Under the pieces are notes generated by a model. It had not been told where the DNA came from. It did not search any database and saw only the letters and a list, made by a program, of their open reading frames with translations. The translations under genes were made by a program, and so were the position numbers. From contig CAVTUQ010000009.1 of the NCBI GenBank assembly GCA_963737905.1, positions 215,738 to 279,737 on the forward strand: DNA of 64,000 bases, in the 5' to 3' direction. Shown here piece by piece: positions 1 through 64,000 of the stretch. How positions within the stretch are numbered: position 1 is the stretch's first letter; the number at the start of each line of letters is the position of its first letter. This stretch comes from an uncultured delta proteobacterium (lineage in GTDB: Bacteria > Desulfobacterota > Binatia > UBA9968).

Positions 1-2088
1 AATCTTTACGGTTGCGATCTGGCCCGCTCTCCCGACGGCCGCTGGTGGGTCATCGCCGACCGCACGCAGGGTCCCTCCGGCGCGGGATACGCGGTGCAAA
101 ACCGGCTCATCGTTACGCCTATGTATGGACGGCTGTTCCGATCGCTCGGCGTGCAGCGGCTCGCCGGTTTTTTCCGCACCTTGCAACAGCGGTTGGCGGC
201 TCTCGCCCCCACCGACGGCGAGGCGCCGCTCATCGCGCTCCTGACACCCGGGCCGTACAACGAAACATACTTCGAGCAGGTCTTCCTTGCTCGCTATCTG
301 GGCTTTGCCCTCGTGGAAGGGTCGGACCTCACCATACGTGATAATAGAGTCTATTTGAAAACCCTCGAAGGTCTAAAGCGGGTGCACGTTCTGCTCCGCC
401 GTCTCGACGACGAATACTGCGATCCATTGGCTCTGCGTACCGACTCTGCGCTCGGGGTGCCAGGGTTGCTTGGTGCCGTGCGTGCCGGAAATGTGGCCAT
501 CGCCAATGCTCTTGGCTCGGGGGTGCTGGAGACGCCCGCCTTGCCGGGTTTTCTCCCGGCAATTTGCCAAACGCTGCTCGGCGAGCCCCTTGAGCTACCT
601 TCCATTGCGACCTGGTGGTGTGGGGAAGCGCCGGCGCTCGAGCATGCGATCAAGCATCTCCCCGAGCTGGTCATCAAGCCGGCCTTTCCCTCCATGAAGC
701 TTGAACCGACTTTTGGACATGTACTCGACGGCGCTGGCCGGGAAGCGATGGTTGAGAGAATACGCGCGACGCCGCACGCCTTTGTGGCCCAGGAGTGGGT
801 GCGCCTTTCCCAGGCGCCTACTTGGTCCAGCGAGCGCGAGCGATTCGAGCCGCGGGTGGTCGGATTGCGGCTCTACGCGGTAGCCACCGCCACCGGCTAC
901 GACGTCATGCCCGGTGGACTCGCACGGGTCTCGCCCGAGACCAGCACCGAGGTTATCAGTATGCAGCGTGGCGGATCGAGCAAAGACACTTGGGTGCTGG
1001 ACGGTGCCGCGACGGTGTATCAATCGCTACTGCAGCCCCGTCTCACCGCCCGAGACATCGTACACAGCGGTTTTTACTCTCCTTCGCGCGCGGTGGAGAA
1101 TCTTTTCTGGATGGGACGTTACGCCGAGCGCGTCGAATCGGTTGGCCGTCTGCTGCGCGCCACGGCTCTGCGGCTGGTCGAAAGCGACCCGTCAAACTCG
1201 GCAGGTGTCGAGGTGCTGACCGCTTTGTGCGAAAGCGCGCGGCTTGGCGAAATGTCGCCCGCGGCCACGACGCCATCTTCGACGAGGAAAAAAGCAAAAA
1301 AAACAGTAAACGGCGGCGACGATTGGTTGCTGGCGGCCGTCGGGGATCCGCGAGTCGCAAACGGTGTTCCGGCTAACACGGCGCGCCTGCTCTACTGCGC
1401 GACCCAACTTCGGGATCGAATTTCGCTCGACAACTGGCATACCGTTCAACGTCTTGCTCATGCGCACGAGCCCGCGCCAAAGGATATCGAAGCCGCCTTG
1501 ACGATTATCGATCAAGTATTGCCTGCCTGCACCGCCCTTGCGGGCTACGCATTCGATGATATGACGCGAGACGATGCCTGGCGATTCCTGGCGACGGGAC
1601 GCCGCTTGGAGCGTATGGCCTTCCTGGCATCGGTGGTCGCCCAGGTCTTGGCGCGGCCGGAGGAGGAACGCGAGGCGGCGCTCGGCGCGCTCCTCGAAAT
1701 AGGTAACATCATCATCACCTATCGCGCGCGCTACCAGCGGCAGCCTGAACTCCTTCCGGTCGTCGATCTTCTGGTCAAAGACGAGTCGAATCCTCACGCG
1801 GTCTGCTTCCAGCTCGCGCTGCTCAGCCGGGAAGTTCACGAGTTCGAAGCTCGACTGGGTTTCCGCCCGATCAACAATCCACTTCCATTGCTCCACTCCC
1901 TTCGGCTGTTCGACTTGGCCGAGTTCGATAACCATCGTCTGTCCCATGGCGAGCCGGAGCGATTCGGCGAGTCCCTCGCCACGATGCTCAGGGCGTGCGA
2001 GCGCCTTGCCCACGGGCTTTCCGACGAGTTGTCGCAGCGTTTCTTCGTGCACGCGGGAGAGCGACCACAAGCGAGTGTGGCGGCATGA
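1..2088 (+). CDS. Circularly permuted type 2 ATP-grasp protein fused to alpha-E domain (5' end outside the window)
   Basis: Frame is open from base 1 (NLYGCDLARSPDGRWWVIADRTQGPSGAGY). Motifs LLTPGPYNETYFE, DPLALRTDSALGVPGL, GGSSKDTWV, then alpha-E motifs ENLFWMGRYAER and GRRLER. Confidence 0.9.
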   Translation, partial: NLYGCDLARSPDGRWWVIADRTQGPSGAGYAVQNRLIVTPMYGRLFRSLGVQRLAGFFRTLQQRLAALAPTDGEAPLIALLTPGPYNETYFEQVFLARYLGFALVEGSDLTIRDNRVYLKTLEGLKRVHVLLRRLDDEYCDPLALRTDSALGVPGLLGAVRAGNVAIANALGSGVLETPALPGFLPAICQTLLGEPLELPSIATWWCGEAPALEHAIKHLPELVIKPAFPSMKLEPTFGHVLDGAGREAMVERIRATPHAFVAQEWVRLSQAPTWSSERERFEPRVVGLRLYAVATATGYDVMPGGLARVSPETSTEVISMQRGGSSKDTWVLDGAATVYQSLLQPRLTARDIVHSGFYSPSRAVENLFWMGRYAERVESVGRLLRATALRLVESDPSNSAGVEVLTALCESARLGEMSPAATTPSSTRKKAKKTVNGGDDWLLAAVGDPRVANGVPANTARLLYCATQLRDRISLDNWHTVQRLAHAHEPAPKDIEAALTIIDQVLPACTALAGYAFDDMTRDDAWRFLATGRRLERMAFLASVVAQVLARPEEEREAALGALLEIGNIIITYRARYQRQPELLPVVDLLVKDESNPHAVCFQLALLSREVHEFEARLGFRPINNPLPLLHSLRLFDLAEFDNHRLSHGEPERFGESLATMLRACERLAHGLSDELSQRFFVHAGERPQASVAA

Positions 2089-2991
2089 GCGCGAGCAGTG
2101 TGCGTTGTTACCGGGTCGATGCATCGGACCACCTATCGGTATTCAGAGCCGGTGACCCTTTCTCATCAGCAGCTCCACCTGACCCCGCGCCTGCTCGCTT
2201 ACCAGCGCACCCGTGTGCACGAGGTGGCCATCACGCCGCCGCCGACCTATCGCCGGGAGCGCACAGACGCTTTCGGCAATCCGGTGACCGACATGGCCAT
2301 TGAGGCGCCCCATACCACGCTTGAGATTGTTGGCCGTTCGGTCATCGAAGTTGGCGGACGAGAACCTCCCGAGGCCGATAAAACAGTGGCCTGGGAAACC
2401 GTCCGCGAAGCGCTTGCTTATCGCGCCGGCTGGCGCCCGGACCCTGAGGCGCTCGAAGCCACACGGTTTCTCTTCGAATCGCCCCATGCGCGCGTAAAAA
2501 GGGACCTACGAGCCTACGCGAGCGATTGCTTCAGGCCTGGACGTTCGGTGCTGGAGGCGGCCCAGGGGCTCATGGACAAAATCCATGGTGAGTTCAAGTT
2601 TGATCCTGAGGCAACGACCACCACAACCCCGGTCATGACGTTCTTCGAGCAAAAGCGCGGCGTGTGTCAGGACTTCACCCACTTTATGATTTCTTGCTTG
2701 CGTTCCACCGGGCTCCCCGCTCGTTACCTGAGCGGCTATCTCGTGCCGCGATCAACGTCGGGTAAACAACGGCCGGTGGGGGCGGAGGCCTCCCATGCGT
2801 GGGTGGCCGTGTTCGTTCCCGGCAGCGGCTGGGTCGAGCTCGATCCGACCAATAACGTGCTGCCGTCCTTGGGGCATATTACGTTGGGATGGGGCCGCGA
2901 TTTCTCCGATGTGACGCCGTTACGCGGTGTCATCAATGGCGGCGGAGAGCAGAGGCTTACGGTAAAAGTGACCATCGAGTTGGATGAGTAA
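2085..2991 (+). CDS. Transglutaminase family protein (one apparent extra base near 2118)
   Basis: ATGA overlap with the upstream stop gives MSASSVRCYRV, continuing as HRTTYRY after removing one base. Catalytic GVCQDF, SHAW, ELDPTN, GRDFSDV. Confidence 0.88.
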
Positions 2992-2996
2992 GGAAC

Positions 2997-3017
2997 GGAG
3001 TAGCGGAGTACTGGATT
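2997..3017. repeat. Short 8-nt-period GGAGT repeat remnant
   Basis: GGAGTAGC GGAGTACT GGATT between convergent stops; same unit type as 45700-45767. Confidence 0.4.
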
Positions 3018-3022
3018 ATCAA

Positions 3023-3754
3023 TCACTCCTGTGTCAGCGCCATAATAATGTCGGCGTACCAGGCGCAGTTGAGGTTTAGCCGTTCGTCCTGCTCGATGTC
3101 GCGGTTGGTCACGTCCATCCGAGCCGCATGGACGCCCAAAAGCATCCATGGCAAGTCTCCACGACCCGACCGTTCCCCGGTCTGACGCGTCACCACCGGC
3201 GCGCCGCTGGTGCCGCGGTGCATCCGCGCGTCGGTCAGGAAGTAGCCCTGACCTTGAAAGCGGAGGCCAAACGCCGAGGCGATGACCGCTTGTCTTACCA
3301 CCGGCAGATGATGCAGCGTGTCATGAAAGCCCAGCGGGAAACCGACGATGAGCACCCGCGTGCCGACTTCGATCTCATCCAGCTCCTCTATCAGATGATT
3401 GGGCGTAAACGACTGAAGCAGGAGCTTGTCCGGTAGAGCGGTGCGCTCGAGCTCGAGAGCGACGACGTCCACCGTGCCGGCTGGGTCGATACCCTCCCGC
3501 CACACCGGCTGGGTTCCTCGGTAAAGCGGGATGGCGAATCCGGTCGTTATCGCCACGTTTTCCGGATCGACATGCAGCTCAATTTCCAGCCGGTCGGGAC
3601 GATGGTCGCTCGCCTCGTCCAGCACCACGTGTCGATTCGTTACGAGAAACAATCGACCCTCTCGCTCGAAGAAGAAGCCGGTGGCATTGGTCAGTTGTTG
3701 TTGTCCTAAAAAAGTAGAGACCCGGGTTACAGAAAGTAAGAGCGATTCAATCAC
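3023..3754 (-). CDS. Trypsin-like serine protease
   Basis: ATGFF, VTNRHV (His), DVVAL (Asp), GFP, GTSGAPV (Ser). Confidence 0.85.
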   Translation of the reverse strand: MIESLLLSVTRVSTFLGQQQLTNATGFFFEREGRLFLVTNRHVVLDEASDHRPDRLEIELHVDPENVAITTGFAIPLYRGTQPVWREGIDPAGTVDVVALELERTALPDKLLLQSFTPNHLIEELDEIEVGTRVLIVGFPLGFHDTLHHLPVVRQAVIASAFGLRFQGQGYFLTDARMHRGTSGAPVVTRQTGERSGRGDLPWMLLGVHAARMDVTNRDIEQDERLNLNCAWYADIIMALTQE

Positions 3755-3972
3755 GATCGATGTCCTAACATTCCATCATTCCAGACTTCGCTTCTCTGTC
3801 AACACTCTGAGGGTTGCCCGCTGGCCCGGACTATTCATGGACCGAGGAGCGGGCGGCTGCGCAACATTCTTAGTAATTTCGTCCACATCCCAGAGACTAG
3901 AGAATTTTAACGCCCTGGGGCAATGGCTGGTTCGCTCAACAGGGTAACCGAATTTTTCCTGATACTTGTTTT

Positions 3973-5037
3973 TCATTTTCCCTCCGGAACCTCTCCTTTC
4001 CAGAGCTCCTTGAGAAAGCCGCTTTTTTCGAGATTCTCGACAAACGTGTTGTCAAAGACTTCGGCCGGTTTTTTTCTGATGCTCGTGCCTTCCTCGCGCG
4101 CAGTCTCGATAGTTTCTGCAACCAACTTCGGCGGAACGATCATACGCCGATTGACGAGTCTCACGGCATAGGCGTCATAGGCAGATTGAAGGACCGCCGG
4201 GTCCTTTATGCTCAAGGTCTTGCCCACAGCGGCCATCGCCTGCTGCGGGTTTTTCTCCACAAAGTAAACCGTTTCGGCGAGGCCGGCTACGAACCTTTGC
4301 ACCAGCAGGGGTTTCTCCTTCAATGTTCTGGAATTTGTGAAAACGGAGCTATAGATGAAGGGAAACCCAAGGTCGTTGAGGTGGTAGATCACATTGAAGC
4401 CATCCTTTCTGCCTTGGACATCCAGAGGCGGTTGGATGAGCGTGGCTTGGACGATGTCCTGCAACAGAGCGCTATAGCGCTCTGTTGGCGTACCTCCGAG
4501 GGGACGCAACGTTACTTCTGTCTCCGTCAGGTTAGACTTTTTAAGAAACGCCCGCGCGAGCCGGTGAGGCAGATCTCCCGGACGCGTGACCCCGATACTC
4601 TTGCCTTTGAGATCCGCAGGCTTTTTTATGTCCCCTCGAGCCAGAACCACATAAGGCAGACCCACAAGAGGCGAAGCGACCAGTTTGCCGTCGGCGCCAG
4701 TGGCGATCCGTACGATATTGGTGTCAGCGTTGCAGTAAAGGAACTGGATTTCGTTCGACGTCAAGGCAGCCATGGCCACGACGCCGCCCCGGAGCACGAC
4801 ATGTTCGACGTTGATGCCGTATTTATCAAACATGCGGTTGTTGAGCGCAGCGTACAGATGGATAAAACCACCCGTGACTGCGCAGGTTCCCACGCGCGCC
4901 TTCACCACCGGTTCGCCCGGCTTGGCAAGGTAAGGGTTGGCATGCGCAAACTCTCCTTGCGCGCAGATCAACACAGTGACAAAGGTGAGCGCGATGAAGA
5001 CATCTTTAGCTGGCCAGATATTTGGTAGTCGTTTCAT
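3973..5037 (-). CDS. ABC substrate-binding protein, NMT1/SsuA/THI5-like
   Basis: Signal peptide; DLKGKSIGV; C-terminal DNTFVENLEKSGFL. Confidence 0.85.
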   Translation of the reverse strand: MKRLPNIWPAKDVFIALTFVTVLICAQGEFAHANPYLAKPGEPVVKARVGTCAVTGGFIHLYAALNNRMFDKYGINVEHVVLRGGVVAMAALTSNEIQFLYCNADTNIVRIATGADGKLVASPLVGLPYVVLARGDIKKPADLKGKSIGVTRPGDLPHRLARAFLKKSNLTETEVTLRPLGGTPTERYSALLQDIVQATLIQPPLDVQGRKDGFNVIYHLNDLGFPFIYSSVFTNSRTLKEKPLLVQRFVAGLAETVYFVEKNPQQAMAAVGKTLSIKDPAVLQSAYDAYAVRLVNRRMIVPPKLVAETIETAREEGTSIRKKPAEVFDNTFVENLEKSGFLKELWKGEVPEGK

Positions 5038-5374
5038 CTAAAGAGATTTCCTTCTCGGAAAGAATCGTCCTAACGATGCAAGTCGTCAATCCACTAGCCA
5101 AAGTTAATTCGCGGTGAAACTCGCCACAGCTATTACCATGATCGACTTTATTGCGATCACTATCGCTTAGCAACAAAGAACGGATGCTGAATAAATTACG
5201 AGCGCGGTGATTGCGAGACTTTGTTTTTCACCTTCTAAATCCAAAATTTAAGAGTATCGAGAAGGTAGGAAATTACATGCACTGAAGGTTATGACCTTCA
5301 GAATTCACAAAACTCTTATCCCAATTTTCGCCCAAAAATTCAGCTCTAACGTAGGAAATCTAACATCCAGCTCT

Positions 5375-5391
5375 TAGGCACAAGCTTTGCT
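5375..5391 (+). promoter_or_regulatory. Sigma-54 (-24/-12) promoter candidate
   Basis: TAGGCACAAGCTTTGCT = GG-N10-GC matching TGGCAC-N5-TTGC. GTAGGAAAT is repeated upstream at 5265 and 5351. Confidence 0.65.
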
Positions 5392-5626
5392 GGTTGTGAC
5401 GAAGAAATCTAAAAAATTACGAACCGGAGTTTTCTCCGGTCGAGAAATTCCTATTTACATCGCCGGTGCGGCGACACGGTAAACCTTTGTCCTGTGCCTC
5501 CACGGTACCGTAAGAGCACGAGGCGCAACGCCCACGATTGCCAGTTTCATGTTTAAGGAACGTCATCAAGAAATCTTCGATACCTCGAGCCCAAGTCGAG
5601 ATTTTTTCTAGAAAGGAAACACCATT

Positions 5627-6966
5627 GTGAAAAAAAAATTATTTGTGTCTTTGTTTTCTATCTTGGCGCTAGCCGGGTTTCTAATTGCAACCGCGTCATC
5701 CCAGTCGCGCCGCCAAAGCCACCGAGATAGATTCCGTCATAACGGCGTGATTGAAGACGAAGATCGTTCCGCCTTTGGCGGCCGGAGAAGCGACGCTACT
5801 GAAGCGCCCACCGGCTTTGACAATATGACCAACGGTTTCGATGAACAGGGGCCGGATTTCGAGAGCTTGAATGAGGACACCGTCGTAGCGCTGCGCTCAT
5901 TTAACGATAACCGGTTTATCTTCGAGGAAGTTGAAAAGATTCAAGACGGGCTTGGGCCCACGTATAACGGGCAGAGCTGCAGGGAGTGCCATCAGAACGT
6001 CGTCACAGGAGGCGCCAGCCAGGTAGCGGAGCTTCGATCAGGACGCACGGAAGACGGCCAGTTCTTTGAATCTCTGGGCGGCACCCTTATCCATTCGCGG
6101 GCGACCTATCCCGACATCGTGGAGCAGATCACCGACGAGGATAACACCAGAACTTTCCGCATATCGACAAACACCCTCGGCAGCGGCTTTGTAGAGGCTA
6201 TCGCCAACAGCACACTGCTTGCGATCCGTGCAAAACAGCCTCAGGCGATGCGCGGCACGGCCGTTATGGTTCCGGTACTCGAAGCCAATAGCAACGCGCG
6301 TATCGGCCGTTTCGGGTGGAAAAGTCAGCATGCGACCCTCGAATCATTTTCCACCGACGCTTACCTCAACGAAATGGGCATCACCACTCCGCTGTTAGCC
6401 GAAGAAAACACTTCTAATGGAAAATATGTGGGTTACGGTTCCGGTTATGATCCGGTTCCCGAGCCGGAGGACGACGGTGAAGATGTTGTGGCCTTCGCGA
6501 ACTTCATGCGCTCGACGAAAGCCCCGGCGCGCGGGACCGACAACCGACGACGTTTTGGCCGGCGAAGCGTTGTTTAACAAGGTTGGGTGCGATACTTGCC
6601 ATACGCCATCGATCACCACGGCCCGCGCGGGAGCGAAGATCAATGGCGGTGTCTTTGTTGTTCCAGAAGCTCTGGGTAACAAGATTATCCATCCTTACAG
6701 CGACTTCTTGTTGCACGACATCGGGACGGGCGACGGCATACCCGTTCTGCCGTTGCCGGAATATGCAGCAACAGCGAATCAGATGCGGACGGCTCCGTTG
6801 TGGGCGCTCAGAACACGAAACCGCCTGATGCACGATGGTCAGTCGATGACCAAACGGGATGCCATCCAGCGTCATGCCGGGCAGGCGGCGAACGTGACGC
6901 AATACATTCAACGCGCTCTCCGACGCGGAGAAGAACCAATTGGTAGCGTTCCTGAATTCGCTGTAA
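5627..6966 (+). CDS. Di-heme oxidoreductase (DHOR-like) exported protein; two apparent extra bases near 6536 and 6906
   Basis: Signal peptide; GLGPTYN..SCRECH, GRFGWK, GCDTCH, YSDFLLHDIG, RTAPLW, LMHDG. Repaired end reads QLVAFLNSL-stop. Confidence 0.85.
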
Positions 6967-7049
6967 CGGAGAGTATCGAGAGCGTTTCCTTGACACAGAA
7001 AGAACCGTCCGATAATGGCTAGGAAGAAACAAATTTCAGGAGAAATGCC

Positions 7050-8198
7050 ATGCAAGTCATCGATTCGGACGGGCATCTGCATGAGCCTTTCGATCTCTTC
7101 GAACGCCATATAGAGAAAGAATTCTATTCCATGCGTCCTCGCGTGGTGGAACTGCGCGACGAACAAAGAGACGAAGGGCGTTGGTTGGTCGAGGGGCGGC
7201 TGGTTCCTCGTCTTCCTTTCACCAAGGGTGTTGGTGGTGGCGGCTTCCGATATCAAACGCCGCGCCACGCCCAGATGAAAGCCAAAGACAATTCACTGGA
7301 CGACATCGAAGGCCGGCTCCAGGATCTGGACCACATGGCAATTGATTTTCAGGTGGTCTACCCGACGGCGCTTGTCTGGGTTTTCGACCTGGAAAACAAG
7401 GAATTGGCCGCCGCCGTCTGCCGCGCCTACAATAATTACATCGCCGAACAATGCGCGAACGCGCCCAAGAGATTAAGTGGTGTTGCTCTGCTGCCGATTC
7501 AAGATCCGCCGGCGGCTGTCGAAGAAGCGCGGCGCGCCATCCAAAAGCTCGGTTTGCTCGGCGTTGTCATTCCCGGGATAGTCGGGAAGAAGCCGCTTCA
7601 CGCTAAAGAGTTCATTCCATTCTTCGAGACGATGAATGAACTGAACGCGCCCATAGGGTTCCACGCCGTCACCGGTATGCACTACACGCCGTGGGCGGAC
7701 TGCTTCACTGATTTTTTCTCCACCCACGTCACGGCGATGCCCTTCTCGATGATGGTGGCGATGATGTCGATGGTTCGCTCAGGACTGTTGAAGACGCTGC
7801 CTCGTTTGCGCTGCGCGTTCCTGGAGATCGGCGCGAGCTGGTTCCCTTATTGGAATTGGTGGGTGGGAAAACATATTGAGCATGTCCTGGAGCCGCGCGC
7901 GGGCCGCAAAGAAAGCAGCTGGGGCAGAGAGCCTTACGAGTTGCCGTCCACGGTTCATGAGCCCATCGAAGATATCCTCGAAGGCAGAATCTTGAGCGGC
8001 TTTGAAGCGGATGAAAACCTGCGTTCGATTATCGATCAACTCGGCAGCAAGGGATTCATGTACGCCAGCGATTATCCCCATAGCGATATGGAATGGGACC
8101 GCGTTCAGTCGATCAAACGATCCGAGGCTCTAACCGCCGCGGAGAAGGCTGACCTGTTGGGTGAAAATGCCCGGCGCTTCTACAATTTGGAGATTTGA
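7050..8198 (+). CDS. Amidohydrolase_2 family protein
   Basis: IDSDGHLHE, CRAYNN, ASDYPHSD, LGENARRFY; RBS AGGAG. Confidence 0.9.
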   Translation: MQVIDSDGHLHEPFDLFERHIEKEFYSMRPRVVELRDEQRDEGRWLVEGRLVPRLPFTKGVGGGGFRYQTPRHAQMKAKDNSLDDIEGRLQDLDHMAIDFQVVYPTALVWVFDLENKELAAAVCRAYNNYIAEQCANAPKRLSGVALLPIQDPPAAVEEARRAIQKLGLLGVVIPGIVGKKPLHAKEFIPFFETMNELNAPIGFHAVTGMHYTPWADCFTDFFSTHVTAMPFSMMVAMMSMVRSGLLKTLPRLRCAFLEIGASWFPYWNWWVGKHIEHVLEPRAGRKESSWGREPYELPSTVHEPIEDILEGRILSGFEADENLRSIIDQLGSKGFMYASDYPHSDMEWDRVQSIKRSEALTAAEKADLLGENARRFYNLEI

Positions 8199-8358
8199 AA
8201 TCTTTATAGGCTCCTTAAAGTAGCCCTCCCGCTGATCGAAGCACGGCTGCTCGAAAAAAAGCGCAAGCGTCTGCGGGCGATCGCCGTGGAAGGTCCCGCG
8301 GTTTGTATGATCGTCTTGAGCTTCAGCCTCTCAAACCTCTCGTTTTCAGGCAACGGCG

Positions 8359-10041
8359 TCATTTCACCAGCTCAACGTAACCCATGCGGTTTGAAAGATT
8401 GCCGGACCACCAGACACGGTTCGGATTGTTTTGGTCGACCTCGATCCTTCTCGCATCCGACTCCGCGCTAGCTAGGGGAAATTCCACCCACGTTTCGGTT
8501 TTGGGATCGAAACGCGCAATCTTGTCCACGTGCTGTAAACTCACCCAGATCAGATTATGCTTTAGGTCTACGTCCGCCAAATAAAGTCCGGAATCCTCGC
8601 TTGGCGGCGTATAGACGGTCATCTTGGTGGTTTTGTAATCGATCTTCATCAGCTTTCCCGCGCCATGAAGGCCGACCCAGATGTTTCCTTCGGCGTCCGT
8701 CCCCATCTTCCGCGGAACGGAGTCTTCCACTGGGATGTCAAACTCATCGATCTTGCCCGTGACTGGGTCGATTCGGCCCATCTTGTTCATGGCGTTCTCG
8801 GCAAACCAGATCATGCCATCACCCGCTATGGCCATCCCATACGGGTTGGCGGTCCGTCCCGCCTTGACCCCTGCAGGAACGTCAAAGAAAGTGAACTGCC
8901 TGGTTCTCGGATCCAAGCGAATGACCTGGTTGCCGGCGATGGAATTTAACCAAACCGTTCCATTAGGATGGACACGCATCGTATTTCCGCTGGCGTTGCC
9001 GGTTTTGGTTTTTGGCAGCTCAAAGACACTGAATTCCCTTGCCCTTGTGTCATAGCTCAACCATCGGCGGTTGGGTCCACCATCCATCACCCAAAGTTTA
9101 TTGTTAGGACCGGTCCTGATGCCGTTCAGACGAAGGAATTTCGATGGTGCGGGAGGCGGGGCGACATCGGTGTAGATCAAAGTTTTGGGATCCAAGCGGC
9201 CCAGGTGCCCGCCTCTTCGTTGGCTGACCCAACCATTTCCGTCGGAGTCCACTGCCACCTCGTGCGGTTCCGCGTCGCGAATAGGCAGCTCATATTCTAC
9301 GGCTATATATTTGGTTGCCTCCCCTTGGAGTAGGGTCCTGGGCAAGCGGCTATTAGGATCCGGCTTCGATCTTGCGGCCCTCTCTCTTGCGCCGAAATTC
9401 GTTGCCACATAGTCCAACAGAACTTTAGCTTCTTGATCGGTCAAATCTTTGGCAAGCGTTGAGCCCCGTGCGTAAAGGCGCATGTTCTGTATAATTTCTT
9501 CCCAGCGGCCCCGGTCAGCTCGGGCTCTCACGATCCGTTGGGCGTCATGGCAAGCAACGGCACATTTCGTCTCGACGATCTGCTTGCCCACTCCTTCCGC
9601 TAGAGTCGGAGCGCCTCTTGTTGCCGCTTCCGCTTCGCCGCCCCGCTCACCTGGCCTCCTGCCCGGCCATGCTCCAGGCAGCTGCGGTGTCCGCATCGCC
9701 GTCAGAGACAGATCCAGTGTCGCTGGCCGGCCAGCGGCTACGTCTATTGGAGCAGACAGCTCGCTCTGGTAGTCGCCTGCGATCGCTTGTACGACATATT
9801 TTCCGGCAGGAAGATTATTGGCTGTGAAACGGCCTTGCGCTTGGGTGGCGACCATAAACATGATTGGCCGCTCCGCATTTTTCAATTTCACAAATGCCCC
9901 AGAGACCGGCGCCTCTGACGAATTCTTGACCACGCCCTGTAGCGTGCCTGACCTATCTTGTGCCTGAGTGAGGTGGGGGTTGAGAATCGTGATGAAAGAC
10001 AAGGTCAGAATAACTATTTGCGACGAAATTTGCTTGAACAT
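8359..10041 (-). CDS. Exported protein: carboxypeptidase-regulatory-like domain + cytochrome c-like domain + Vgb-like beta-propeller
   Basis: Signal peptide; GTLQGVVKN..NLPAGKYVV; CAVACH heme-like motif; propeller repeats such as EPHEVAVDSDGNGW and NPYGMAIAGDGMIWF. Confidence 0.8.
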   Translation of the reverse strand: MFKQISSQIVILTLSFITILNPHLTQAQDRSGTLQGVVKNSSEAPVSGAFVKLKNAERPIMFMVATQAQGRFTANNLPAGKYVVQAIAGDYQSELSAPIDVAAGRPATLDLSLTAMRTPQLPGAWPGRRPGERGGEAEAATRGAPTLAEGVGKQIVETKCAVACHDAQRIVRARADRGRWEEIIQNMRLYARGSTLAKDLTDQEAKVLLDYVATNFGARERAARSKPDPNSRLPRTLLQGEATKYIAVEYELPIRDAEPHEVAVDSDGNGWVSQRRGGHLGRLDPKTLIYTDVAPPPAPSKFLRLNGIRTGPNNKLWVMDGGPNRRWLSYDTRAREFSVFELPKTKTGNASGNTMRVHPNGTVWLNSIAGNQVIRLDPRTRQFTFFDVPAGVKAGRTANPYGMAIAGDGMIWFAENAMNKMGRIDPVTGKIDEFDIPVEDSVPRKMGTDAEGNIWVGLHGAGKLMKIDYKTTKMTVYTPPSEDSGLYLADVDLKHNLIWVSLQHVDKIARFDPKTETWVEFPLASAESDARRIEVDQNNPNRVWWSGNLSNRMGYVELVK

Positions 10042-10616
10042 TGCCTTCCTCCCGCCCTTAGGGCATTTAGGTTAAAAACGGCTGTCCAACAAAAACCTCT
10101 TCTCTCGCTTCATTCGTCCAATGGCTTGCTTTACTTGCCTTGCGGAATGTCAATCTGCGCCGAAGCTATCTCAGAGATCTTCTCGACGTCAAGCTCAAAA
10201 AGGTTTTGACCGCTGGATGATGCCGTGAGGTGCAACACTGGAGTCTTGGCCCCAAAATCAATTAATAAATCTAACGCCGTTTCATGAATATTCTCGGGTG
10301 ACATTACTTATTAAACAGATTTCGTAGACACCACACTAGTCAGCGCTCACAATTGAATTGAGCTTGTCAAAAAAACGAGCGCATCTTCCGCAAGCTCGAA
10401 AGAGAAGGGACGTACCCAAGTAGCTGGACGCTGCACGTTGTGCATGGTATGGCCGATCAGTATTCCGACATCTCGGCTTAGAGACATTCAGGCCCGTCCT
10501 TTCAGCCAACTCCGGAGGCTAACCTGAGTTCACCAACACCAACCGACAGAGAAGCACCTGAAACGCCGAGTGTCGAGGACGCAATTTCCAGGCAAACCTG
10601 GCGCTCTCTCCACGCT

Positions 10617-11087
10617 TTGCGTCGACTGCGGATCTTGGATGCGCTCGGCCATCGCGAGTTCCGCTTGTTATGGTACGGCCAGATATTCTCGTCCATGGCA
10701 ACATGGATGGACCACGTTGCCCGTGGGTGGCTTATCTATGAGCTGACGGACTCAGCGTTCCAGTTGGGATTGGTGCGAGGAATTCAGGCCATCCCGATTC
10801 TCTTGCTGTCCCCGCTGGCGGGGAGCACCGCCGACCGCTATTCGCGCAAGATGCAAGTCGTGGTAGCTCAAGTGGTGGACGGATTGTTGTACGCTGTGAT
10901 CGCACTGCTGATAGTTACAGGCGAGATCCAGCCGTGGCACGTCTATGTGACCGCCTTTGGCATGTCCATCGTCTGGACTTTTCAGCAACCCTCCCGGGCC
11001 GCCATGGTCGGGGATGCAGTGCCATTGAATCAACTGACCAACGCCGTCCATCGACTCACCCCGACTATCAGAGGGAAGTGGAGTTAA
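10617..11087 (+). pseudogene. Truncated MFS transporter (N-terminal helices only)
   Basis: LGHREFRLLWYGQ, AGSTADRYSRK, FQQPSRAAM..QLTNAV then similarity is lost; 156 aa against about 400 expected. Confidence 0.7.
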
Positions 11088-11340
11088 ATGATAACTGGTA
11101 TAATTGACAGCGAAGCGTCGCTGTTTGGATTAACCCCTGTTCGGGCGAAGGCAACGATCTGTGTGTTGAGGATGTCTTCAGGCGCCTCGTTTAGAGCAGA
11201 CATCCGGGAAGGAAGGGAGATCATTGCCGAGCACCAAGAGGCCGATCCAAGCTATGTGCTCGAGTGCCTTCGCCCTTCAGGGTTCACCCCCTCGGCGCGC
11301 GGAGTGTCGTGATTTCTCCGGGTCTGTGCCGCAACGCGGG

Positions 11341-12258
11341 CTAGGAGGCTTCTTCTTGCGCCAGACCAAGAACTCTTTTCCACATTTTGCCGCCGTTGGT
11401 GGAGTGTCGCGTTTTATCTTGCAATTGCGCGATCAGTAGTCGCTTTTCACAAAGTTCCGCGCTCAGTTTTTCGCATTCAGAAGATAGCCGTTCAATGAAC
11501 CTGCCAATCTCTGTTTCGCGGAGGGCGGCCGCATCGATGAAGCCTTGTTTTTGTTTAAGTTCCCTTTCCCGGCTTGCTAATTTCGCCTCGGTCTCTTGGA
11601 GTCGAAGTTGGAGATTTTGAATACTGGCTCGCAAATCTCCCTCGTGCCGACCTAAAGCCAATTCCCGCGCGGCAAGGGACTCCTCACGCTTTCCCAGCTC
11701 AAGCTTGAGGTCGGCGAATTCGGCCTCTATGCGTTCCGTTTGTTGATGGGTGCGAGTTTCCGCTCGTTCAACGGCGAGTTCGGTTTCTTTTAATCGACCG
11801 ACAAGAAAGTCTCTTTCCGCTGCCAGATGTTGTAATTGAATTTCCCGGTTTTTTACTTGAGTCTCCTGGTCTTGAATGCGGCTTTCGAATTCCGCGAACT
11901 TTGCGTTTGACGCCTCCTCAAGTGTCGCCAGAGCTATGTCTCGTGCCTGGAGAAAATCTTCCTTCTCTTTGATTTGGCCCTGCAAGGCTTTGATCTCAGC
12001 TTCCAGCGTCTCTTCGATGTGGTCGGCTGATTTGGCTTCCCTGAGAGCTGCGTCACAGACCTGGTCAGCGAAGGATCTCAACTCGTTCAGGAGGCTCAGG
12101 AGACGGCTGGCACGGGTATTAATATCAGGAGCCCGTTCGTGAACCGCATCGGTGACGACGTTTTCGTCAGCCTGGATAGTTTCGTGCGGCCTGCCATCGC
12201 CATCGAACTTAGCAGCAACTCCACCGGCATCTGGAAGTTCCACGATCTTCTCGAACAA
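11341..12258 (-). CDS. Coiled-coil hypothetical protein
   Basis: E/L/Q/K/R-rich heptads; AGGAGG before TTG start. Confidence 0.75.
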   Translation of the reverse strand: MFEKIVELPDAGGVAAKFDGDGRPHETIQADENVVTDAVHERAPDINTRASRLLSLLNELRSFADQVCDAALREAKSADHIEETLEAEIKALQGQIKEKEDFLQARDIALATLEEASNAKFAEFESRIQDQETQVKNREIQLQHLAAERDFLVGRLKETELAVERAETRTHQQTERIEAEFADLKLELGKREESLAARELALGRHEGDLRASIQNLQLRLQETEAKLASRERELKQKQGFIDAAALRETEIGRFIERLSSECEKLSAELCEKRLLIAQLQDKTRHSTNGGKMWKRVLGLAQEEAS

Positions 12259-12315
12259 AATGACCTCCTGCTAACGAAGTCGAATTTCGCCCCTGAAGGC
12301 GTCGGCAAAAAGCCG

Positions 12316-12331
12316 AGCAAGTCTCATACCG
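12316..12331 (-). promoter_or_regulatory. Sigma-54 promoter candidate
   Basis: Minus strand CGGTATGAGACTTGCT = GG-N10-GC, about 60 nt upstream of the 12258 start. Confidence 0.55.
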
Positions 12332-12593
12332 CCGGGAGGATTTTTTATCCTTTTCGATAAGCCATTGAAAAAACGGGTTTCTTCGCTCAATGGATTAGCA
12401 CAATACCTGCAAAAGGAAGACATAGATGAACATTACAGGACAGAATTGGCCATTGCCGTCAGTGGGTAATCATGCGAGAGCGAAAATGCCATCGACAAAT
12501 ATCGAGGGAGCAGAAACGACAGAAACAAATGAAAGTATTTACGGGCTAGACGGGAGTCGAAGGGCCGTCTTGTCGGTGTTGTGCGAGCTAGAG

Positions 12594-13268
12594 TTACCTA
12601 TAAGCCGCGGGTGCCGTCGGCTGGTGCATTACCAAGAGGGCGGCCTTGAAGCGGTTGTGGACTTGCAGCTTGTCGAAGATGTTCGTGAGATGAGTCTTAA
12701 CGGTTTTCTCGCTGATGAAAATCCTTTTCGCGATTTCGTCGTTCGATAATCCTTCGGCAACCAAGTGTAGGATCTCCAGCTCTCGCTTGGTCAGGCTCTG
12801 GAGTGTCTCATTGGCGGGCGGACCCGCATCGAGTGACTGTCCGCTCGCGATTCGCTGAAAATCAACGCTCGCCGGGAGTTCACGATCTACCCAAATTTCA
12901 CCGGCGTGCACTTTCCTTATTGCCTGGAGCAAGGTGGGTGACGAAACACCTTTGAGAATATAGCCGCGAGCGTGCCCCTTGGCGGTGTCTAATACATTCT
13001 CGGTCTCCGAATAAGCAGTGAGAATCATCACCTTCGTTGCTGGACTCTTTGCATTGATTTTGGCCAACGACTGGAGGCTGTCTCCTTTGGGCATTTTGAG
13101 ATCCAGAAGCAGGATATCCGGCCGCATGCGCTCGACAACGCTGACCGCTTCATCGCCACTAGAGGCCTCACCGACTACCAGAATATCTTTCTCCATGGAA
13201 AAAATTCGCCTGAGACCCTCACGAAATAAAGCATGGTCATCGGCAATAACTAGTTTAATCGGCCCCAC
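12594..13268 (-). CDS. NarL/LuxR-family response regulator
   Basis: IADDHALFREGL, LLDLKMP, LTKRELEIL..GLSNDEIA..ISEKTVKTH. Confidence 0.93.
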   Translation of the reverse strand: MGPIKLVIADDHALFREGLRRIFSMEKDILVVGEASSGDEAVSVVERMRPDILLLDLKMPKGDSLQSLAKINAKSPATKVMILTAYSETENVLDTAKGHARGYILKGVSSPTLLQAIRKVHAGEIWVDRELPASVDFQRIASGQSLDAGPPANETLQSLTKRELEILHLVAEGLSNDEIAKRIFISEKTVKTHLTNIFDKLQVHNRFKAALLVMHQPTAPAAYR

Positions 13269-13495
13269 GTTTCGGGTCCCATTCTAATACTACGATAGTT
13301 GTACGTAGCTTATCAAAAACCAAAAGAGTTATGGAAGATACTGGGACTTATTGCTTAAAAGTAGCCGGGTAGCCATCAGCCGGTATCAACGGTGGCCACG
13401 CGACCGTCTGTTTGGTTTCGCAAGTCAATCTAAAGTCTCCGAATGTCAAGACGATGACTCTTCGAAGCATTACCTTTTTCCCTGGGAGGTTCATA

Positions 13496-13882
13496 ATGGA
13501 TTTACAAATCAAGTTATTCACTGGCCTGGACCGGGGAAATCACGTGATAATAATAACCCGCGGTGCAATAGACATTGAGGGATTTAGAGAGATATTTCGC
13601 AACGTTGTGAATACAACCCATTCCCTCCTTGACTGCAAGGTGCTGATCGATCTCCAAGATGCGACGTACAAACTGGAACCGGGAGATATCCGCGCTTTTG
13701 CCGACAATCTAAGGCCGGAGTATTGGCCCAATACCAACAGAGTTGCCCTGGTTTCTGAGCCAGACCCACAGGACTACCGCCAGCTGTGTGTTCTGAGCAC
13801 GTTTTTGTCGAATCGGGCTATCAAAAACGCTGTCTTTAAGGACACAAAAACCGCTGTGAATTGGCTCGCTGAACTAATGTAG
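13496..13882 (+). CDS. Hypothetical protein, STAS/SpoIIAA-like
   Basis: GGAGG RBS; KVLIDLQDA..RVALV..VFKDTKTAVNWL pattern. Confidence 0.65.
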   Translation: MDLQIKLFTGLDRGNHVIIITRGAIDIEGFREIFRNVVNTTHSLLDCKVLIDLQDATYKLEPGDIRAFADNLRPEYWPNTNRVALVSEPDPQDYRQLCVLSTFLSNRAIKNAVFKDTKTAVNWLAELM

Positions 13883-13979
13883 CTCCGATAGCTGGCCGGG
13901 CAGCAAACTCAGGCTTGGCCACCTATTTCCTGCGTAGGCGCAGACTGTCTCGTAGCCTTCAAGATTCGTAAACCACTGT

Positions 13980-15017
13980 CTATTTTTGAAAGCCAAAGAT
14001 CTTGCCGTACTCAGAGGTGAGGCGATCCACCATCTCGGCCTGTTCTTGTTTCATGTAGATGACCTTTTTCCCCTGCGCGTATTTGTAGGCCGGTGTGCCG
14101 GGGACAAAGGCTGAGGTTTGCCCGCCGAACTTGTACAATACTTCCTGAGCTTGCGTAGTCGTGAGAAAAGCAGAGAACAGATGTCCCGCATTGGGATGCG
14201 GGGAACCTTTGAGCACGCCTGCATTGTAAGCCGGAGAAATCACGGGCGTCACCTCTTCGGCATGGACGATCGGCGCACCCTTCAGCTTGGCCTGATGTGT
14301 GAAGCTATCCGTCATCGTGATCGTGACGAGAATTTCACCCAACTGTAGGCGCGTGTAAAGCGTGCCGAATTCTCCCAGCATCGGCTCTTGTCGCGCCAGA
14401 AGTTTCACGTACTCCGTTGTCTTGCTCTCTCCCCATAGCGTCGCCAGCCGGGCGAGATGGTGCGTGGCGGTGCTCATGCCCAATTTGCCGCCTTTCCACT
14501 TGGGGTCGAGAAGATCCTGCCAGCTCTTGGGGACGTCTTGCGAAGCCACGAGCTTGTTGTTGTAGGCCGGCATGACAAACTGGTTCGCTAAAATAACCGT
14601 GCCGCTGTCAAATTGAATTGCCTGTGGATCGACACCGATTTTCGTGTAATCGAATGTTTTGTGGAGTTTCTTCAGCCAGAGAGTGGCATGGCCTCCATCA
14701 TGCACCAGCATGACATCCCATTCTTGCGGCAGGCCGGAGGCTGATATTCCGACAATTTTCCCCACGTCTCTGGTCATCGACCCAGAGGGGCTAAAATTCA
14801 ACTTGAGGTTCAGACCGTAGTGCTTGTTGAATGCTTCGCCCAGTCTCTGGGCTCCTTGAGGAGTCAAGGTGGACGGTGCATAGAGTTCGATGACGCCCTC
14901 CTTTTTCGCGCCGGCGATGAGTTCGTCAATGGGCGCTGCACTTGCTGGCCAAATGGACACGCCAAAAATGAGCAGCGCTACTAGAAATGAAGCACCATTG
15001 AATCTCCATTGCTTCAC
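13980..15017 (-). CDS. Extracellular solute-binding protein (Fe3+/polyamine-type)
   Basis: Signal peptide; AKKEG, PKSWQDLLDPKWKG, SPHPNAGHLF; AGGAGG RBS. Confidence 0.87.
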   Translation of the reverse strand: MKQWRFNGASFLVALLIFGVSIWPASAAPIDELIAGAKKEGVIELYAPSTLTPQGAQRLGEAFNKHYGLNLKLNFSPSGSMTRDVGKIVGISASGLPQEWDVMLVHDGGHATLWLKKLHKTFDYTKIGVDPQAIQFDSGTVILANQFVMPAYNNKLVASQDVPKSWQDLLDPKWKGGKLGMSTATHHLARLATLWGESKTTEYVKLLARQEPMLGEFGTLYTRLQLGEILVTITMTDSFTHQAKLKGAPIVHAEEVTPVISPAYNAGVLKGSPHPNAGHLFSAFLTTTQAQEVLYKFGGQTSAFVPGTPAYKYAQGKKVIYMKQEQAEMVDRLTSEYGKIFGFQK

Positions 15018-15088
15018 GGACCACCTCCTGTTATCGACTTGATGGGCACTTTATTGCGGCTGTGACAGGTTCGCAAGAATAATATTTC

Positions 15089-15117
15089 TTGACTCCCGTC
15101 TCGACGCGCCCTAATCT
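15089..15117 (+). promoter_or_regulatory. Sigma-70 promoter candidate
   Basis: TTGACT-17 nt-TAATCT upstream of the 15214 gene. Confidence 0.4.
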
Positions 15118-15213
15118 CTCGCGGAGTCAAAATGAAATAAACCTAACTTAAGAGAAGCGACCCGGCGGCTCGCATGCTGGAAAGAAGCATCGATGGTAAG
15201 GAAAGGAGCTAAC

Positions 15214-16257
15214 ATGTTCCCCATTGATCGAATGATTTCGTTAGGAGTAAGAAAGGGATTGCAAATCCTTCTCGGTGCGACCTTTGGTCTGACCTGTCCG
15301 CTTACCGCCGCGGGAGCAGAGCTCGGCGGAAAGCCGGAGAAGGCAGCGGTCTCTATCGCCTACGTATCACCTAGCGCTGCCTTCACCCCGCTTTTTGTCG
15401 CCGCCGAAGCCGGCCTTTTTTCCAAATACGGACTGAATGTGAAGGCCCAATTGCTTGGCCCTGCAGTTGCCCAGCAGGGTCTTGTTTCCGAGGAAATTGA
15501 TATCCTCGTAGACGGGCCTCTTCTAATACCGGCTAGGCTCGGTGCCGCGCGCGTTAGATATTTTGGGGCATACATGCAGCGCTATGCGTTTCAGATATGG
15601 GGCATAGCAGGAATCACGGCCCTCGAACAATTGAAGGGGAAGACAATAGCGGTATCGGTGCCGCGCGGTGCGATCGACATCTCCACCCGCGAAGCACTCA
15701 AAAAGAAAGGAATCACGCCTGACAGCGACGTCAAATTCGTATATAACGCTCAAGTTCCGGCCGTTCTCACAGCGATTCTAACCGGGACGGTTTCAGCAGG
15801 CACCATATCTGCCCCTCTCAACCTCAAAGCAAAAGAGGCCGGCCTCAATTTTTTGCTGGATATTGGAGAGCTGAATATCTCCGGATTGCAAGGAGCGTAT
15901 GGAACAACCGAGCGGTTTCTCGGCAACCATCCGCATACCCTCTATGCGTTCAGTAAAGCGATGGCTGAAGGCGTTGTTCTTTCCAAAAGAGATAGCGCTC
16001 TGGCAAAGAAAGCGATCGGCAAATTTGCCAAGGTCGATGATAGTAAGATACTCGATGCGTCTTATGATGCCTACGCCCCTTATATCGAGACCAACCTTGC
16101 CGTCCGGGATCAAGTGATCCGAGCGGAGTTGGGGTACCTGGACCCCAAAGAATTTCCCCAGGCGAAGAATGCGAATCCAAGAGATTTCTTTGATAATTCG
16201 TTCGTCGAGAGCTTGGAGAAGTCCGGTTTCTTCGCGACGATCGGCCTGGGCAGATGA
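15214..16257 (+). CDS. ABC substrate-binding protein, NMT1/SsuA/THI5-like
   Basis: AAEAGLFSKYGL, QLKGKTIAV, DNSFVESLEKSGFF. Confidence 0.87.
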   Translation: MFPIDRMISLGVRKGLQILLGATFGLTCPLTAAGAELGGKPEKAAVSIAYVSPSAAFTPLFVAAEAGLFSKYGLNVKAQLLGPAVAQQGLVSEEIDILVDGPLLIPARLGAARVRYFGAYMQRYAFQIWGIAGITALEQLKGKTIAVSVPRGAIDISTREALKKKGITPDSDVKFVYNAQVPAVLTAILTGTVSAGTISAPLNLKAKEAGLNFLLDIGELNISGLQGAYGTTERFLGNHPHTLYAFSKAMAEGVVLSKRDSALAKKAIGKFAKVDDSKILDASYDAYAPYIETNLAVRDQVIRAELGYLDPKEFPQAKNANPRDFFDNSFVESLEKSGFFATIGLGR

Positions 16258-16297
16258 AGCGACTGCCGCTACACAACTAAGGAGTCAGCAACGCTCG

Positions 16298-16673
16298 TCA
16301 GTTGGTGCTAGAGGTGCCTTTCCGATAGCGCGCGGCTCCCATGTGGCCCATCCCGATAACCAGCAATCCGAGGATCAGGTGAATCATCTGGATTACCCAG
16401 TGAAACGAGCCAAGCATGAGTGCCGACTGGTTCATGCCGAGGATTATCATGGTTGCCCCCACTACCAGCGCACAGGTCGCGAATGAGCCAGCTACCACTT
16501 TTGGAAAATGCCTGCCCGATACCGATGACCCAGAGAGCGCCCACCGCCAAAAGACCCAGCAGCATGTGCATTTGAATCAGGTTTGGAGCGCTGTTGGTCC
16601 AGATCAGGAGGCCCAGGATCAACGCCAGCAATCCCGCAAAGCTCAAGACAACGGATGCGATACGGATGACCAT
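16298..16673 (-). CDS. Small membrane protein (one apparent extra base near 16481)
   Basis: Two overlapping hydrophobic ORFs join into a four-helix membrane protein with HMLLG and IHLILG. Confidence 0.65.
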
Positions 16674-16767
16674 AACGGAGAGATTTTCGATTCCAATCTG
16701 CTTTCGAAGTCTCGGATAATTTTTCTATTATGCTGCCGGTGAGATCTTTCTTTCCGGCAGGCCTTTT

Positions 16768-17097
16768 TCACTCTGTGAATTGCAGCAACAGTACACTTAG
16801 GCTTGCAATGGACACGTAGCCATACACGACCGCCGTGACCGTAAACGCCGTGATCGTTAGGGATCGTCGTCTGTTCCTGAGGGCAAAGATCAATAAAAGC
16901 AAAACACACGCAAATGTTTTCGAATAGAACAAACCCCAGATCCCACACCCCATTCGGATATGGCGCGACTCGACAAGCGGATTGGCCTCGGGCACGCCCT
17001 CAGACAAGACATGGTAGCTCAGCAGCCCATCGAACACCTGAAGCAGTAAGTTAAGGATAAAAGGGAACCAGACAGCGGGAATCAATGGTGCAGTCAT
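16768..17097 (-). CDS. Small membrane protein, DUF5658-like
   Basis: LQVFDGLLSY..GVPEANPL..K motif; hydrophobic segments. Confidence 0.65.
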   Translation of the reverse strand: MTAPLIPAVWFPFILNLLLQVFDGLLSYHVLSEGVPEANPLVESRHIRMGCGIWGLFYSKTFACVLLLLIFALRNRRRSLTITAFTVTAVVYGYVSIASLSVLLLQFTE

Positions 17098-17386
17098 AGA
17101 ATTCGCTTATTTCCGGAGACGCTCATTGTCAAGCCTCGTCGTAGAAAAATTTCCCTGTCCGTACGCAATCAACTGAGAGCAAAACTGGCGGGCCTGATGC
17201 GCTCCCAATCGCTAAAAGGATGCCGCGGCTGAAAAGCCTGCGTCTTAACGCAGTTCAGAGATATTCGTTGTGTGGTAGTGCTAAAAGGAAGGAAGACCGT
17301 TGGCAGGGAGGCCAGAGTCAATAACCCAACGTGATTCTTGCCCCCCATCCCTGGTCATTTCGTATCTTTCGCAGAACGCCGGCAGC

Positions 17387-18139
17387 TCACGCTGTTTCCC
17401 GTTCTAGGCGGAGCATGGCCGCTTTGAGACTGGAGCGCATGCGCTCGAGAGAACGGGCAAGGTCTCCGATCTCGTCACGCGATTCTACGCATTTCCCACT
17501 GACCGACGTTTCCAGGTCACCCTTGGTAACCTTGTCCGCAACTTCCGTTAAGCCTACGATGGGTCGAACAATCCAATGCGCCAGAATAAACGACAGCAGG
17601 GTGCCGACGAAAGGAACGATCGCAATTATTCCGATGAAACGAAAAAGGGTGCTGTGGACTTCTCTTTCAACGACATCGGCCCAAAACCCCACATGTACAC
17701 TTCCCACCTGTCCCTCCAGAACGGGGACACTGGTTTCATAGATCGTTTTGTCCCTCAATAAAAGTTCTTGCTTTCGGGTTTCGCGTTGTCCGGCGGCGGA
17801 AAGTCCTTGCCGGAGCTCTGGAGGGAAGGATTCCAAGGTATGGGCGACGATTTCACCTTTATTATCTTCGATATAGGCGTAAGCCACGCCATCAAGAAGC
17901 GAATACTTTCTCAACAAGGCATGAAGCGCTAGGAGATTTCTTCCGACCAAGTGGCCCGCGGTTGCATCACTCAAGTTACTGGCTACAGCGAGAGCCCGTC
18001 TGTCGAGTTGATCCCGCAACATGTTGTTGGTGAGTTGATACATCGCGGCAATCACAAAAACACTCAAAACCAACATGACGACGGCATACGTGCCGCCGAT
18101 CTTCCATTTGAGGCTAATACGGCGCGATTCTGGGTCCAT
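17387..18139 (-). CDS. Membrane sensor-like HAMP domain protein without output domain
   Basis: Two TM helices, then IVRPI..ADKVTKGDL..SRDEIGDLARSLERMR and stop; AGGAG RBS. Confidence 0.85.
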   Translation of the reverse strand: MDPESRRISLKWKIGGTYAVVMLVLSVFVIAAMYQLTNNMLRDQLDRRALAVASNLSDATAGHLVGRNLLALHALLRKYSLLDGVAYAYIEDNKGEIVAHTLESFPPELRQGLSAAGQRETRKQELLLRDKTIYETSVPVLEGQVGSVHVGFWADVVEREVHSTLFRFIGIIAIVPFVGTLLSFILAHWIVRPIVGLTEVADKVTKGDLETSVSGKCVESRDEIGDLARSLERMRSSLKAAMLRLERETA

Positions 18140-18299
18140 TTTGTCTCCTTAGTTAGATAGCGTACATACTCCCGGCAAAGTTTATCCATTTCGCTTTCCA
18201 ATATTGGATAGCGATGACGCCCTTTGTTGTCCTACGAGAACAAAACTCCTGACCGAAGATGTATGAAAAAAAACTCATAGTCTGGTTCATTTCAATTTG

Positions 18300-18557
18300 T
18301 CAAGCGAAATACGCGCAGGCCAGGGAAGGCGGCCCGTTTCTTGGTGAACGGCAAGCCGAAGTGGATTCCTGCGGCGAACGCGGCGAGTCCCATACCTTCA
18401 TTATGGTCCATGCCGGGACCTTTATATTCCGTGCCGTAGTAGTCCCGGATTTTCCACGGCGCGAGCTCGTCACCTTGCCGTCGGTGAGATAAAAATTGGG
18501 CTCCTCCAAGGCTTTCTCTTCTTCTTTAAACTCGTAAACGTCTATGTAGAACTGCAC
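18300..18557 (-). CDS. Hypothetical small protein
   Basis: 85-aa ORF filling an intergenic gap; no recognised motif. Confidence 0.3.
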   Translation of the reverse strand: MQFYIDVYEFKEEEKALEEPNFYLTDGKVTSSRRGKSGTTTARNIKVPAWTIMKVWDSPRSPQESTSACRSPRNGPPSLACAYFA

Positions 18558-18755
18558 CAGAGAACATCACTGGCTTATAGTCTGCCGTTTAGGAAACTGT
18601 CAATCGAGGTTTAAGCCGAGTGCTTGGGATCACAGGTGATCCGCGCGAAAATACGGTCTGTCTAGAAAACATTGTCTTGGCGCTAGAGACTGTGTTATGG
18701 CGTTAACGCGAATGCTTTCTGATTCGGTCATCGGGGCAAGGTAAGGAGATTTCTT

Positions 18756-20345
18756 ATGCGCACGAACGGAACGACGATAGATCGAAGGGAGTTCCTCAGG
18801 CGGGGCACTGCGCTAACCGTGGGAACTTTGATGGCACCCGCCTTTCTGGAGAGCGCATGGGCGGCCTCAAAAGATCGAGTGATCATTTTTCAGGGGGTCG
18901 GTTTGGATTCGCTGCATCCCTACGCCTATAGCGGCGGCGGCATCGTTGGCATCTGGCAACACATGATAGAGCCGTTGGTCCAGATGGACTACGGGCAAAA
19001 TGAATACGTCGGGGTTCTGGCCGAGTCTTGGGAATTTCAAGATAGGAGATGGGTATTTAAACTCAGGAAGGGAGTCCGCTTTCACAACGGATCTCCCTTT
19101 ATGTCCAAGGACGTGGTGTTTTCTCTCGATAGAATGAAGAGCGACAAGAGAAGTCTGCAGGGAGGCGACATTGCGGAGCTGGAGGTGGAAGCTCCGGATG
19201 ATTACACCGTTGTGATGACGACCAAGAATCCGAGTGCCATCCTGCTTGACCGGCTGGACACTCGTTTCATCATCAGCAAGGCCGCCGCCGACAAATATGG
19301 AGAGCAGATGGACAATTACGCGATAGGCACCGGGCCATATAAATTTGTGAGCTGGCAACGAGGCGGCAGTTTGGCGTTGAAGCGGAATGACGACTACTGG
19401 GGACCCAAGCCCGAAATCAAGGAAGTGATCTTAAAAGGCGTGAAGGAAGAAGCAGCACGCGTCGCGGGTTTGCTGGCAGGCCAGGCGGATATCATCAGCA
19501 ATCTTTCGATTGAAGAGATACCGCGTGTCGAAAAACATCCGCGGACGCGCGTCGAAAAGGTGCCGGGATTTCGGATGTATTTTTTGGCGATGAATGTGAC
19601 TCATAAACCTTTCGACAACAAGCTCGTGCGCAGGGCCGTCAATCATGCCGTAGATCCACAGGTGATTATGAAACACATCTTCGACGGCAATGGCGATGTG
19701 CTTAACGGTCCTTTGAACTCGAATATGGTTGGCTACGATCCGAATGTGAAGCGCTATCCGTATGATCCGAAAAGGGCGCGTGAGCTGCTCACTCAGGCCG
19801 GCTATCCCAACGGATTTGAGGTCAAGCTGCATTTTTCGCCCGACCGCCATCTCAAGGGCAAGGAAGTTTGCGAGGTAATCGCGAGTCAGCTAGCCAAAGC
19901 CGGTGTGAAGGTTGAGCTCATCGGCCAGGAGTATGCGGTTTACTGGGGCAAAGATGGCGTCAACGGCGGCAAGCTGCCGTTTTATTACGCCGGTAGAACG
20001 GCGAGTGATGGCGATACACTCTATGATCAGTACTTTCACACCGGCGTCACCAAGCGAATCGGTTACAGCAACCCTGAGTTCGACAAGCTCATTCAAGAGG
20101 AGCAGAAGACCGGCGATCAGAAAAAGCGCGTGGCGTTTCTGCAGCAAGCAGGGCGGATTCTTATGGAGGATGCTCCCTTCGTCCCGCTCTACACTCTGGC
20201 TGAGATTTACGGCCTTGCGAGAAATATTTTCTGGAAAGGCAATCCGGACAACCGAATCCTTGCGGCTGAAATGAAGATTAAGCTTCTAGCGAGAACTCAC
20301 CGCGAGGATATACGCTATTCATCAAAATTTGTGATGCTCGCCTAA
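18756..20345 (+). CDS. ABC peptide/nickel substrate-binding protein (family 5), Tat signal
   Basis: DRREFL; LAESWE..FKLRKGVRFHNG; GTGPYKF; PFDNKLVRRAVN. Confidence 0.92.
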   Translation: MRTNGTTIDRREFLRRGTALTVGTLMAPAFLESAWAASKDRVIIFQGVGLDSLHPYAYSGGGIVGIWQHMIEPLVQMDYGQNEYVGVLAESWEFQDRRWVFKLRKGVRFHNGSPFMSKDVVFSLDRMKSDKRSLQGGDIAELEVEAPDDYTVVMTTKNPSAILLDRLDTRFIISKAAADKYGEQMDNYAIGTGPYKFVSWQRGGSLALKRNDDYWGPKPEIKEVILKGVKEEAARVAGLLAGQADIISNLSIEEIPRVEKHPRTRVEKVPGFRMYFLAMNVTHKPFDNKLVRRAVNHAVDPQVIMKHIFDGNGDVLNGPLNSNMVGYDPNVKRYPYDPKRARELLTQAGYPNGFEVKLHFSPDRHLKGKEVCEVIASQLAKAGVKVELIGQEYAVYWGKDGVNGGKLPFYYAGRTASDGDTLYDQYFHTGVTKRIGYSNPEFDKLIQEEQKTGDQKKRVAFLQQAGRILMEDAPFVPLYTLAEIYGLARNIFWKGNPDNRILAAEMKIKLLARTHREDIRYSSKFVMLA

Positions 20346-20375
20346 CCAATCGGAGCGGCCTAAAGGCCCTTCGCA

Positions 20376-21875
20376 CTAGCGACCGTTCACAAACTCGTCG
20401 AGCGCTTGACCGAAGGCTGCGCCGTGAATTCCATAGGAGCTGAAATCCCCCGCAAACGCGCTTAAGGCCCAGAGCGCCGCATCGCGGTATCGGGACTCTC
20501 CTGTCGCCCCTGCGAGCCCAAGGAAGAACGATGCCGCCGCGCCGTTTTGCTCGATCAATGTCAGGCGAAAGCTGAGGTAAGCGTATCCCGGAATGGCGAG
20601 GTCGTAGTAGCCTCCGTCGGGATTTTTGAGCCGCGACAGAATAAACTCAGCCAGGTCTTTGGCCCGCTCGAGATATCCGGCATCGCCCGTAGCCCTGTGA
20701 GCCTTGAGCAGCGCCGCTCCCAAGCGCGCTTGATCATTCAGTAGTCCCGGGACATGGGCTGCGCCATCGAAGTAATGAAACATTCCTCCATCGGGGCAGC
20801 GGCAATGCTCCCAAAGAAAATCCAGTGCCTTCAGCCCGCGCTCTTTGCAACCCGGGTTTGCCAAAATCGAGGCGGCCTCGAGATAGGCGGTAATCGCTTG
20901 CGCGTTCGCATCAGTGTAAACACAGTTATCTATAATCGTAAAAAATTCTTCGCGTGATGAAGATGGCGCCGTTTCGCTGCGCAGGAAATCCTCGCAGCCG
21001 TAAAAACTCTGGTTTGCGGAATGAGAAAGTTTGCGGTCGATATAGTCGATGATGTCTTCGGCCATATGGCCATATTCCGAGTACTCTGTGATTCGAAAAG
21101 TCCGTAGGCAGTTTGTCAACAGCCCAGCTTGTTCCGCCAGCAGCTTTTCACGATGAGGACGACTCCAGTCCGCATTGGAGCACGTGCGAAAATAACCACC
21201 CTCTTCGCGATCGTGCATCTCACCTTCTCTCATCCGGTCCAGGGTGAGGCGGACGTGATCGAGGTAGCTCGCGTCTTTCGTCGCCTCATAGCGGGAAAGC
21301 AAGAAATCGTTCGCTTCCGGATGGATGAATTTCTGGCCCCGGCCATAGCCGCCGTGAACGCGGTCCGCAATCTCCATGATGACCGCGGTGACTTCCGTTA
21401 AGGTGGAGCCCGTCGGGTGGCTGCGCGTTCCTGCGGCCGCTGCGTCGGAAGGAGTCTCGGCCGAATTGTTTCGCGCTGACCGGATTTCTTCCTTCTTTTC
21501 CTGATAACCCGTGTAAATGCTAGCCAGCAGATTTCCGAACTCCTCGCTGGGGAGATAATTCGTAACGCCGAGAAGTTCTCCTGCGGGAGCCATGAAAGCG
21601 ATGGTCGGCCAGCCGTTTAGATTGTAACGCGTGTTGATATCGGGGCGTTGGGTGTCCTCGACGCGAACGGCGACAAAGTAAGCGTTGAGTAGCGCGATGT
21701 TTTCGTCGTCCGAGAAAGCGCCTTCGTCCATGCGCTGGCAGAACCTGCACCAAAATGCCGTCAGAAAAAGCATCACCGGTTTGTCTTCGGCTTGGGCTTT
21801 GGTAAACGCATCATCGCTCCATTCATGCCAACGAATGAGATTAGCCCGGTTAGGATTTGGCGAGAAGCGAATCAT
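20376..21875 (-). CDS. Thioredoxin-domain (DUF255/YyaL-like) protein with helical barrel domain
   Basis: KAQAEDKPV..WCRFCQRM, DINTRY..GWPT, GGYFR..DWSRPHREK. Start uncertain (ORF is open to 21995). Confidence 0.85.
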   Translation of the reverse strand: MIRFSPNPNRANLIRWHEWSDDAFTKAQAEDKPVMLFLTAFWCRFCQRMDEGAFSDDENIALLNAYFVAVRVEDTQRPDINTRYNLNGWPTIAFMAPAGELLGVTNYLPSEEFGNLLASIYTGYQEKKEEIRSARNNSAETPSDAAAAGTRSHPTGSTLTEVTAVIMEIADRVHGGYGRGQKFIHPEANDFLLSRYEATKDASYLDHVRLTLDRMREGEMHDREEGGYFRTCSNADWSRPHREKLLAEQAGLLTNCLRTFRITEYSEYGHMAEDIIDYIDRKLSHSANQSFYGCEDFLRSETAPSSSREEFFTIIDNCVYTDANAQAITAYLEAASILANPGCKERGLKALDFLWEHCRCPDGGMFHYFDGAAHVPGLLNDQARLGAALLKAHRATGDAGYLERAKDLAEFILSRLKNPDGGYYDLAIPGYAYLSFRLTLIEQNGAAASFFLGLAGATGESRYRDAALWALSAFAGDFSSYGIHGAAFGQALDEFVNGR

Positions 21876-22009
21876 GAGCAAAGATAAATCAGACCGTAAC
21901 CCTTTTCTAGCATCATTTAAGTTGCAGAAGAAGCGACGAACCACGGTCCAGTTTTGGAGGCTCGCTGAGGAAGTTGGCGCGCCGTCCACCGTCATGGGCG
22001 CCGGTCTTT

Positions 22010-22035
22010 GTAGGGACAGGTTTCAAACCTGCCCT
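22010..22035 (+). repeat. GTAG-type REP-like palindrome
   Basis: GTAGGGACAGGTTTCAAACCTGCCCT: GTAG tetranucleotide followed by a palindrome. Confidence 0.6.
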
Positions 22036-22110
22036 CTTTTGTTTGCCGCGCGTTGACAAAGCTAGCCGGTCCGCCTTAAGAATGCTTTTAGGCTCCGAGA
22101 GGAGAGCGCA

Positions 22111-23391
22111 ATGCAATTAACACTCGCATATCATCCGGTCGGGGAAATTCTTTTTGGAACGCAGACGCGCCTTAACGGGACAACGCTGGTTGTCGATCCG
22201 GAGGAGCTGCGCCGAGTGGTCCTGGAAGACGAAGCTATCGAAAGCATGGAGTTCGAAATTGTCCGGCCCGGGGAAAGCTGCCGCGCCGGGCCGATCTTCG
22301 ACATTGTCCAACCACGAGCGAAGGAGCCTGGATCAAGTCCTGATTTCCCCGGCATTTTGGGACCGCCGATGCCTGCCGGCGTCGGGATCACGCATGTATT
22401 GGAGGGAGCCGCAGTTTCAGTTTTGGCGGAAAGATCGCCGGGAGAGTCGAGAAGCGTGACGGGCCGGGTGTTGGAGATGAGCGGAGTTGCTGCCGAAGCA
22501 ACGGTATACTCTTCGATGCAACATTTAGTGGTCATCCCGCACACGCGAGCCGGATTGCCGATTCACGCTATAGACAAGGCCTACCGCAAGGCGGGCCTGA
22601 AGGTTGCCGTTTACCTTAGCCGCGCCGCGCTGAATCATACTCCGGAATCTACACAGACCTTTGACCCGGTTGGTCCAGGGGAGGGAGGACGCGAGGGATT
22701 GCCACGGTTCGCTTACGTCGGCCAAATTTTTTCCCGCCAGCGGAAACCCGCCGTGGACGAGCCGATTCTCTACGGTGCCAACACAGAGGGGATGCTGCCG
22801 GTCGTACTCCATCCCGACGAATGGTTGGATGGAGCGATCGTGCCGTCGCTCCAGTCCTGGTTCGGCGGCACCGAGACCTATTTCTACCAGAATCACCCTG
22901 TGATCCTGGAGCTCTACCGGCGCCATCAGGCACGGGAGATCGATTTCGTCGGGACCATCGCCACGATTGCCGGGTCCGATAACTTCGACCGGGATCGCCA
23001 TTGCCGGGTGGCTGCAAATCTAGTGAAGTGGAACTTGAAGGCCGATGCTGTGGCGCTCACAAAATGGGGTGGTGGATTACCCCACGCCGACTTGGCGGAG
23101 ACCGCGCGACTGCTGGAAGGCATGGGTATACGTACCACCGTGATGGTTTCCGACATGTCCAAAGACCGCCGCGTAGAGTCGGCGCTCCTCTTCAATTTTC
23201 CGGAAGTGAACGCCATCGTCTACAATGGGGGTAACGGCACTCAGTGGGAGATACCCCGTGTGCAGCGAATTATCACCGCAACGCCGGAGCTGGCGGAGCT
23301 ACTGGGCGGACCGATGATGATCGGGGCTTGGAACGTCGTCGGCGTTACGAATCAGCAGGGCGCGTCGCGAATGCGAGCACTGGTTTATTAA
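22111..23391 (+). CDS. grdE: Glycine/sarcosine/betaine reductase component B proprotein-like (GrdE family)
   Basis: IVRPGES..DIVQPRAK, THVLEG, AGLKVAVYL, LHPDEWLDGAI, TYFYQNHPVILELYRRH; GAGGAG RBS; adjacent to grdB. Confidence 0.82.
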   Translation: MQLTLAYHPVGEILFGTQTRLNGTTLVVDPEELRRVVLEDEAIESMEFEIVRPGESCRAGPIFDIVQPRAKEPGSSPDFPGILGPPMPAGVGITHVLEGAAVSVLAERSPGESRSVTGRVLEMSGVAAEATVYSSMQHLVVIPHTRAGLPIHAIDKAYRKAGLKVAVYLSRAALNHTPESTQTFDPVGPGEGGREGLPRFAYVGQIFSRQRKPAVDEPILYGANTEGMLPVVLHPDEWLDGAIVPSLQSWFGGTETYFYQNHPVILELYRRHQAREIDFVGTIATIAGSDNFDRDRHCRVAANLVKWNLKADAVALTKWGGGLPHADLAETARLLEGMGIRTTVMVSDMSKDRRVESALLFNFPEVNAIVYNGGNGTQWEIPRVQRIITATPELAELLGGPMMIGAWNVVGVTNQQGASRMRALVY

Positions 23392-23440
23392 TGTATTCGG
23401 CACCAGGCAAAAGAAAAAGGGGAGACATCGAGGACAGAAC

Positions 23441-23503
23441 AACCGCAGAGAACGCAAAGGTCACAAAGTATAACGCTATGTGTTCTATGCGTTCTTTGCG
23501 GTT
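23441..23503. repeat. Inverted 9-nt-period repeat hairpin
   Basis: AACCGCAGAGAACGCAAAGGTCACAAAG against the reverse complement of the right arm, AACCGCAAAGAACGCATAGAACACATAG. Confidence 0.75.
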
Positions 23504-23538
23504 AAGTGTTTTTTCCTCTTATGGTGGAGGTTTCTGAA

Positions 23539-24819
23539 ATGCGAGTTGTACATTATCTGAATCAATTCTTCGGCGGTATCGGCGCGGAAGAGCAAGCGGG
23601 GATGGGCCTCGAAGCGCGCACCGGCGCAGTGGGCCCCGCCAAGCTCTTGGAGCAATTGTTGGGCGAAGGCGCTCAGGTCGTGATGACCCTCGTTTGCGGC
23701 GATAACTATGCCGTCGAACATGAGGAAGAGTTGGTTGCCTCCGTTCTGGAAAAGGTCCGCGGCGCAGGTGCGGATCTATTCGTCGCGGGACCGTGCTTCG
23801 AAGCGGGCCGCTATGGGATGGCGGCCGGCGCCCTCTGTGTTGCCGTCCAATCGCAGGTCGGTATTCCCGTCATCACCGGAATGAGCGAGGAAAACCCCGG
23901 CGTCGATCTGTATCGCGATGCACTTTATATTACCGACTCGGGCACCAACGCTGCCCGGATGCGCGACGTGTTACTTAAGATGGCAAAACTCGGGAGAAAG
24001 CTGGTTAACAAGAACGCCATCGGTTTACCTGCAGAGGAAGACTACCTGCGCCGCGGGCTATTGCGCGACCAGGTGGTCGACCAGACGGCGGCGAGGCGAC
24101 TCATCGACATGCTAGTGGCGAAAGTCAAAGGCGAGCCGTTCGAGTCAGAGATGTTGCCCACATCATTCGAGCCGGTGCCGATGCCCTCCGGCGTTAAAGA
24201 TCTTTCCAAAGCCAAGGTGATGCTCATCACGGACGGCGGGCTTGTTCCGAAAGGCAATCCGGACAAGATCCACGGAACTGCGGCGACGCGGTGGGGCGCC
24301 TATAGCATCGAAGGTCGTGACGTTCTCAGCGGCAAAGATTACGAGATCTCCCACGGTGGTTATGATGCGCGATTTGTCCAAGAAGATCCGGATCGTCTCG
24401 TACCCCTCGACGCGATGCGCGAGATGGAAAGGAGCGGCGTCATCGGCAAGCTCCACGACGAATTCATTTCGACTTCGGGCCGGGCGAACCCGCTTTCTAA
24501 CACGCGCCGTCTCGGCCGGGAGATGGCGGAAAAGGCAAAGCAGGAGGGGGTCGATGCCGTCATCCTCACCTCCACCTGAGGCACGAGCACTCGCAGCGGC
24601 GCTGCGATCACAACTGAGCTGGAAAAAGCCGGAATTCCGGTGGTGCAGATTACCTCCGCCATGTCGATTGCGAAGATGGTCGGATCCAACCGCGTCGTTC
24701 TAGGGCATGGCATCGTTCATGTCACCGGCGATGCCAAACTGGCGCCCGAAGAAGAAAAAGACTTGCGCCGCAAGCTCGTGCAAAAGGCGCTCAGCGCACT
24801 GCAATCGAGCGAGAAGTAG
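23539..24819 (+). CDS. grdB: Glycine/betaine/sarcosine reductase selenoprotein B family; Sec at UGA 24577-24579; 426 aa
   Basis: MRVVHYLNQFFGGIG, CGDNY, AGRYG, GGLVPKGNPD, VILTST-UGA-GTSTRSG. Homology continues in frame (ELEKAGIPVV..VGSNRVV..GI) to TAG at 24817. Confidence 0.93.
24591..24607 (+). promoter_or_regulatory. Bacterial SECIS-like hairpin
   Basis: TCGCAGC-GGC-GCTGCGA perfect 7-bp stem beginning after an 11-nt spacer 3' of the in-frame UGA. Confidence 0.75.
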
Positions 24820-24864
24820 AAGCTGCGTTGATTACGCGTTACGCCAGCGTACGCAACAGTGGGC

Positions 24865-25899
24865 TCAGTTGCCCAACACCTTCTTCAAACGATCGATGAT
24901 CTCCGGCGGCTGGCTCGTCACTTCTTTGGCCAACTTCTCAAGCTCCTCGCCGCCTACAGGATCGAATTCGTAATTCCTCTTTTTCACTTCCTCTTGCAAC
25001 TGGGGGTCGTTCATCGTCTTCGTATAAGCCTCGCGCAGGGTCTTTAACCGATCGGCCGGAACACCGGGAGGGCCGAGCATGGGCCGCCCCATGGAATCGG
25101 CCGTAACCAGCACCGCGGCGAGGCGCCGTCCGGCTTCAGTCGTCTTGTATTGATCCATGAGTTCAAAGATGGTGGGAGTGTCCGGCAGTCTTCGGTCCCG
25201 CTTCTTCCCCGTCTGAAAAAGGTTGCGCACGAAGCCGTTCTTGCGCCACGTATGATAGGGCTCACGGCCAAAGAAAGCCTCTATGGTAAAAGCGCGGCAT
25301 TGAATTTCGCCGCGCTCGACACCTAGATCAATGTCGGTTCCGCCGGGATAGCCGGTAACGATGTTGAACTTCGCGCCCACGGTTTCCTGCAACAACTTGG
25401 GCAGATAGGAATCAGGTCCGGTGACTCCCGTCGCGCCACATTTGGGCGGCTCTTTGGCGGTGCGGACATCCTCAATAGTTTTGTAAGGAGAGTCAGCACG
25501 CATGTACATCTGCGATTCGCCGCGGGCCGGAGCGCCGATCCAGGTAAACTTAGCCCAGTCGAACTGGATTTCCGATCTCCCAATGAGCTGATTCAGGTAG
25601 AGAGAAGGAATGATGGAGCCAATCAGTGTTAAACCATCGGGTTTGACCATCGTATAAAGATGATTGGCCGCGACCACGTGGCCCGCGCCGGGCATATTCT
25701 GAACGATGAACTCGGGGTTCCCTGGAATGTGCTTCCCCATATGGGCGACGATGAGACGGGCCCACAGGTCGTAAAGGTTGCCCGGTGGAGTGCCCACGAT
25801 AACCCTCACGGTCTTTCCCTGATAGAAGGGCGATTGGGCTTGAGCAGGGGTGATGCCCCAGAGGAGGAAGCACAGAAGAGGAGAGATGATTCTTTTCAT
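24865..25899 (-). CDS. Tripartite tricarboxylate transporter substrate-binding protein (TctC/Bug)
   Basis: FYQGKTVRVIVG, QNMPGAG, KPDGLT, GYPGG..ERGE. Confidence 0.9.
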   Translation of the reverse strand: MKRIISPLLCFLLWGITPAQAQSPFYQGKTVRVIVGTPPGNLYDLWARLIVAHMGKHIPGNPEFIVQNMPGAGHVVAANHLYTMVKPDGLTLIGSIIPSLYLNQLIGRSEIQFDWAKFTWIGAPARGESQMYMRADSPYKTIEDVRTAKEPPKCGATGVTGPDSYLPKLLQETVGAKFNIVTGYPGGTDIDLGVERGEIQCRAFTIEAFFGREPYHTWRKNGFVRNLFQTGKKRDRRLPDTPTIFELMDQYKTTEAGRRLAAVLVTADSMGRPMLGPPGVPADRLKTLREAYTKTMNDPQLQEEVKKRNYEFDPVGGEELEKLAKEVTSQPPEIIDRLKKVLGN

Positions 25900-26053
25900 A
25901 TATCGCACCTCCGCTAGATCGTCTCGCGCTCACAGTTATCTCAGCTGGACTGACCAAGTCAAACGTGGAATCTCTCAGAGAACACTGGCCTACGTCGGCG
26001 GGCCAGCGGTAAATCTGGTTTGGATCTGGAGATGTGATAGGATCGTGGAAACT

Positions 26054-27052
26054 ATGAAGGTCGTTCTTAAAGCGACGGCAAACGTCCTCTTTATCTGCTT
26101 GCTTGTCGTCGAAGCCCACGCCGCTGATCGCCTGCGCCTCGGCTATTCCTCGATTACGGCGAATCGACTGCCACTTTGGCTGGCACAGGAAGCGGGAATT
26201 TTTGCGCGCCACGGAATCGACGCCGAGTTGCTTCTGATACCGAGTGGGACCACCGGCGTGCAGGCTCTCGTGGCGGGCGAAGTGCAGATCTTGTCCGCCA
26301 CCGGCGCGACCGCCGTTGCCGCCGCGCTCCGCGGCGCGGATGTGGTAATCATCGGTAGCCTGGGAGTCATTGAATACAAGCTTGCGGCGCTGCCGCAGAT
26401 TCGGAATACGGAGGCGCTTAAGGGAAAGAGGGTGGGAATCAGCCGCTTCGGATCGTTCACCGATTTTGCATCGCGGCGAGTGCTTCGCCACGTAGGGCTC
26501 AATCCAGAAAAAGATGTGGTGCTGTTACAAACCGGCATTGCCGGCGCTACACAGAGGCTGATGGCTATGTTCAATGGAACGATGGATGCCACCCTCACGC
26601 AGGTGGATACCATCTTGTTGGCCCAGATCAAACTGGGAAAGGAGGTCTCGGTGCTCGGGGGCCTGCTGGAGACGGGCTATCGCGCCACGGGGGCGGATAT
26701 CATGACATCGCGACGCTTTCTCAAAGAGAAGCCCGAAGTCGCCAGACGCTTCATGATGGCGATCGTTGAAGGCATTCATATGGCGCGCACACAGAAGGCT
26801 GCGGCGCTGCGCATGATCAGCAAGCAGCTAAAGGAAAACGACCCGCGGATTCTCGAAGCGCAATATCGGACCTTCGTGATCGATACTTTTCCCACAAAGC
26901 CCTATCCCGATGAGGTCACGGTCCGCTTTTCTCTCGAGGAGTTGGACAGAGAGTTTTCCGGAGCCAAAGACAAAAACGTAAGTCAATTCATCGACGCGAG
27001 TCTTCTCGGGGCCATCGACCAGAGCGGTTTCATCGATAAACTGTATAAGTGA
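26054..27052 (+). CDS. ABC substrate-binding protein, NMT1/SsuA/THI5-like
   Basis: AQEAGIFARHGID, LKGKRVGISRFGS, IDQSGFIDKLY. Confidence 0.88.
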   Translation: MKVVLKATANVLFICLLVVEAHAADRLRLGYSSITANRLPLWLAQEAGIFARHGIDAELLLIPSGTTGVQALVAGEVQILSATGATAVAAALRGADVVIIGSLGVIEYKLAALPQIRNTEALKGKRVGISRFGSFTDFASRRVLRHVGLNPEKDVVLLQTGIAGATQRLMAMFNGTMDATLTQVDTILLAQIKLGKEVSVLGGLLETGYRATGADIMTSRRFLKEKPEVARRFMMAIVEGIHMARTQKAAALRMISKQLKENDPRILEAQYRTFVIDTFPTKPYPDEVTVRFSLEELDREFSGAKDKNVSQFIDASLLGAIDQSGFIDKLYK

Positions 27053-27087
27053 TTTCGTGATGGAGCGCTGCGTTCGATGGCGACCGC

Positions 27088-28068
27088 TTATTTCCCGCTG
27101 AGCTCGCGACGAACCTCTCTCAGCAGGCTGAAATCGACGACTTTGTCTACCGGGATCTCACCGATATTTTTGTCTGACTTGCGAATGATGTCAAAATGTA
27201 CCTTTAATTGCTTCTCGCCGATGATGCCGTCTTCATTGAGAGCTTTGACGATTGCCGCGTAAGATTCTTTCGCCACGTCCGGCTCGACTTTCCATTCTTT
27301 CTGAATCACTCCGATCGTCCCTTCAGGATTTTCCTTGGCAAAACGCAAGCCGCGATACAACGCTCGCACGACTTTTTTCACTTCTTGCGGATGCTCTTTA
27401 ATGCGCTGCTCCGTAGTGGAGTAGCCGTTGCTGGCAAACTGCACCACATCGCCGACAAAAGAAATTTCGTTGAAGCCGTCCCGCTTCAACAACACGACGG
27501 CGGGAACGGGAACGATGATCGCCGCGACCGAGCCCACGCGCAGCGCCGCAACGCGGGTCCCTTCGCTGCCTATTTGGATAATCAGGGCGTCACGTTCAGG
27601 CTCGACGCCGAAGTGTTTGAGGACGAGACGGGCGGAAAGATCGGAGGTGCCCCCAAATTGGCTGACGCCGACTCGCTTGCCCTTTAGTTCCGCCACCGAC
27701 CCGATCTCCTTTTGCGCCACCAGGTAGTACATGGGACGATCGGCGCCGTAGAAAATTGCCCTGATGGGCGCGCCCCGCGCCGCGAGGCGTAGCCCGGAAT
27801 CGGCGAGCCCATGATACTGCACGTCCCCCGACAGCAAAGCATTTTGAGCCATGGCGGGAATCAACCTGGGCAACTCGATATCGATGCCTTCATCTTTGAA
27901 AAAGCCCCGATGAACCGCTACGAAAAGCGGAAGGTAGCCCATGGAATTGCCGGGCAGCGCGAACTTGATTTTGTCGGCGGCCAGGACGGGAGCGGACAGA
28001 TTCGAGACGGCCATGGCCACGATAAGCGCAAAGGCTATCATCCATTTCTGAAAACTTTGATAATGCAC
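27088..28068 (-). CDS. ABC substrate-binding protein, NMT1/SsuA/THI5-like
   Basis: Signal peptide; GFFKDEGID, ELKGKRVGVSQFG, VDFSLLREV; AGGAGG RBS. Confidence 0.88.
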   Translation of the reverse strand: MHYQSFQKWMIAFALIVAMAVSNLSAPVLAADKIKFALPGNSMGYLPLFVAVHRGFFKDEGIDIELPRLIPAMAQNALLSGDVQYHGLADSGLRLAARGAPIRAIFYGADRPMYYLVAQKEIGSVAELKGKRVGVSQFGGTSDLSARLVLKHFGVEPERDALIIQIGSEGTRVAALRVGSVAAIIVPVPAVVLLKRDGFNEISFVGDVVQFASNGYSTTEQRIKEHPQEVKKVVRALYRGLRFAKENPEGTIGVIQKEWKVEPDVAKESYAAIVKALNEDGIIGEKQLKVHFDIIRKSDKNIGEIPVDKVVDFSLLREVRRELSGK

Positions 28069-28271
28069 ACCTTCCTCCTTTTAGCTATTCTGGGATGTCG
28101 ATCTTGCAAATTTCGCGTAACATACGCGGTTTCTTACGTCAATCAACAGGAGCGGGCTCAAGGACGGACACCCGTGAGATAGAGCTGGTATTTAAGCCTG
28201 CATCTCTTTACGACCCTGCGGAGATCATGTTACGCTCCGAACTCAACAACAACAACGCGAGGAAAATATTT

Positions 28272-29015
28272 ATGAAAATCATCGAGCGGTCATATAGCAC
28301 GAAAGACGACGGGATAGCAGGGTTTATGGCTTATCCCGAGAGAAAGGAGCCAGGGCCGGCGCTGTTTCTTATCCATCCCAAGGGGGGACTCGGCGAGTAC
28401 ATCAAAATCGAGACGCGCAAGTTTGCAAAGCTCGGCTATAGCACGTTTGCAATTAACGTTTTCGAGCAGCTCGGCTATCCGGCCGCGACGCACATCGAAA
28501 CGGGGTCGCAGATACAGGCCAAGACTCCGGATCCTGAGTTTACACGTGTGCTAACCCAAGGCTGGCGTCATCTGCTCGCCCAGCCTCACGTGAACAAGAA
28601 CAGAGTTGCCGTTTGTGGCTATTGCATGGGCGGACGCATCGCGATTCACCTCGTCGCCGCGACTCCCGATGTGCGGGCCTTTGTCGGCTACTATCCGACC
28701 GTGCGCGACGAACCGCAAACCGAATTGCGGCCAGTTCACCCATCGGTCGCGGCAAGAAAAATTCGCTGCCCGTCTATCATCCTGTATGGCGCCGACGACA
28801 TAACCACGGTTATCCCGGTCCAAGACAAGATGATGTATGCCTTCAGAGAAAATGGCCAACCCCTGGAGTGGCATTTCTTCCCATTCGGCGGTCATGGCTA
28901 CGTGGATCCCGGCGCGCCTGGTTATCATGCACACACGGCTGATCTCTCGTGGCCATTGGTCACGGATTTCATGGAGCGCCATCTCAAGTGGGACTCGCCC
29001 TCTTTTCTCGAATAG
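28272..29015 (+). CDS. Dienelactone hydrolase family protein
   Basis: GYCMGG nucleophile elbow, YGADD, GHGY. Confidence 0.87.
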   Translation: MKIIERSYSTKDDGIAGFMAYPERKEPGPALFLIHPKGGLGEYIKIETRKFAKLGYSTFAINVFEQLGYPAATHIETGSQIQAKTPDPEFTRVLTQGWRHLLAQPHVNKNRVAVCGYCMGGRIAIHLVAATPDVRAFVGYYPTVRDEPQTELRPVHPSVAARKIRCPSIILYGADDITTVIPVQDKMMYAFRENGQPLEWHFFPFGGHGYVDPGAPGYHAHTADLSWPLVTDFMERHLKWDSPSFLE

Positions 29016-29040
29016 TCGCCAGTTAGCTGTTTTATGAGAC

Positions 29041-29075
29041 CGGTTCCAGCGCGTCACGGCGGCGCGTTGGAACCG
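29041..29075. terminator. GC-rich hairpin between convergent genes
   Basis: CGGTTCCAGCGCGTC...GGCGCGTTGGAACCG; no clear U tract. Confidence 0.55.
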
Positions 29076-29103
29076 TTGTAAGCGAGGTTAAAGAAAGCGG
29101 CGA

Positions 29104-29361
29104 TTAGCCGGCTCCCCTCAGCGTGCTCTTAAAACCTTCGATCGTAAGCTTCCCGTTCACCATTCTTTCCAGGTCCGAAGCGCTGACGGGGTGATGTAGA
29201 TCGCCGACTTTAAGATCCCAGTGAAAAATCTCGCCGAGTGCCGGCAAGCCGCCGGGTAGCCGCTCGTCGGTGTGAGCAATCGAAATATCTTTGCCGCGGT
29301 AAACGCCGCGAACGTCGGCGCCGTTGGCGCGGCACCACGCGAGGACCTGCTCGAATGTCAT
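29104..29361 (-). CDS. Hypothetical protein
   Basis: 85-aa ORF with GAGG RBS, 13 nt after the cupin stop. Confidence 0.7.
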   Translation of the reverse strand: MTFEQVLAWCRANGADVRGVYRGKDISIAHTDERLPGGLPALGEIFHWDLKVGDLHHPVSASDLERMVNGKLTIEGFKSTLRGAG

Positions 29362-29374
29362 AGCCGCCTCGCAA

Positions 29375-29794
29375 TCAATCGACAGGATTCAATAGATGTT
29401 CTTTAAGGCCGGTGTGAACGCCGTAAATAACCTTACCAATTTTCGGTTTGGGTTTCGGTTCCGTGCTGACCTGATAAAGGATCAGACGGCCCGTGCCGGT
29501 GTTGTTCAGTTGATAGAAAAAACCTGCGGGAACGTGCACTGCCTGGTGTTTGGTTAACTTGAACTCTTCGTCATCCTTGAGGCCTTTCATGGTGCATTCG
29601 CCCTCGACCACAAAGAAGGTGTGATCTGAACCGGGATGACAGTGCAACTCGTCATTGACTCCCGGCTCATAACAGTTGAGCGCAATATGGGCGCGATCGG
29701 TTTGAGTTGGGCGAACGTAGTTTCGTCCCGTCGGTTTGCCCCATTGGGCCTGCTTTTCCGTATCAACTACGGTTATTTTCTCTATGTTGTCCAT
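29375..29794 (-). CDS. Cupin domain protein
   Basis: ELHCHPGSDHTFFVVEGE, VPAGFFYQLNNTG; GGAGG RBS. Confidence 0.85.
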   Translation of the reverse strand: MDNIEKITVVDTEKQAQWGKPTGRNYVRPTQTDRAHIALNCYEPGVNDELHCHPGSDHTFFVVEGECTMKGLKDDEEFKLTKHQAVHVPAGFFYQLNNTGTGRLILYQVSTEPKPKPKIGKVIYGVHTGLKEHLLNPVD

Positions 29795-30338
29795 TTCGCA
29801 CCTCCGGATGAATTTCTTATGATTTGATACCAATTTCCAATTTTTGCAAGTGTACAGGACGTGATCGGGACAAGACAAGCCCAGCCAGCATTCTTTTTAT
29901 TGGTACGTTGACAAGAAAGAACATCCGGCCATAGTCGGTTCGGGTTTTCTGTTCAAGTGCGTCGCCGCGGAGTTCCCTTCCCCTTGGTAGGCGCCCCTTC
30001 TTCGTCTTAACGACATCATTTCTCTCGCTGAACTGCCGACCTAAGGCAAGAACGGGCCGGACCAGTGGTTGAAGCTGCTACGTGAGATCACGCGCGAATG
30101 ATATTTCGTGCCTTAAGCTTTCTGACAAATCTCTTTAGTTATAGAAGCATTGCATCATTTTTCTCACCCTCTTTTGATATTGCCACCTGCGCACCGTGAT
30201 CCGTTGGTTAAGGATCAGAAGGTAAGTCATTAAATAAAAAGAGAAATACTGATTGGTTCTTGGGGCTACAGTCGTGGTGGACTGGACGCGCTGCTAGCGA
30301 GTGGTATGAGTATAGGCAGTAAAGAAGGGAGGAAGAAT

Positions 30339-30407
30339 ATGGCAGCCAGGATCGACAGCACGGTATGCCGCAAGCGGCCCAAGAAACGGCAAGGCGCCAA
30401 GCAATAA
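30339..30407 (+). CDS. Putative 22-aa basic peptide
   Basis: GGGAGG RBS then MAARIDSTVCRKRPKKRQGAKQ-stop; hairpin downstream. Confidence 0.45.
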   Translation: MAARIDSTVCRKRPKKRQGAKQ

Positions 30408-30481
30408 CTTTGAATACGAAGAAAAACGAGTCTTTTGACAAAGGCTCTTAATTGCTTTTTCAAGCAATAGACTAAAACCAC

Positions 30482-30514
30482 GAAAGGCCTGCGTTCGACT
30501 AACGCAGGCCTTTC
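30482..30514. terminator. Intrinsic terminator, possibly bidirectional
   Basis: GAAAGGCCTGCGTT-CGACT-AACGCAGGCCTTTC, 14-bp perfect stem. Confidence 0.75.
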
Positions 30515-30543
30515 TCGTTGGTGTGGATGGTTGCGCGTGGTGA

Positions 30544-31381
30544 TTAGAAAAACGCCAGGGTGCGCATCTCGATGCTTTCCCGGGGCGGAGCGTCCGGCGG
30601 GCTTGTGGGGTCGTCGAACGCACAATGGGCGGTCCATCGGGCGCGGCCGTCTCTTGCCGACTCGAAGGTTTTGAACACGATCGCTTCATTGCGCTTCATG
30701 TTGGGGAAATAGTACCAGACATGGTCGGGGTTGAAAGTCATGTGACACGTTTCGCCGACCCGATCCGGGTAAATCCGCGCGCTGGCGACGAGTTCCTTCG
30801 TTCCGATGCTGCGCGCGTCGGCAATCGCCAGCGGCTCCCGCTGCACGGGGTTGTTGATCGGCCGCCAGGTCTGGACGATGGCAAAGCGGCGTTTGAGAAG
30901 CTCTTCGGCTTCGTCGGGGAGTAGGTCGCGCACGCGCTGCGGCCCGGACCAATCGGTATAGTCATTATGAGCATTGCGCACGGGGCCACTGATCTGTTTC
31001 GCTTCACGAGTCGCCTGGTCGGCGGAGCGCAAGGTGTGATCGAAGACAACGACCCGCTTGGCGCCGGAGGTCCTCTTGACCAATTCTTCGGTCTCCTTGT
31101 AGTACAGGCGATCGAATTTCGTCCTCGTCATAGAAATTTTTCATCTTGGTCTCGTGATTGACGAAGATGAATCCTTCGCGCTCCAGGGACAGTTGATCGG
31201 CGATCGCGCGGGCGTTGTAGATCGTCATCTTGTGCGGTTGGTATTGGCCTTTGCGCTGTTCATCGGCCACCGATTGTCTCACGCCGCCGTAGCTGGCCGG
31301 TTTTTCGCTGGCCTCTTCAAGGTAGTGGATCAATGCTTCGATCGATTCTGACGATTGGCCAATTCTTTCGGGTCGTGCCAT
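30544..31381 (-). CDS. CmcJ/NvfI-like oxidoreductase (one apparent extra base near 31107)
   Basis: LSLEREGF, VVFDHTLR, AHNDYT, WRPI..PLAIADARS, WYYFPNM, PRESIEMR; AGGAG RBS. Confidence 0.85.
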
Positions 31382-31397
31382 AGTTATCTCCTTCTTA

Positions 31398-31542
31398 AAA
31401 TCCGAAATCCGAATATCGAAATCCGAAACAAACCTAAAGACTTAAACCCCAATTACGAAATCCGAAACGGGCTGGTTTGGAACTTTCTAATTTTTTGATC
31501 ATTTGAAATTGTTTCGAATTTCGGATTTCGAGTTTTGAATTT
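31398..31542. repeat. Inverted AAATCCG heptamer arrays
   Basis: Left AAATCCG AAATCCG AATATCG AAATCCG AAACAA; right arm reverse complement AAATTCA AAACTCG AAATCCG AAATTCG AAACAA. Confidence 0.8.
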
Positions 31543-31611
31543 GTAATTTTTTATACTTGGCGCCCTTTGCGTCTTTGCGCGAGACACGCTTTCCCGTTTC
31601 TCTTTTTCATC

Positions 31612-32247
31612 TTAAAATTTGGGCAGCATCTCGCAGCGGGTCTGTCTCGGTCCCAGGCTTTCATAGTAACGATTTTCTTCCGGGACATAGCGTCCCTGAT
31701 TGAACTCGCCGCCTTTTTGGCTGCGAATAATCACGGCAACCGTGCGTTCGCCGACGGTGATCTCGGTGTGAATCTCATAGGGCTTGACGAGGTCGATCTC
31801 CCCAGGGCCGACGAGCACGTCGCTCGACTCCCGGATTTCGGCGTAGTCAGGCTTCGACCGATCATCGAGCCGGTCGTAACGGACGACCTTCTCGTGCCCG
31901 TCGAGCACGCCGTAGAGTGTGTAAATATGGGCGTGGTCGTGGATGCGCGCGCGCTGGCCCTGGCGTGCTTCGCCTTTGGTCAATCCGTTGATGGCGAAGC
32001 CGTAATCCGGATCCTCGTAAAAAAGCAGATTTTCGGCCCGCCCGTTCGCCGGCACGCAATCCGGCCACTGCTTCGATGCGGCGATGACGTCAGGATCGGC
32101 CAGAAGCTCGGCGAGAATCGGCCGCAAGGTGTTCCAACGCTTGTCGAGGTCGGGTTCTTGAGCGAAGAGCGCACGGGTTTTGCGCACGAAACGCTCCATG
32201 GCATTTTCACTTTGTGTCTGCGACTGAGTTGCGGTTTGGGTTTCCAT
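31612..32247 (-). CDS. Cupin, cysteine-dioxygenase-like protein
   Basis: RIHDHAHIYTLYGVLDGHE, EIHTE; AGGAGG RBS. Confidence 0.78.
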   Translation of the reverse strand: METQTATQSQTQSENAMERFVRKTRALFAQEPDLDKRWNTLRPILAELLADPDVIAASKQWPDCVPANGRAENLLFYEDPDYGFAINGLTKGEARQGQRARIHDHAHIYTLYGVLDGHEKVVRYDRLDDRSKPDYAEIRESSDVLVGPGEIDLVKPYEIHTEITVGERTVAVIIRSQKGGEFNQGRYVPEENRYYESLGPRQTRCEMLPKF

Positions 32248-32258
32248 TTTTCTCCTCC

Positions 32259-33428
32259 TTATTGTTGGATAGGTTGATTGTTCTCTTGGGATGGCTGGGA
32301 GGCCGCTCCGTGCAGCCGTGCATAGAAGCGCGCGCAGTTATCCCAAAGAATCTTGCGCTTGTCGTCGTCGGGTAATTTGAGCTCGAGAAAGCTTTCGACA
32401 GCATGCGGGTATTTGGAGTCGCCGTGGGGATAGTCGGTGGAGAAGACGAGATGGTCGCAGCCGACCTCTTCTATCGTGTAGCGCGCCGGCGCTTCGTCCG
32501 GTTCGACGGAAATCCAGCATTGTCGTTTGAAATAGTCGCTGGGTTTCATAGCGAGATTCGGCATGAAGATATCGCCCTCGCGCTCGTAGCCTTCGTCAAG
32601 GCGCCACAGGAGCCATGGCAGCCACGAACAATTGGCTTCGAGAAAGGCAACTTTCATCTTTGGGTGGTGTTCGAGAATACCGCCGCCCAGAAAAGCACCT
32701 AGGCCCATCATTTGCTCGAAGGGTTGCGCGTAGACGCGCCGGAGACCGAAGTTAGGTTCGAAATGTTCGGCGGCTTGACGCGACCGTGAAGCAGAAGCTT
32801 CATGAAAACCGAGCGGGAGGTTTAACTCTTCGAGCGTATTCCACAGCGGCTCGTAGTAGGGGTCATACCAGTTCTTACCATTGACCAAATTCGAGCGGAG
32901 AAACACGGAGCGAAAGCCATATTCTTCTACGACCCGGTGAGTTTCTTCGACGGCGTCGTGAATGTCGTAAATTGAAATCATCCCCGCGCCAAGGAGGCGG
33001 GAGGGGTCGCTTCGGCAAAAGTCATGAAGCCAGTCGTTGTACGCGCGCGCCAGAGCCGCGGCGAAGCGCGGATCGTGGTCGGGATAGGTAAGGACGCCCA
33101 GTCCCCGCGTGGGAAACAGCACCGCAACGTCAATGCCCTCCGTGTCCATCGCCTCGAGTTGGACTTCGCCGGTCCAGCCGCGCGCTGCGTGATCGCGGTA
33201 GATGTCTTGGTTCTTTTCGTAGTTGTGACCTTTGTGCGGGGTGCCGCGAGTGCGGAGGGCTGCCGGGTAGGCATTCGGAAAGATCAAGCCAAGGTCGCGG
33301 ACATTCTCGGAGGTTCTGCCGCGTGGAGCATTGGGGCGAAACTCCGGCGCGATATAGCGCTCCCACAGATCGGGTGGCTCCATGATATGCATGTCGCTGT
33401 CAAAGACCTTGAATCCGTTTTTTGCCAT
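32259..33428 (-). CDS. Amidohydrolase_2 family protein
   Basis: FDSDMHIMEP, ARAYNDW, STDYPHGD, ILWDNCARFY. Confidence 0.9.
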   Translation of the reverse strand: MAKNGFKVFDSDMHIMEPPDLWERYIAPEFRPNAPRGRTSENVRDLGLIFPNAYPAALRTRGTPHKGHNYEKNQDIYRDHAARGWTGEVQLEAMDTEGIDVAVLFPTRGLGVLTYPDHDPRFAAALARAYNDWLHDFCRSDPSRLLGAGMISIYDIHDAVEETHRVVEEYGFRSVFLRSNLVNGKNWYDPYYEPLWNTLEELNLPLGFHEASASRSRQAAEHFEPNFGLRRVYAQPFEQMMGLGAFLGGGILEHHPKMKVAFLEANCSWLPWLLWRLDEGYEREGDIFMPNLAMKPSDYFKRQCWISVEPDEAPARYTIEEVGCDHLVFSTDYPHGDSKYPHAVESFLELKLPDDDKRKILWDNCARFYARLHGAASQPSQENNQPIQQ

Positions 33429-33528
33429 GGTCTTCTCCGTTTCCAGCCGGACGGTTCTTCTAAGCTTGAGCGTAATGCGGTCAACCACTGCGTGTCAAGC
33501 TTTCAATCCAGCCGACTGTTGATGTCGG

Positions 33529-34686
33529 CTACGATGATGACAGCAACCGGATGCCGTAGAGCTTTTCAGGGGCCACTGCAAGTTGCCGCCAGCTCTCGCC
33601 GGCATCGTGGCTCGCGTATACCGAACCGTCCGTATAGGCAACACAAATGGTATTAGCATCCTCCGGGTGTATGGCAAAGCCGCAGGTCATGTGAGGATAG
33701 CCCGCGGGCAAACTGCCATTGAGCCGCCGCCAGCTCTTGCCGCCATCGTCGCTGCGCAAAATTTGTGTGTGCGCTCCGCCTGTTTCTTGTGAAGTATCGC
33801 GGCTGAAACGAATGGTGTTGTAGGGTCCGGCGCGAACGGTGCGGTAGCCTTTCCAAGACGTAGGCCCATTCTCGGCCGCGCCGAGAAAGATTCGGTTTGG
33901 CGCGCCAGGATGGATCACAGTCGGAATAGCATAGGCTCGCCCCATTCCGTACTCCGCCTTGGACCAATATCTACCGTTATCATTCGTTATATAGGTGCCG
34001 ATGCCGGTAGTAGCGTACAGTGTGTCGAGTTGGGTAGGATGACGGATGACCAAATGAACGTCGCGGTAAACCCGCCCGTCTTCGTGTTTGCCCATCTGGT
34101 AAGGAAGAATGCCGGCAGGGTCGTTATACTCCGGATAGGCCGTGGCGCTGGATGGGCCGCTGATATCTTCCCAGCTTTCTCCTCGATCTCGGCTGCGCGC
34201 CACGCCGCCCTCTTCGATGCCCACAAGGATTTCGTCCGGAACCCGGGCATCGAGTGTGATGCAGCGAATGTGAGCGGTGTGCGGCGGCGGCGGAAACGTC
34301 CACTTGTTATATTCCGGCAGCTGGCGGAATGCCGACAGCTCGCGAAACGAGCGACCGCCGTTTTCGCTCACATAGACGGCGGCGGGTAGCGTACCCACGT
34401 AAATTTCGTTGGGACGAGTCGGGTGCGCCGCCATGGCCCAGATATCGCGAAAGTCGACGCCGCCGGCAGGCAGCCATTTCCAGTTTTCGCCGCCATCTTC
34501 GCTAACGTGAATCTCGGTTAAGGTAGCCGCGTAGAGGCGCTGGGGATTAGCTGGGTCCTGTGCGACTTCGCGGAGGGTTTCGCCCTCAAGAGCGGTGTTC
34601 ACAAGCTCCGGGCCCTCGGAGCGACCATCCCAGCGGCAGCGAATGAGCTTGTCAGCGGCGAGAAGAAACATCTGCAAAGGTTTCAT
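33529..34686 (-). CDS. BNR/Asp-box repeat beta-propeller protein
   Basis: Repeated SxDGGxxW (SEDGGENW, SRDRGESW, SDDGGKSW, SHDAGESW); AGGAGG RBS. Confidence 0.85.
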   Translation of the reverse strand: MKPLQMFLLAADKLIRCRWDGRSEGPELVNTALEGETLREVAQDPANPQRLYAATLTEIHVSEDGGENWKWLPAGGVDFRDIWAMAAHPTRPNEIYVGTLPAAVYVSENGGRSFRELSAFRQLPEYNKWTFPPPPHTAHIRCITLDARVPDEILVGIEEGGVARSRDRGESWEDISGPSSATAYPEYNDPAGILPYQMGKHEDGRVYRDVHLVIRHPTQLDTLYATTGIGTYITNDNGRYWSKAEYGMGRAYAIPTVIHPGAPNRIFLGAAENGPTSWKGYRTVRAGPYNTIRFSRDTSQETGGAHTQILRSDDGGKSWRRLNGSLPAGYPHMTCGFAIHPEDANTICVAYTDGSVYASHDAGESWRQLAVAPEKLYGIRLLSSS

Positions 34687-34859
34687 GACTATCCTCCTGT
34701 GAACGCTTCACTGAACTGAATTCTAGAAGCGCCCGACTTGTAACCGGTTCTGCGAAATCAAGAAGTATCGGCCAACTATCCGGCATTCAGAAAAATACGG
34801 CAAATCGAGAACGGTCGTCAAGCACGAGTGCGTGCCATTTCCAAGTCCCGCTAACTTTC

Positions 34860-36548
34860 TTACTGAAGCTCTCTTGCTATCCAACCGTCCATCTTTGCTT
34901 CCAGCAAGTCCAGCGGCAGCGCGCCGTCTCTGAGCAGCTCATCGTGGAACCTGCGAATGTCGAACTTGTTTCCGAGCGTGTTCTCGGCCTTGGAGCGAAT
35001 CGCAGAAATCTTGAGCTGGCCGATCTTGTAGGCCAGCGCCTGACCGGGCATGGCGATGTAACGATCAACCTCGTTGACAATGTCCAGTTCCTGTCTGGCT
35101 GTGTTTGCCCGAAAAAAGTCAATCGCCTTCTGACGATCCCAACGCATGTAATGGAGACCCGTATCCACCACCAGACGCACCGCGCGCCACATTTCATAAG
35201 TTAGCCGCCCGAATTTCGAATAGGGATCGTCGTCGAGTCCCATCTCTTCGCCGAGCGACTCGGCGTACAGTCCCCATCCTTCGACAAAGGCCGTGGTGCC
35301 GCCGTGGCGTCTGAAATTTGGCAGCTCTTCCTGTTCCATAGCCAGAGCAATCTGCAAGTGATGTCCCGGCACTGCCTCGTGAAGTGACAGCACCATCATT
35401 TCATACTTGGGTCTCGTCTCCGGTTTGTAAAGGTTCACGAAGTAAGTCCCGGCGCGAGAACCATCGGCGGCGGGCGAGCGATAGTAGGCCGTCGTACTAT
35501 CCGGCGCGATATTTTCCGGAATCGGTTCTATCCCGTAAGGCATGCGAGGCAGAGTTTGGAAAATTTTTACCAGCAGAGGATCGATGCGCTTGCTCAACGC
35601 TCTATAGGCCTGGAGCAATTCTTCCGGTGTCTTGTAGTAAAATTGCGAATCCCTGCGCAAAAACTCGGCGAATTCTTCCATCGATTCATATCCCAGGGTG
35701 TGGATAATCGACTGCAACTCGCCCTGGATGCGCGCCACTTCCCGGAGGCCGATCTCGTGGATCTCCTCAGGCGTCAGGTTCGTCGTCGTGTGCAAGCGGA
35801 CAGCGAAGCGGTACATCTCTTCTCCCTGAGGAAGCTGCCAGAAACCGACCTGATCGGGAGACGCCGGGAGATAATCCTCGACAAAAAATTCTTTGAACCG
35901 GCGAAAACCGGGAACGACATCCGATTGGATGGCGTTCTCCGCGGCGGAAGCCAGCCGCGACCGATCCGTTGCTCCAATTGAGCTGGCAAAATGGCTAAAG
36001 GGTTTGTAGAACGGGCTTTCTTTGGGGTCATTCACGATCTGATGATCGATCTGGGTTGGGATTCGTTCCAAAACAATCTTCGGGAGCATGATCTGTTGCT
36101 TGATACCCTCGCGCATGAGTGCGATTGTCTGCTCGATGTACGCGGGGAGCGCGCGCAGCCGCGCCAGCCAAGCGTCGTAGTCCTTGAGGGTCTCGAAGCG
36201 CAGCGCATCAGCCAGCTCATCGGCGGTCTGGACTCCGCCGAGTTGATTGAGGGGTAACAGGTGCCACCGATATCGGTGTTCTTCGACTTCGTTCTGGTAA
36301 TCTTTCTGGAAAAGATCGTAATTTATGCGGTCGGAAGGCGAAAGGTCCTCGCGGTTAATGGACTGAAGCCTGGTCAAAACTTCGATATAATGTCTGTGAT
36401 GTTTTTCGATGGCATCAAAACTTCGATCTTCCCAGCGGTCGTTCCAGCGACGATCTCCTAGTCTGGATGCCCAGGTCGGGTATTGCTCCAGCTGGTAGTC
36501 CCATTCCGACACGAATAAATCATGCAGCGCTTTCGCAGCTTCGTTCAA
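34860..36548 (-). CDS. DUF885 family protein (no signal peptide)
   Basis: HEAVPGHHLQ, FVEGWGLYAESLG, EVDRYIAMPGQALAYKIG; GAGGAGG RBS. Confidence 0.9.
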   Translation of the reverse strand: MNEAAKALHDLFVSEWDYQLEQYPTWASRLGDRRWNDRWEDRSFDAIEKHHRHYIEVLTRLQSINREDLSPSDRINYDLFQKDYQNEVEEHRYRWHLLPLNQLGGVQTADELADALRFETLKDYDAWLARLRALPAYIEQTIALMREGIKQQIMLPKIVLERIPTQIDHQIVNDPKESPFYKPFSHFASSIGATDRSRLASAAENAIQSDVVPGFRRFKEFFVEDYLPASPDQVGFWQLPQGEEMYRFAVRLHTTTNLTPEEIHEIGLREVARIQGELQSIIHTLGYESMEEFAEFLRRDSQFYYKTPEELLQAYRALSKRIDPLLVKIFQTLPRMPYGIEPIPENIAPDSTTAYYRSPAADGSRAGTYFVNLYKPETRPKYEMMVLSLHEAVPGHHLQIALAMEQEELPNFRRHGGTTAFVEGWGLYAESLGEEMGLDDDPYSKFGRLTYEMWRAVRLVVDTGLHYMRWDRQKAIDFFRANTARQELDIVNEVDRYIAMPGQALAYKIGQLKISAIRSKAENTLGNKFDIRRFHDELLRDGALPLDLLEAKMDGWIARELQ

Positions 36549-36588
36549 AGGACCCTCCTCAGTTCGGTGATCTTTGGCCGCTCGGAGA

Positions 36589-38385
36589 TCAGCGTTGTTG
36601 ACTCTCTATCCATACATCCATTTTGGTTTCCAGCAGATCGAGCTGCATCGCGCCGTCTTTCAGAATCTCGTCATGGAAGGCGCGGAGGTCGAACTTGGCG
36701 CCCAATGTCTTTTCTGCTTTCGATCGAATGGCAGAAATTTTTAGTTGTCCGATTTTGTAGGAGAGAGCTTGGGCCGGCCACGCGATGTAACGATCGATCT
36801 CCAAACTTGCGCCCGCTTCGCTGGCTCCTGTGGTCTCTCTCATAAACTTCAGCGCCTGGTCTCTCGACCAATGTTTGCGGTGCAGCCCCACATCCACCAC
36901 CAAGCGCACGGCGCGGAATAATTCGGAATTCAAGCGGCTGAAATACTGATAAGGCTCATTGTAAAGTCCAAGCTCCTCGCCAAGGCTCTCGGCGTAAAGC
37001 GCCCAACCTTCTATAAAAGCGTTGTAGTTGACGAAACGCCTGAAACGAGGCAGCCGTTCTTCCTCTCGCTGTATTGATATTTGAAAGTGGTGACCGGGGA
37101 CACTTTCGTGGAGAAACAACGACTCTGAAGGTCGCCTTGGGTTCATCTCGATGCCGGACGCGTTAACGTAAAAAATTCCCGGACGGGATCCATCGGGACT
37201 TGCGGGTTGATACTGTGACGGTGACGATTTTTCGCGGAACTGTTCCACCGTGCGGATTTCAAACGGCGCTTTCGGGAGGCGGCCAAAGAGTTTTGTCAGT
37301 CGCGGCGTCACTTTTTGTTGGATGGCTTCGTATCCCTTGATGAGTTCGTCCCGGCTTGTGACGCCGGGAGGCGCATTCTTGGCGAGATAGCGGGAGAACT
37401 CTTGCAGGCTGCCCTGAAAGCCGCTTGCGACGCGCATCCTCTCCATCTCTTTCTTGATTCTTTGGATCTCGTCCATTCCCATTTGGTAGATTTCTTCCGG
37501 AGTCAAGTCAGTGGTGGTCCGAGCCTTGACCAGTTGCCCGTACCAGGCGTTCCCATTCGGTAGACTGGAGAGGCCGAACGTTACTCGGGTTTTCGGAAGA
37601 TACTCGTCTTGGACAAAGCCGCTCAGCTTTCGGTACGTCGGCACGATCCGTTGCTCGATGGCTTCCCTATAGGCGCGCGTAAGCCGTGCCTTCTCGGATT
37701 CGCTGAAGTCCTGCGGCATCTGCAGGATCGGTCGAAAAAACAGGCTCTGCTCGGGCTCGCGGACGATCATCGCGTTCAGTTGGGGTAAAGTTCTTTCTAC
37801 GACGACCTTGGGTTGCACTATGCCGAGCTCCACACCCTTCCGCATGTTTGTGATCGCCGTGTCCACCCAAACCTGAAATGCGTCGATGCGTTTTAGAAAA
37901 TTATCGTAATCCGTGACGCTCTTGAATGGATGGACCCCGTTGCCTGAACCCATGACCGGAAAATCGACCGGCATGCTGTTCAACTGGCGCACCGGCTGGA
38001 GATGCTGGTTAAACTGCAATACTTCGAGGTTCATCGTCAACGTGCGCTCGAAAACAGCCAAGATGAGCTGGTCGTCTGCTTTGAGCCGGTCTCTTGGGAT
38101 TGCGGTTATTTTCTTCTGGTAGTGGCGGTAAAGGGTCCGCCGTCGCTCGCGCTGCTCTTCACTGATGATGATCCCAAGCTGATCGTTGTAACGGTTGTCG
38201 CCGATGGAGGTAGCAAACAAGGGTGCCAGCTTCAGGAATTCTTCGAAGTAGTCGTCTAAGATCTGTCGCAGCTGTTGGGATTCGGTAGAAAGTTGGCTGC
38301 CGCGTTGCGGTGTAGTGAACCGCGCATCGGCCGTGCAGCCGAGCAGGGCTAAAGACAGGAGCAGAAGCCGTAGTTGAGGTTTCAT
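36589..38385 (-). CDS. DUF885 family lipoprotein
   Basis: Lipobox LLGC; HESVPGHHFQ, EGWALYAE, EIDRYIAWPAQALSYKIG. Confidence 0.9.
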   Translation of the reverse strand: MKPQLRLLLLSLALLGCTADARFTTPQRGSQLSTESQQLRQILDDYFEEFLKLAPLFATSIGDNRYNDQLGIIISEEQRERRRTLYRHYQKKITAIPRDRLKADDQLILAVFERTLTMNLEVLQFNQHLQPVRQLNSMPVDFPVMGSGNGVHPFKSVTDYDNFLKRIDAFQVWVDTAITNMRKGVELGIVQPKVVVERTLPQLNAMIVREPEQSLFFRPILQMPQDFSESEKARLTRAYREAIEQRIVPTYRKLSGFVQDEYLPKTRVTFGLSSLPNGNAWYGQLVKARTTTDLTPEEIYQMGMDEIQRIKKEMERMRVASGFQGSLQEFSRYLAKNAPPGVTSRDELIKGYEAIQQKVTPRLTKLFGRLPKAPFEIRTVEQFREKSSPSQYQPASPDGSRPGIFYVNASGIEMNPRRPSESLFLHESVPGHHFQISIQREEERLPRFRRFVNYNAFIEGWALYAESLGEELGLYNEPYQYFSRLNSELFRAVRLVVDVGLHRKHWSRDQALKFMRETTGASEAGASLEIDRYIAWPAQALSYKIGQLKISAIRSKAEKTLGAKFDLRAFHDEILKDGAMQLDLLETKMDVWIESQQR

Positions 38386-38442
38386 AGTTGGCTGTGGTTG
38401 ATCCACGTTGGGTGATTTAAGCTTGATCTCGTTGCCCTCTCC

Positions 38443-39759
38443 CTAGCGAACACTCAGAACTGCTTCGCCGCGCAGCACAACCATTCTTTGGGTCCATGGT
38501 TTAATCAGAAGAATATTCAAGAACGTCGCTACTGAAAGAACCGCAAATAGTCCCCAGAGCACAAATGCGTAGCTTTCCGTCCGATCGTAGACTGCGCCGG
38601 CAAAGACGGGGCCGGCGAAGCTGCCCCACATGTAAAAGAAGCTCATCATTCCGCGAATCGTCGCGAAATAGCGCCGGCCGTAGAAGTCGCCTACCGTTGC
38701 CCAGACAACCGGAAACGATGCGTCAAGAAAGGTAAAGACGGTGGTGAATAACCAGAGTTGCCATACCGCCGCGCTGCTGCCAATGAGAGGGAGCACGGCG
38801 ACGGCGCACAGGACGTGGCACGCGGACATGAGGCCGGGCTTGTTCACTCTGTCGGCGATCCAGCCGATAATAAAATGGGCGACCATGTTGATAAAAGCGA
38901 AGGCGCCCAACAAGAAGGCGGATTCCTCTTCGCTTAGGCCTTTCCAAACCATGAGCGGGACGAAGTGCACGGTCACGGTGCTGTAAGCGGCAACCCGTGT
39001 CATCATGGAAATCACGAGCACCCAGAAAACAATGGTTCTCATGGCCTGGCCTGCGGTGAAATCTCTGTCACTGGGGTTATTGGCGAAGTTCATATTCTTG
39101 GACGCATCATCCCCGGAAGCATCGCATGGCAGATCGCCGTCAGGCAGAAGGCCCATGCTTTCCGGAGAACGACGCACGCGCAGACTCAAGGGTACACAGA
39201 CCAGGAGAAACGTGCAGCCGGAAAAAAACGCCGCCCAACGCCACCCCATGGAACTTATCCCGAAGGCGAGCACCGGCGAGATCAAAGCGCCTCCTACGGG
39301 CACGGCGGCGCTGACCACCGTCATGGCGCGCGCCCGCTGGCGGATGAACCAGCTATTGGCCACGACCATCGGCGAGTGGACGAAGCCGGCGACGAAGGCG
39401 AGGGAGATAACGCCGAGGTAAACGATCAGGAAGCTCGCGTAACTATTGACCCATGAAAGAAGAATGTAGCCGATGCCAGCCAGCAAGGCGGCTGCGACGA
39501 TGACCGGCCGGGGCCCGAAGCGGTCGACGAGGTAACCGACCAGCGGCGCCTCGATGGCTCCCTGGGCTCTGGAGAGGGAAAAGGCGAGGGAGGTGGCCGC
39601 CCGGCTCAAACCTAGATCCTGGCTGATAGGAAGAAAAAAAACTGTAAAGCCGTATTGATGCAGGCCGCCGCCCACGACACGAATAGCGGAAACCAAACTC
39701 ACCATGCGCCAGCCGTAGAAGATGCGCGAGAGAAAGAGAGTGATGAAAGGCCAACTCAT
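38443..39759 (-). CDS. MFS transporter
   Basis: FYGW, GYLVDRFGPR, GDFYGRRYFATIRG; about 12 TM segments. Confidence 0.9.
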   Translation of the reverse strand: MSWPFITLFLSRIFYGWRMVSLVSAIRVVGGGLHQYGFTVFFLPISQDLGLSRAATSLAFSLSRAQGAIEAPLVGYLVDRFGPRPVIVAAALLAGIGYILLSWVNSYASFLIVYLGVISLAFVAGFVHSPMVVANSWFIRQRARAMTVVSAAVPVGGALISPVLAFGISSMGWRWAAFFSGCTFLLVCVPLSLRVRRSPESMGLLPDGDLPCDASGDDASKNMNFANNPSDRDFTAGQAMRTIVFWVLVISMMTRVAAYSTVTVHFVPLMVWKGLSEEESAFLLGAFAFINMVAHFIIGWIADRVNKPGLMSACHVLCAVAVLPLIGSSAAVWQLWLFTTVFTFLDASFPVVWATVGDFYGRRYFATIRGMMSFFYMWGSFAGPVFAGAVYDRTESYAFVLWGLFAVLSVATFLNILLIKPWTQRMVVLRGEAVLSVR

Positions 39760-39951
39760 GAGAGCAGAAGCCGGTGATCGCGCCGACGTTACGTGAAACA
39801 GGAGGGGGCGTCAAGCACTGCGGACGAACTCCTGTCGCACAAAACCGTCATTCAGTCTTGACCGTTGCGAGCGCTGTATAATACAAAACGAAGGAGGCTC
39901 AGGTGTGCCATCACGCATGAAGCAAAGCTTTTTACGGAGGAACTCAATATC

Positions 39952-41046
39952 ATGATCGCACCGAATTTGAAGAAGGCGCAGAACGAGTTGGGCGCGGAGA
40001 CGACCTACCAATTATTTTTGGAACGGGAGGGAGTGCCGGCAATCCGGGCGTTCCATATCGAGGATATCCGCCAAGTAGAGCTTCATCCGTGGCCGCGCAT
40101 GGGAGGACGAGGTGTTTATCTCAACTTGGAAGGCACGGAAGGCGTCAACGATTGCTATATCTGCGAGATACCACCGGGAAAATCCCTTGAAGCACAGAAG
40201 CACCTGTTCGAGGAGATGATTTTTGTCATCGGCGGCCGCGGCGCGACAACCGTCTGGCACGACGGAGGGAAGAAGCAGACCTTCGAGTGGGGCGAGGGAG
40301 CGCTCTTTTCACCGCCGCTCAATACCTGGTATCAGCACTTCAACGGCCAGGGAGACAAACCCGTCCGGTTACTGGCCATGACCAACGCCCCGACCATTTT
40401 GAATCTCTTTCACAACATCGATTTCGTCTTCAAGTGCGACTATCCGTTCACCGATCGCTACGGCGGCGAAGAGGACTTTTTCAGCGGCAAGGTGAAAGTG
40501 CCGGCCGAAGGATTCTCGGACACGAATTTCATCCGCGACGTGGGGAGCTTCGAGCTTGTGGAGAGAAAGAACCGGGGTGCGGGCGGCAGGATGATCATGA
40601 TCGAGATGGCCAACAATGTTATGTCCGCTCATATCTCTCAGTTTCCTGTGGGAACCTACAAGAAAGCTCACCGTCATGGCGCCGGAGCGCACGTGATCAT
40701 TCTCAAGGGGGAGGGCTTTTCCGTGATGTGGCGGGAAGGCGAAGACCTTAAAAGATACGACTGGCGCGCCGGCAGTCTGCTGGTTCCACCCGAGCGCTGG
40801 TTTCACCAGCACTTCAACATCGGTGCCGAGCCGGCCCGGTATCTGGCGCTCAAGCCCTTTAGCAGCAGAAAATTTCCCGGCCTGAGAAAACAGTGGGGCA
40901 CGTCCGAGAGCGTGAAAACAGGCGGAGATCAGATCGAGTACGAAGACGAAGATCCACGGATTCGGCGAATGTTTGAAGACGAATTGGCGAAACGTGGCGT
41001 CTCCAGTCAAATGGATGGCACGTCCACCGTGGCGATGCGGGCTTGA
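39952..41046 (+). CDS. Bicupin protein (gentisate-dioxygenase-like fold)
   Basis: QKHLFEEM..WYQHFN and KAHRHG..WFHQHFN; GGAGG RBS. Confidence 0.85.
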   Translation: MIAPNLKKAQNELGAETTYQLFLEREGVPAIRAFHIEDIRQVELHPWPRMGGRGVYLNLEGTEGVNDCYICEIPPGKSLEAQKHLFEEMIFVIGGRGATTVWHDGGKKQTFEWGEGALFSPPLNTWYQHFNGQGDKPVRLLAMTNAPTILNLFHNIDFVFKCDYPFTDRYGGEEDFFSGKVKVPAEGFSDTNFIRDVGSFELVERKNRGAGGRMIMIEMANNVMSAHISQFPVGTYKKAHRHGAGAHVIILKGEGFSVMWREGEDLKRYDWRAGSLLVPPERWFHQHFNIGAEPARYLALKPFSSRKFPGLRKQWGTSESVKTGGDQIEYEDEDPRIRRMFEDELAKRGVSSQMDGTSTVAMRA

Positions 41047-41054
41047 GAGTGGTT

Positions 41055-42017
41055 ATGAGAAAGCTCGGCTGCATTTTACTGACGCTATCGGTGCTTGGAA
41101 TAACCGGCGGCTTCGTCGAAGGTGCCGACAAGGTGCGCATCTCGGTAACGAATCCCAATATGTCTTTTCTTCCGGCAGGAGTCGCTTTGAAAAAAGGGTT
41201 TTTCAAAGACGAAGGCCTGGAAGCAGAGATCATTCGCATGAACGTGCCCAATATCATAACCGCCCTTGTGACCGGGGATATTGGCTACACTCTGATCTTT
41301 GGCTCGGTCGTCCGGGGCGCGCTGCGAGGGATGCCCATGCGCGCTCTCGCGAGTCTCCTGGACGGTTCAACCCACGCCTTGGTTGCCAAGCCGGAATACA
41401 AATCAGGCAAAGAGCTGAAGGGCAAAATCGTCGGGATCGGGAACTTTGGCGGCACAGACGAAGTGGCGGGTCGCATGATGCTGAAATCGTTTGGCCTAGA
41501 TACGGAGAGAGATCTCAAGTTCATTGCCCTCGGGCCGGACCGAGCGCGCCTCGCCGCGTTAAAGGAAGGTCTGGTGGATGTAGCGGTGATTGCCCCGCCC
41601 GGCGACGTCCTAGGACGGCAAATGGGATTTAACGTGCTTCTAAGAGCCTATGAGGTTTTTAGTTTTCCTTTCATCGGCATCGGTGCCAATCTCAAAACGA
41701 TCAGGGAAAAACCGGAAGAGGTTAAGAAAGTCGTAAAGGCCTTGGTGCGGGCAAACCGTTTCATCCGGGAGGACAAGGAAGGCGCCGTGAGGATTTTGAT
41801 GGAATGGGGAAAGGTGGAACGTGAGCATGCTGCGGCCTCCTACGATTCTACTTGGAAAGTTTTTAGCCCGGATGGAAATATTCCCCAGGAAGGTCTGCGC
41901 CTTGTGGTCGAGCAAGCCAAGGCTGAGCTCAAGCTGAATCGAGATGTCGCGTTAGATGAAATTGTCGAGTCCGCGCCTCTGCGCCAAGCGCAAAGGGAAT
42001 TGGGAATCAGGAAATAG
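41055..42017 (+). CDS. ABC substrate-binding protein, NMT1/SsuA/THI5-like
   Basis: GFFKDEGLE, ELKGKIVGI, RLAALKEG. Confidence 0.88.
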   Translation: MRKLGCILLTLSVLGITGGFVEGADKVRISVTNPNMSFLPAGVALKKGFFKDEGLEAEIIRMNVPNIITALVTGDIGYTLIFGSVVRGALRGMPMRALASLLDGSTHALVAKPEYKSGKELKGKIVGIGNFGGTDEVAGRMMLKSFGLDTERDLKFIALGPDRARLAALKEGLVDVAVIAPPGDVLGRQMGFNVLLRAYEVFSFPFIGIGANLKTIREKPEEVKKVVKALVRANRFIREDKEGAVRILMEWGKVEREHAAASYDSTWKVFSPDGNIPQEGLRLVVEQAKAELKLNRDVALDEIVESAPLRQAQRELGIRK

Positions 42018-42032
42018 CGTAAGGAGGCGAAT

Positions 42033-43091
42033 ATGTCGGAGCAGGAACTTTTGCAGGCGCTGGAAGATAGACTCAGTCAACTCAGCGTCGAGGGACTCTG
42101 GTCCCAGGCATCCGAAGCGGACATGGCCACTTACAGCAAGGATCCCCACACGACGGTTCTGCCTCATGTGTGGAAATGGCAAGATCTGTACGATGCGATT
42201 CAGGCAGTGGGCAACATGCACGGTCTCGACGGCAAGGCGGAGAGGCGGGTGCTCCGGCTCATCAATCCGGCCTATCAGGGCAACAAAAACAGACGACAGC
42301 GCACCACAACCCACACCATGCTCATGACGATGCAGTTGCTGAAGCCCGGCGAGGTGGCCCAGGATCACCGGCACAACTTCGCGGCGTTTCGTTTCATCCT
42401 CAAGGGGAGCGGAGCCTACACCGTTGTCGAAGGAGAAAAAATTCCCATGGAGGAGGGGGACTTGATTCTTACTCCCTCTATGACGTGGCATGGGCACCGG
42501 AATGGCGGCGAACCGGTTATCTGGCTCGATGGGCTGGACAACCCTTTGCTGTTCTTGCTTCAGGTAATTACATGGGAAGCCTTTCCCGCCGGCCTGCAGC
42601 CGATCAAAAATGGCGCCGATTGTGTGGCGCCAAGAGTTGGGATGGCTCGACCGGTTTGGGACAAATCGTGGGACCGTCCGAGCTATAACTTGCATTACAA
42701 ATGGAAGGATACCTACGACACCCTGAAGCGTCTGAGCGATGGTCCCGGGAGTCCCTTCGATGGCGTAGCGTTGGAATATGTGAATCCGGCGGGCGGGCAT
42801 ACGATGCCCACGCTATCCTGCGGTATTCAAATGCTGAGGCAGGGCGAGACAACCCAAACCCACCGACATAATAGCAGTACCATCTACCATGCATTCAGGG
42901 GCAGCGGGACCACAGTGATCAATGGCGAAAAGTTTGACTGGGGGCAAGGAGATTGCTTTGTGGTGCCATTGTGGAGCTGGCACAGTCACCAAAATCGCTC
43001 GAAAGATGAAGAAGCAATTTTATTTTCCACAAGTGACATGCCCGTGATGGAAGCCTTGAAACTCTATCGTGAGGAACCGTATGGCGTATAG
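42033..43091 (+). CDS. Gentisate 1,2-dioxygenase-like bicupin
   Basis: AERRVLRLINP, HRHNFAAFRF, TWHGH, WLDGLD, YVNPAGG..MPT, HRHNSS. Stop codon lies inside the heptamer array. Confidence 0.88.
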   Translation: MSEQELLQALEDRLSQLSVEGLWSQASEADMATYSKDPHTTVLPHVWKWQDLYDAIQAVGNMHGLDGKAERRVLRLINPAYQGNKNRRQRTTTHTMLMTMQLLKPGEVAQDHRHNFAAFRFILKGSGAYTVVEGEKIPMEEGDLILTPSMTWHGHRNGGEPVIWLDGLDNPLLFLLQVITWEAFPAGLQPIKNGADCVAPRVGMARPVWDKSWDRPSYNLHYKWKDTYDTLKRLSDGPGSPFDGVALEYVNPAGGHTMPTLSCGIQMLRQGETTQTHRHNSSTIYHAFRGSGTTVINGEKFDWGQGDCFVVPLWSWHSHQNRSKDEEAILFSTSDMPVMEALKLYREEPYGV

Positions 43092-43135
43092 CCTATGGCA
43101 TATGGCTTATGGCCTATGGCTTATGGTCATCGGTC
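43080..43135 (+). repeat. TATGGCN heptamer tandem array (8 units)
   Basis: TATGGCG TATAGCC TATGGCA TATGGCT TATGGCC TATGGCT TATGGTC ATCGGTC. Confidence 0.9.
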
Positions 43136-43136
43136 A

Positions 43137-43490
43137 TTATCTCAAGGTCCGCTTGAATGCGTTGATTCTCTTGCTTAACGATTCACCATCTCTTTTCATT
43201 TCTTCCAAGTCGTGCTGAGAAACGTAAGATTGCCTTCGGGCAACAAAGAAACATGCGACAGTTTCACAGGTTGACCCTAGAGCCATATCTAGGAAGTGAC
43301 AAAAATCCTTCTTTGTTCCTCTTCCGGAACCCTCGGCAATATTCAGAACGATCGAGTTAGCAGCACGGCGTGCTTGCGATGTGAGATCGAAGCGTTCTTC
43401 CGACGGAAACTGCTTGACTGTTTCATGCACCCGAGCTGAAAAGTCGATCGCGGCGTGGAAGATTTCCAATCCTTCGAACCGAAAGGCCAT
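43137..43490 (-). CDS. Four helix bundle protein (23S rRNA IVP family)
   Basis: FRFEGLEIF..FPSEERFDLTSQARRAANSIVLNIAEGSGR..DFCHFLDMALGS..E; 117 aa. Confidence 0.92.
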   Translation of the reverse strand: MAFRFEGLEIFHAAIDFSARVHETVKQFPSEERFDLTSQARRAANSIVLNIAEGSGRGTKKDFCHFLDMALGSTCETVACFFVARRQSYVSQHDLEEMKRDGESLSKRINAFKRTLR

Positions 43491-43517
43491 GCTACTCTTT
43501 TTTGTCTGGCATTCCAC

Positions 43518-43548
43518 GCCATTTGCCATAAGCCATCGGCCATACGCC
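43518..43548 (-). repeat. Heptamer array inverted relative to 43080-43135
   Basis: GCCATTT GCCATAA GCCATCG GCCATAC GCC. Confidence 0.85.
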
Positions 43549-44706
43549 CTAGCTGAGTATGCGTGGCCCAAAGAGTTTTACGGCATTATCCCACAATATT
43601 TTACGCCGGGCCTCGTCTCCAATCGGTTGCGCATCGAATTCGGGTAGCGCTTTCGAGGGTTCTATGGCATCCGGATGCGGGTAATCGGTATTCCAGACAA
43701 TGTTCTCGCCTTGCAGGTAGTCGACCACATACTTGAGCGCCCGCTCATCGCTGTCACAGGCGATGATGCATTGACGCATGAAGTACTCGCTCGGGAGCAT
43801 CCGTAGCGCCTCTGATTTTCCCATGACGCTGTTGCGCCCGTGGGTGTGATCATCCATCCTGCCGAGCCAGAAGGGCAGCCAACCGGCATTGGACTCCAGA
43901 ATGCCGAGCCGCAGCTTCGGGAAGCGCTCCAGTATGCCGGTAAAGATGTAGTGGCCGAGAGTGGTCATGTTGTCGCAAGGGAAACCCAGGGCGTGGTCCA
44001 GCCCGCGCAACGCCAGCTGCATGTCTTCGCGCCTTTCGCCTTCGAGTTGCCTGAAGGGATGAAACCGGCGTTGACGATACTCTCCATGAGCGGAGATGGG
44101 AAAGTCCAGTTCGCAAGCCAAATTCCATAGCGCATCGTATTCCGGCTCGTGGAGCCACTTGCCCACCGGAAGAAAAGGGTTTCTGACCGACACGGCTCCC
44201 AGTTCCACCACGGCACGGCGAGCTTCCTTTACCATTTCCCCGACGTCCGACCCTGGTAAAACCGCGACAAACTTGAGACGCTTGGGGTCAAGGCTGCAAT
44301 AGTCATGGGCCCAGTTGTTATAGGCTCGGCACATCGCCGCCCCGAGACTAATGTCTTTGAGCGCGACGCGATAGGCGAAGTTGCCGTTGTTGCCGGTGGG
44401 CAACAACACCTGAATGTCCCAGCCGTAGCGATCCATATCTTTCAGGCGAATTTCCGACGACCACCATTGCCGATAGGCCTCGCCATATTTGCCTTCCATC
44501 ACCTTCCACGCGCTCTGTGGCGGGCGCGACTGGATTTCGCCCTTGGGAATAAACTTTCCGTCGGGCTCGTAGATCATAAAGACGCCATCCATGAAAGCGA
44601 CTTTCGGCACCTGATCCCTGTACTTCGGCTCCACGTATCTCTCCCAGAGATATTGGGGTTCATGCATATGGGCATCGGCGTCAATGACTTTGAATTGTTT
44701 CCACAT
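43549..44706 (-). CDS. Amidohydrolase_2 family protein
   Basis: IDADAHMHEP, CRAYNNW, NTDYPHPD, ILWDNAVKLF. Confidence 0.9.
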   Translation of the reverse strand: MWKQFKVIDADAHMHEPQYLWERYVEPKYRDQVPKVAFMDGVFMIYEPDGKFIPKGEIQSRPPQSAWKVMEGKYGEAYRQWWSSEIRLKDMDRYGWDIQVLLPTGNNGNFAYRVALKDISLGAAMCRAYNNWAHDYCSLDPKRLKFVAVLPGSDVGEMVKEARRAVVELGAVSVRNPFLPVGKWLHEPEYDALWNLACELDFPISAHGEYRQRRFHPFRQLEGERREDMQLALRGLDHALGFPCDNMTTLGHYIFTGILERFPKLRLGILESNAGWLPFWLGRMDDHTHGRNSVMGKSEALRMLPSEYFMRQCIIACDSDERALKYVVDYLQGENIVWNTDYPHPDAIEPSKALPEFDAQPIGDEARRKILWDNAVKLFGPRILS

Positions 44707-44773
44707 AGGTTGGGCTCCCTCGCGGCCAAGTATGAATCGACGCTATTCGATCTAAGCCGATAGTCCTCGCAGT

Positions 44774-44906
44774 TGGCTTATGGCATATGGCTTATAGCGT
44801 ATGGTTCGTATGTTCCAACTATATGCCATAAGCTATCAGCCATATCTACTTCTATTTATCCGGCATCCCACGCCATAGGCCATTTGCTATATGCTATAAG
44901 CCATAG
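44774..44906. repeat. Gene-less heptamer inverted-array element
   Basis: (TATGGCN)n, spacer, (GCCATAN)n, leader-like segment, then five more GCYATNN units; 66/71 identical to 61025-61095. Confidence 0.88.
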
Positions 44907-44910
44907 GTTG

Positions 44911-45642
44911 TTAGTCGACTGCCACCAGGTTGCCATCTCGATGCTCCACCGTCTTGCCGGTGAGCTCCATACCGGCTTGCGCCGCCAGCACAAAACCATT
45001 GCCCAAGCACTCGGGGCCGGGTAGCCGCTTTCGCGCTTCTTCCGGTGCATCCTCCGTGGCAATGGCCTGCTGCGGGCTAAAGGCGACGACGCAGATGTTC
45101 CACTCGCGTTCCTCTTCGGCAACGAAGCGGGTGAAAGTTCGGATCGCGTCTTTACTGACGACGTAGGCGGCAGCGCCGTGGTTCTCGGCCCGGCCGCCGC
45201 CCCAGAGGTTTACAATGTTACCGGCGCGACGCGTCTCCATGAACGGAACGACATATTTCGTGCATAGGAAAGTTCCGCCGAGATTGGTTTGAATGACGCT
45301 GTCCCAGAAATCTTTGCTCATGAAGCGGACGCGCGGCCAACGGGGGATACCCCAGTTGAAGTGGGGCACGATACCAGCGTCGTTGACCAGCACGTCGATT
45401 TGACCGAAGCGATCGACGACCTGGTGAACCATGCGGCGGACCTCGTCCTCGTGGCGTACGTCCGCGGGCAGAGCCAACGCCTCGAATTTGAGATCCCGCA
45501 GTTCGCCTAGAGTCTTGTGCAATCTTTCGACGTCTACGTCGACGATGATGACGGTGCCGCCGGCTTGAGCGATAGTGTGTGCAGCGTAACGACCAATTCC
45601 CTTCGCTCCGCCCGTGACGATAACGATTTTTTCCTGTAACAT
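44911..45642 (-). CDS. Short-chain dehydrogenase/reductase
   Basis: VTGGAKGIG, DVLVNDAG, YVVSK. Confidence 0.9.
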   Translation of the reverse strand: MLQEKIVIVTGGAKGIGRYAAHTIAQAGGTVIIVDVDVERLHKTLGELRDLKFEALALPADVRHEDEVRRMVHQVVDRFGQIDVLVNDAGIVPHFNWGIPRWPRVRFMSKDFWDSVIQTNLGGTFLCTKYVVPFMETRRAGNIVNLWGGGRAENHGAAAYVVSKDAIRTFTRFVAEEEREWNICVVAFSPQQAIATEDAPEEARKRLPGPECLGNGFVLAAQAGMELTGKTVEHRDGNLVAVD

Positions 45643-45699
45643 GGCTTGGCCTCCCCGTCAGACTAAATTGTGTGCGGTGAAGTTTCTGAGTTCTGCCGG

Positions 45700-45767
45700 T
45701 ACTCCGATACTCCATCACTCCATTGGAATGAGGATGAAACCGGAGTGCTGGAGTTTTGGAATAATGG
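45700..45767. repeat. Inverted 8-nt-period repeat hairpin
   Basis: TACTCCGA TACTCCAT CACTCCAT ... CGGAGTGC TGGAGTTT TGGAATAA TGG. Confidence 0.7.
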
Positions 45768-45800
45768 GCCCTCCGGGCCCCATTCCTGCTGATGTAGCTT

Positions 45801-46007
45801 TTACCCTGCCGTCTCCTCGGCTTTGAAGCCCACGGTGTCATGGCTGCCGTCGCAGAAAGGTTTGTTCTTAGACTGGCCGCAGCGACAGAGATAGAGGGGA
45901 GGGAATTGGTCCTCTTGATATTCTTTACCCTGGTGGTCGAACAGTTTGGCTCCTCCTTCCACCTCATAGGGACCGTTCTTCGACACACGAATAATTACAT
46001 CCGCCAT
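45801..46007 (-). CDS. CDGSH iron-sulfur domain protein
   Basis: NGPY..LCRCGQSKNKPFCDGSH; AAGGAG RBS. Confidence 0.93.
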   Translation of the reverse strand: MADVIIRVSKNGPYEVEGGAKLFDHQGKEYQEDQFPPLYLCRCGQSKNKPFCDGSHDTVGFKAEETAG

Positions 46008-46128
46008 AACTTTCTCCTTTGTGATGGGGCACTCCGCCCGTCCATTCCGCTGCCGAGCATGACACAGCAGAGTGTAGGCTTCAACTACAGATTGCCCTGT
46101 GACTTCAGGTTATGATAGGAGAGGCGTC

Positions 46129-47113
46129 ATGAAAAAAATGATTTATTTGATAGCTGTGTTGTTTGTCGTCGCGTCCGCGCGTGCGGCCCGCTGCCAGGAC
46201 AAAATTCGTGTTGGCCAAGGCTCCGTCAGTCTACAATCCGGCCTCATGTATATCGGCAAAGACCGCGGGCTATTCGCGAAGTACGGCCTCACTACCGAGG
46301 TCATTTACATTCCAGGCGGCTCGACCAACGTACAGGTTCTCGTTTCGGGAAATCTCGATCTGTCGCAGCTAAGTGGGGCGCCCGGCGTCGCTGCCAATCT
46401 TGAGGGGGCGGATCTGATCTACTTCGTCGGCCTGCTCGACAAATTGAACTATCAACTCATAACGCGGCCTGAGATCAAAGGCATTGAACAACTCAAGGGC
46501 AAAAAATTTGGCGTCAGCCGGTTCGGTTCTTCTGCGGACTTTGGCATGCGCGCCATGCTCAAGCGGGCCGGTGTCGATCCGGTGAAGGAGGCGACGATAT
46601 TGCAAATCGGCGACGAGCCGGCGCGCATCGCGGCGATCAAGTCCGGCAATATCGACGGCACAGTCGCCAATGCTCCCTTCGGCACCGAGGCGGAAAGGCT
46701 GAAGCTCAATGTCATTGCCGACTCTGTGAAAATGGATATTCCATTTTTCAATACCGGATTACTCGGCAGCAAAAAATATTTGGAGAAACAGGACGTCAAA
46801 GTCATGAATTTTCTTGCGCGCCTATCTTGAAGCGATCAAGGTGCTCAAGACCGAACGCGAATATTCGATTAAAACCCTTGCGCAGTTCACACGCGTGCAG
46901 AATCTAAAAGCGGTCCAAGAGGGCTACGATTACTTCGTCAACCAACTCCCGTCGGTTCCCTATCCTTCCGTAGAAGCGATGCAGGCGGTGGTCGCGCAGA
47001 TCGCCGAAACGAATCCCAAAGCTAGGAACGTCGATGCCAAGAATTATGTGAGCGACCGTTATCTCAAACGGCTGGAAGAGGAAGGATTCGTCAGAAAGAT
47101 TTGGGGAAAGTGA
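46129..47113 (+). CDS. ABC substrate-binding protein, NMT1-like (one apparent extra base near 46813)
   Basis: GLFAKYGL, LKGKKFGVSRFGS; second frame ends YLKRLEEEGFVRKIW. Confidence 0.85.
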
Positions 47114-47188
47114 CGCAGACAAGGAGAGGGAGCCCATGCGGAGACGAATGACAACCCTATGCGCGGATTTGAATAGATCCGTAAAAGG

Positions 47189-48005
47189 CTATTTTGCAAG
47201 AAAATCTAAAACCAGTTTCGCGATCTCGTCGGGCTTCTCGACGTAAACGCTGTGACCTGCGCCGGAAATAACTTTCAATTCTCCCGCGCCGGGAATTAGT
47301 TTCGCATAAGTCTCGCCATGGGAAAGCGGTACAAATCCGTCCTTCGCGCCCCAGATGACCAACGTAGGCGACGAGATTCGATGCAGTCGATTGCTTAGTG
47401 GGCGGTTGTAAAAGTACGGTGGTTTGAAGCCAATGCGCGAACCGAACCGTAACATCTGATACCGGCGCACCTCATCCTCCAGCTCACCCTTACCGTCGGG
47501 AAACATTTCCAGAGCGCTCGGGTTGATCCGCGCTGGAAAACAGCATCTCCCTCAACGAAGCGTAGCTCGAGCCGTATTCGGGCTGCGCCATCATGAAGAC
47601 ATCGCCGATGAGCGCGCCTTCGACGAACAGGCCCGTGGCGCCGATGAGCACCAGCTTGCGAATCTTCTCAGGGTGGCGCGCGGCGATCTCGGCGGCGATC
47701 CAGCCGCCCACGCAGCATCCCACAAGATCCAACTTCGTCAACTGCAAGGCGTCGAGAACTTCAAGGTAGTGAAAAACCACGTCCTCGATGATGTCGATGT
47801 CCTTATTCTCGTCGGTCTGCGCGCAGCCGGGATGCGCCGGCGCAATCACGGTTGCGCGTTGGGCGAGCCGTTCCTGAAACGGCATCCAGCTCTCTTTAAC
47901 GCTGTGCACGTCGGCGAAGCCATGAAGATAAAGCAGCGGCGCGCCTTTGCCGCTTTCCAAAATCCAAACCTTGCGTCCGTTGATTTCGAGAGTGCGACCG
48001 TTCAA
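47189..48005 (-). CDS. Alpha/beta hydrolase (one apparent extra base near 47516)
   Basis: PLLYLHG, VGCCVGGWIA, PTLVIWGAKD, AGHSV; overlaps the LLM gene stop. Confidence 0.85.
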
Positions 48006-49246
48006 TGAAGTGCCTCCGCCGTTTGTTCGACATTGGCGCCTGGAAATTCGTTCGTGAACTGTTTCAAAGAGTCATGGCGGAGCGCCGGTGCGACTTTTTC
48101 CGCGAACAACCTCATATTCTTGCGCGCGAGGTGGTCCGGCATATTGCCGAGCTGGAATTGAATCAGGAGATTGCCGACTTTGGCTTTCTCAATAAGCATG
48201 CCGATGCGGCGGGTCACCGTTTCCGGGCTGCCGACGATGATCGACTGCGATGCATCGAGCTCTTCCCAGTTCTCGACGTCGCCTAGAAGCTTGCGTCCTG
48301 GCGTGTAGCCTTTCAGGTATTCTCTCCATGCCGCCGTGGGTATGTACGGCACGCCGGGGCCGTAAGTGAGCTGGCGTCCTTCGCGGCGCAGGTGACCTTT
48401 CAGACAATTTTTTAAGAAGTACCAGACCCCTTCTTCGCACTCTTCCCGCGCCTGCTGATCCGTCTCGGCAACGTAAGTAGACATCAAAATGCCGAAGCGG
48501 AACGGATGATACGTGTCGCCATGTTTCTCCAGAACCGCGGCGAATTCCCGCTGGGCTCGGTGCGTTTCGCCGCCATGGCTCCGCGAGGAGAGGAAATAGC
48601 AGTAGCCGCGCTTCGCCACCTCTGTCATTGTCGATGTGCTACGCGAGCCGGGAATCCATATAGGTGGAAACGGCCTTTGCAAAGGTTTCGGCCAGAGATT
48701 GACGTAACGCAACGGAAAATAGCGGCCTTCGTGGGCGAAGGGACCGTCTTCGGTCCACGAGCGCACGATAAGGTCGGCGGCCTCCCAGAATTTCTCCCGT
48801 GTGTTTGCGGAGGGTACGTCGTAATTAAAAGTCTCCGGGCCGCCGCCGGGCGCGAAGCCGGCGATCAAACGCCCATTGCTCATCTGATCGAGCATGGCGT
48901 ACTCCTCGGCCACGCGCATAGGATTCATGTGTAAAGGAAGGAGATTGCCGAGGATGATGATTTTCCCTCGCGTTGTTCTTTGGGTCAGTGCTGATGCGAT
49001 GAGGTTCGGCGAAGGCATCAAGCCGTAAATATTTTGATGGTGCTCGTTGAGCACCATGCCGTCGAAACCCAACTCATCGGCATAGGCGAGCTGATCGATG
49101 TATTCCTGGTAAAGACCGCGCGCTTTGTGGTTGTCCCACAAACTATTGGGGACCGTAACCCAGCCCGAATACTGTTTCTCGTCGAAATCCTTGTCGAGGT
49201 AGGGATAGGCCATGAAATGCCAGCAGAAGAGTTGTACGGGTTTCAT
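48002..49246 (-). CDS. LLM-class flavin-dependent oxidoreductase
   Basis: ADELGFD..NEHH, MPSPNL, RVAEEYAMLDQMSNGRL, VGSPETV, LFAEKVAP. Confidence 0.92.
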   Translation of the reverse strand: MKPVQLFCWHFMAYPYLDKDFDEKQYSGWVTVPNSLWDNHKARGLYQEYIDQLAYADELGFDGMVLNEHHQNIYGLMPSPNLIASALTQRTTRGKIIILGNLLPLHMNPMRVAEEYAMLDQMSNGRLIAGFAPGGGPETFNYDVPSANTREKFWEAADLIVRSWTEDGPFAHEGRYFPLRYVNLWPKPLQRPFPPIWIPGSRSTSTMTEVAKRGYCYFLSSRSHGGETHRAQREFAAVLEKHGDTYHPFRFGILMSTYVAETDQQAREECEEGVWYFLKNCLKGHLRREGRQLTYGPGVPYIPTAAWREYLKGYTPGRKLLGDVENWEELDASQSIIVGSPETVTRRIGMLIEKAKVGNLLIQFQLGNMPDHLARKNMRLFAEKVAPALRHDSLKQFTNEFPGANVEQTAEALH

Positions 49247-49286
49247 CGTTGACCTCTCATGTTTGAGTCTTCAGGTTTCTGTATAC

Positions 49287-49375
49287 TTCACCGCCGAGGC
49301 GCTGAGGGCGCAGAGTAAAGAGTTCTTGTTTGAGAAATACTCCGAACTCAGTGAACTCTGCGTCTCTGTGGTGAA
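49287..49375. repeat. Inverted CRCAGAG-type repeat hairpin
   Basis: TTCACCGCCGAGGCGCTGAGGGCGCAGAG against right-arm reverse complement TTCACCACAGAGACGCAGAGTTCACTGAG. Confidence 0.7.
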
Positions 49376-49562
49376 TAATCTTGAAAATAAACCCAGACGC
49401 TCCATTTGTTTTAATTCGCTCCGATCAAACCGCCGTTCCGAAATGGGCAAAATGATTTTCCGGGAATATAGCTTCAACCGTTCAGCTAACGCAATAGGTG
49501 TGCGCTCAAAATTCTTGCCATTCTATTTCTGTCCATTGTATGGGCGGGCGATTCGCGTAAAT

Positions 49563-50108
49563 ATGATGAAGATGAAATTACAATCCTCCAACGAGTATCG
49601 CGGTGAGCGGTTGCAGGCTCTCACCGTGCGCCAGGCGCGGTTTGTTGATGCAATCGCCGCGCGAATTCTGCCCACCACCGACACGCCAGGCGCCGTCGAA
49701 GCGGGGGCGGTCTTTTACATCGACCGCGCGCTCGCGGGTCCCTATTCCCATTTGCGGTCTCGGTATGCGCGCGGATTGCGGGCTTTGGATAAATACGCCA
49801 GAACGCAATTCGGCGCACGCTTCGAAAGACTTAACGGTGAGCAGCAGGACTTGGCACTAGGCGATCTTGAATCAGGGAAAATAGCCGAGTTACGTAATGG
49901 CGAGCTGTTCTTTGAGCTGCTGCGCACCCATGTGCTGGAAGGTGTTTTCGGTGAACCGAGCTACGGAGGCAACAAAGATATGATCGGCTGGAAATTGGTC
50001 GGCTTTCCGGGACAGCAGTGGGGTTATCCCGACACTTACATCAATAAAGTGGTCGATCTTCCTCCCGTCACCTGGGAAGGATTGCCGAAGAAGCCGGGAC
50101 AATCATGA
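49563..50108 (+). CDS. Gluconate 2-dehydrogenase subunit 3 family protein
   Basis: RILPTTDTPGAVEAGAVFYID, EGVFGEPSYGGNKDMIGWKLVGFPG. Confidence 0.87.
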   Translation: MMKMKLQSSNEYRGERLQALTVRQARFVDAIAARILPTTDTPGAVEAGAVFYIDRALAGPYSHLRSRYARGLRALDKYARTQFGARFERLNGEQQDLALGDLESGKIAELRNGELFFELLRTHVLEGVFGEPSYGGNKDMIGWKLVGFPGQQWGYPDTYINKVVDLPPVTWEGLPKKPGQS

Positions 50109-51808
50109 CCGGGACGATCGCTGATGTTTGCATCGTTGGGGTCGGCGCCGTCGGCGGGATTTTGGCCAAGCAACTCACGTCGGCGGGTCTCAAGGTCGTA
50201 GCCTTCGAGCGCGGGCCCGCCTTGAAGACGGCGGAGTACGCGCAGCGCGATTCCATCAGCTATATCGCGCGGCCGGATCGGCTCGAAGGAGTGCGCCACG
50301 AGCCGAGGATTTTCCGCACCATTGCGACGGAACCTGGTAACCTCCGTTACGGCACGAGCCCGTTCAATGTCCTCGGCGGCTCTATGCTGCTTTGGACCGG
50401 CCAGGCGTCGCGTTTCATGCCTGGGGATTTTAAAGTTTACAGCAACGAAGTTGCCGGCGGTGTCGCCGATCGCGCCGGAGTCGACCTTAGCAGCTATGAT
50501 GTCGTCGATTGGCCCATCGGCTACGATGATCTGGAGCCCTATTACGAACGCTTCGAGTGGGAGTTCGGGGTTGCGGGAGTAGCGGGGATGAATCCCTTCG
50601 CCGGCGCGCGGCGCAAGCCCTATCCGCTACCGCCGCTGAAGACGACCGCGCGCATGCAGTTGTTCGGGGAAGCCGCCAAGCGGCTCGGCTATCATCCATT
50701 CATTGGTCCCGCCGCCGTTACCTCCGAGCCTTATCGTCCTCCGGCGCCCTACGACACCCGCATTCCCGAACGCCCCGCCTGTGTTTATTGTGGCCATTGC
50801 AATCACTACGGCTGTCACGTCAATGCGAAGGCTTCCACCCTCCACACGGCGATTCCGGTCGCGTTGCAAACGGGCAACTTGGATCTGCGGACAAACTGCA
50901 AGGTGGGTGCTATAGCCACGGACGATAGAGGCCGGGCCACGGGAGTCCAATACTTCGACGCGAAAGATGTCCTCCAGGAGCAGCGCGCCCGGGTTGTGAT
51001 CTTGTCGGCTTTCGTTTTTGAGCATGTGCGGTTGCTGCTGTTGTCCAAGAGCAAAGGCAAGCGTTTCAAGAACGGTCTCGCCAATTCCAGCGGGCTAGTC
51101 GGCAAATGCTTTTTTGGCCACGGTGACATGCGTGTCTACGGGCTGTTCGATGACTTTATCATTAATGGTTTCATCGGTTCCGGCGCGGCGGCCATGCGAC
51201 TCGATGACTTCAACGGTAATAATTTCGATCACAGCGGTCTGGGTTTTATCCGTGGCGGCACCGTGGGGTGCAGCGGCGACGGGGCGCCGGTCTCGCGCAT
51301 GGATATCGTGCCGCCGGATGTGCGGAGTTGGGGGAAAGAATACAAAGAATATTTCATGCGCTACTACACGCGCACCTTCGACATTCACATGGCTCCGGAG
51401 ACCTTGCCGCGACGCGACAATTGCATCGATCTCGATCCGCGCCGGCGCGATCGGTGGGGCTTGCCGCTGCCGCGCGCGACTTTTGCCTTTCACGAAAATG
51501 AAAAGCGCATGCATCTTTTCTTGGCCGGCATCGGCGAACGCATCTTGCGTGAAGCCGGCGCCAGCAAGGTCTGGACGGAGCTTCCAAGGCCGGCGCCGAC
51601 TCGGCAATGCGGCGGGACCCGGATGGGAGCCGATCCAAAAAAATCCGTAGTCAACGGTTACTGCCAGACCCACGACGTGCCGAATCTTTTCATCGTCGGT
51701 TCTTCCGTGTTCCCGACCATGTCCGGCTATCCCGCCACGGCGACGATTTCGGCGCTCGCTTACCGCACGGCGGATTACGTTCAACAACAACGGGATTGGT
51801 TTCGTTGA
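50105..51808 (+). CDS. GMC family oxidoreductase (gluconate-dehydrogenase-like flavoprotein)
   Basis: VGVGAVG, DWPIGYDDLEPYY, CVYCGHC..GC, GGTRMG.DP..SVVN, HDVPNLF. Confidence 0.9.
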   Translation: MTGTIADVCIVGVGAVGGILAKQLTSAGLKVVAFERGPALKTAEYAQRDSISYIARPDRLEGVRHEPRIFRTIATEPGNLRYGTSPFNVLGGSMLLWTGQASRFMPGDFKVYSNEVAGGVADRAGVDLSSYDVVDWPIGYDDLEPYYERFEWEFGVAGVAGMNPFAGARRKPYPLPPLKTTARMQLFGEAAKRLGYHPFIGPAAVTSEPYRPPAPYDTRIPERPACVYCGHCNHYGCHVNAKASTLHTAIPVALQTGNLDLRTNCKVGAIATDDRGRATGVQYFDAKDVLQEQRARVVILSAFVFEHVRLLLLSKSKGKRFKNGLANSSGLVGKCFFGHGDMRVYGLFDDFIINGFIGSGAAAMRLDDFNGNNFDHSGLGFIRGGTVGCSGDGAPVSRMDIVPPDVRSWGKEYKEYFMRYYTRTFDIHMAPETLPRRDNCIDLDPRRRDRWGLPLPRATFAFHENEKRMHLFLAGIGERILREAGASKVWTELPRPAPTRQCGGTRMGADPKKSVVNGYCQTHDVPNLFIVGSSVFPTMSGYPATATISALAYRTADYVQQQRDWFR

Positions 51809-51834
51809 GAGAGTTGCTATGATTTCTTTTAACT

Positions 51835-53631
51835 ATGACCGACAACTCTCCAGCTCTCCGGTCCTGTAACTCCCGACGCGCGAGTCTGGTTTCCGCCGGG
51901 CGCGCGAGAAAGTTTCCCTTTTTCATCCTCTTTGCTTTGTTCTTTGCGTCATGTATCGGCGATAAGCACGAAGTTGCGCAGTCGTTTTTCGATCCTCGTC
52001 CACCCGCCGAATGGGTTCTCATGAACGGTAAAGTGGTAACGGTGGATTCTTCCTTCTCGATCAAAGAAGCGGTTGCGATCAAGAACGGTCGCTTCGTCGC
52101 GGTGGGAACGGACAGTGAAATGCGCCGCTGGATCGGACGCAATACGGCCGTGGTGAATCTCGCTGGCCGCACGGTGATTCCCGGGCTCATTGACTCGCAT
52201 ATGCATGCGACGGTGGCGGGTCTCAGTTGGAATTCCGAATTGCACTGGGAGTCGGTACGATCTCTGGCCGACGGATTGAAACAGGTCGAGGCCGCAACGA
52301 GAGCCAAACCTCCAGGGACGTGGATCGTTGTCGGTGGCGGCTGGGCTCCCACCCAATTTTCCGAGAAACGTCTGCCCACACGTGCTGAACTAGACGACGT
52401 CGCGCCGAAACATCCGGTCTATATACAGTATCTACGACAAGCGGCCGTGCTGAACAGCGCCGGTCTGGCTGCCGCAGGAATCGATAATGGAGCGGCGGAT
52501 CCGCAGGGCGGAAAGTTCGAGCGTAATCCGTCCAGCGGAGGGCTGACGGGAGTGCTGCAAGGCATGCCGGCGTGGGAAGTTGCCTATGCCAAGATCCCAC
52601 GGCCGACCTTGGAACAGATACGGCAGAGTCTTCGCAATTGCTTTCGGGAGTTGAACCGCATGGGCCTCACGTCCGTGGGCGATCTGCAGACTGGCGGCGT
52701 AACGTTTGCGCATCGGCGGTTGCTTGGGGACATGGCCAATCGCGGCGAGCTTAGCCTGCGGCTTGACTACTATGTGGTACCCAACGGTCCGGGCGATGAG
52801 CTTGAGCAACTACGCACAGCCGCGGAGGAAATCAAGCAGTTGCCTTCCAACGATATGTTTCGTTTTGCCGGATTCGCCGAGACGTTGATACAGGGCACTG
52901 GCGATGGCGATGTGCTGTCGAACCCCAAGGGGATTATGATGGAAGTCGAGGCGAAGGAAAAGCTTCGCAAGCTTCTGCGCTTCTTTGCCGAAGCGGGTTA
53001 TAATTTTCACCTTGATGCGACGCAGGACAATACCGCCACGCAATTACTCACGGTTATCGAAGAGGTCAACCGGGAGACACCTTTTTCCCGGCAGCGAATC
53101 GCTTTCGCCCATCTCGAAGACGTTACACCCGAAACCATCGCGCGTATCAAAAAACTCGGTGGCGGAGTCTCGGTGCAGGATCGCATGGTGCTCACCGGCG
53201 AACACAACATCGAACTTTGGGGACAGTCAAAGGCGCGCAATGCGCCGCCCCTGAGAACCCTCCTCGATTCCGGCGCGCCGCTCGGCGCCGGCACCGATGC
53301 ATTTCGTTCGGGGAACTACTCGCCGATACTGTGCCTGTGGTGGTTGATCACGGGAAAAAGCATTGCGGGCATTCCTATTCGTGATCGCAGCCAGAACGTG
53401 ACACGAGCGGAGGCGCTCCGCATGTATACAATGGGCAGCGCCTGGTTTACGTTCGCTGAAAAACACAAAGGTTCCATCGAAGCCGGAAAATTAGCGGACC
53501 TGGCGGTTCTGAACGCCGATTACTTAATGGTGCCCGAGGACCAGATCCGCTCCATCGAGTCGGTTCTGACCATGGTTGGAGGCCGGGTGGTCTATGCCGC
53601 GAGTCCCTTTTCGGGCCTCGGGCCAAAGTAA
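51835..53631 (+). CDS. Amidohydrolase_3 (YtcJ-like)
   Basis: NGKVVTVD, VIPGLIDSHMH, GAGTD, EALRMYT, KGSIEAGKLADLAVL. Confidence 0.9.
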   Translation: MTDNSPALRSCNSRRASLVSAGRARKFPFFILFALFFASCIGDKHEVAQSFFDPRPPAEWVLMNGKVVTVDSSFSIKEAVAIKNGRFVAVGTDSEMRRWIGRNTAVVNLAGRTVIPGLIDSHMHATVAGLSWNSELHWESVRSLADGLKQVEAATRAKPPGTWIVVGGGWAPTQFSEKRLPTRAELDDVAPKHPVYIQYLRQAAVLNSAGLAAAGIDNGAADPQGGKFERNPSSGGLTGVLQGMPAWEVAYAKIPRPTLEQIRQSLRNCFRELNRMGLTSVGDLQTGGVTFAHRRLLGDMANRGELSLRLDYYVVPNGPGDELEQLRTAAEEIKQLPSNDMFRFAGFAETLIQGTGDGDVLSNPKGIMMEVEAKEKLRKLLRFFAEAGYNFHLDATQDNTATQLLTVIEEVNRETPFSRQRIAFAHLEDVTPETIARIKKLGGGVSVQDRMVLTGEHNIELWGQSKARNAPPLRTLLDSGAPLGAGTDAFRSGNYSPILCLWWLITGKSIAGIPIRDRSQNVTRAEALRMYTMGSAWFTFAEKHKGSIEAGKLADLAVLNADYLMVPEDQIRSIESVLTMVGGRVVYAASPFSGLGPK

Positions 53632-53697
53632 CCAATCTTTCATATCGTCCGGCCCTTGGCCGTAAGTACAATTGAGACAAGGCGCCAATAAAAACGA

Positions 53698-53728
53698 CAG
53701 GGCCCGAGTCCTAGGTCCTCGGGCCCTG
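53698..53728. terminator. Hairpin between convergent genes
   Basis: CAGGGCCCGAG-9 nt-CTCGGGCCCTG with an A-run on the left, i.e. a U tract for the minus strand. Confidence 0.6.
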
Positions 53729-53795
53729 CGCGACCTTCCAGCTGATGTCGAACCTAGTTGTGTTGCGAAGGTCAAACTGTTTGATTGCAAGCGTG

Positions 53796-54260
53796 CTAAT
53801 GCGTCCCGGTAGCCAAATTTTTTACTTTCCTCGACCGATAGGAAATAATAAGGCGCGCGCCGATTAGAGCCAAACCAATAAGCAGAAAGAAGCGAGGTCC
53901 GGGAGCGTTCCCCGCATCGATTACCGGATTTCTAAGTGCCTGCGCTCTGGCGGATCCTGGGTCGGTATTGGATGGCGTGCTTCCCGACACTGCGGCCTGG
54001 ACGTCAATGCCACCTGCGAGATCCGCGGATTGAACCACACCGATGGGGTAAGAAGAGGTGAAGCTCCGAGTGCGGACCTCCGATGCCTTGGTATGGCTGA
54101 ACGTGGCTAACCGTTTATGACTTTCGCAATTGCTGGAACAATCTTGATTTTGGGCTACGGAAGAAGCCGGTAGCGGACTCGCCAGAGAAAAAACCGATAA
54201 GAGTACCGAGAAGATTAGTAAGCAATATTTGCGTTTGATTCTTGCCATAGCTGTTTTCAT
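53796..54260 (-). CDS. Exported hypothetical protein with C-terminal membrane anchor
   Basis: Signal peptide (RIKRKYCLLIFSVLLSVFSLA), S/T-rich middle, APGP + TM helix + RSRK. Confidence 0.6.
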   Translation of the reverse strand: MKTAMARIKRKYCLLIFSVLLSVFSLASPLPASSVAQNQDCSSNCESHKRLATFSHTKASEVRTRSFTSSYPIGVVQSADLAGGIDVQAAVSGSTPSNTDPGSARAQALRNPVIDAGNAPGPRFFLLIGLALIGARLIISYRSRKVKNLATGTH

Positions 54261-54501
54261 CAATGCTTCGGTTAACCCGATGTCGTGTTTCGATCGCAAC
54301 GAGATTTCGCACACGGCGTAGCAAAGGTCATACCGTCGACTGGAAAAGTGTATCTGCCCGTGACGATCAAACAAGTGGAAACGGAATTCTCCAATAACGT
54401 GCAAAGCTGTTTCATATGCATCACAGAGAAAGTCGATCCCAATTTCATCTGCCAAATCTTTCCATCTTAGATTCCGCTTTCACCATCGAGGCGCTAAAAT
54501 A

Positions 54502-54533
54502 GAAAGGCCAGACTTCTAAGAATCTGGCCTTTC
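54502..54533 (-). terminator. Intrinsic terminator
   Basis: GAAAGGCCAGA/TCTGGCCTTTC stem followed by TATTTT on the minus strand. Confidence 0.7.
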
Positions 54534-54618
54534 GCCACTGAACGAGCATTGTTCAGTGGAGCCGCTATCCCGGGGGAGCTTGCTGAAGGAGGCAGCACGG
54601 GAAGCGGCGAACTCGCAA

Positions 54619-54816
54619 CTAATTTAGCTGAGTTCTTTCCGATGCTTGGTACCATCTGACTCGGCGAAGACGACGCTGGAAATAAGTATTTTTTGGCCAG
54701 TCCCAACTGCGGTTCGGTAGCTGTTCCCCTATATAAAGCGCTCCGTTCACTTTGCTTTGAGAAAAGACCAGCTGCCAAAAACTCGGTTTCTCTAATTCTC
54801 TTTCACTAGCTTTCAT
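54619..54816 (-). CDS. Hypothetical 65-aa protein
   Basis: Strong RBS AAGAGGAGG before the ATG; terminator downstream. Confidence 0.55.
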   Translation of the reverse strand: MKASERELEKPSFWQLVFSQSKVNGALYIGEQLPNRSWDWPKNTYFQRRLRRVRWYQASERTQLN

Positions 54817-55249
54817 TATGGGTTCCTCCTCTTAATTGCATACATTAGTTGCCGCCTTGGACATTGGAAAAAGGCGGATAAACTATCGTATTTTCATGCA
54901 AACAGGTAATTTGTTTGTAGAATCAAGCTTTTTTCTGAAGAGAGCAGGAGACATGCCATGCTTTCCCATCCATCCGAGGCATCCCATGTCCGGATTTTTC
55001 TTGCGCGATTCCCAAAACGGCGCAGGGCGGTTTTGACCCGTCTCAGAGCAATGGAATCTAATCGGTCAAAGTTGCCAGGAGCTTGCGAAAACCCAAACTC
55101 ATGCTAAACATGTAAACTGTCTTGACAGGTTCGATTATGCTCGACTTCATGACACCAAAGGAGTGAAGATTTTTTCACGTTGAGGATGTCGCGGTCTTAA
55201 AATTGCGCGGCGGACAATTCGAAGTAATCTATGTTGAGGCGGTGACTCG

Positions 55250-57698
55250 ATGAATGCAAAAATTGCACGATTGGACTCCCGACGAGATACCGAGGCGATC
55301 GAATGGGCAGATGAATTACGCGAAACCGAGGCTTGGTTTCAAAACCCGCGATTCCAGGAAATCACGCGTCTTCATACGCCTTTCGAAGTCGTCGCGTTGC
55401 GTGGGAACACCCGCGAAGATCACACAGTGGCCCGGCAGTCGGCTGTGAAGATGTATGACTATCTGCAGCGATTATTTCGAGAAGGCCTGCAAGAAATCAC
55501 CTACGGTCCTTTCTCGCCCACCGGGGCAGTGCGAGCCGTCATGGAAGGAATCAAGGTTCTCTATTTGGGAGGATGGAGCACTTCCGCGCGGGGCTCCGAT
55601 TCGGAGGACCCGGGTGCCGATTTGGCGAATTACGCTTTGGATCGGGTCCCCAAAGAAGGGGGCTCTTGGGTGCGTGCCTTGCTGCATCAGGATGAAGTGC
55701 AAAGATCCAACCGCATGAGAATGACCTCGGTGCAACGAAAAAAGACTGCCGCGATTGAATTCAGCCCACCGATGATCATTCCCGACGGGGACACGGGGCA
55801 TGGTGGGGAACATCACATTCGCAACCTGGTCAAAAAGTTTGTGGAGAACAAAATAGGCGCGATTCATATCGAGGACCAACGGGGGGGTTGTAAGGTCTGC
55901 GGTCACCAGGGACAAAAGGTTCTGGTCTCTACGGCGGAAATGATTTCCAGGCTCAATACGGCGAGGCTACAGTTCGATATCATGGGATCTGCCCGGCGTG
56001 ATCGTTGCCCGCACCGACTCCAACGACGCCACGGCGATCGATAGTGTGGAAGACGAGCGGGACCACCCGTTTATTTACGGGGCGACCAATCGGCGCATCG
56101 TCCCCTTTAAAAACGTCAGCCTGGCCGTGATCAAAACGTTTTACGAACACGGCATCAAGGAAATTAATGGACATCTGCTTCACAGAATTTCAGATAAAGC
56201 CTATCGAGAAGCGGAACAGTGGCTCAAGGAAGAGCGCCTTACAGCTCGAATTAATGACGCGCTCGACCGAATCAATAAAGAAACCGAATCCTTAAAAAAG
56301 CTGCGGCAGCAAGCGCGACGCCAAAAAAGGGGACAGAGGGACATTCGTGAGCAGCTGGCGGCCCTCGAAGTGATGGTGAAAAAGGTTACCGAGGAAATCG
56401 TGGATCACGTTCTGGCCGACATCCGGGAAGCATGGGCTCAAAAGGCGGGTCTAAAGACTTATGCTGAAGCGGTTGCGCAAGCGATGCAAGCGAAAGCGCC
56501 CGGCAAAGCGAGCGTCGAACGGTGGAAAAAATTTGCCGACTCGGTCTCCCACGAGGAAGCGCGTGAGCGTGCCGAGTCCATGGGGATCGACGTCTTCTGG
56601 AATTGGGACCTGCCGAGAACGCCGGAGGGTTTTTACGAGGTTACGGGCGGGCGCGATATGGCGACGGCAAGGGGCTTGGCGATGGCGCCGTTCGCCGATT
56701 TGGTCTGGCGAGAAACAGCCCAGCCCGACTTGGAAGACGATAAGGCGTGGGCGGACGCGATCCATGCCACTTTCCCAAAAAAGATGTTGGCTTATAACCT
56801 GTCGCCTTCTTGGAATTGGGATGCTTGGGGCTTTACGGATGACCAGCTGCGGAGCTTTGCCAGCGAATTGGGCAAGATGGGTTATGTCTATAACTTCATT
56901 ACTTACGCCGGTCATCAAACCGAAGCGCTTATGAACGGGCGCTTGGCGCGGGCGCTCAGAGAAGAGGGTGTGCTTGGCTTTGTCAGATTGATTCAACGTT
57001 CTTTGCGGCTTGCCAACGACCCCGCGCAGTATCCCCAGTCGTTTGTGGGTGGGGCGTGGGCCGATCGTTTTCGCCGGGCAGCCCGTGGAGCGTCGCTTAC
57101 CACATCGTCCATGGGTGGAAAGTCCACGGAAATGCAACATCGTAAGGCCGTCGAAGTGCCTACCAGCGTGCTCGAAAGATGGTTGCGCATATGGACGCAG
57201 TATTGGAGCGAGCAAGGTCTATTGGACAAAGGGGAGCTGAGCGTCGAGCTTAAAGAGTTATGGGCCGGATCCGAGCAAATGATGCTCAATGTTTTCGACG
57301 AAGCCCACGACAAGATCGCGGAGATTACGTTCCGGGTCGATAAGGACCGCGCCGGGCGAAAATATCTCGCCGTTAAAGACCAGAATACGGTTAAAAAGTA
57401 TCGCTCCCGGCGTCTGATGACGCTGATGCATTTTTTCCTGCTTCACCGCTACAAGATTGATCTTGTCTACTATGTGGCTCCGACACATGACAACCGCATG
57501 TCGGTTCAGCGCATGATTTACAATGGGATTTTCAGGCAGGCCCGAACAGACGATCCGAACATTATTGCTATCGAAGTCGACACGGCACGCGCCCAGAGAA
57601 TTTTCGCCAACGACGAGTCGATCAAACGGTTTGTTGCCAGGCAGCCGACGGGTGCAGGCCGCAGTGCCAGTGCTTCTGTGCGCGCGGCAGCAGGATAG
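55250..57698 (+). CDS. aceA: Isocitrate lyase, long ICL2-like form (one apparent extra base near 55988)
   Basis: YLGGW, DPGADLANY, DGDTGHGG, HIEDQ..KVCGH..KVLV, VARTD, MLAYNLSPSWNW, plus an extra C-terminal domain. Confidence 0.92.
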
Positions 57699-57943
57699 AC
57701 GAGGCCGGGCTGGTCAGCAACTCTTTTCGGGGAGTCAAGAAATCCGTTCCGTGGTTTTAGCTCTGCAGCCGGCTAGCCTGTGACTTGGGCGAGGTCCAAC
57801 GCGGCTGAACTTGGGTTTTTTCTCGTAGATCGCGGCCTTGGTTCAACGGGTCTTACTAGCGTTGAGCATACACCAACTCAGCGTGAAGGCATGCTTGCCA
57901 AGTTTTATTTTTCCGAGCAAAAATAGCGTACAGGAGAAAAACC

Positions 57944-60124
57944 ATGGCGAGTTCGGTCGAAATCGGTGGGCTAAGGGTTGATCCAGAGCTGTACGGTCTG
58001 GTTCGTGACGAGATCGCGCCCGGTACGGGCATCCGACCGGAAGCATTTTGGAGAGCCTTCGGCAAGATCGTTACGGATCTGGGTCCGAAGAATCGCTGGC
58101 TTTTGGATAAACGCAACGCGCTCCAGAAACGAATCGATGAGTGGTGCCTCGCGCGCCGTGGCCATACGATAAAGTTGGAGGAGTACAAAGAGTTTCTTTC
58201 CAAGATCGGCTACCGCGTTCCCGAAGGAGGGAAATTCAAGGTCACCACGGCCAATGTTGATCCAGAGATCACGCAGATTGCCGGAGCGCAGTTGGTGGTG
58301 CCGCTCGACAATGCGCGCTACGCTTTGAACGCGGCGAACGCCCGCTGGGGTAGCCTCTACGATGCCCTCTATGGCACCAATGTGATTCCGGAGGAGGATG
58401 GCGCGGAAAAGGGGGAGTCCTATAATCCCAGACGCGGAGCCAAGGTGATCGCTTACACCGAGGATTTTTTAGACAAGGCCGCAGGTCTAAAACGGGGAAG
58501 TTTTTCCGCCGTCGCACGATTTTTCCTCCGGCGCGTTGGCGGTAAAAAACAGCTAGCCGCGACGCTTAAAGACGGCAGCACCGTCGGTCTTGCGGACCCA
58601 CGCAAACTTCTAGGCTATCAGGAAAGCGACGGCGAGTTGAGCGCCATCTTGCTGAGCAATAACGGATCGCGCATTGAAATTCAGATCGATAGAAACCATC
58701 CCATCGGCAAGGCCCACCCCGCGGGCGTAAAAGACGTAATGCTGGAGGCCGCGATCACCACCATTGAGGACTGCGAAGATGCCGTGGCCGCGGTCGATGC
58801 CGCGGACAAGGTCACCGTCTATCGCCATTGGTGCGGCATCATGAAAGGAACGCTCGAAGCGACCTTCGATAAAAACGGTCGTCCGCTCACTCGTCGGCTG
58901 AATCCGGATAAGACCTTCGTCACGCCGGCCGGAGGCAAGCTTACCCTACCCGGGAGAAGTCTACTCCTGGTGCGAAACGTGGGCATACACATGTACACGG
59001 ATGCCGTAACGACGGCGGACGGGCGGGAAATTCCCGAGGGCTTTCTCGACGCTATGGTCACGGCGCTCGCTGCCATCCATGACCTCAAGGGAAAGGGAAA
59101 ATTCAGGAACAGCCTGAGGAGGAGCATTTATATCGTCAAACCCAAGCTCCACGGGCCGGAAGAAGTCGCGGCTACGGTGGAGCTGTTCGCACGGGTGGAA
59201 AAGGCGTTGGGCCTGAAGCCAAACACGCTCAAGATCGGCATCATGGACGAAGAGCGCCGCACGACCGTCAACCTCAAGGAGTGCATCAGAGCGGCGAAAG
59301 AGCGGATTGTCTTTATCAACACGGGGTTTCTAGATCGGACCGGCGACGAAATCCATACGAGTATGGAGTTGGGCGCGATGCTGCCGAAGGAAGAGATCAA
59401 AGCTCAGCCGTGGATCAAGGCTTACGAAGACTGGAACGTGGATATCGGCATCGAAACTGGACTGCGAGGCAAGGCCCAGATCGGCAAGGGGATGTGGACC
59501 ATGCCGGATGAGATGCGCGAGATGATGAGGACCAAGATCGCTCACCCGCAGGCGGGTGCGAATACCGCTTGGGTGCCGTCGCCCACCGCCGCTACGCTGC
59601 ACGCTATCCACTATCACTATGTCAATGTCGTCGCGAAGCAGTCGGAATTGGCCAAAAGGGGTCGCGCGAGCCTGGATCACATCCTGAGTCCGCCATTGTT
59701 GGACCGTGAACTCAAAACGGAAGAGATTCAGCGCGAGCTGGACAATAACGCGCAAGGCATTCTGGGTTACGTCGTTCGCTGGGTCGACCAAGGAGTCGGT
59801 TGCTCCAAAGTTCCGAACATCAACAACGTGGCCCTGATGGAGGATCGTGCAACGCTGCGGATTTCGAGTCAGCATATCGCCAATTGGTTACATCATGGTA
59901 TCGTCACGGAGGACCAGGTGAGGAAGACTTTCGAGCGCATGGCGGAAATCGTCGACCGGCAAAACAAGAGCGATCCCAATTATCGCAACATGGCGCCAAG
60001 TTTCGAACGGAGCATTTCCTTTCAGGCAGCGCTGGATCTGGTCTTCAAAGGACGAGAGGCCGAAAACGGTTACACCGAGCCGGTGCTTCACACGAGGCGA
60101 AAGCAGGTGAAGGCCGCAAGTTAG
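57944..60124 (+). CDS. glcB: Malate synthase G
   Basis: [72 protein letters not shown]. Confidence 0.97.
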
Positions 60125-60143
60125 TTAACGGTGCGAGCATTGT

Positions 60144-60179
60144 CACCCCCATCTTAATCTTCCCCCGTCGAGGGGAAGA
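60144..60179. repeat. REP-like hairpin
   Basis: CACCCCCATCTTAA then TCTTCCCC-CGTCGA-GGGGAAGA just after the glcB stop; no U tract. Confidence 0.45.
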
Positions 60180-60284
60180 AAAAACTTCTTATCGTGAACC
60201 CTCGTCCACGTTGATCTTCCGCTAGATTGATTTCAGACGGAAGACTTCGGGCTCAAAGGCTGGAATTCCGCGCGCCTAGTCTAG

Positions 60285-60953
60285 CTACGCATAGGCGTCG
60301 TAGATACCGTCGAACTTGGCGATCTTGAAGCGGACCATGTGGCGCGCGCTGTCCTGCACGAGTTCGAGCTGGTGGTCGGTTTGTGCGTGACGCATGATGA
60401 CATCGGCGGCCATCTTCGTGTGCTCTTGGTCCGCGACGCTGTGTACGGTGAAAAACTGGAGCGCCTTGTTTTCGAGACCATAGTGTTTGCGCAACGAGTC
60501 GTTGAATTCCTCGGAATAGCGGCAAACCATGGTTTCATTGACCAGCGCCGAGGCGCGGTTTTCCGACGCGGAGCCCAACAACATGCCGTGAATGGTCTTA
60601 CTGGTGTGGGCGAGGCATTCAAAGACCGGAACCGCGTTTTCAAAGTCCGCTTCGGCTAAACCAATGGCCAGGCCGAACTTTTTGGCCAGGTCGGGATGAT
60701 ACTGCTCTTCATTTAGCTGATAGAGAAAATAGTTGAAGAGTTCGGGCTCGTGGCCGTTTTTTACCATGCAGAGAGCGAAACCCTTGAGCAGCGCCACGTT
60801 GTGAATGTAATGTTGAATCGCCCAACCCTGGAGCCGGCGCATCGATAGCTTTCCTTGCCGCAGTTCGCTGAAGTAGCGACTTTCCATGAGCTGATCGACC
60901 CCGGGTTGAATGATCTCTTTGAGAACTGAATCTACGAAGGCTTGGGTCGCCAT
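60285..60953 (-). CDS. Heme-oxygenase-like (PqqC/TenA/CADD-type) iron-containing redox protein
   Basis: WAIQHY, NEEQYH, NE, FFTVHSVADQEH, FDGIY; AGGAG RBS. Confidence 0.8.
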   Translation of the reverse strand: MATQAFVDSVLKEIIQPGVDQLMESRYFSELRQGKLSMRRLQGWAIQHYIHNVALLKGFALCMVKNGHEPELFNYFLYQLNEEQYHPDLAKKFGLAIGLAEADFENAVPVFECLAHTSKTIHGMLLGSASENRASALVNETMVCRYSEEFNDSLRKHYGLENKALQFFTVHSVADQEHTKMAADVIMRHAQTDHQLELVQDSARHMVRFKIAKFDGIYDAYA

Positions 60954-60968
60954 TTATTACTCCTTTCT

Positions 60969-61140
60969 CGGGCTGTTGAAAAAAGCCCATCCGCTTCGTT
61001 GCGCTCGATCTCCGCACTCCCGTGGGCTTATGGCGTATGGCTTATAGCGTAGGGTTCGGAAGTTCCAACTATATGCGATAAGCTATCAGCCATATGCTGA
61101 AATCCGCGCGCCTTGCACCTGGACTTTTTTGACCAGTCCG
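60969..61140. mobile_element. MITE-like element with imperfect terminal inverted repeats, carrying a nested heptamer hairpin
   Basis: Left CGGGCTGTTGAAAAAAGCCC against right reverse complement CGGACTGGTCAAAAAAGTCC (16/20). Confidence 0.6.
61025..61095. repeat. 71-bp heptamer hairpin, copy of 44775-44845
   Basis: 66/71 ungapped identity by eye. Confidence 0.9.
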
Positions 61141-61154
61141 AAAGCAGAACGCAG

Positions 61155-62111
61155 CTATTTTCTTTCCTTTAATACTTCATCGAGGAACGTGTAATCAATC
61201 ACCTTTTGAACCGGCACCGGCGTGGGAATCAATTTAGATGCGTAGGCCGTGTCATAGATCTCCTGAAAATCCTTGATGGCTATCTTGCCGTCCGATGTAA
61301 AGCCGTTCAGCCAGACGCGGTAGGATTCTTCGGCTACCTTGGGGGTTAAGTGCCATTTGTTTTGAATATAAGCGACCATCCACGTCTTTTCTTTACGGTT
61401 GAAGTCCATCGCCTCCAGGGTCGCTCGGATCACAGTTTTGACCTGCGCGGGCTCCTGCTTGAGTTTCGCCTCCCGGGTGGCGAGGCCGCCGGAGGCGGAG
61501 CGCATGTTGAATTCGGTTGCCGAAGCGAGCTCCCGATAACCCTTTTGCGTCATGACCACGTTATGCGGCAGTGAAAGCACGGCGGCGGCCACCGTGCCCT
61601 GGCTGAGGGATTGCACGCTGTTCGAGACCGAGCCGGTTTGAATGAAAGTGACTTGATCCGGGTTGACGCCTTTTTTCTTTACCAGGTCGCGGGTGACGAT
61701 GTCTTGCAAGGTCGCCAGCCGGTCCACGGCGACGGTTTTCCCTATCAGATCTTCCACGCGTCGTATCTCCGGATTGCCGATGAGCCAAAAAAGCGTCCGC
61801 TCGTGGGTGATCATGATTCCTTTAAAAGGCAAACCCCGCGCCGCAGCAACGAGAGGACTGGTGATGCCTGTCAAGTAATCGATCTCGCCGGCGACTAAGG
61901 CCGAGGTCTGTACCGCGCCGGCCATCTGGACCATGTCGACATCCAAGCCATGCTTTTTGTAGATGCCCGCGTCCTTGGCCACAAAGAAGGTAAGAAAAGT
62001 GAGGCTGAAAGCGGGATAGCCCATGCGGACTTTTTGGAGCCCCTGGGCGGAGGCCGGCTCGCACGCCATCAAAATCCAGAGCACCGAAGCCAAGAATTGG
62101 ATTCTTTTCAT
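61155..62111 (-). CDS. ABC substrate-binding protein, NMT1/SsuA/THI5-like
   Basis: AKDAGIYKKHGLD, ALVAGEIDY, VIDYTFLDEV. Confidence 0.87.
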   Translation of the reverse strand: MKRIQFLASVLWILMACEPASAQGLQKVRMGYPAFSLTFLTFFVAKDAGIYKKHGLDVDMVQMAGAVQTSALVAGEIDYLTGITSPLVAAARGLPFKGIMITHERTLFWLIGNPEIRRVEDLIGKTVAVDRLATLQDIVTRDLVKKKGVNPDQVTFIQTGSVSNSVQSLSQGTVAAAVLSLPHNVVMTQKGYRELASATEFNMRSASGGLATREAKLKQEPAQVKTVIRATLEAMDFNRKEKTWMVAYIQNKWHLTPKVAEESYRVWLNGFTSDGKIAIKDFQEIYDTAYASKLIPTPVPVQKVIDYTFLDEVLKERK

Positions 62112-62218
62112 GCCGGCGAGTCTATCGATTTTGACGGAGCGAGAACGATGGAATGAAAACCCGGTAACCGGCCGAGCATTGGCGGGGCCGGTTGCCGTGA
62201 ACAACGCGCGCACACTTA

Positions 62219-63094
62219 CTAGCTCTTCAGATACTTGTTGAAAAACTCCAGCGTCCGTGCCCAGGCTTCCTTCGCCGCCTCTTCCCGATAACTCCGTGGG
62301 TTCGTATCGCTATTGAATGAATGCGGAGCGCCGGGGTAGATCTTGTACTCAAAAGACTTGCCGTATTTTTTCATTGTCTCTTCGAGTTTCGGGACGCCCG
62401 ATGTGATCCGCTCATCCGCTCCACCATATTGACCCAAAACGGGAGCGGTAATGTTTTTCACATCTTCGAGGTTTCGCGGATTGTCGCCATAGTAAATCAC
62501 GGTCGCCGCGAGGTCTTTGGTCCGGGTTGTAAACAGCAGAGCCTTGCCTCCTCCCCAACAGAAACCGATAACGCCGATTTTGTTGGGGCGGACAAAATTC
62601 TGCCCTTTGAGATAATTTGCGGTGGCGGCGAGATCCGCTGTGATGACCTCTTCGTCTACCTTGAGGAGCGTTTCGGTCGCCGCCTCTGGGTTCGGAAACG
62701 AGGCAGTTCCTCCATGCCGGGACAACAGGTCAGGCGCCAACGCAACATAACCGGCTGTTGCAAGCCTTCGAGCCACGTCCCGTATGTGATCGTTAATACC
62801 GCGCCATTCATGTATGACAATTACAGCGGGCCGTCGATTATCTCCCTTGGGCCGGCTCAGATAACCGCTGATGGCCGCACCATCACCCGCGTTGTATTTG
62901 ACCTCGGTGGATGTCAGCGCCGGATCGTTGGGATCTACCTGTGCCGCATAGCTGGTTGTCGGCACGATCGAATCGACCAGTGCTGTCGCACCCGCGATAC
63001 TGCCGGCGATCACAGCTCCCAGCCGGATAAACTCGCGGCGGTTAATGGCTCCGCTCGCGTGCGCCTCGGCCAATTCCTTGATCGTCCTATCCAC
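62219..63094 (-). CDS. Dienelactone hydrolase family protein with twin-arginine N-terminus
   Basis: NRREF; VIHEWRG, GFCWGG, YPGAPHSF. Confidence 0.92.
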   Translation of the reverse strand: MDRTIKELAEAHASGAINRREFIRLGAVIAGSIAGATALVDSIVPTTSYAAQVDPNDPALTSTEVKYNAGDGAAISGYLSRPKGDNRRPAVIVIHEWRGINDHIRDVARRLATAGYVALAPDLLSRHGGTASFPNPEAATETLLKVDEEVITADLAATANYLKGQNFVRPNKIGVIGFCWGGGKALLFTTRTKDLAATVIYYGDNPRNLEDVKNITAPVLGQYGGADERITSGVPKLEETMKKYGKSFEYKIYPGAPHSFNSDTNPRSYREEAAKEAWARTLEFFNKYLKS

Positions 63095-63172
63095 GGTTTC
63101 CTCTCCTGGATAACGGCCCTTAAATCGGTTCTGACGAGTGTCACACAGCCTGTAATAACATCAGTCTCCCCG

Positions 63173-64000
63173 CTAACTTTCCAGATGTTTCTTAAAAAAC
63201 TCCAAGGTCCGGTCCCAGGCATCCTTTGCGGCCTCGGGGCGATAACGATCCGCACGAACGTCGCTGTTGAACGCGTGCGGTGCGTCGGGGTAAATCTTGT
63301 AATCGTACGACTTGCCGTTTTTTTTCATCTCCTCCGCGAGCCTTGGCACCTGCGATGAAATCGGCTTATCCAGCTCTCCGTAGTTACCCAAGACGGGCGC
63401 GGTAATGTTCTTGACCCCATCGAGGTTCTGCGGGATCGGCCCGTAATATATAACCGTCGCGGCCAGGTCCTTGCTCTGGGTCGCGAAAAGGAAAGTTTTA
63501 CCGCCGCCCCAACAAAATCCGATAACACCAATCTTATTGGGCTGGACGAAACTCTGACTCTTGACATAGTTTTGAGCGGCCATTAAGTCTTGCATCAGGT
63601 TGTCGTCGCTCAGTTTCGAAATTGCTTTCGCCACCGCTTCCCGATTAGGGAACGAGCTAGTGCCACCCTCACGCGACACGACGTCCGGCACGATAGCAAC
63701 GTAACCAGCTTTGGCCAGTCTCCGGCCGACGTCTCGATTATGATCGTCGAGCGCCGAGTTGTCAGAGACCACGATCACTGCCGGCCGTCTACCATCGCCT
63801 TTCGGACGGGTGACGTAGGCACCAATAGACGCACCATCGGCTGAGGCAAATTTAACATCGGCCGATATCAGTGCTGGATCATTCGGATCGACCTGAGCGG
63901 CATGTGCGAGGGACGGACTAAGCGAATGGAGCAACGACGACGCAACAGCCACACTGCCGGTCCAGAGCACGGCCCGTTGCATAAACTCCCGGCGCGTAAT
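63173..64000 (-). CDS. Dienelactone hydrolase paralog (5' end outside the window)
   Basis: Frame open to the window edge (ITRREFMQR); GFCWGG, YPDAPHAF. Confidence 0.9.
   Translation of the reverse strand: MTRREFMQRAVLWTGSVAVASSLLHSLSPSLAHAAQVDPNDPALISADVKFASADGASIGAYVTRPKGDGRRPAVIVVSDNSALDDHNRDVGRRLAKAGYVAIVPDVVSREGGTSSFPNREAVAKAISKLSDDNLMQDLMAAQNYVKSQSFVQPNKIGVIGFCWGGGKTFLFATQSKDLAATVIYYGPIPQNLDGVKNITAPVLGNYGELDKPISSQVPRLAEEMKKNGKSYDYKIYPDAPHAFNSDVRADRYRPEAAKDAWDRTLEFFKKHLES

Follow-up and report, generated by a model that had tools for sequence, protein, structure and literature searches.

A predicted selenoprotein related to glycine reductase protein B, with serines in place of both active-site motif cysteines

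Introduction

B subunits of the GrdB type carry a selenocysteine (Sec, U) within a UxxCxxC motif (Wagner et al. 1999, as cited in excerpts of PMC6778437). A 64-kb stretch of DNA from an uncultured bacterium of the Binatia (the window, analyzed over its whole length; all coordinates refer to it) contains a GrdB-family gene with an in-frame UGA, after which both motif cysteines are read as serines. An earlier note on this DNA had taken the gene for a selenoprotein gene missed by open reading frame (ORF) calling and had concluded that an active site without neighboring cysteines lacks a selenenylsulfide partner and therefore implies different chemistry or oxygen handling. The locus thus raises two questions: whether Sec is inserted at this UGA, and what the loss of both cysteines means for the function of the protein.

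Results

A GrdB-family protein with a GrdE-like partner

The gene, referred to as GrdB', and the gene directly upstream are located as follows:

23539..24819, + strand: GrdB', a selenoprotein gene of the GrdB family; ATG at 23539, 426 codons, the 347th for Sec
23526..23530, + strand: Shine-Dalgarno-like GGAGG, read from the sequence, 8 nt 5' of the GrdB' ATG
22111..23391, + strand: GrdE-like partner (GrdE'), Pfam PF09338 (245.6 bits), with no Cys at the pyruvoyl-forming position

GrdB' matched the Pfam GRDB model (PF07355) with E = 3.8e-131 and 437.9 bits, compared to a cut-off of 22, and NCBIfam TIGR01918 with 467.6 bits (cut-off 65.45), residues 2–422 corresponding to model positions 1–421 of 431. 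It stayed under all B-subunit equivalog cut-offs (TIGR01917/NF040794/NF040795 family), scoring 431.6 of 602.2 for GrdB, 475.3 of 800 for GrdF, and 429.8 of 775 for GrdH. Since GrdB' passes the family and subfamily models and fails the three equivalogs, we assign it to the GrdB family and not to GrdB proper. Its score against the PrdB model TIGR04483 was 87.5 bits, under the cut-off of 300, and it has 426 residues and a GrdE-like partner. As can be judged from its sequence, GrdB' is a genuine Sec-containing protein akin to glycine reductase protein B, and it comes from a large clade of uncultured bacteria. The clade is separate (support 100/99), has a stem length of 0.82 changes per column, and is found mostly in Binatia, with Nitrospinota, Dehalococcoidia, and others among its hosts.

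A PF09338 neighbor of the kind that accompanies GrdB/PrdB family members was found: GrdE' adjoins GrdB' in 26 of 32 clade loci, and the other six have less than 720 nt upstream. GrdE' scored 163.4 of 675 against the FarE equivalog (NF053623) and 187.7 of 780 against GrdG, below both cut-offs. The column of GrdG Cys242 is occupied by His, Gln, Thr, Asn, Tyr, or Ser in all 26 clade sequences and by Cys in none. The site reads SGNC in three of three sarcosine/glycine-type references, SGSF in GrdI, and PS(Y/L)(H/Q) in the clade; the Asn-Cys242 self-cleavage site of the GrdE/GrdG proproteins is absent from GrdE'. Cys242 is given as the pyruvoyl precursor in Clostridioides difficile GrdE in excerpts of PMC9908766. 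Newly recognized here is that GrdE', as aligned, is a GrdE-type subunit without the pyruvoyl-forming Cys242, like GrdI and FarE. Since the self-cleaving Cys is missing, the substrate probably needs no Schiff base; examples would be quaternary amines such as betaine or compounds with some other good leaving group.

UGA codon 347 is conserved and followed by a selected coding sequence

24577..24579, + strand: UGA read as selenocysteine (U347), TGA in all 33 loci covering the site

The in-frame TGA at 24577 is codon 347 of GrdB', and it is followed by 79 more sense codons, homologous to the family, before the TAG at 24817–24819; both points of the earlier note were reproduced from the sequence. 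The comparison of homologs at this position that it had proposed showed that all 33 site-covering loci, which come from several phyla, have TGA at this codon, and the U347 column coincides with the annotated Sec column of grdF, grdH, and prdB. A gap-free alignment of GrdB' with 28 loci, at 70 to 90% identity, extended along 422 codons and contained no other stop codon. Downstream of the TGA, 93% of third codon positions are variable compared to 29% of second positions. Codons 348–422 (75 scored) are under purifying selection, and in each of the 28 loci their identity to the window equals or exceeds that of the whole protein. The TGA codon is also the ordinary stop of 17 of the 43 Pfam-supported ORFs in the window under the standard genetic code.

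Among the best 120 database proteins, 119 end at ...LTST, just ahead of U347, which bears out the claim that the selenoprotein gene was missed by ORF calling. Taken together with the hairpin described below, these observations lead us to infer that SelB-dependent recoding inserts Sec at UGA347.

The hairpin downstream of UGA347 is conserved in structure

24591..24607, + strand: predicted SECIS hairpin, 17 nt, U-CGCAGC-GGC-GCUGCG-A, containing the Ser353 codon AGC (24595–24597)

The 17-nt hairpin after an 11-nt spacer (24580–24590) was found where the earlier note had placed it. Its conserved core (24592–24606) is a 6-bp stem, CGCAGC/GCUGCG, with GGC as the loop; the window has one further pair, U-A, which makes 17 nt. 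Six of the seven pairs are conserved: those of the core are paired in 100% of 38 distinct sequences, and 14 of the 38 do not form the outer U-A pair. Two core pairs are changed on both sides, C-G/U-A in six sequences and A-U/U-A in seven. The covariation score was reached by 0 of 500 shuffles, a result to be read with the compensatory changes separating whole clades and hence representing few independent events. Stem codons 352, 353, 355, and 356 show zero synonymous variation among 29 sequences.

The hairpin lies at the same codons as in canonical grdF/grdH. Compared with the GrdF/GrdH stem, two base pairs have been exchanged in a compensatory manner, and one of these exchanges is linked to the replacement of the Cys codon by a Ser codon. 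The second serine codon (AGC) had been assigned to the stem, and it does lie in the 5' arm, where the Ser353 change from UGC to AGC is balanced by a GCA to GCU change on the opposite arm. The comparison shows, on the level of sequence, that the hairpin sits as in grdF/grdH and has been maintained through compensatory changes. The Cys-to-Ser replacement has thus coevolved with the SECIS stem via a compensating synonymous change, an overlap of protein and RNA constraints that should be useful to selenoprotein gene finders.

The bSECISearch consensus, as given in excerpts of PMC13188914, asks for a 3- to 9-nt loop, a 4- to 16-bp stem, a G in the first two loop positions, a distance of 16 to 37 nt from the UGA, and an MFE of −7.5 kcal/mol or lower. 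The GrdB' hairpin agrees with this model throughout, with a GGC loop, a 6- to 7-bp stem, 18-nt spacing, and an MFE of −9.9 kcal/mol for the 17-nt form (−8.0 kcal/mol for 15 nt). Folding energy alone was not significant: a 71-nt stretch gave z = −1.35, and 22 of 200 shuffles folded equally well. The minimal E. coli fdhF SECIS, described in 1998 by Liu et al., is reportedly also a 17-nt element with 11-nt spacing. With bacterial SECIS elements in general GrdB' shares a small G-rich apical loop, a 6- to 7-bp stem, and the distance of 18 nt past the UGA, whereas its GGN triloop and its stem sequence are particular to the GrdB family. Rfam yielded no matches over the whole window at the gathering threshold, which is uninformative either way because the library holds no GrdB SECIS family. 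The hairpin is predicted to be the SelB-binding SECIS of GrdB'.

Both cysteines of the UxxCxxC motif are serines throughout the clade

24586..24588, + strand: Ser350 codon AGC, replacing the first Cys of UxxCxxC; the 29 sequences have AGC (26) or AGT (3)

The active-site motif of GrdB' is TSTUGTSTRSG. That the canonical motif is TSTUGTCTRCG was verified in four of four reference genes (Peptoclostridium acidaminophilum grdF, Enterococcus gilvus grdH, Acetoanaerobium, and Photobacterium), in which the codon of the first cysteine is TGT or TGC. The replacement of both cysteines by serine was confirmed and extends beyond the window: UGTSTRSG is invariant in 31 of 31 clade loci, mostly from Binatia, so the UxxCxxC of GrdB/GrdF/GrdH proper is absent from the window and from all of these loci. 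Intermediate forms occur elsewhere in the family. PrdB has UxxCxxS (UGTCHRS) and retains the first cysteine only; UxxSxxC, with the second cysteine only, is found in two other loci (L032 and L033) and in the second pair of L006. The range of family motifs, UxxCxxC, UxxCxxS, UxxSxxC, and UxxSxxS, indicates that neither motif cysteine is indispensable, and it bears on the long-open question of the role of these cysteines and of the Sec of protein B. Excerpts of PMC10838667 and PMC6778437, citing Andreesen 2004 and Parther 2003, describe the UxxCxxC cysteines as shielding Sec from oxidation and not as catalytic. In the fluoroacetate reductase subunit FarB, both cysteines are reported to be absent, and the selenoether is still proposed to pass to GrdA (excerpts of PMC10838667).

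GrdA and GrdC are encoded next to GrdE' in close relatives

Using tblastn, grdC (44 to 48% identity) and grdA (HCFVUTA, with an in-frame TGA) were found directly upstream of grdE' in four loci, L002, L003, L006, and L024, all of which belong to the 9-row subclade of the window (support 98/89). A Sec-containing GrdA encoded with GrdC in four close relatives means that the selenenylsulfide partner can sit in GrdA. The 64-kb window contains no grdA, grdC, or grdD; neither grdA nor grdC was found in the remaining 28 loci of the clade, among them 15 that extend at least 2.5 kb upstream of grdE', and grdD was found in no locus. Searches of the window and 34 loci (554,624 bases) with E. coli SelA, SelB, and SelD (tblastn) and with ARAGORN revealed no selA, selD, or tRNA genes, and the SelB query gave only a generic GTPase match to the BipA gene of L020. 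We thus infer, and do not observe, Sec decoding in the source genome.

An invariant Cys86 and a CxxC-protein gene accompany the motif change

23794..23796, + strand: Cys86 codon (GPCF), invariant throughout the clade, rare elsewhere
20376..21995, − strand: DUF255/thioredoxin-like protein with CRFC (CxxC), Pfam Thioredox_DsbH 1.5e-23, divergently transcribed
18756..20345, + strand: family-5 solute-binding protein, Pfam SBP_bac_5
28095..29015, + strand: dienelactone-hydrolase-family gene, Pfam DLH
29375..29878, − strand: small cupin gene, Pfam Cupin_2

Cys86 is present in 29 of 29 clade sequences and in all of the best 120 database proteins. Among the 41 non-clade rows covering this column in alignment A2, 40 have Ala and one has Gly; Cys86 also occurs in two distant representatives, P0152 and P0199. 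The structure model of GrdB' (pLDDT 93.9) places Cys86 in strand 80–87, near its C-terminal end, and Sec347 past strand 340–344 at the start of helix 348–363, in separate domains whose relative placement is uncertain at a pTM of 0.60. Cys86 could serve as a substitute selenenylsulfide partner. A sequence search of solved structures gave no hits. Foldseek against the PDB returned generic two-domain Rossmann-like matches (GT-B glycosyltransferases and periplasmic binding proteins) with TM values of 0.22 or lower and provided no functional lead.

The DUF255 gene neighbors the pair in nine loci and is codirectional with it in L019 and L027. Both CxxC cysteines are invariant in the nine aligned sequences; its true start may be Met41, the aligned residue at which relatives begin. 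The invariance of Cys86 in the clade and the frequent presence of a CxxC DUF255 gene beside the pair are, as far as the sequences compared indicate, new observations.

The solute-binding gene has the same position in L004, L006, and L028 (71 to 73% identity) and possibly belongs to the same module. The dienelactone-hydrolase-family gene recurs in eight loci (75 to 88% identity) and the cupin gene in seven (80 to 87%); in L009, the DLH gene precedes grdE' and is codirectional with it. Families that usually use O2 are also encoded in the window and its relatives, namely a luciferase-like monooxygenase, a GMC oxidoreductase, and, in L028, a Rieske dioxygenase.

Discussion

We consider it probable that GrdE' and GrdB' form the substrate-specific "protein B" of a glycine-reductase-type selenoenzyme that hands its selenoether to GrdA, in a clade of mostly uncultured Binatia. 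Sec347, at the N-terminus of a helix in what appears to be the second Rossmann-like domain, would act as the nucleophile on the alpha-carbon of a carboxymethyl-type substrate and form a selenoether. A pyruvoyl-free GrdE' would suit a substrate that is bound without a Schiff base, a pattern as reported for GrdI and FarE. The selenoether would then be passed to selenoprotein A (CxxU), and the selenenylsulfide would form there. With the change to two serines, GrdB' would accordingly have lost a dithiol of protective or auxiliary function rather than a partner indispensable for catalysis. In the window, with grdC-grdA absent upstream of grdE', GrdA may be encoded elsewhere or another thiol may take over; the invariant Cys86 and the neighboring CxxC protein would fit a GrdA-independent route equally well.

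Such a route would make the pair a stand-alone two-subunit selenoenzyme that resembles D-proline reductase and works without GrdA and GrdC, the thiol of Cys86 or of the DUF255 protein resolving the selenoether into a selenenylsulfide that is then reduced. We regard this as unlikely. It would explain why, within the sequence searched, the window and 28 of the 32 clade loci yielded no grdA or grdC, and it would account for the near-exclusive conservation of Cys86. The modeled positions of Cys86 near a strand end and Sec347 at a helix start, each in its own domain, and the DUF255 gene with its invariant CxxC are consistent with it, and there is a precedent in D-proline reductase, where a Cys thiolate opens the selenoether (excerpts of PMC10298544). 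However, the closest relatives with an informative upstream region (L024, L006, L002, and L003) carry grdC-grdA, three of them along with the DUF255 gene. The domain arrangement on which a Cys86–Sec347 encounter would depend is uncertain, Cys86 is shared with the distant P0152 and P0199, and short PrdB-like forms lack the entire N-terminal domain.

The reading of the earlier note, a Sec-only site that never forms a selenenylsulfide and serves chemistry other than reductive C-X cleavage or a special adaptation to oxygen, appears improbable. The absence of both vicinal cysteines throughout the clade, the long clade stem, and the usually O2-using families encoded in the window and its relatives speak for it. 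On the other hand, the active-site strand is otherwise unaltered (TST-U-GT-TR-G), a GrdE-like partner is kept in all 26 loci with room for it, and four relatives have GrdA and GrdC. If the lost cysteines were protective, as the literature excerpts cited above have it, their loss predicts more oxygen sensitivity rather than less, and FarB shows ordinary reductive chemistry. The step from missing neighboring cysteines to a missing selenenylsulfide partner is thus not supported as stated, because of this protective role, the FarB precedent, the UxxCxxS of PrdB, and the UxxSxxC relatives, and also because four subclade loci carry grdC and a CxxU grdA upstream and Cys86 is a possible substitute. 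Last, the view that GrdB' is no selenoprotein, the TGA being a true stop (of a 346-residue protein or pseudogene), a sequencing error, or a variant-code amino acid, could appeal to at least two apparent frameshifts in other window genes (defects in assembly or genome), to the W given for the TGA in database entry P0272, and to the Sec machinery not seen in the window and 34 loci, but it is already contradicted by the sequence comparisons and has next to no probability in light of the same-codon TGA in several phyla, the selection on codons 348–422, the synonymous-site constraint and compensatory changes of the hairpin, the use of TGA as a stop by other window ORFs, and the annotated Sec at the homologous position of grdF, grdH, and prdB.

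Besides the proposed transfer to GrdA, a broader conjecture can be put forward, which we hold to be rather unlikely: that many lineages from soil and ocean, presumably aerobic (Binatia, Nitrospinota, Dehalococcoidia, Acidobacteriota, and Verrucomicrobiota), carry a GrdA-independent, pyruvoyl-free selenoenzyme in which the resolving thiol has moved from the motif to Cys86 of the other domain or to a dedicated thioredoxin-like DUF255 protein and which cleaves a non-amine or quaternary carboxymethyl compound. Substrates such as a betaine-like compound or a halo- or sulfo-acetate would then be reductively cleaved. If true, Stickland-type chemistry would have a new branch outside strict anaerobes.

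Public protein sets hold the clade almost only as 346-residue stumps, so metabolic reconstructions of Binatia and similar lineages miss a selenoenzyme and a selenium requirement. In the literature searched, we found no link between grdB or selenoproteins and Binatia; for Binatota, selenocysteine appeared only in a cited title.

Comparison with known systems

GrdB' belongs to the same Pfam/TIGR01918 family as GrdB, GrdF, and GrdH of P. acidaminophilum and E. gilvus and matches them in length, with 40 to 46% identity over residues 1–423. The proteins are alike in the Sec column within TST-U-GT and in the GrdE-type gene directly upstream, and GrdC and GrdA adjoin in four clade relatives. In contrast, GrdB' has UxxSxxS instead of UxxCxxC and Cys86 instead of the family Ala, no grdD, trxA/trxB, or grdX lies near it, and the hosts of its clade are not Clostridia.

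With FarB/FarE of Cloacibacillus porcorum MFA1, the pair shares the loss of the post-Sec CxxC and of the GrdE processing cysteines, FarB being compared by its description in excerpts of PMC10838667. The same excerpts describe FarE as lacking the pyruvoyl-forming cysteines and as not being a proprotein, like GrdI. Unlike that system, whose host is an anaerobic member of the Synergistota, the window operon contains no radical-SAM or antiporter gene. Betaine reductase GrdH/GrdI likewise has an alpha-type subunit without Cys242, consistent with a substrate that does not enter into a Schiff base, whereas GrdH retains UxxCxxC and no BCCT transporter gene adjoins GrdE'/GrdB'. D-Proline reductase PrdB/PrdA consists of two components and does not depend on GrdA; its PrdA is a pyruvoyl proprotein, which is not predicted for GrdE'. 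PrdB, with 241 residues, lacks the N-terminal domain and keeps the Cys at +3, but it is a Sec subunit of the same superfamily as GrdB', and both have Ser at +6.

A conserved TGA within a GrdB-family reading frame

The genes and the element discussed below are located in the window as follows:

22111–23391, + strand: GrdE', GrdE-type partner subunit (PF09338, 245.6 bits)
23539–24819, + strand: GrdB', GrdB-family selenoprotein gene, ATG start, 426 residues when read through
24591–24607, + strand: hairpin U-CGCAGC-GGC-GCUGCG-A, from sequence and folding

In the window sequence, GGAGG is found 8 nt upstream of the GrdB' ATG. The gene comprises 346 codons, a TGA (24577–24579), and 79 more in-frame codons ending at TAG (24817–24819). 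The read-through product contains the motif TSTUGTSTRSG and is matched by Pfam GRDB (E = 3.8e-131) and, over residues 2–422, by NCBIfam TIGR01918 (glycine/betaine/sarcosine/D-proline family selenoprotein B; 467.6 bits). Its scores are below the equivalog cut-offs of GrdB (431.6/602.2), GrdF (475.3/800), GrdH (429.8/775), and PrdB (87.5/300). GrdB' thus belongs to the GrdB/PrdB selenoprotein B family but to none of its characterised equivalogs. A PDB sequence search with GrdB' returned no relative. The earlier note's description of the TGA, the 79 codons, the motif, the spacer, and the hairpin with a Ser codon in its stem was right in each element, and the feature it reported is genuine, well above what chance would give.

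From a search of 5.8 billion proteins, the best 120 matches (77–92% identity) were taken; 109 of them have a length of exactly 346 residues, and LTST is the C-terminus of 119. When residues 335–426 alone were used as a query, a single protein of the clade (the relatives that group with GrdB' in the tree below) spanned the site, with W at this position. A genome scan yielded 34 loci, 32 of them in the clade and the majority from Binatia-labelled MAGs; the remaining labels were Nitrospinota, Dehalococcoidia, Acidiferrales, Udaeobacter, Anaerolineae, and “Deltaproteobacteria.” TGA is present in 33/33 loci covering the site, and UGTSTRSG in 31/31 clade loci. The 28 full-length loci align with the window without gaps across 422 codons and contain no further stop, and in none of them does identity to the window drop past the TGA below its value for the whole protein. 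Past the TGA, the share of variable columns is 93% at third codon positions, 49% at first, and 29% at second. TGA is also the normal stop of 17 of the 43 Pfam-supported window ORFs. Because the TGA and downstream coding are conserved and TGA serves as an ordinary stop elsewhere, sequencing error, pseudogenization, and codon reassignment are ruled out for practical purposes. No selA, selD, or tRNA was found in the window and the 34 loci (554,624 bases). The clade is large, environmental, and mis-annotated throughout.

A covarying SECIS hairpin

The 11 bases between the TGA and the hairpin are unpaired, and the second Ser codon (AGC, 24595–24597) lies within the 5′ arm of the stem. Among 29 clade sequences, codons 352 (CGC), 353 (AGC), 355 (GCT), and 356 (GCG) show zero synonymous change, while four-fold codons flanking the stem vary freely. 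In the reference genes (P. acidaminophilum grdF, E. gilvus grdH, and those of Acetoanaerobium and Photobacterium), the hairpin occupies these same codons, with a CGU-UGC / GCA-ACG stem (R-C ... A-T); in the second GrdE/GrdB pair of locus L006, the stem is CGC-UGC / GCA-GCG. All six core pairs are paired in 38/38 distinct sequences. At two of these pairs both bases are exchanged: U-A replaces C-G in 6 sequences and A-U in 7. The covariation score was reached by none of 500 shuffles and was lower in every slid register. The A-U/U-A pair is made by the first position of Cys/Ser codon 353 and the third position of the Ala355 codon, so that the replacement of Cys353 by Ser (UGC to AGC) was offset by a synonymous change, GCA to GCU. 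The outer seventh pair is not conserved (unpaired in 14 of 38 sequences).

A review (PMC13188914) describes the bacterial SECIS consensus by loop, stem, UGA spacing, and folding energy. The GrdB' element agrees with it on all four, having a 3-nt loop starting with GG, a 6- to 7-bp stem, 18 nt from UGA to loop, and −9.9 kcal/mol. Two results speak against the element: folding of the 71-nt stretch is energetically unremarkable (z = −1.35), and Rfam gave no match.

Loss of cysteines in both subunits and an invariant Cys86

Table. Residues following Sec in the family
UxxCxxC: grdF, grdH, and two further references (4/4)
UGTCHRS (UxxCxxS): Terrisporobacter PrdB
UxxSxxC: L032, L033, and the second pair of L006
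+3 = C, S, or G; +6 = C, S, or A: full-length database representatives
UxxSxxS: window clade

Because mixed Cys/Ser motifs occur across the family, the clade represents the double-loss end of a series and not a singular event.

GrdE' scores far under the GrdG and FarE equivalog cut-offs. P. acidaminophilum GrdG reads SGNC, with Cys at position 242, the residue that was shown to be the pyruvoyl precursor in C. difficile GrdE (PMC9908766); the Acetoanaerobium and Photobacterium proteins also have SGNC. Betaine reductase GrdI reads SGSF. At the same column, clade GrdE' proteins read PS(Y/L)(H/Q/...), with Cys in 0/26, and since Cys is absent from all 26, GrdE' is probably not a Cys-derived pyruvoyl proprotein, as judged from the alignment. 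Such a loss points to a substrate needing no Schiff base.

Cys86, within GPCF, is present in 29/29 clade sequences, in 120/120 best database proteins, and in two distant database representatives (P0152 and P0199); in the 41 non-clade rows of the family alignment covering this column, the residue is Ala (40) or Gly (1). In the AlphaFold model of GrdB' (pLDDT 93.9, pTM 0.60), which has two Rossmann-like domains, Cys86 is placed near the C-terminal end of strand 80–87, and Sec347 just after strand 340–344, at the start of helix 348–363.

Genomic neighborhood

Of the 32 clade loci, 26 have GrdE' next to GrdB', and the remaining six extend <720 nt upstream. In tblastn searches with E. gilvus proteins, GrdC (44–48% identity) was found directly upstream of grdE' in L002, L003, L006, and L024, and GrdA (46–50% identity, HCFVUTA, an in-frame TGA, and ~105 further codons) was found there too. 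Neither was detected in the window or the remaining loci, and GrdD was not detected in the window or any locus. The clade comes out as monophyletic (100/99) in a tree built by maximum likelihood, with a stem length of 0.82. L001 is the sister of the window sequence, and the window's nine-row subclade (98/89) takes in all four grdC-grdA loci. A DUF255/thioredoxin-like gene with an invariant CxxC adjoins the pair in the window and nine loci. The order in L006 is SBP5, DUF255, grdC, grdA, grdE', grdB', and the window has the identical order minus grdC-grdA.

Two further genes recur near the pair (75–88% identity):

28095–29015, + strand: dienelactone-hydrolase-family gene, in 8 loci
29375–29878, − strand: small cupin gene, in 7 loci

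Their identity exceeds that of GrdB' within the same loci. They are found, for example, at L009 6909–8145 and L018 1310–2546, and the two genes of L009 precede grdE' and are co-directional with it. Their participation in the GrdE'/GrdB' pathway is possible.

sCache/HAMP-domain sensor genes adjoin the pair in eight loci, downstream of grdB' (L009, L015, L016, L022, L025, L026, L030, and L034), with 27–37% identity to the window copy (17387–18139, −); their recurrence hints at substrate-responsive regulation. In L002, a complete Binatia chromosome, a radical-SAM/DUF3641 gene (12045–13007, −) lies ~0.8 kb downstream of grdB'; the fluoroacetate reductase operon likewise has a radical-SAM gene. The second pair of L006, an Acidiferrales contig, lies 3.5 kb downstream of the clade pair (13503–14828 and 14839–16122), reads UGSSTRCG with its own TGA and hairpin, and is adjoined by a glyoxalase-family gene. 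One MAG (assembly DAIRFP01) has two clade paralogues, on contigs L001 and L011, which share 90% and 75% identity, respectively, with GrdB'; the source genome of the window may likewise hold a second GrdB' copy outside it.

Elsewhere in the window, isocitrate lyase is matched (Pfam) by overlapping ORFs in different frames, 55250–56044 (+; N-terminal, model 2–223) and 55998–57698 (+; C-terminal, model 264–525), so that this long-form ICL gene seems frameshifted; malate synthase G (57944–60124) adjoins it. A second apparent frameshift splits an alpha/beta hydrolase into overlapping ORFs 47189–47506 (−) and 47490–48005 (−) (Abhydrolase_1 model 2–108 and 182–245). The window therefore has indel errors or pseudogenes. 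NMT1/THI5-like (SsuA/TauA-type) solute-binding protein and Amidohydro_2 families are markedly expanded, with seven genes of the former in 64 kb (3973–5037, 15193–16257, 25850–27052, 27088–28068, 41043–42017, 46099–46830, and 61155–62213) and four of the latter, plus one TctC-type solute-binding protein gene.

Possible mechanism and comparison with known reductases

We propose that UGA347 is recoded as Sec, which would attack the alpha-carbon of a carboxymethyl-type substrate, yielding a selenoether. The carboxymethyl group would then pass to GrdA, whose CxxU pair would form the selenenylsulfide, and the Ser replacements would remove an auxiliary dithiol only. The linkage of GrdC and GrdA to the pair in four relatives is consistent with this scheme. 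Alternatively, in genomes without linked grdA, the window included, GrdB' might be a stand-alone enzyme resolved by Cys86 or the DUF255 protein.

Transfer to GrdA would leave the vicinal cysteines an auxiliary role. The UxxCxxC motif is described as needed “to protect against accidental oxidation” (PMC6778437), and its cysteines are called protective in PMC10838667. The earlier note's reading of both cysteines as serines holds clade-wide; the Sec-only active site with different chemistry or oxygen handling that it derived from them goes beyond the evidence and has a published precedent in fluoroacetate reductase FarB.

The clade is distinctive for its UxxSxxS motif, its probably pyruvoyl-free partner, and its extra conserved Cys. 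The first two features have counterparts in known systems: as described in PMC10838667, FarB lacks both motif cysteines, as does the GrdB' clade, and FarE, like GrdI, is without cysteines for pyruvoyl formation, as is GrdE'.

Follow-up and report, generated by a model that had tools for sequence, protein, structure and literature searches.

PF05635 is a large protein family with solved structures and no function. The helix-45 IVS of Coxiella burnetii 23S rRNA has terminal inverted repeats and an S23p ORF and is excised by RNase III; tandem GACAGAT heptamers, variable in number, stand before its start codon (PMC4990558). The family has been connected to Avd (PMC10053308), all five protomers of which bind a stem-loop via flipped-out bases, using equivalent crevices (10.1101/2023.10.23.563531). 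Heptamer arrays are also on record in intergenic DNA. Xcc has 186 GGGAATC arrays of about four units each, 70 cases being in convergent pairs (PMC4692102). One four-unit GGGAATC array overlaps the start of XCC0516; it is listed without comment (supplement 2, row 15), and the name XCC0516 has 0 hits in the main text (PMC4692102). Beggiatoaceae carry TAACTGA heptamer arrays, for which the accessible part of PMC4679880 gives no mechanism.

Why heptamers are over-represented between bacterial genes and how rRNA IVSs move are old questions, and the cassette described here ties both to PF05635. It lies in a 64,000-nucleotide stretch of DNA (the window) from an uncultured delta proteobacterium, whose genome we call G000; other G numbers denote relatives.

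Results

The cassette at the cupin/amidohydrolase junction

An earlier note, written from the letters of the window, had described a four-helix-bundle gene packaged between inverted heptamer arrays. The observation is real, and we confirm it with the following features.

42033..43091, plus strand: host gene outside the cassette, cupin, gentisate/aminosalicylate dioxygenase-like, below the equivalog cut-offs
43080..43135, no strand: left arm (3' relative to the gene), six strict NNATRGC units and two degenerate ones
43137..43490, minus strand: intact four-helix-bundle gene, 117 aa, PF05635/TIGR02436 (from HMM, model and dN/dS)
43491..43517, minus strand: short purine-rich leader, which turns over together with the gene
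43518..43548, no strand: right arm (5' relative to the gene), four full inverted units and a partial
43549..44706, minus strand: host gene outside the cassette, amidohydrolase_2

The ORF runs from the ATG at 43490 to the TAA at 43137 and, as supposed, encodes a four-helix-bundle protein that passes the cut-offs of both families. Its ribosome-binding site, in the leader, is weaker than those of the relatives. The left array had been counted as eight units. Six are strict ATRGC units at 7-nt spacing and a seventh is a near-match, while the eighth is very degenerate, so the count was generous; TRF reports 43080-43126 with period 7 and 6.7 copies. On the right, the four full GCCAT units and a partial agree with the four to five proposed. 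The claim that the cassette fills the gap between two convergent genes is also borne out: the cupin stop falls within the left array, and the right array ends at the amidohydrolase stop, one base further on. The left arm replaces the last four codons of the G000 cupin gene, which ends in EEPYGV vs EEPGEGA or EEAGEGG in relatives.

One detail of the note did not hold. The start of the gene (ATG GCC) had been read as a match to the heptamer core, but it is 32 nt from the last unit and out of register, which rules it out as a member of the array. The resemblance is probably coincidence: Met-Ala is a common protein start, and the G119 copy begins with ATG ACT.

The arms were thought able to pair into a long stem, and the cassette is indeed predicted to fold with its arms paired on both strands (z -4.1 and -4.7). 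Terminal inverted repeats thus enclose an S23p-type ORF in a predicted stem-loop, an arrangement shared with ORF-bearing IVSs. No transposase, integrase or RT family was found among 54 of the 60 window ORFs plus an SDR gene, in line with the note's reading that the window has no transposase or RT.

Elsewhere in the window, 22111-24576 holds genes for component B of glycine/sarcosine/betaine reductase (PF09338, PF07355); the GRDB ORF runs to the last model position (347 of 347), after which a selenocysteine codon may follow. An NMT1-type binding-protein gene (46099-47110) and an isocitrate lyase gene (55250-57695) each look split into two overlapping ORFs, probably by frameshifts or assembly errors.

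The encoded protein

The 117-aa protein matches TIGR02436 with E 3.5e-30 (104.4 bits vs a cut-off of 24) and PF05635 with E 4.3e-31 (107.7 bits vs 33.8), and it keeps the family-invariant residues Q39, S46, N50, E53, G54, S73 and E76. A model built from an alignment of 67 sequences (pLDDT 97) superposes on the pentameric Xcc0516 of Xanthomonas (2GSC) with a TM-score of 0.94, and 2RLD also matches. Against Avd the TM-score is 0.77 at 6-9% identity, so that the fold common to the family and Avd, which the note had stated, is recovered from the model. Among intact copies dN/dS is 0.06-0.11, and 0.07-0.11 when G000 is compared with the four others; a value of about 0.1 implies that the protein matters for the persistence of the element. 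Five of the nine subfamily copies are intact; the other four have truncations or frameshifts.

The cassette is lost and flipped at one site

Between the cupin and amidohydrolase genes the cassette is reversed in G000, G014, G076 and G004 (a remnant) and forward in G001, G074 and G023 (a remnant). Alignment with relatives had been proposed as a search for empty sites, and these exist: among 30 cupin loci fetched, five held the cassette or a piece of it, and six, in syntenic genomes, kept the amidohydrolase gene downstream of the cupin gene with the cassette missing. A tree of the flanking cupin supports the sister pairs G000+G001 (98/98) and G074+G076 (100/99), each discordant in orientation; a minimum of two events, either flips or separate arrivals, is needed to account for this. 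In G074 and G076 gene and leader are turned around between unusual unit variants that keep to their own side of the site, and this puts the breakpoints in the arms. A cassette at a convergent junction lies downstream of a transcribed gene whichever way it points, so both orientations would survive.

Both orientations are found across species at this one site, and the window ORFs scanned include no site-specific recombinase. Four public runs, kept as contigs only and broken at the arms, contain no strand-switch or inversion joint. A contig from an RNA library spans 43269-43491; a contig alone cannot show transcription. By eye there is no target-site duplication, in a comparison made without a same-species empty allele, with ragged arm ends and with the spacer replaced.

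Inverted repeats can recombine to invert what lies between them without a dedicated protein. It is conceivable, if rather improbable, that the gene is a passive passenger: heptamers would arise by slippage in terminator-like stems, RecA or template switching would flip what lies between them, the gene would spread by ordinary homologous recombination, and the protein would have nothing to do with the repeats. The flips can be accommodated in this way, as can an exchange tract that may extend into the flank (see below).

Other loci and exchange between genera

A copy 85% identical in protein sequence lies at an unrelated junction in G004, and the other 29 of 30 loci examined have no cassette there (3 of these 29 lack the far anchor). 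An operon of G119 provides a third locus, with an 80% identical copy (L028 / L114:4800-5470) between two co-directional efflux genes, which we take to be cusB/cusA-like. Here a whole hairpin stands on each side of the gene as a direct repeat, a hairpin-gene-hairpin form also found in G000 at C28:165905 and 173136. The convergent junction G000:C9:116988-117120 and its orthologs (L115-L144), upstream of a presumably pal-like gene, hold a repeat that differs between nearly all species: 7-mer or 9-mer hairpins, REP-like or MITE-like sequence, the cassette (G004) or a spacer of 70-90 nt.

Between genera, the gene differs at 0.20-0.39 of fourfold sites vs about 0.5-0.67 for its flanks. For G076-G001 the counts are 9/45 in the gene vs 172/269 in the flanks (p 5e-8) and for G000-G076 15/46 vs 168/272 (p 3e-4); the genome pairs are mutually dependent, and slow change at the gene's silent sites is an alternative reading, though G074-G076 (below) shows the contrary pattern. 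The contrast is not significant for G000-G014 (p 0.09) and G000-G001 (p 1). That the silent sites of the gene are younger than those of the flanks indicates that the gene has been exchanged, faster than its site. The pair G074-G076 goes in the opposite direction (9/43 vs 38/328, p 0.09; overall identity 85% vs 92-95%), and its divergence climbs already within the last 50 codons of the flank, which is what ordinary homologous recombination would give. The cassette has been gained, lost, flipped and exchanged.

A search of a viral collection with a single protein returned one locus (L176:2995-3351), a cassette with GAAGTGA-type arms that lies antisense in a phage tail region, adjoined by a tape-measure-like gene and with another hairpin nearby. 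One viral locus is too little to support phage as a vehicle.

Gene-less hairpins and arrays

A genome scan for arrays, as suggested in the note, gave 385 period-7 arrays in G000 vs 9 and 12 in two codon shuffles. Multi-copy inverted doublets of the gene's own repeat are among them, as in a REPIN. The window itself holds three further features of this type.

44770..44846, no strand: gene-less hairpin of the NNATRGC unit in cassette polarity (fold z -4.5), 1.2 kb from the cassette
44872..44907, no strand: extra unpaired 3'-type array, missing at that site in G001 of the same genus
60971..61139, no strand: MITE-like element, its central loop replaced by an NNATRGC hairpin (61024-61096)

The hairpin at 44770-44846 resembles 43 places in the genome. 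Gene-less doublets share the polarity of the cassette by 32:1 for the NNATRGC unit and by 35:2 and 30:6 for two other units. An exception is a TTTCGRA-type array pair about 85 nt apart (31398-31554), whose polarity is the reverse of that seen in gene-enclosing TTTCGRA arms; G078 has a similar element at another junction. Hairpins are rare at divergent junctions (3/77 where 19.5% would be expected, p 7e-5; crude ORF map).

Of 31 right-end matches to the MITE-like family in G000, 23 keep the native loop, six (and one partial) have an ATRGC hairpin in its place and one has a GAGGAT-type hairpin. IVSs likewise replace stem loops in rRNA helices. MITE motifs lie near 12 of 32 gene-less hairpins, so that part of the spread of hairpins is hitch-hiking.

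Within the order, 30 of 123 genomes show a four-unit ATRGC pattern: all eight with the cognate gene or a remnant (in two possibly only at the cassette) and 22 of the 115 without. In genus g16, three of 31 genomes (G074, G076 and G078) have arrays, on several contigs, and two of these three are the sole g16 genomes to carry the gene. The cognate gene was not found in ten array-bearing genomes searched further (incomplete assemblies), and their other PF05635 loci (28, of which 22 were readable) gave 0 cases of ATRGC arms. Arrays can thus outlast or lack the gene, and both this persistence and the hitch-hiking in MITEs would be expected if the gene were a bystander of its repeats.

Inverted arms around PF05635 genes in general

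All 11 PF05635 genes of G000 have inverted arms by eye, in eight unit families; a strict finder reports arms on both sides for six and on one side for three, and none for two 8-9 nt cases. That a single genome holds eight of them for 11 genes shows that the unit is not set by the host. The note had asked for the flanks of homologs to be examined for 7-nt periodicity. In the best 80 of 508 homolog loci (two of the 80 being duplicate Binatia copies), period-7 arrays flank the gene on both sides in 49 and are inverted in 37, 13 of which score as direct too. Displaced controls (n=297) gave four with arrays on both sides and two inverted ones; periodic inverted arms are thus a property of the homologs also (37/80 vs 2/297). 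A looser count, of matched arms with a period of 6-10 and without a shuffle control, found them at 169 of 199 usable loci (204 examined, 110 further Binatia loci added); the period was 7 in 108, 9 in 31, 8 in 20, 6 in eight and 10 in two.

Arrays and gene form one unit, as the note had inferred: syntenic relatives are empty, the cassette stands at three unrelated loci, and arrays are strongly enriched beside PF05635 genes. Three results had been named beforehand as refuting this, namely array-free copies at the locus, a lack of empty sites and a lack of enrichment, and none of them was obtained.

Unit and period follow the protein clade across phyla, and each protein clade is paired with its own repeat unit. 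Unit similarity of at least 0.6 is seen for 2% of pairs below 40% protein identity, 51% of pairs at 50-60% and 28 of 28 pairs above 80%. Co-inheritance of a physically linked gene and its arms would by itself produce such co-variation on the tree. Every unit has some fixed positions; positions 3-4 vary. A gene merely carried along between slippage-born heptamers would leave unexplained why PF05635 in particular is enclosed, across many phyla, why invariant unit positions stand beside variable spacers, and why the period follows the protein clade and hairpins have one polarity.

PF05635 genes were found in 83 of 89 genomes of the window's family, up to 18 in each; family f3, represented by 28 genomes of one genus, lacks both PF05635 genes and ATRGC arrays.

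The cassette directly follows stop codons, a position in which the transcript of the neighbouring gene would run through it. Both neighbours could be called for 69 distant cassettes (crude ORF calls), and 57 of these are co-directional with both. Among the 78 of 149 neighbour genes that were scanned, 67 have a family, mostly housekeeping; examples are rpsC-rplP, ftsA-ftsZ, ATP synthase, guaB-guaA and sugar pathways. Transposases, integrases and RTs are absent from these 78.

Such positions would suit a host regulatory module, in which the pentamer binds the repeat in mRNA, the arms autoregulate the gene, the hairpins after stop codons form a regulon (termination, stability, RNase III processing) and movement is a side effect. 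TRAP is an analogy for a pentamer that binds repeats in mRNA. The purifying selection on the gene, the avoidance of divergent junctions and the co-directional cassettes all fit, and the Xanthomonas arrays are near stop codons and transcribed (PMC4692102). We nevertheless consider regulation unlikely. The neighbours have no common function, one junction carries a different hairpin family in nearly every species, four of nine subfamily copies are truncated or frameshifted, and the sense strand has no G-U bias (see below); the study of the Xanthomonas arrays, too, detected no role in regulation (PMC4692102).

Search for a mobiliser or a recognition code

A REPIN-RAYT system has an HUH/Y1 transposase flanked by the repeat; the gene enclosed here is PF05635. 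G000 has five matches to PF01797 (Y1 transposase), none with heptamer arms by eye, and no PF13366 gene (genome 87% complete). Nor was the adjacent RT of a diversity-generating retroelement, with its template and variable repeats, found among the window ORFs scanned or the 78 neighbours. The one RT of G000, which we take to be group II intron-like, is on another contig with no arrays near.

A residue-to-base code linking protein and repeat was sought. Mutual information across 46 protein clusters singled out residue 112 vs unit position 2 (z 4.3), L going with T and otherwise F/M/Y. The code was rejected: L goes with C and A units in the 8-mer clade and with C (or G, by register) in a clade of 12 members, and with only three independent pairs (p 0.5-1) it failed out of sample. 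Likewise, G-U variants between the arms do not favour the sense strand (cassette counts of 55 vs 57 and 34 vs 40).

These data bear on an RNA route, in which RNase III would excise the stem-loop, the pentamer would recruit an RT in trans, and the cDNA would be inserted or would convert a resident hairpin. The Avd fold and the role of Avd as an RT partner speak for it, as do the Coxiella IVS, which carries heptamers and is excised by RNase III (PMC4990558), the bias toward transcribed positions and the presence of one RT in the genome. With no RT beside any cassette scanned, the sole RT of the genome lacking nearby arrays and the arm variants free of strand bias, we regard this route as improbable. 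The failure of the residue code and the lack of a strand bias toward RNA pairing favour a DNA-level route.

Discussion

The reading we prefer, at roughly even odds (about 0.5), is a selfish gene-in-hairpin cassette, IVS-like and outside rRNA, whose pentamer recognizes its own repeat while host recombination does the chemistry. By analogy with its structural relatives, the protein would assemble into an Avd-like pentamer and, as such, bind one unit after another along its own imperfect hairpin. The recognized unit would be the invariant ATRGC with a free 2-nt spacer, in DNA that is single-stranded or extruded. Binding may then promote or protect transfer of the cassette, with host recombination or template switching supplying the chemistry. 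The incoming cassette, in either orientation, would take the place of intergenic spacer DNA, of the loop of a hairpin or of a same-unit hairpin already resident there; inversions would come from arm-to-arm recombination, and slippage would alter arm length.

More tentatively, PF05635 proteins may be the specificity factors of widespread enzyme-less mobile elements, with clade-specific 6-9 nt repeats and recruited host enzymes. If true, this would explain the movement of rRNA IVSs, most intergenic heptamer arrays and the role of Avd's ancestors. The cassette predicts a specific ligand for each protein clade. The locus adds direct comparative evidence that, at one site, a cassette flips and passes between genera, and it shows that arms can rewrite the ends of host genes.

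Comparison with known systems

The note had called the system undescribed. In the openly accessible literature searched, no description was found of PF05635 genes within inverted short-unit arrays outside rRNA, and to that extent the claim stands; the heptamers of the Coxiella 23S rRNA IVS are already published, which makes the cassette a variant of a known element and not wholly undescribed.

Like the 23S rRNA IVSs of Coxiella and Leptospira, the cassette has a PF05635-type ORF in the loop of a terminal-inverted-repeat stem, and those IVSs too are sporadic and horizontally moved (PMC4990558). Unlike them, it lies between protein genes (42900-45000 has no Rfam match), occurs in both orientations and at many loci, has gene-less derivatives and carries a gene under purifying selection. 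With REPIN-RAYT it shares a gene of low copy number that is coupled to a repeat of its own, inverted doublets that form hairpins and spread intergenically and, in G000, several gene-repeat pairs per genome (PMC3337134). It differs in encoding a 117-aa helical bundle instead of an HUH tyrosine transposase, in having tandem 6-9 nt arms and not REP palindromes, and in that the gene itself is exchanged between genera. Avd (4DWL, 8UB7 series) resembles the cassette protein in its four-helix-bundle fold and pentameric relatives and is a precedent for the reading of a stem-loop by five equivalent sites (10.1101/2023.10.23.563531), whereas the cassette has no adjoining RT, template/variable repeat pair or target gene. 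The Xanthomonas and Beggiatoaceae arrays, like the arms, are intergenic and near stop codons; the accessible parts of PMC4692102 and PMC4679880 propose G-quadruplex or translational roles and do not tie the arrays to a PF05635 gene. XCC0516, overlapped by one such array, is the gene of the solved pentamer 2GSC, and the accessible part of PMC4692102 lists no partner arm for that array. Set among these systems, the cassette is a real, widespread variant of the ORF-bearing IVS with REPIN-like gene-less derivatives, apparently undescribed as such.
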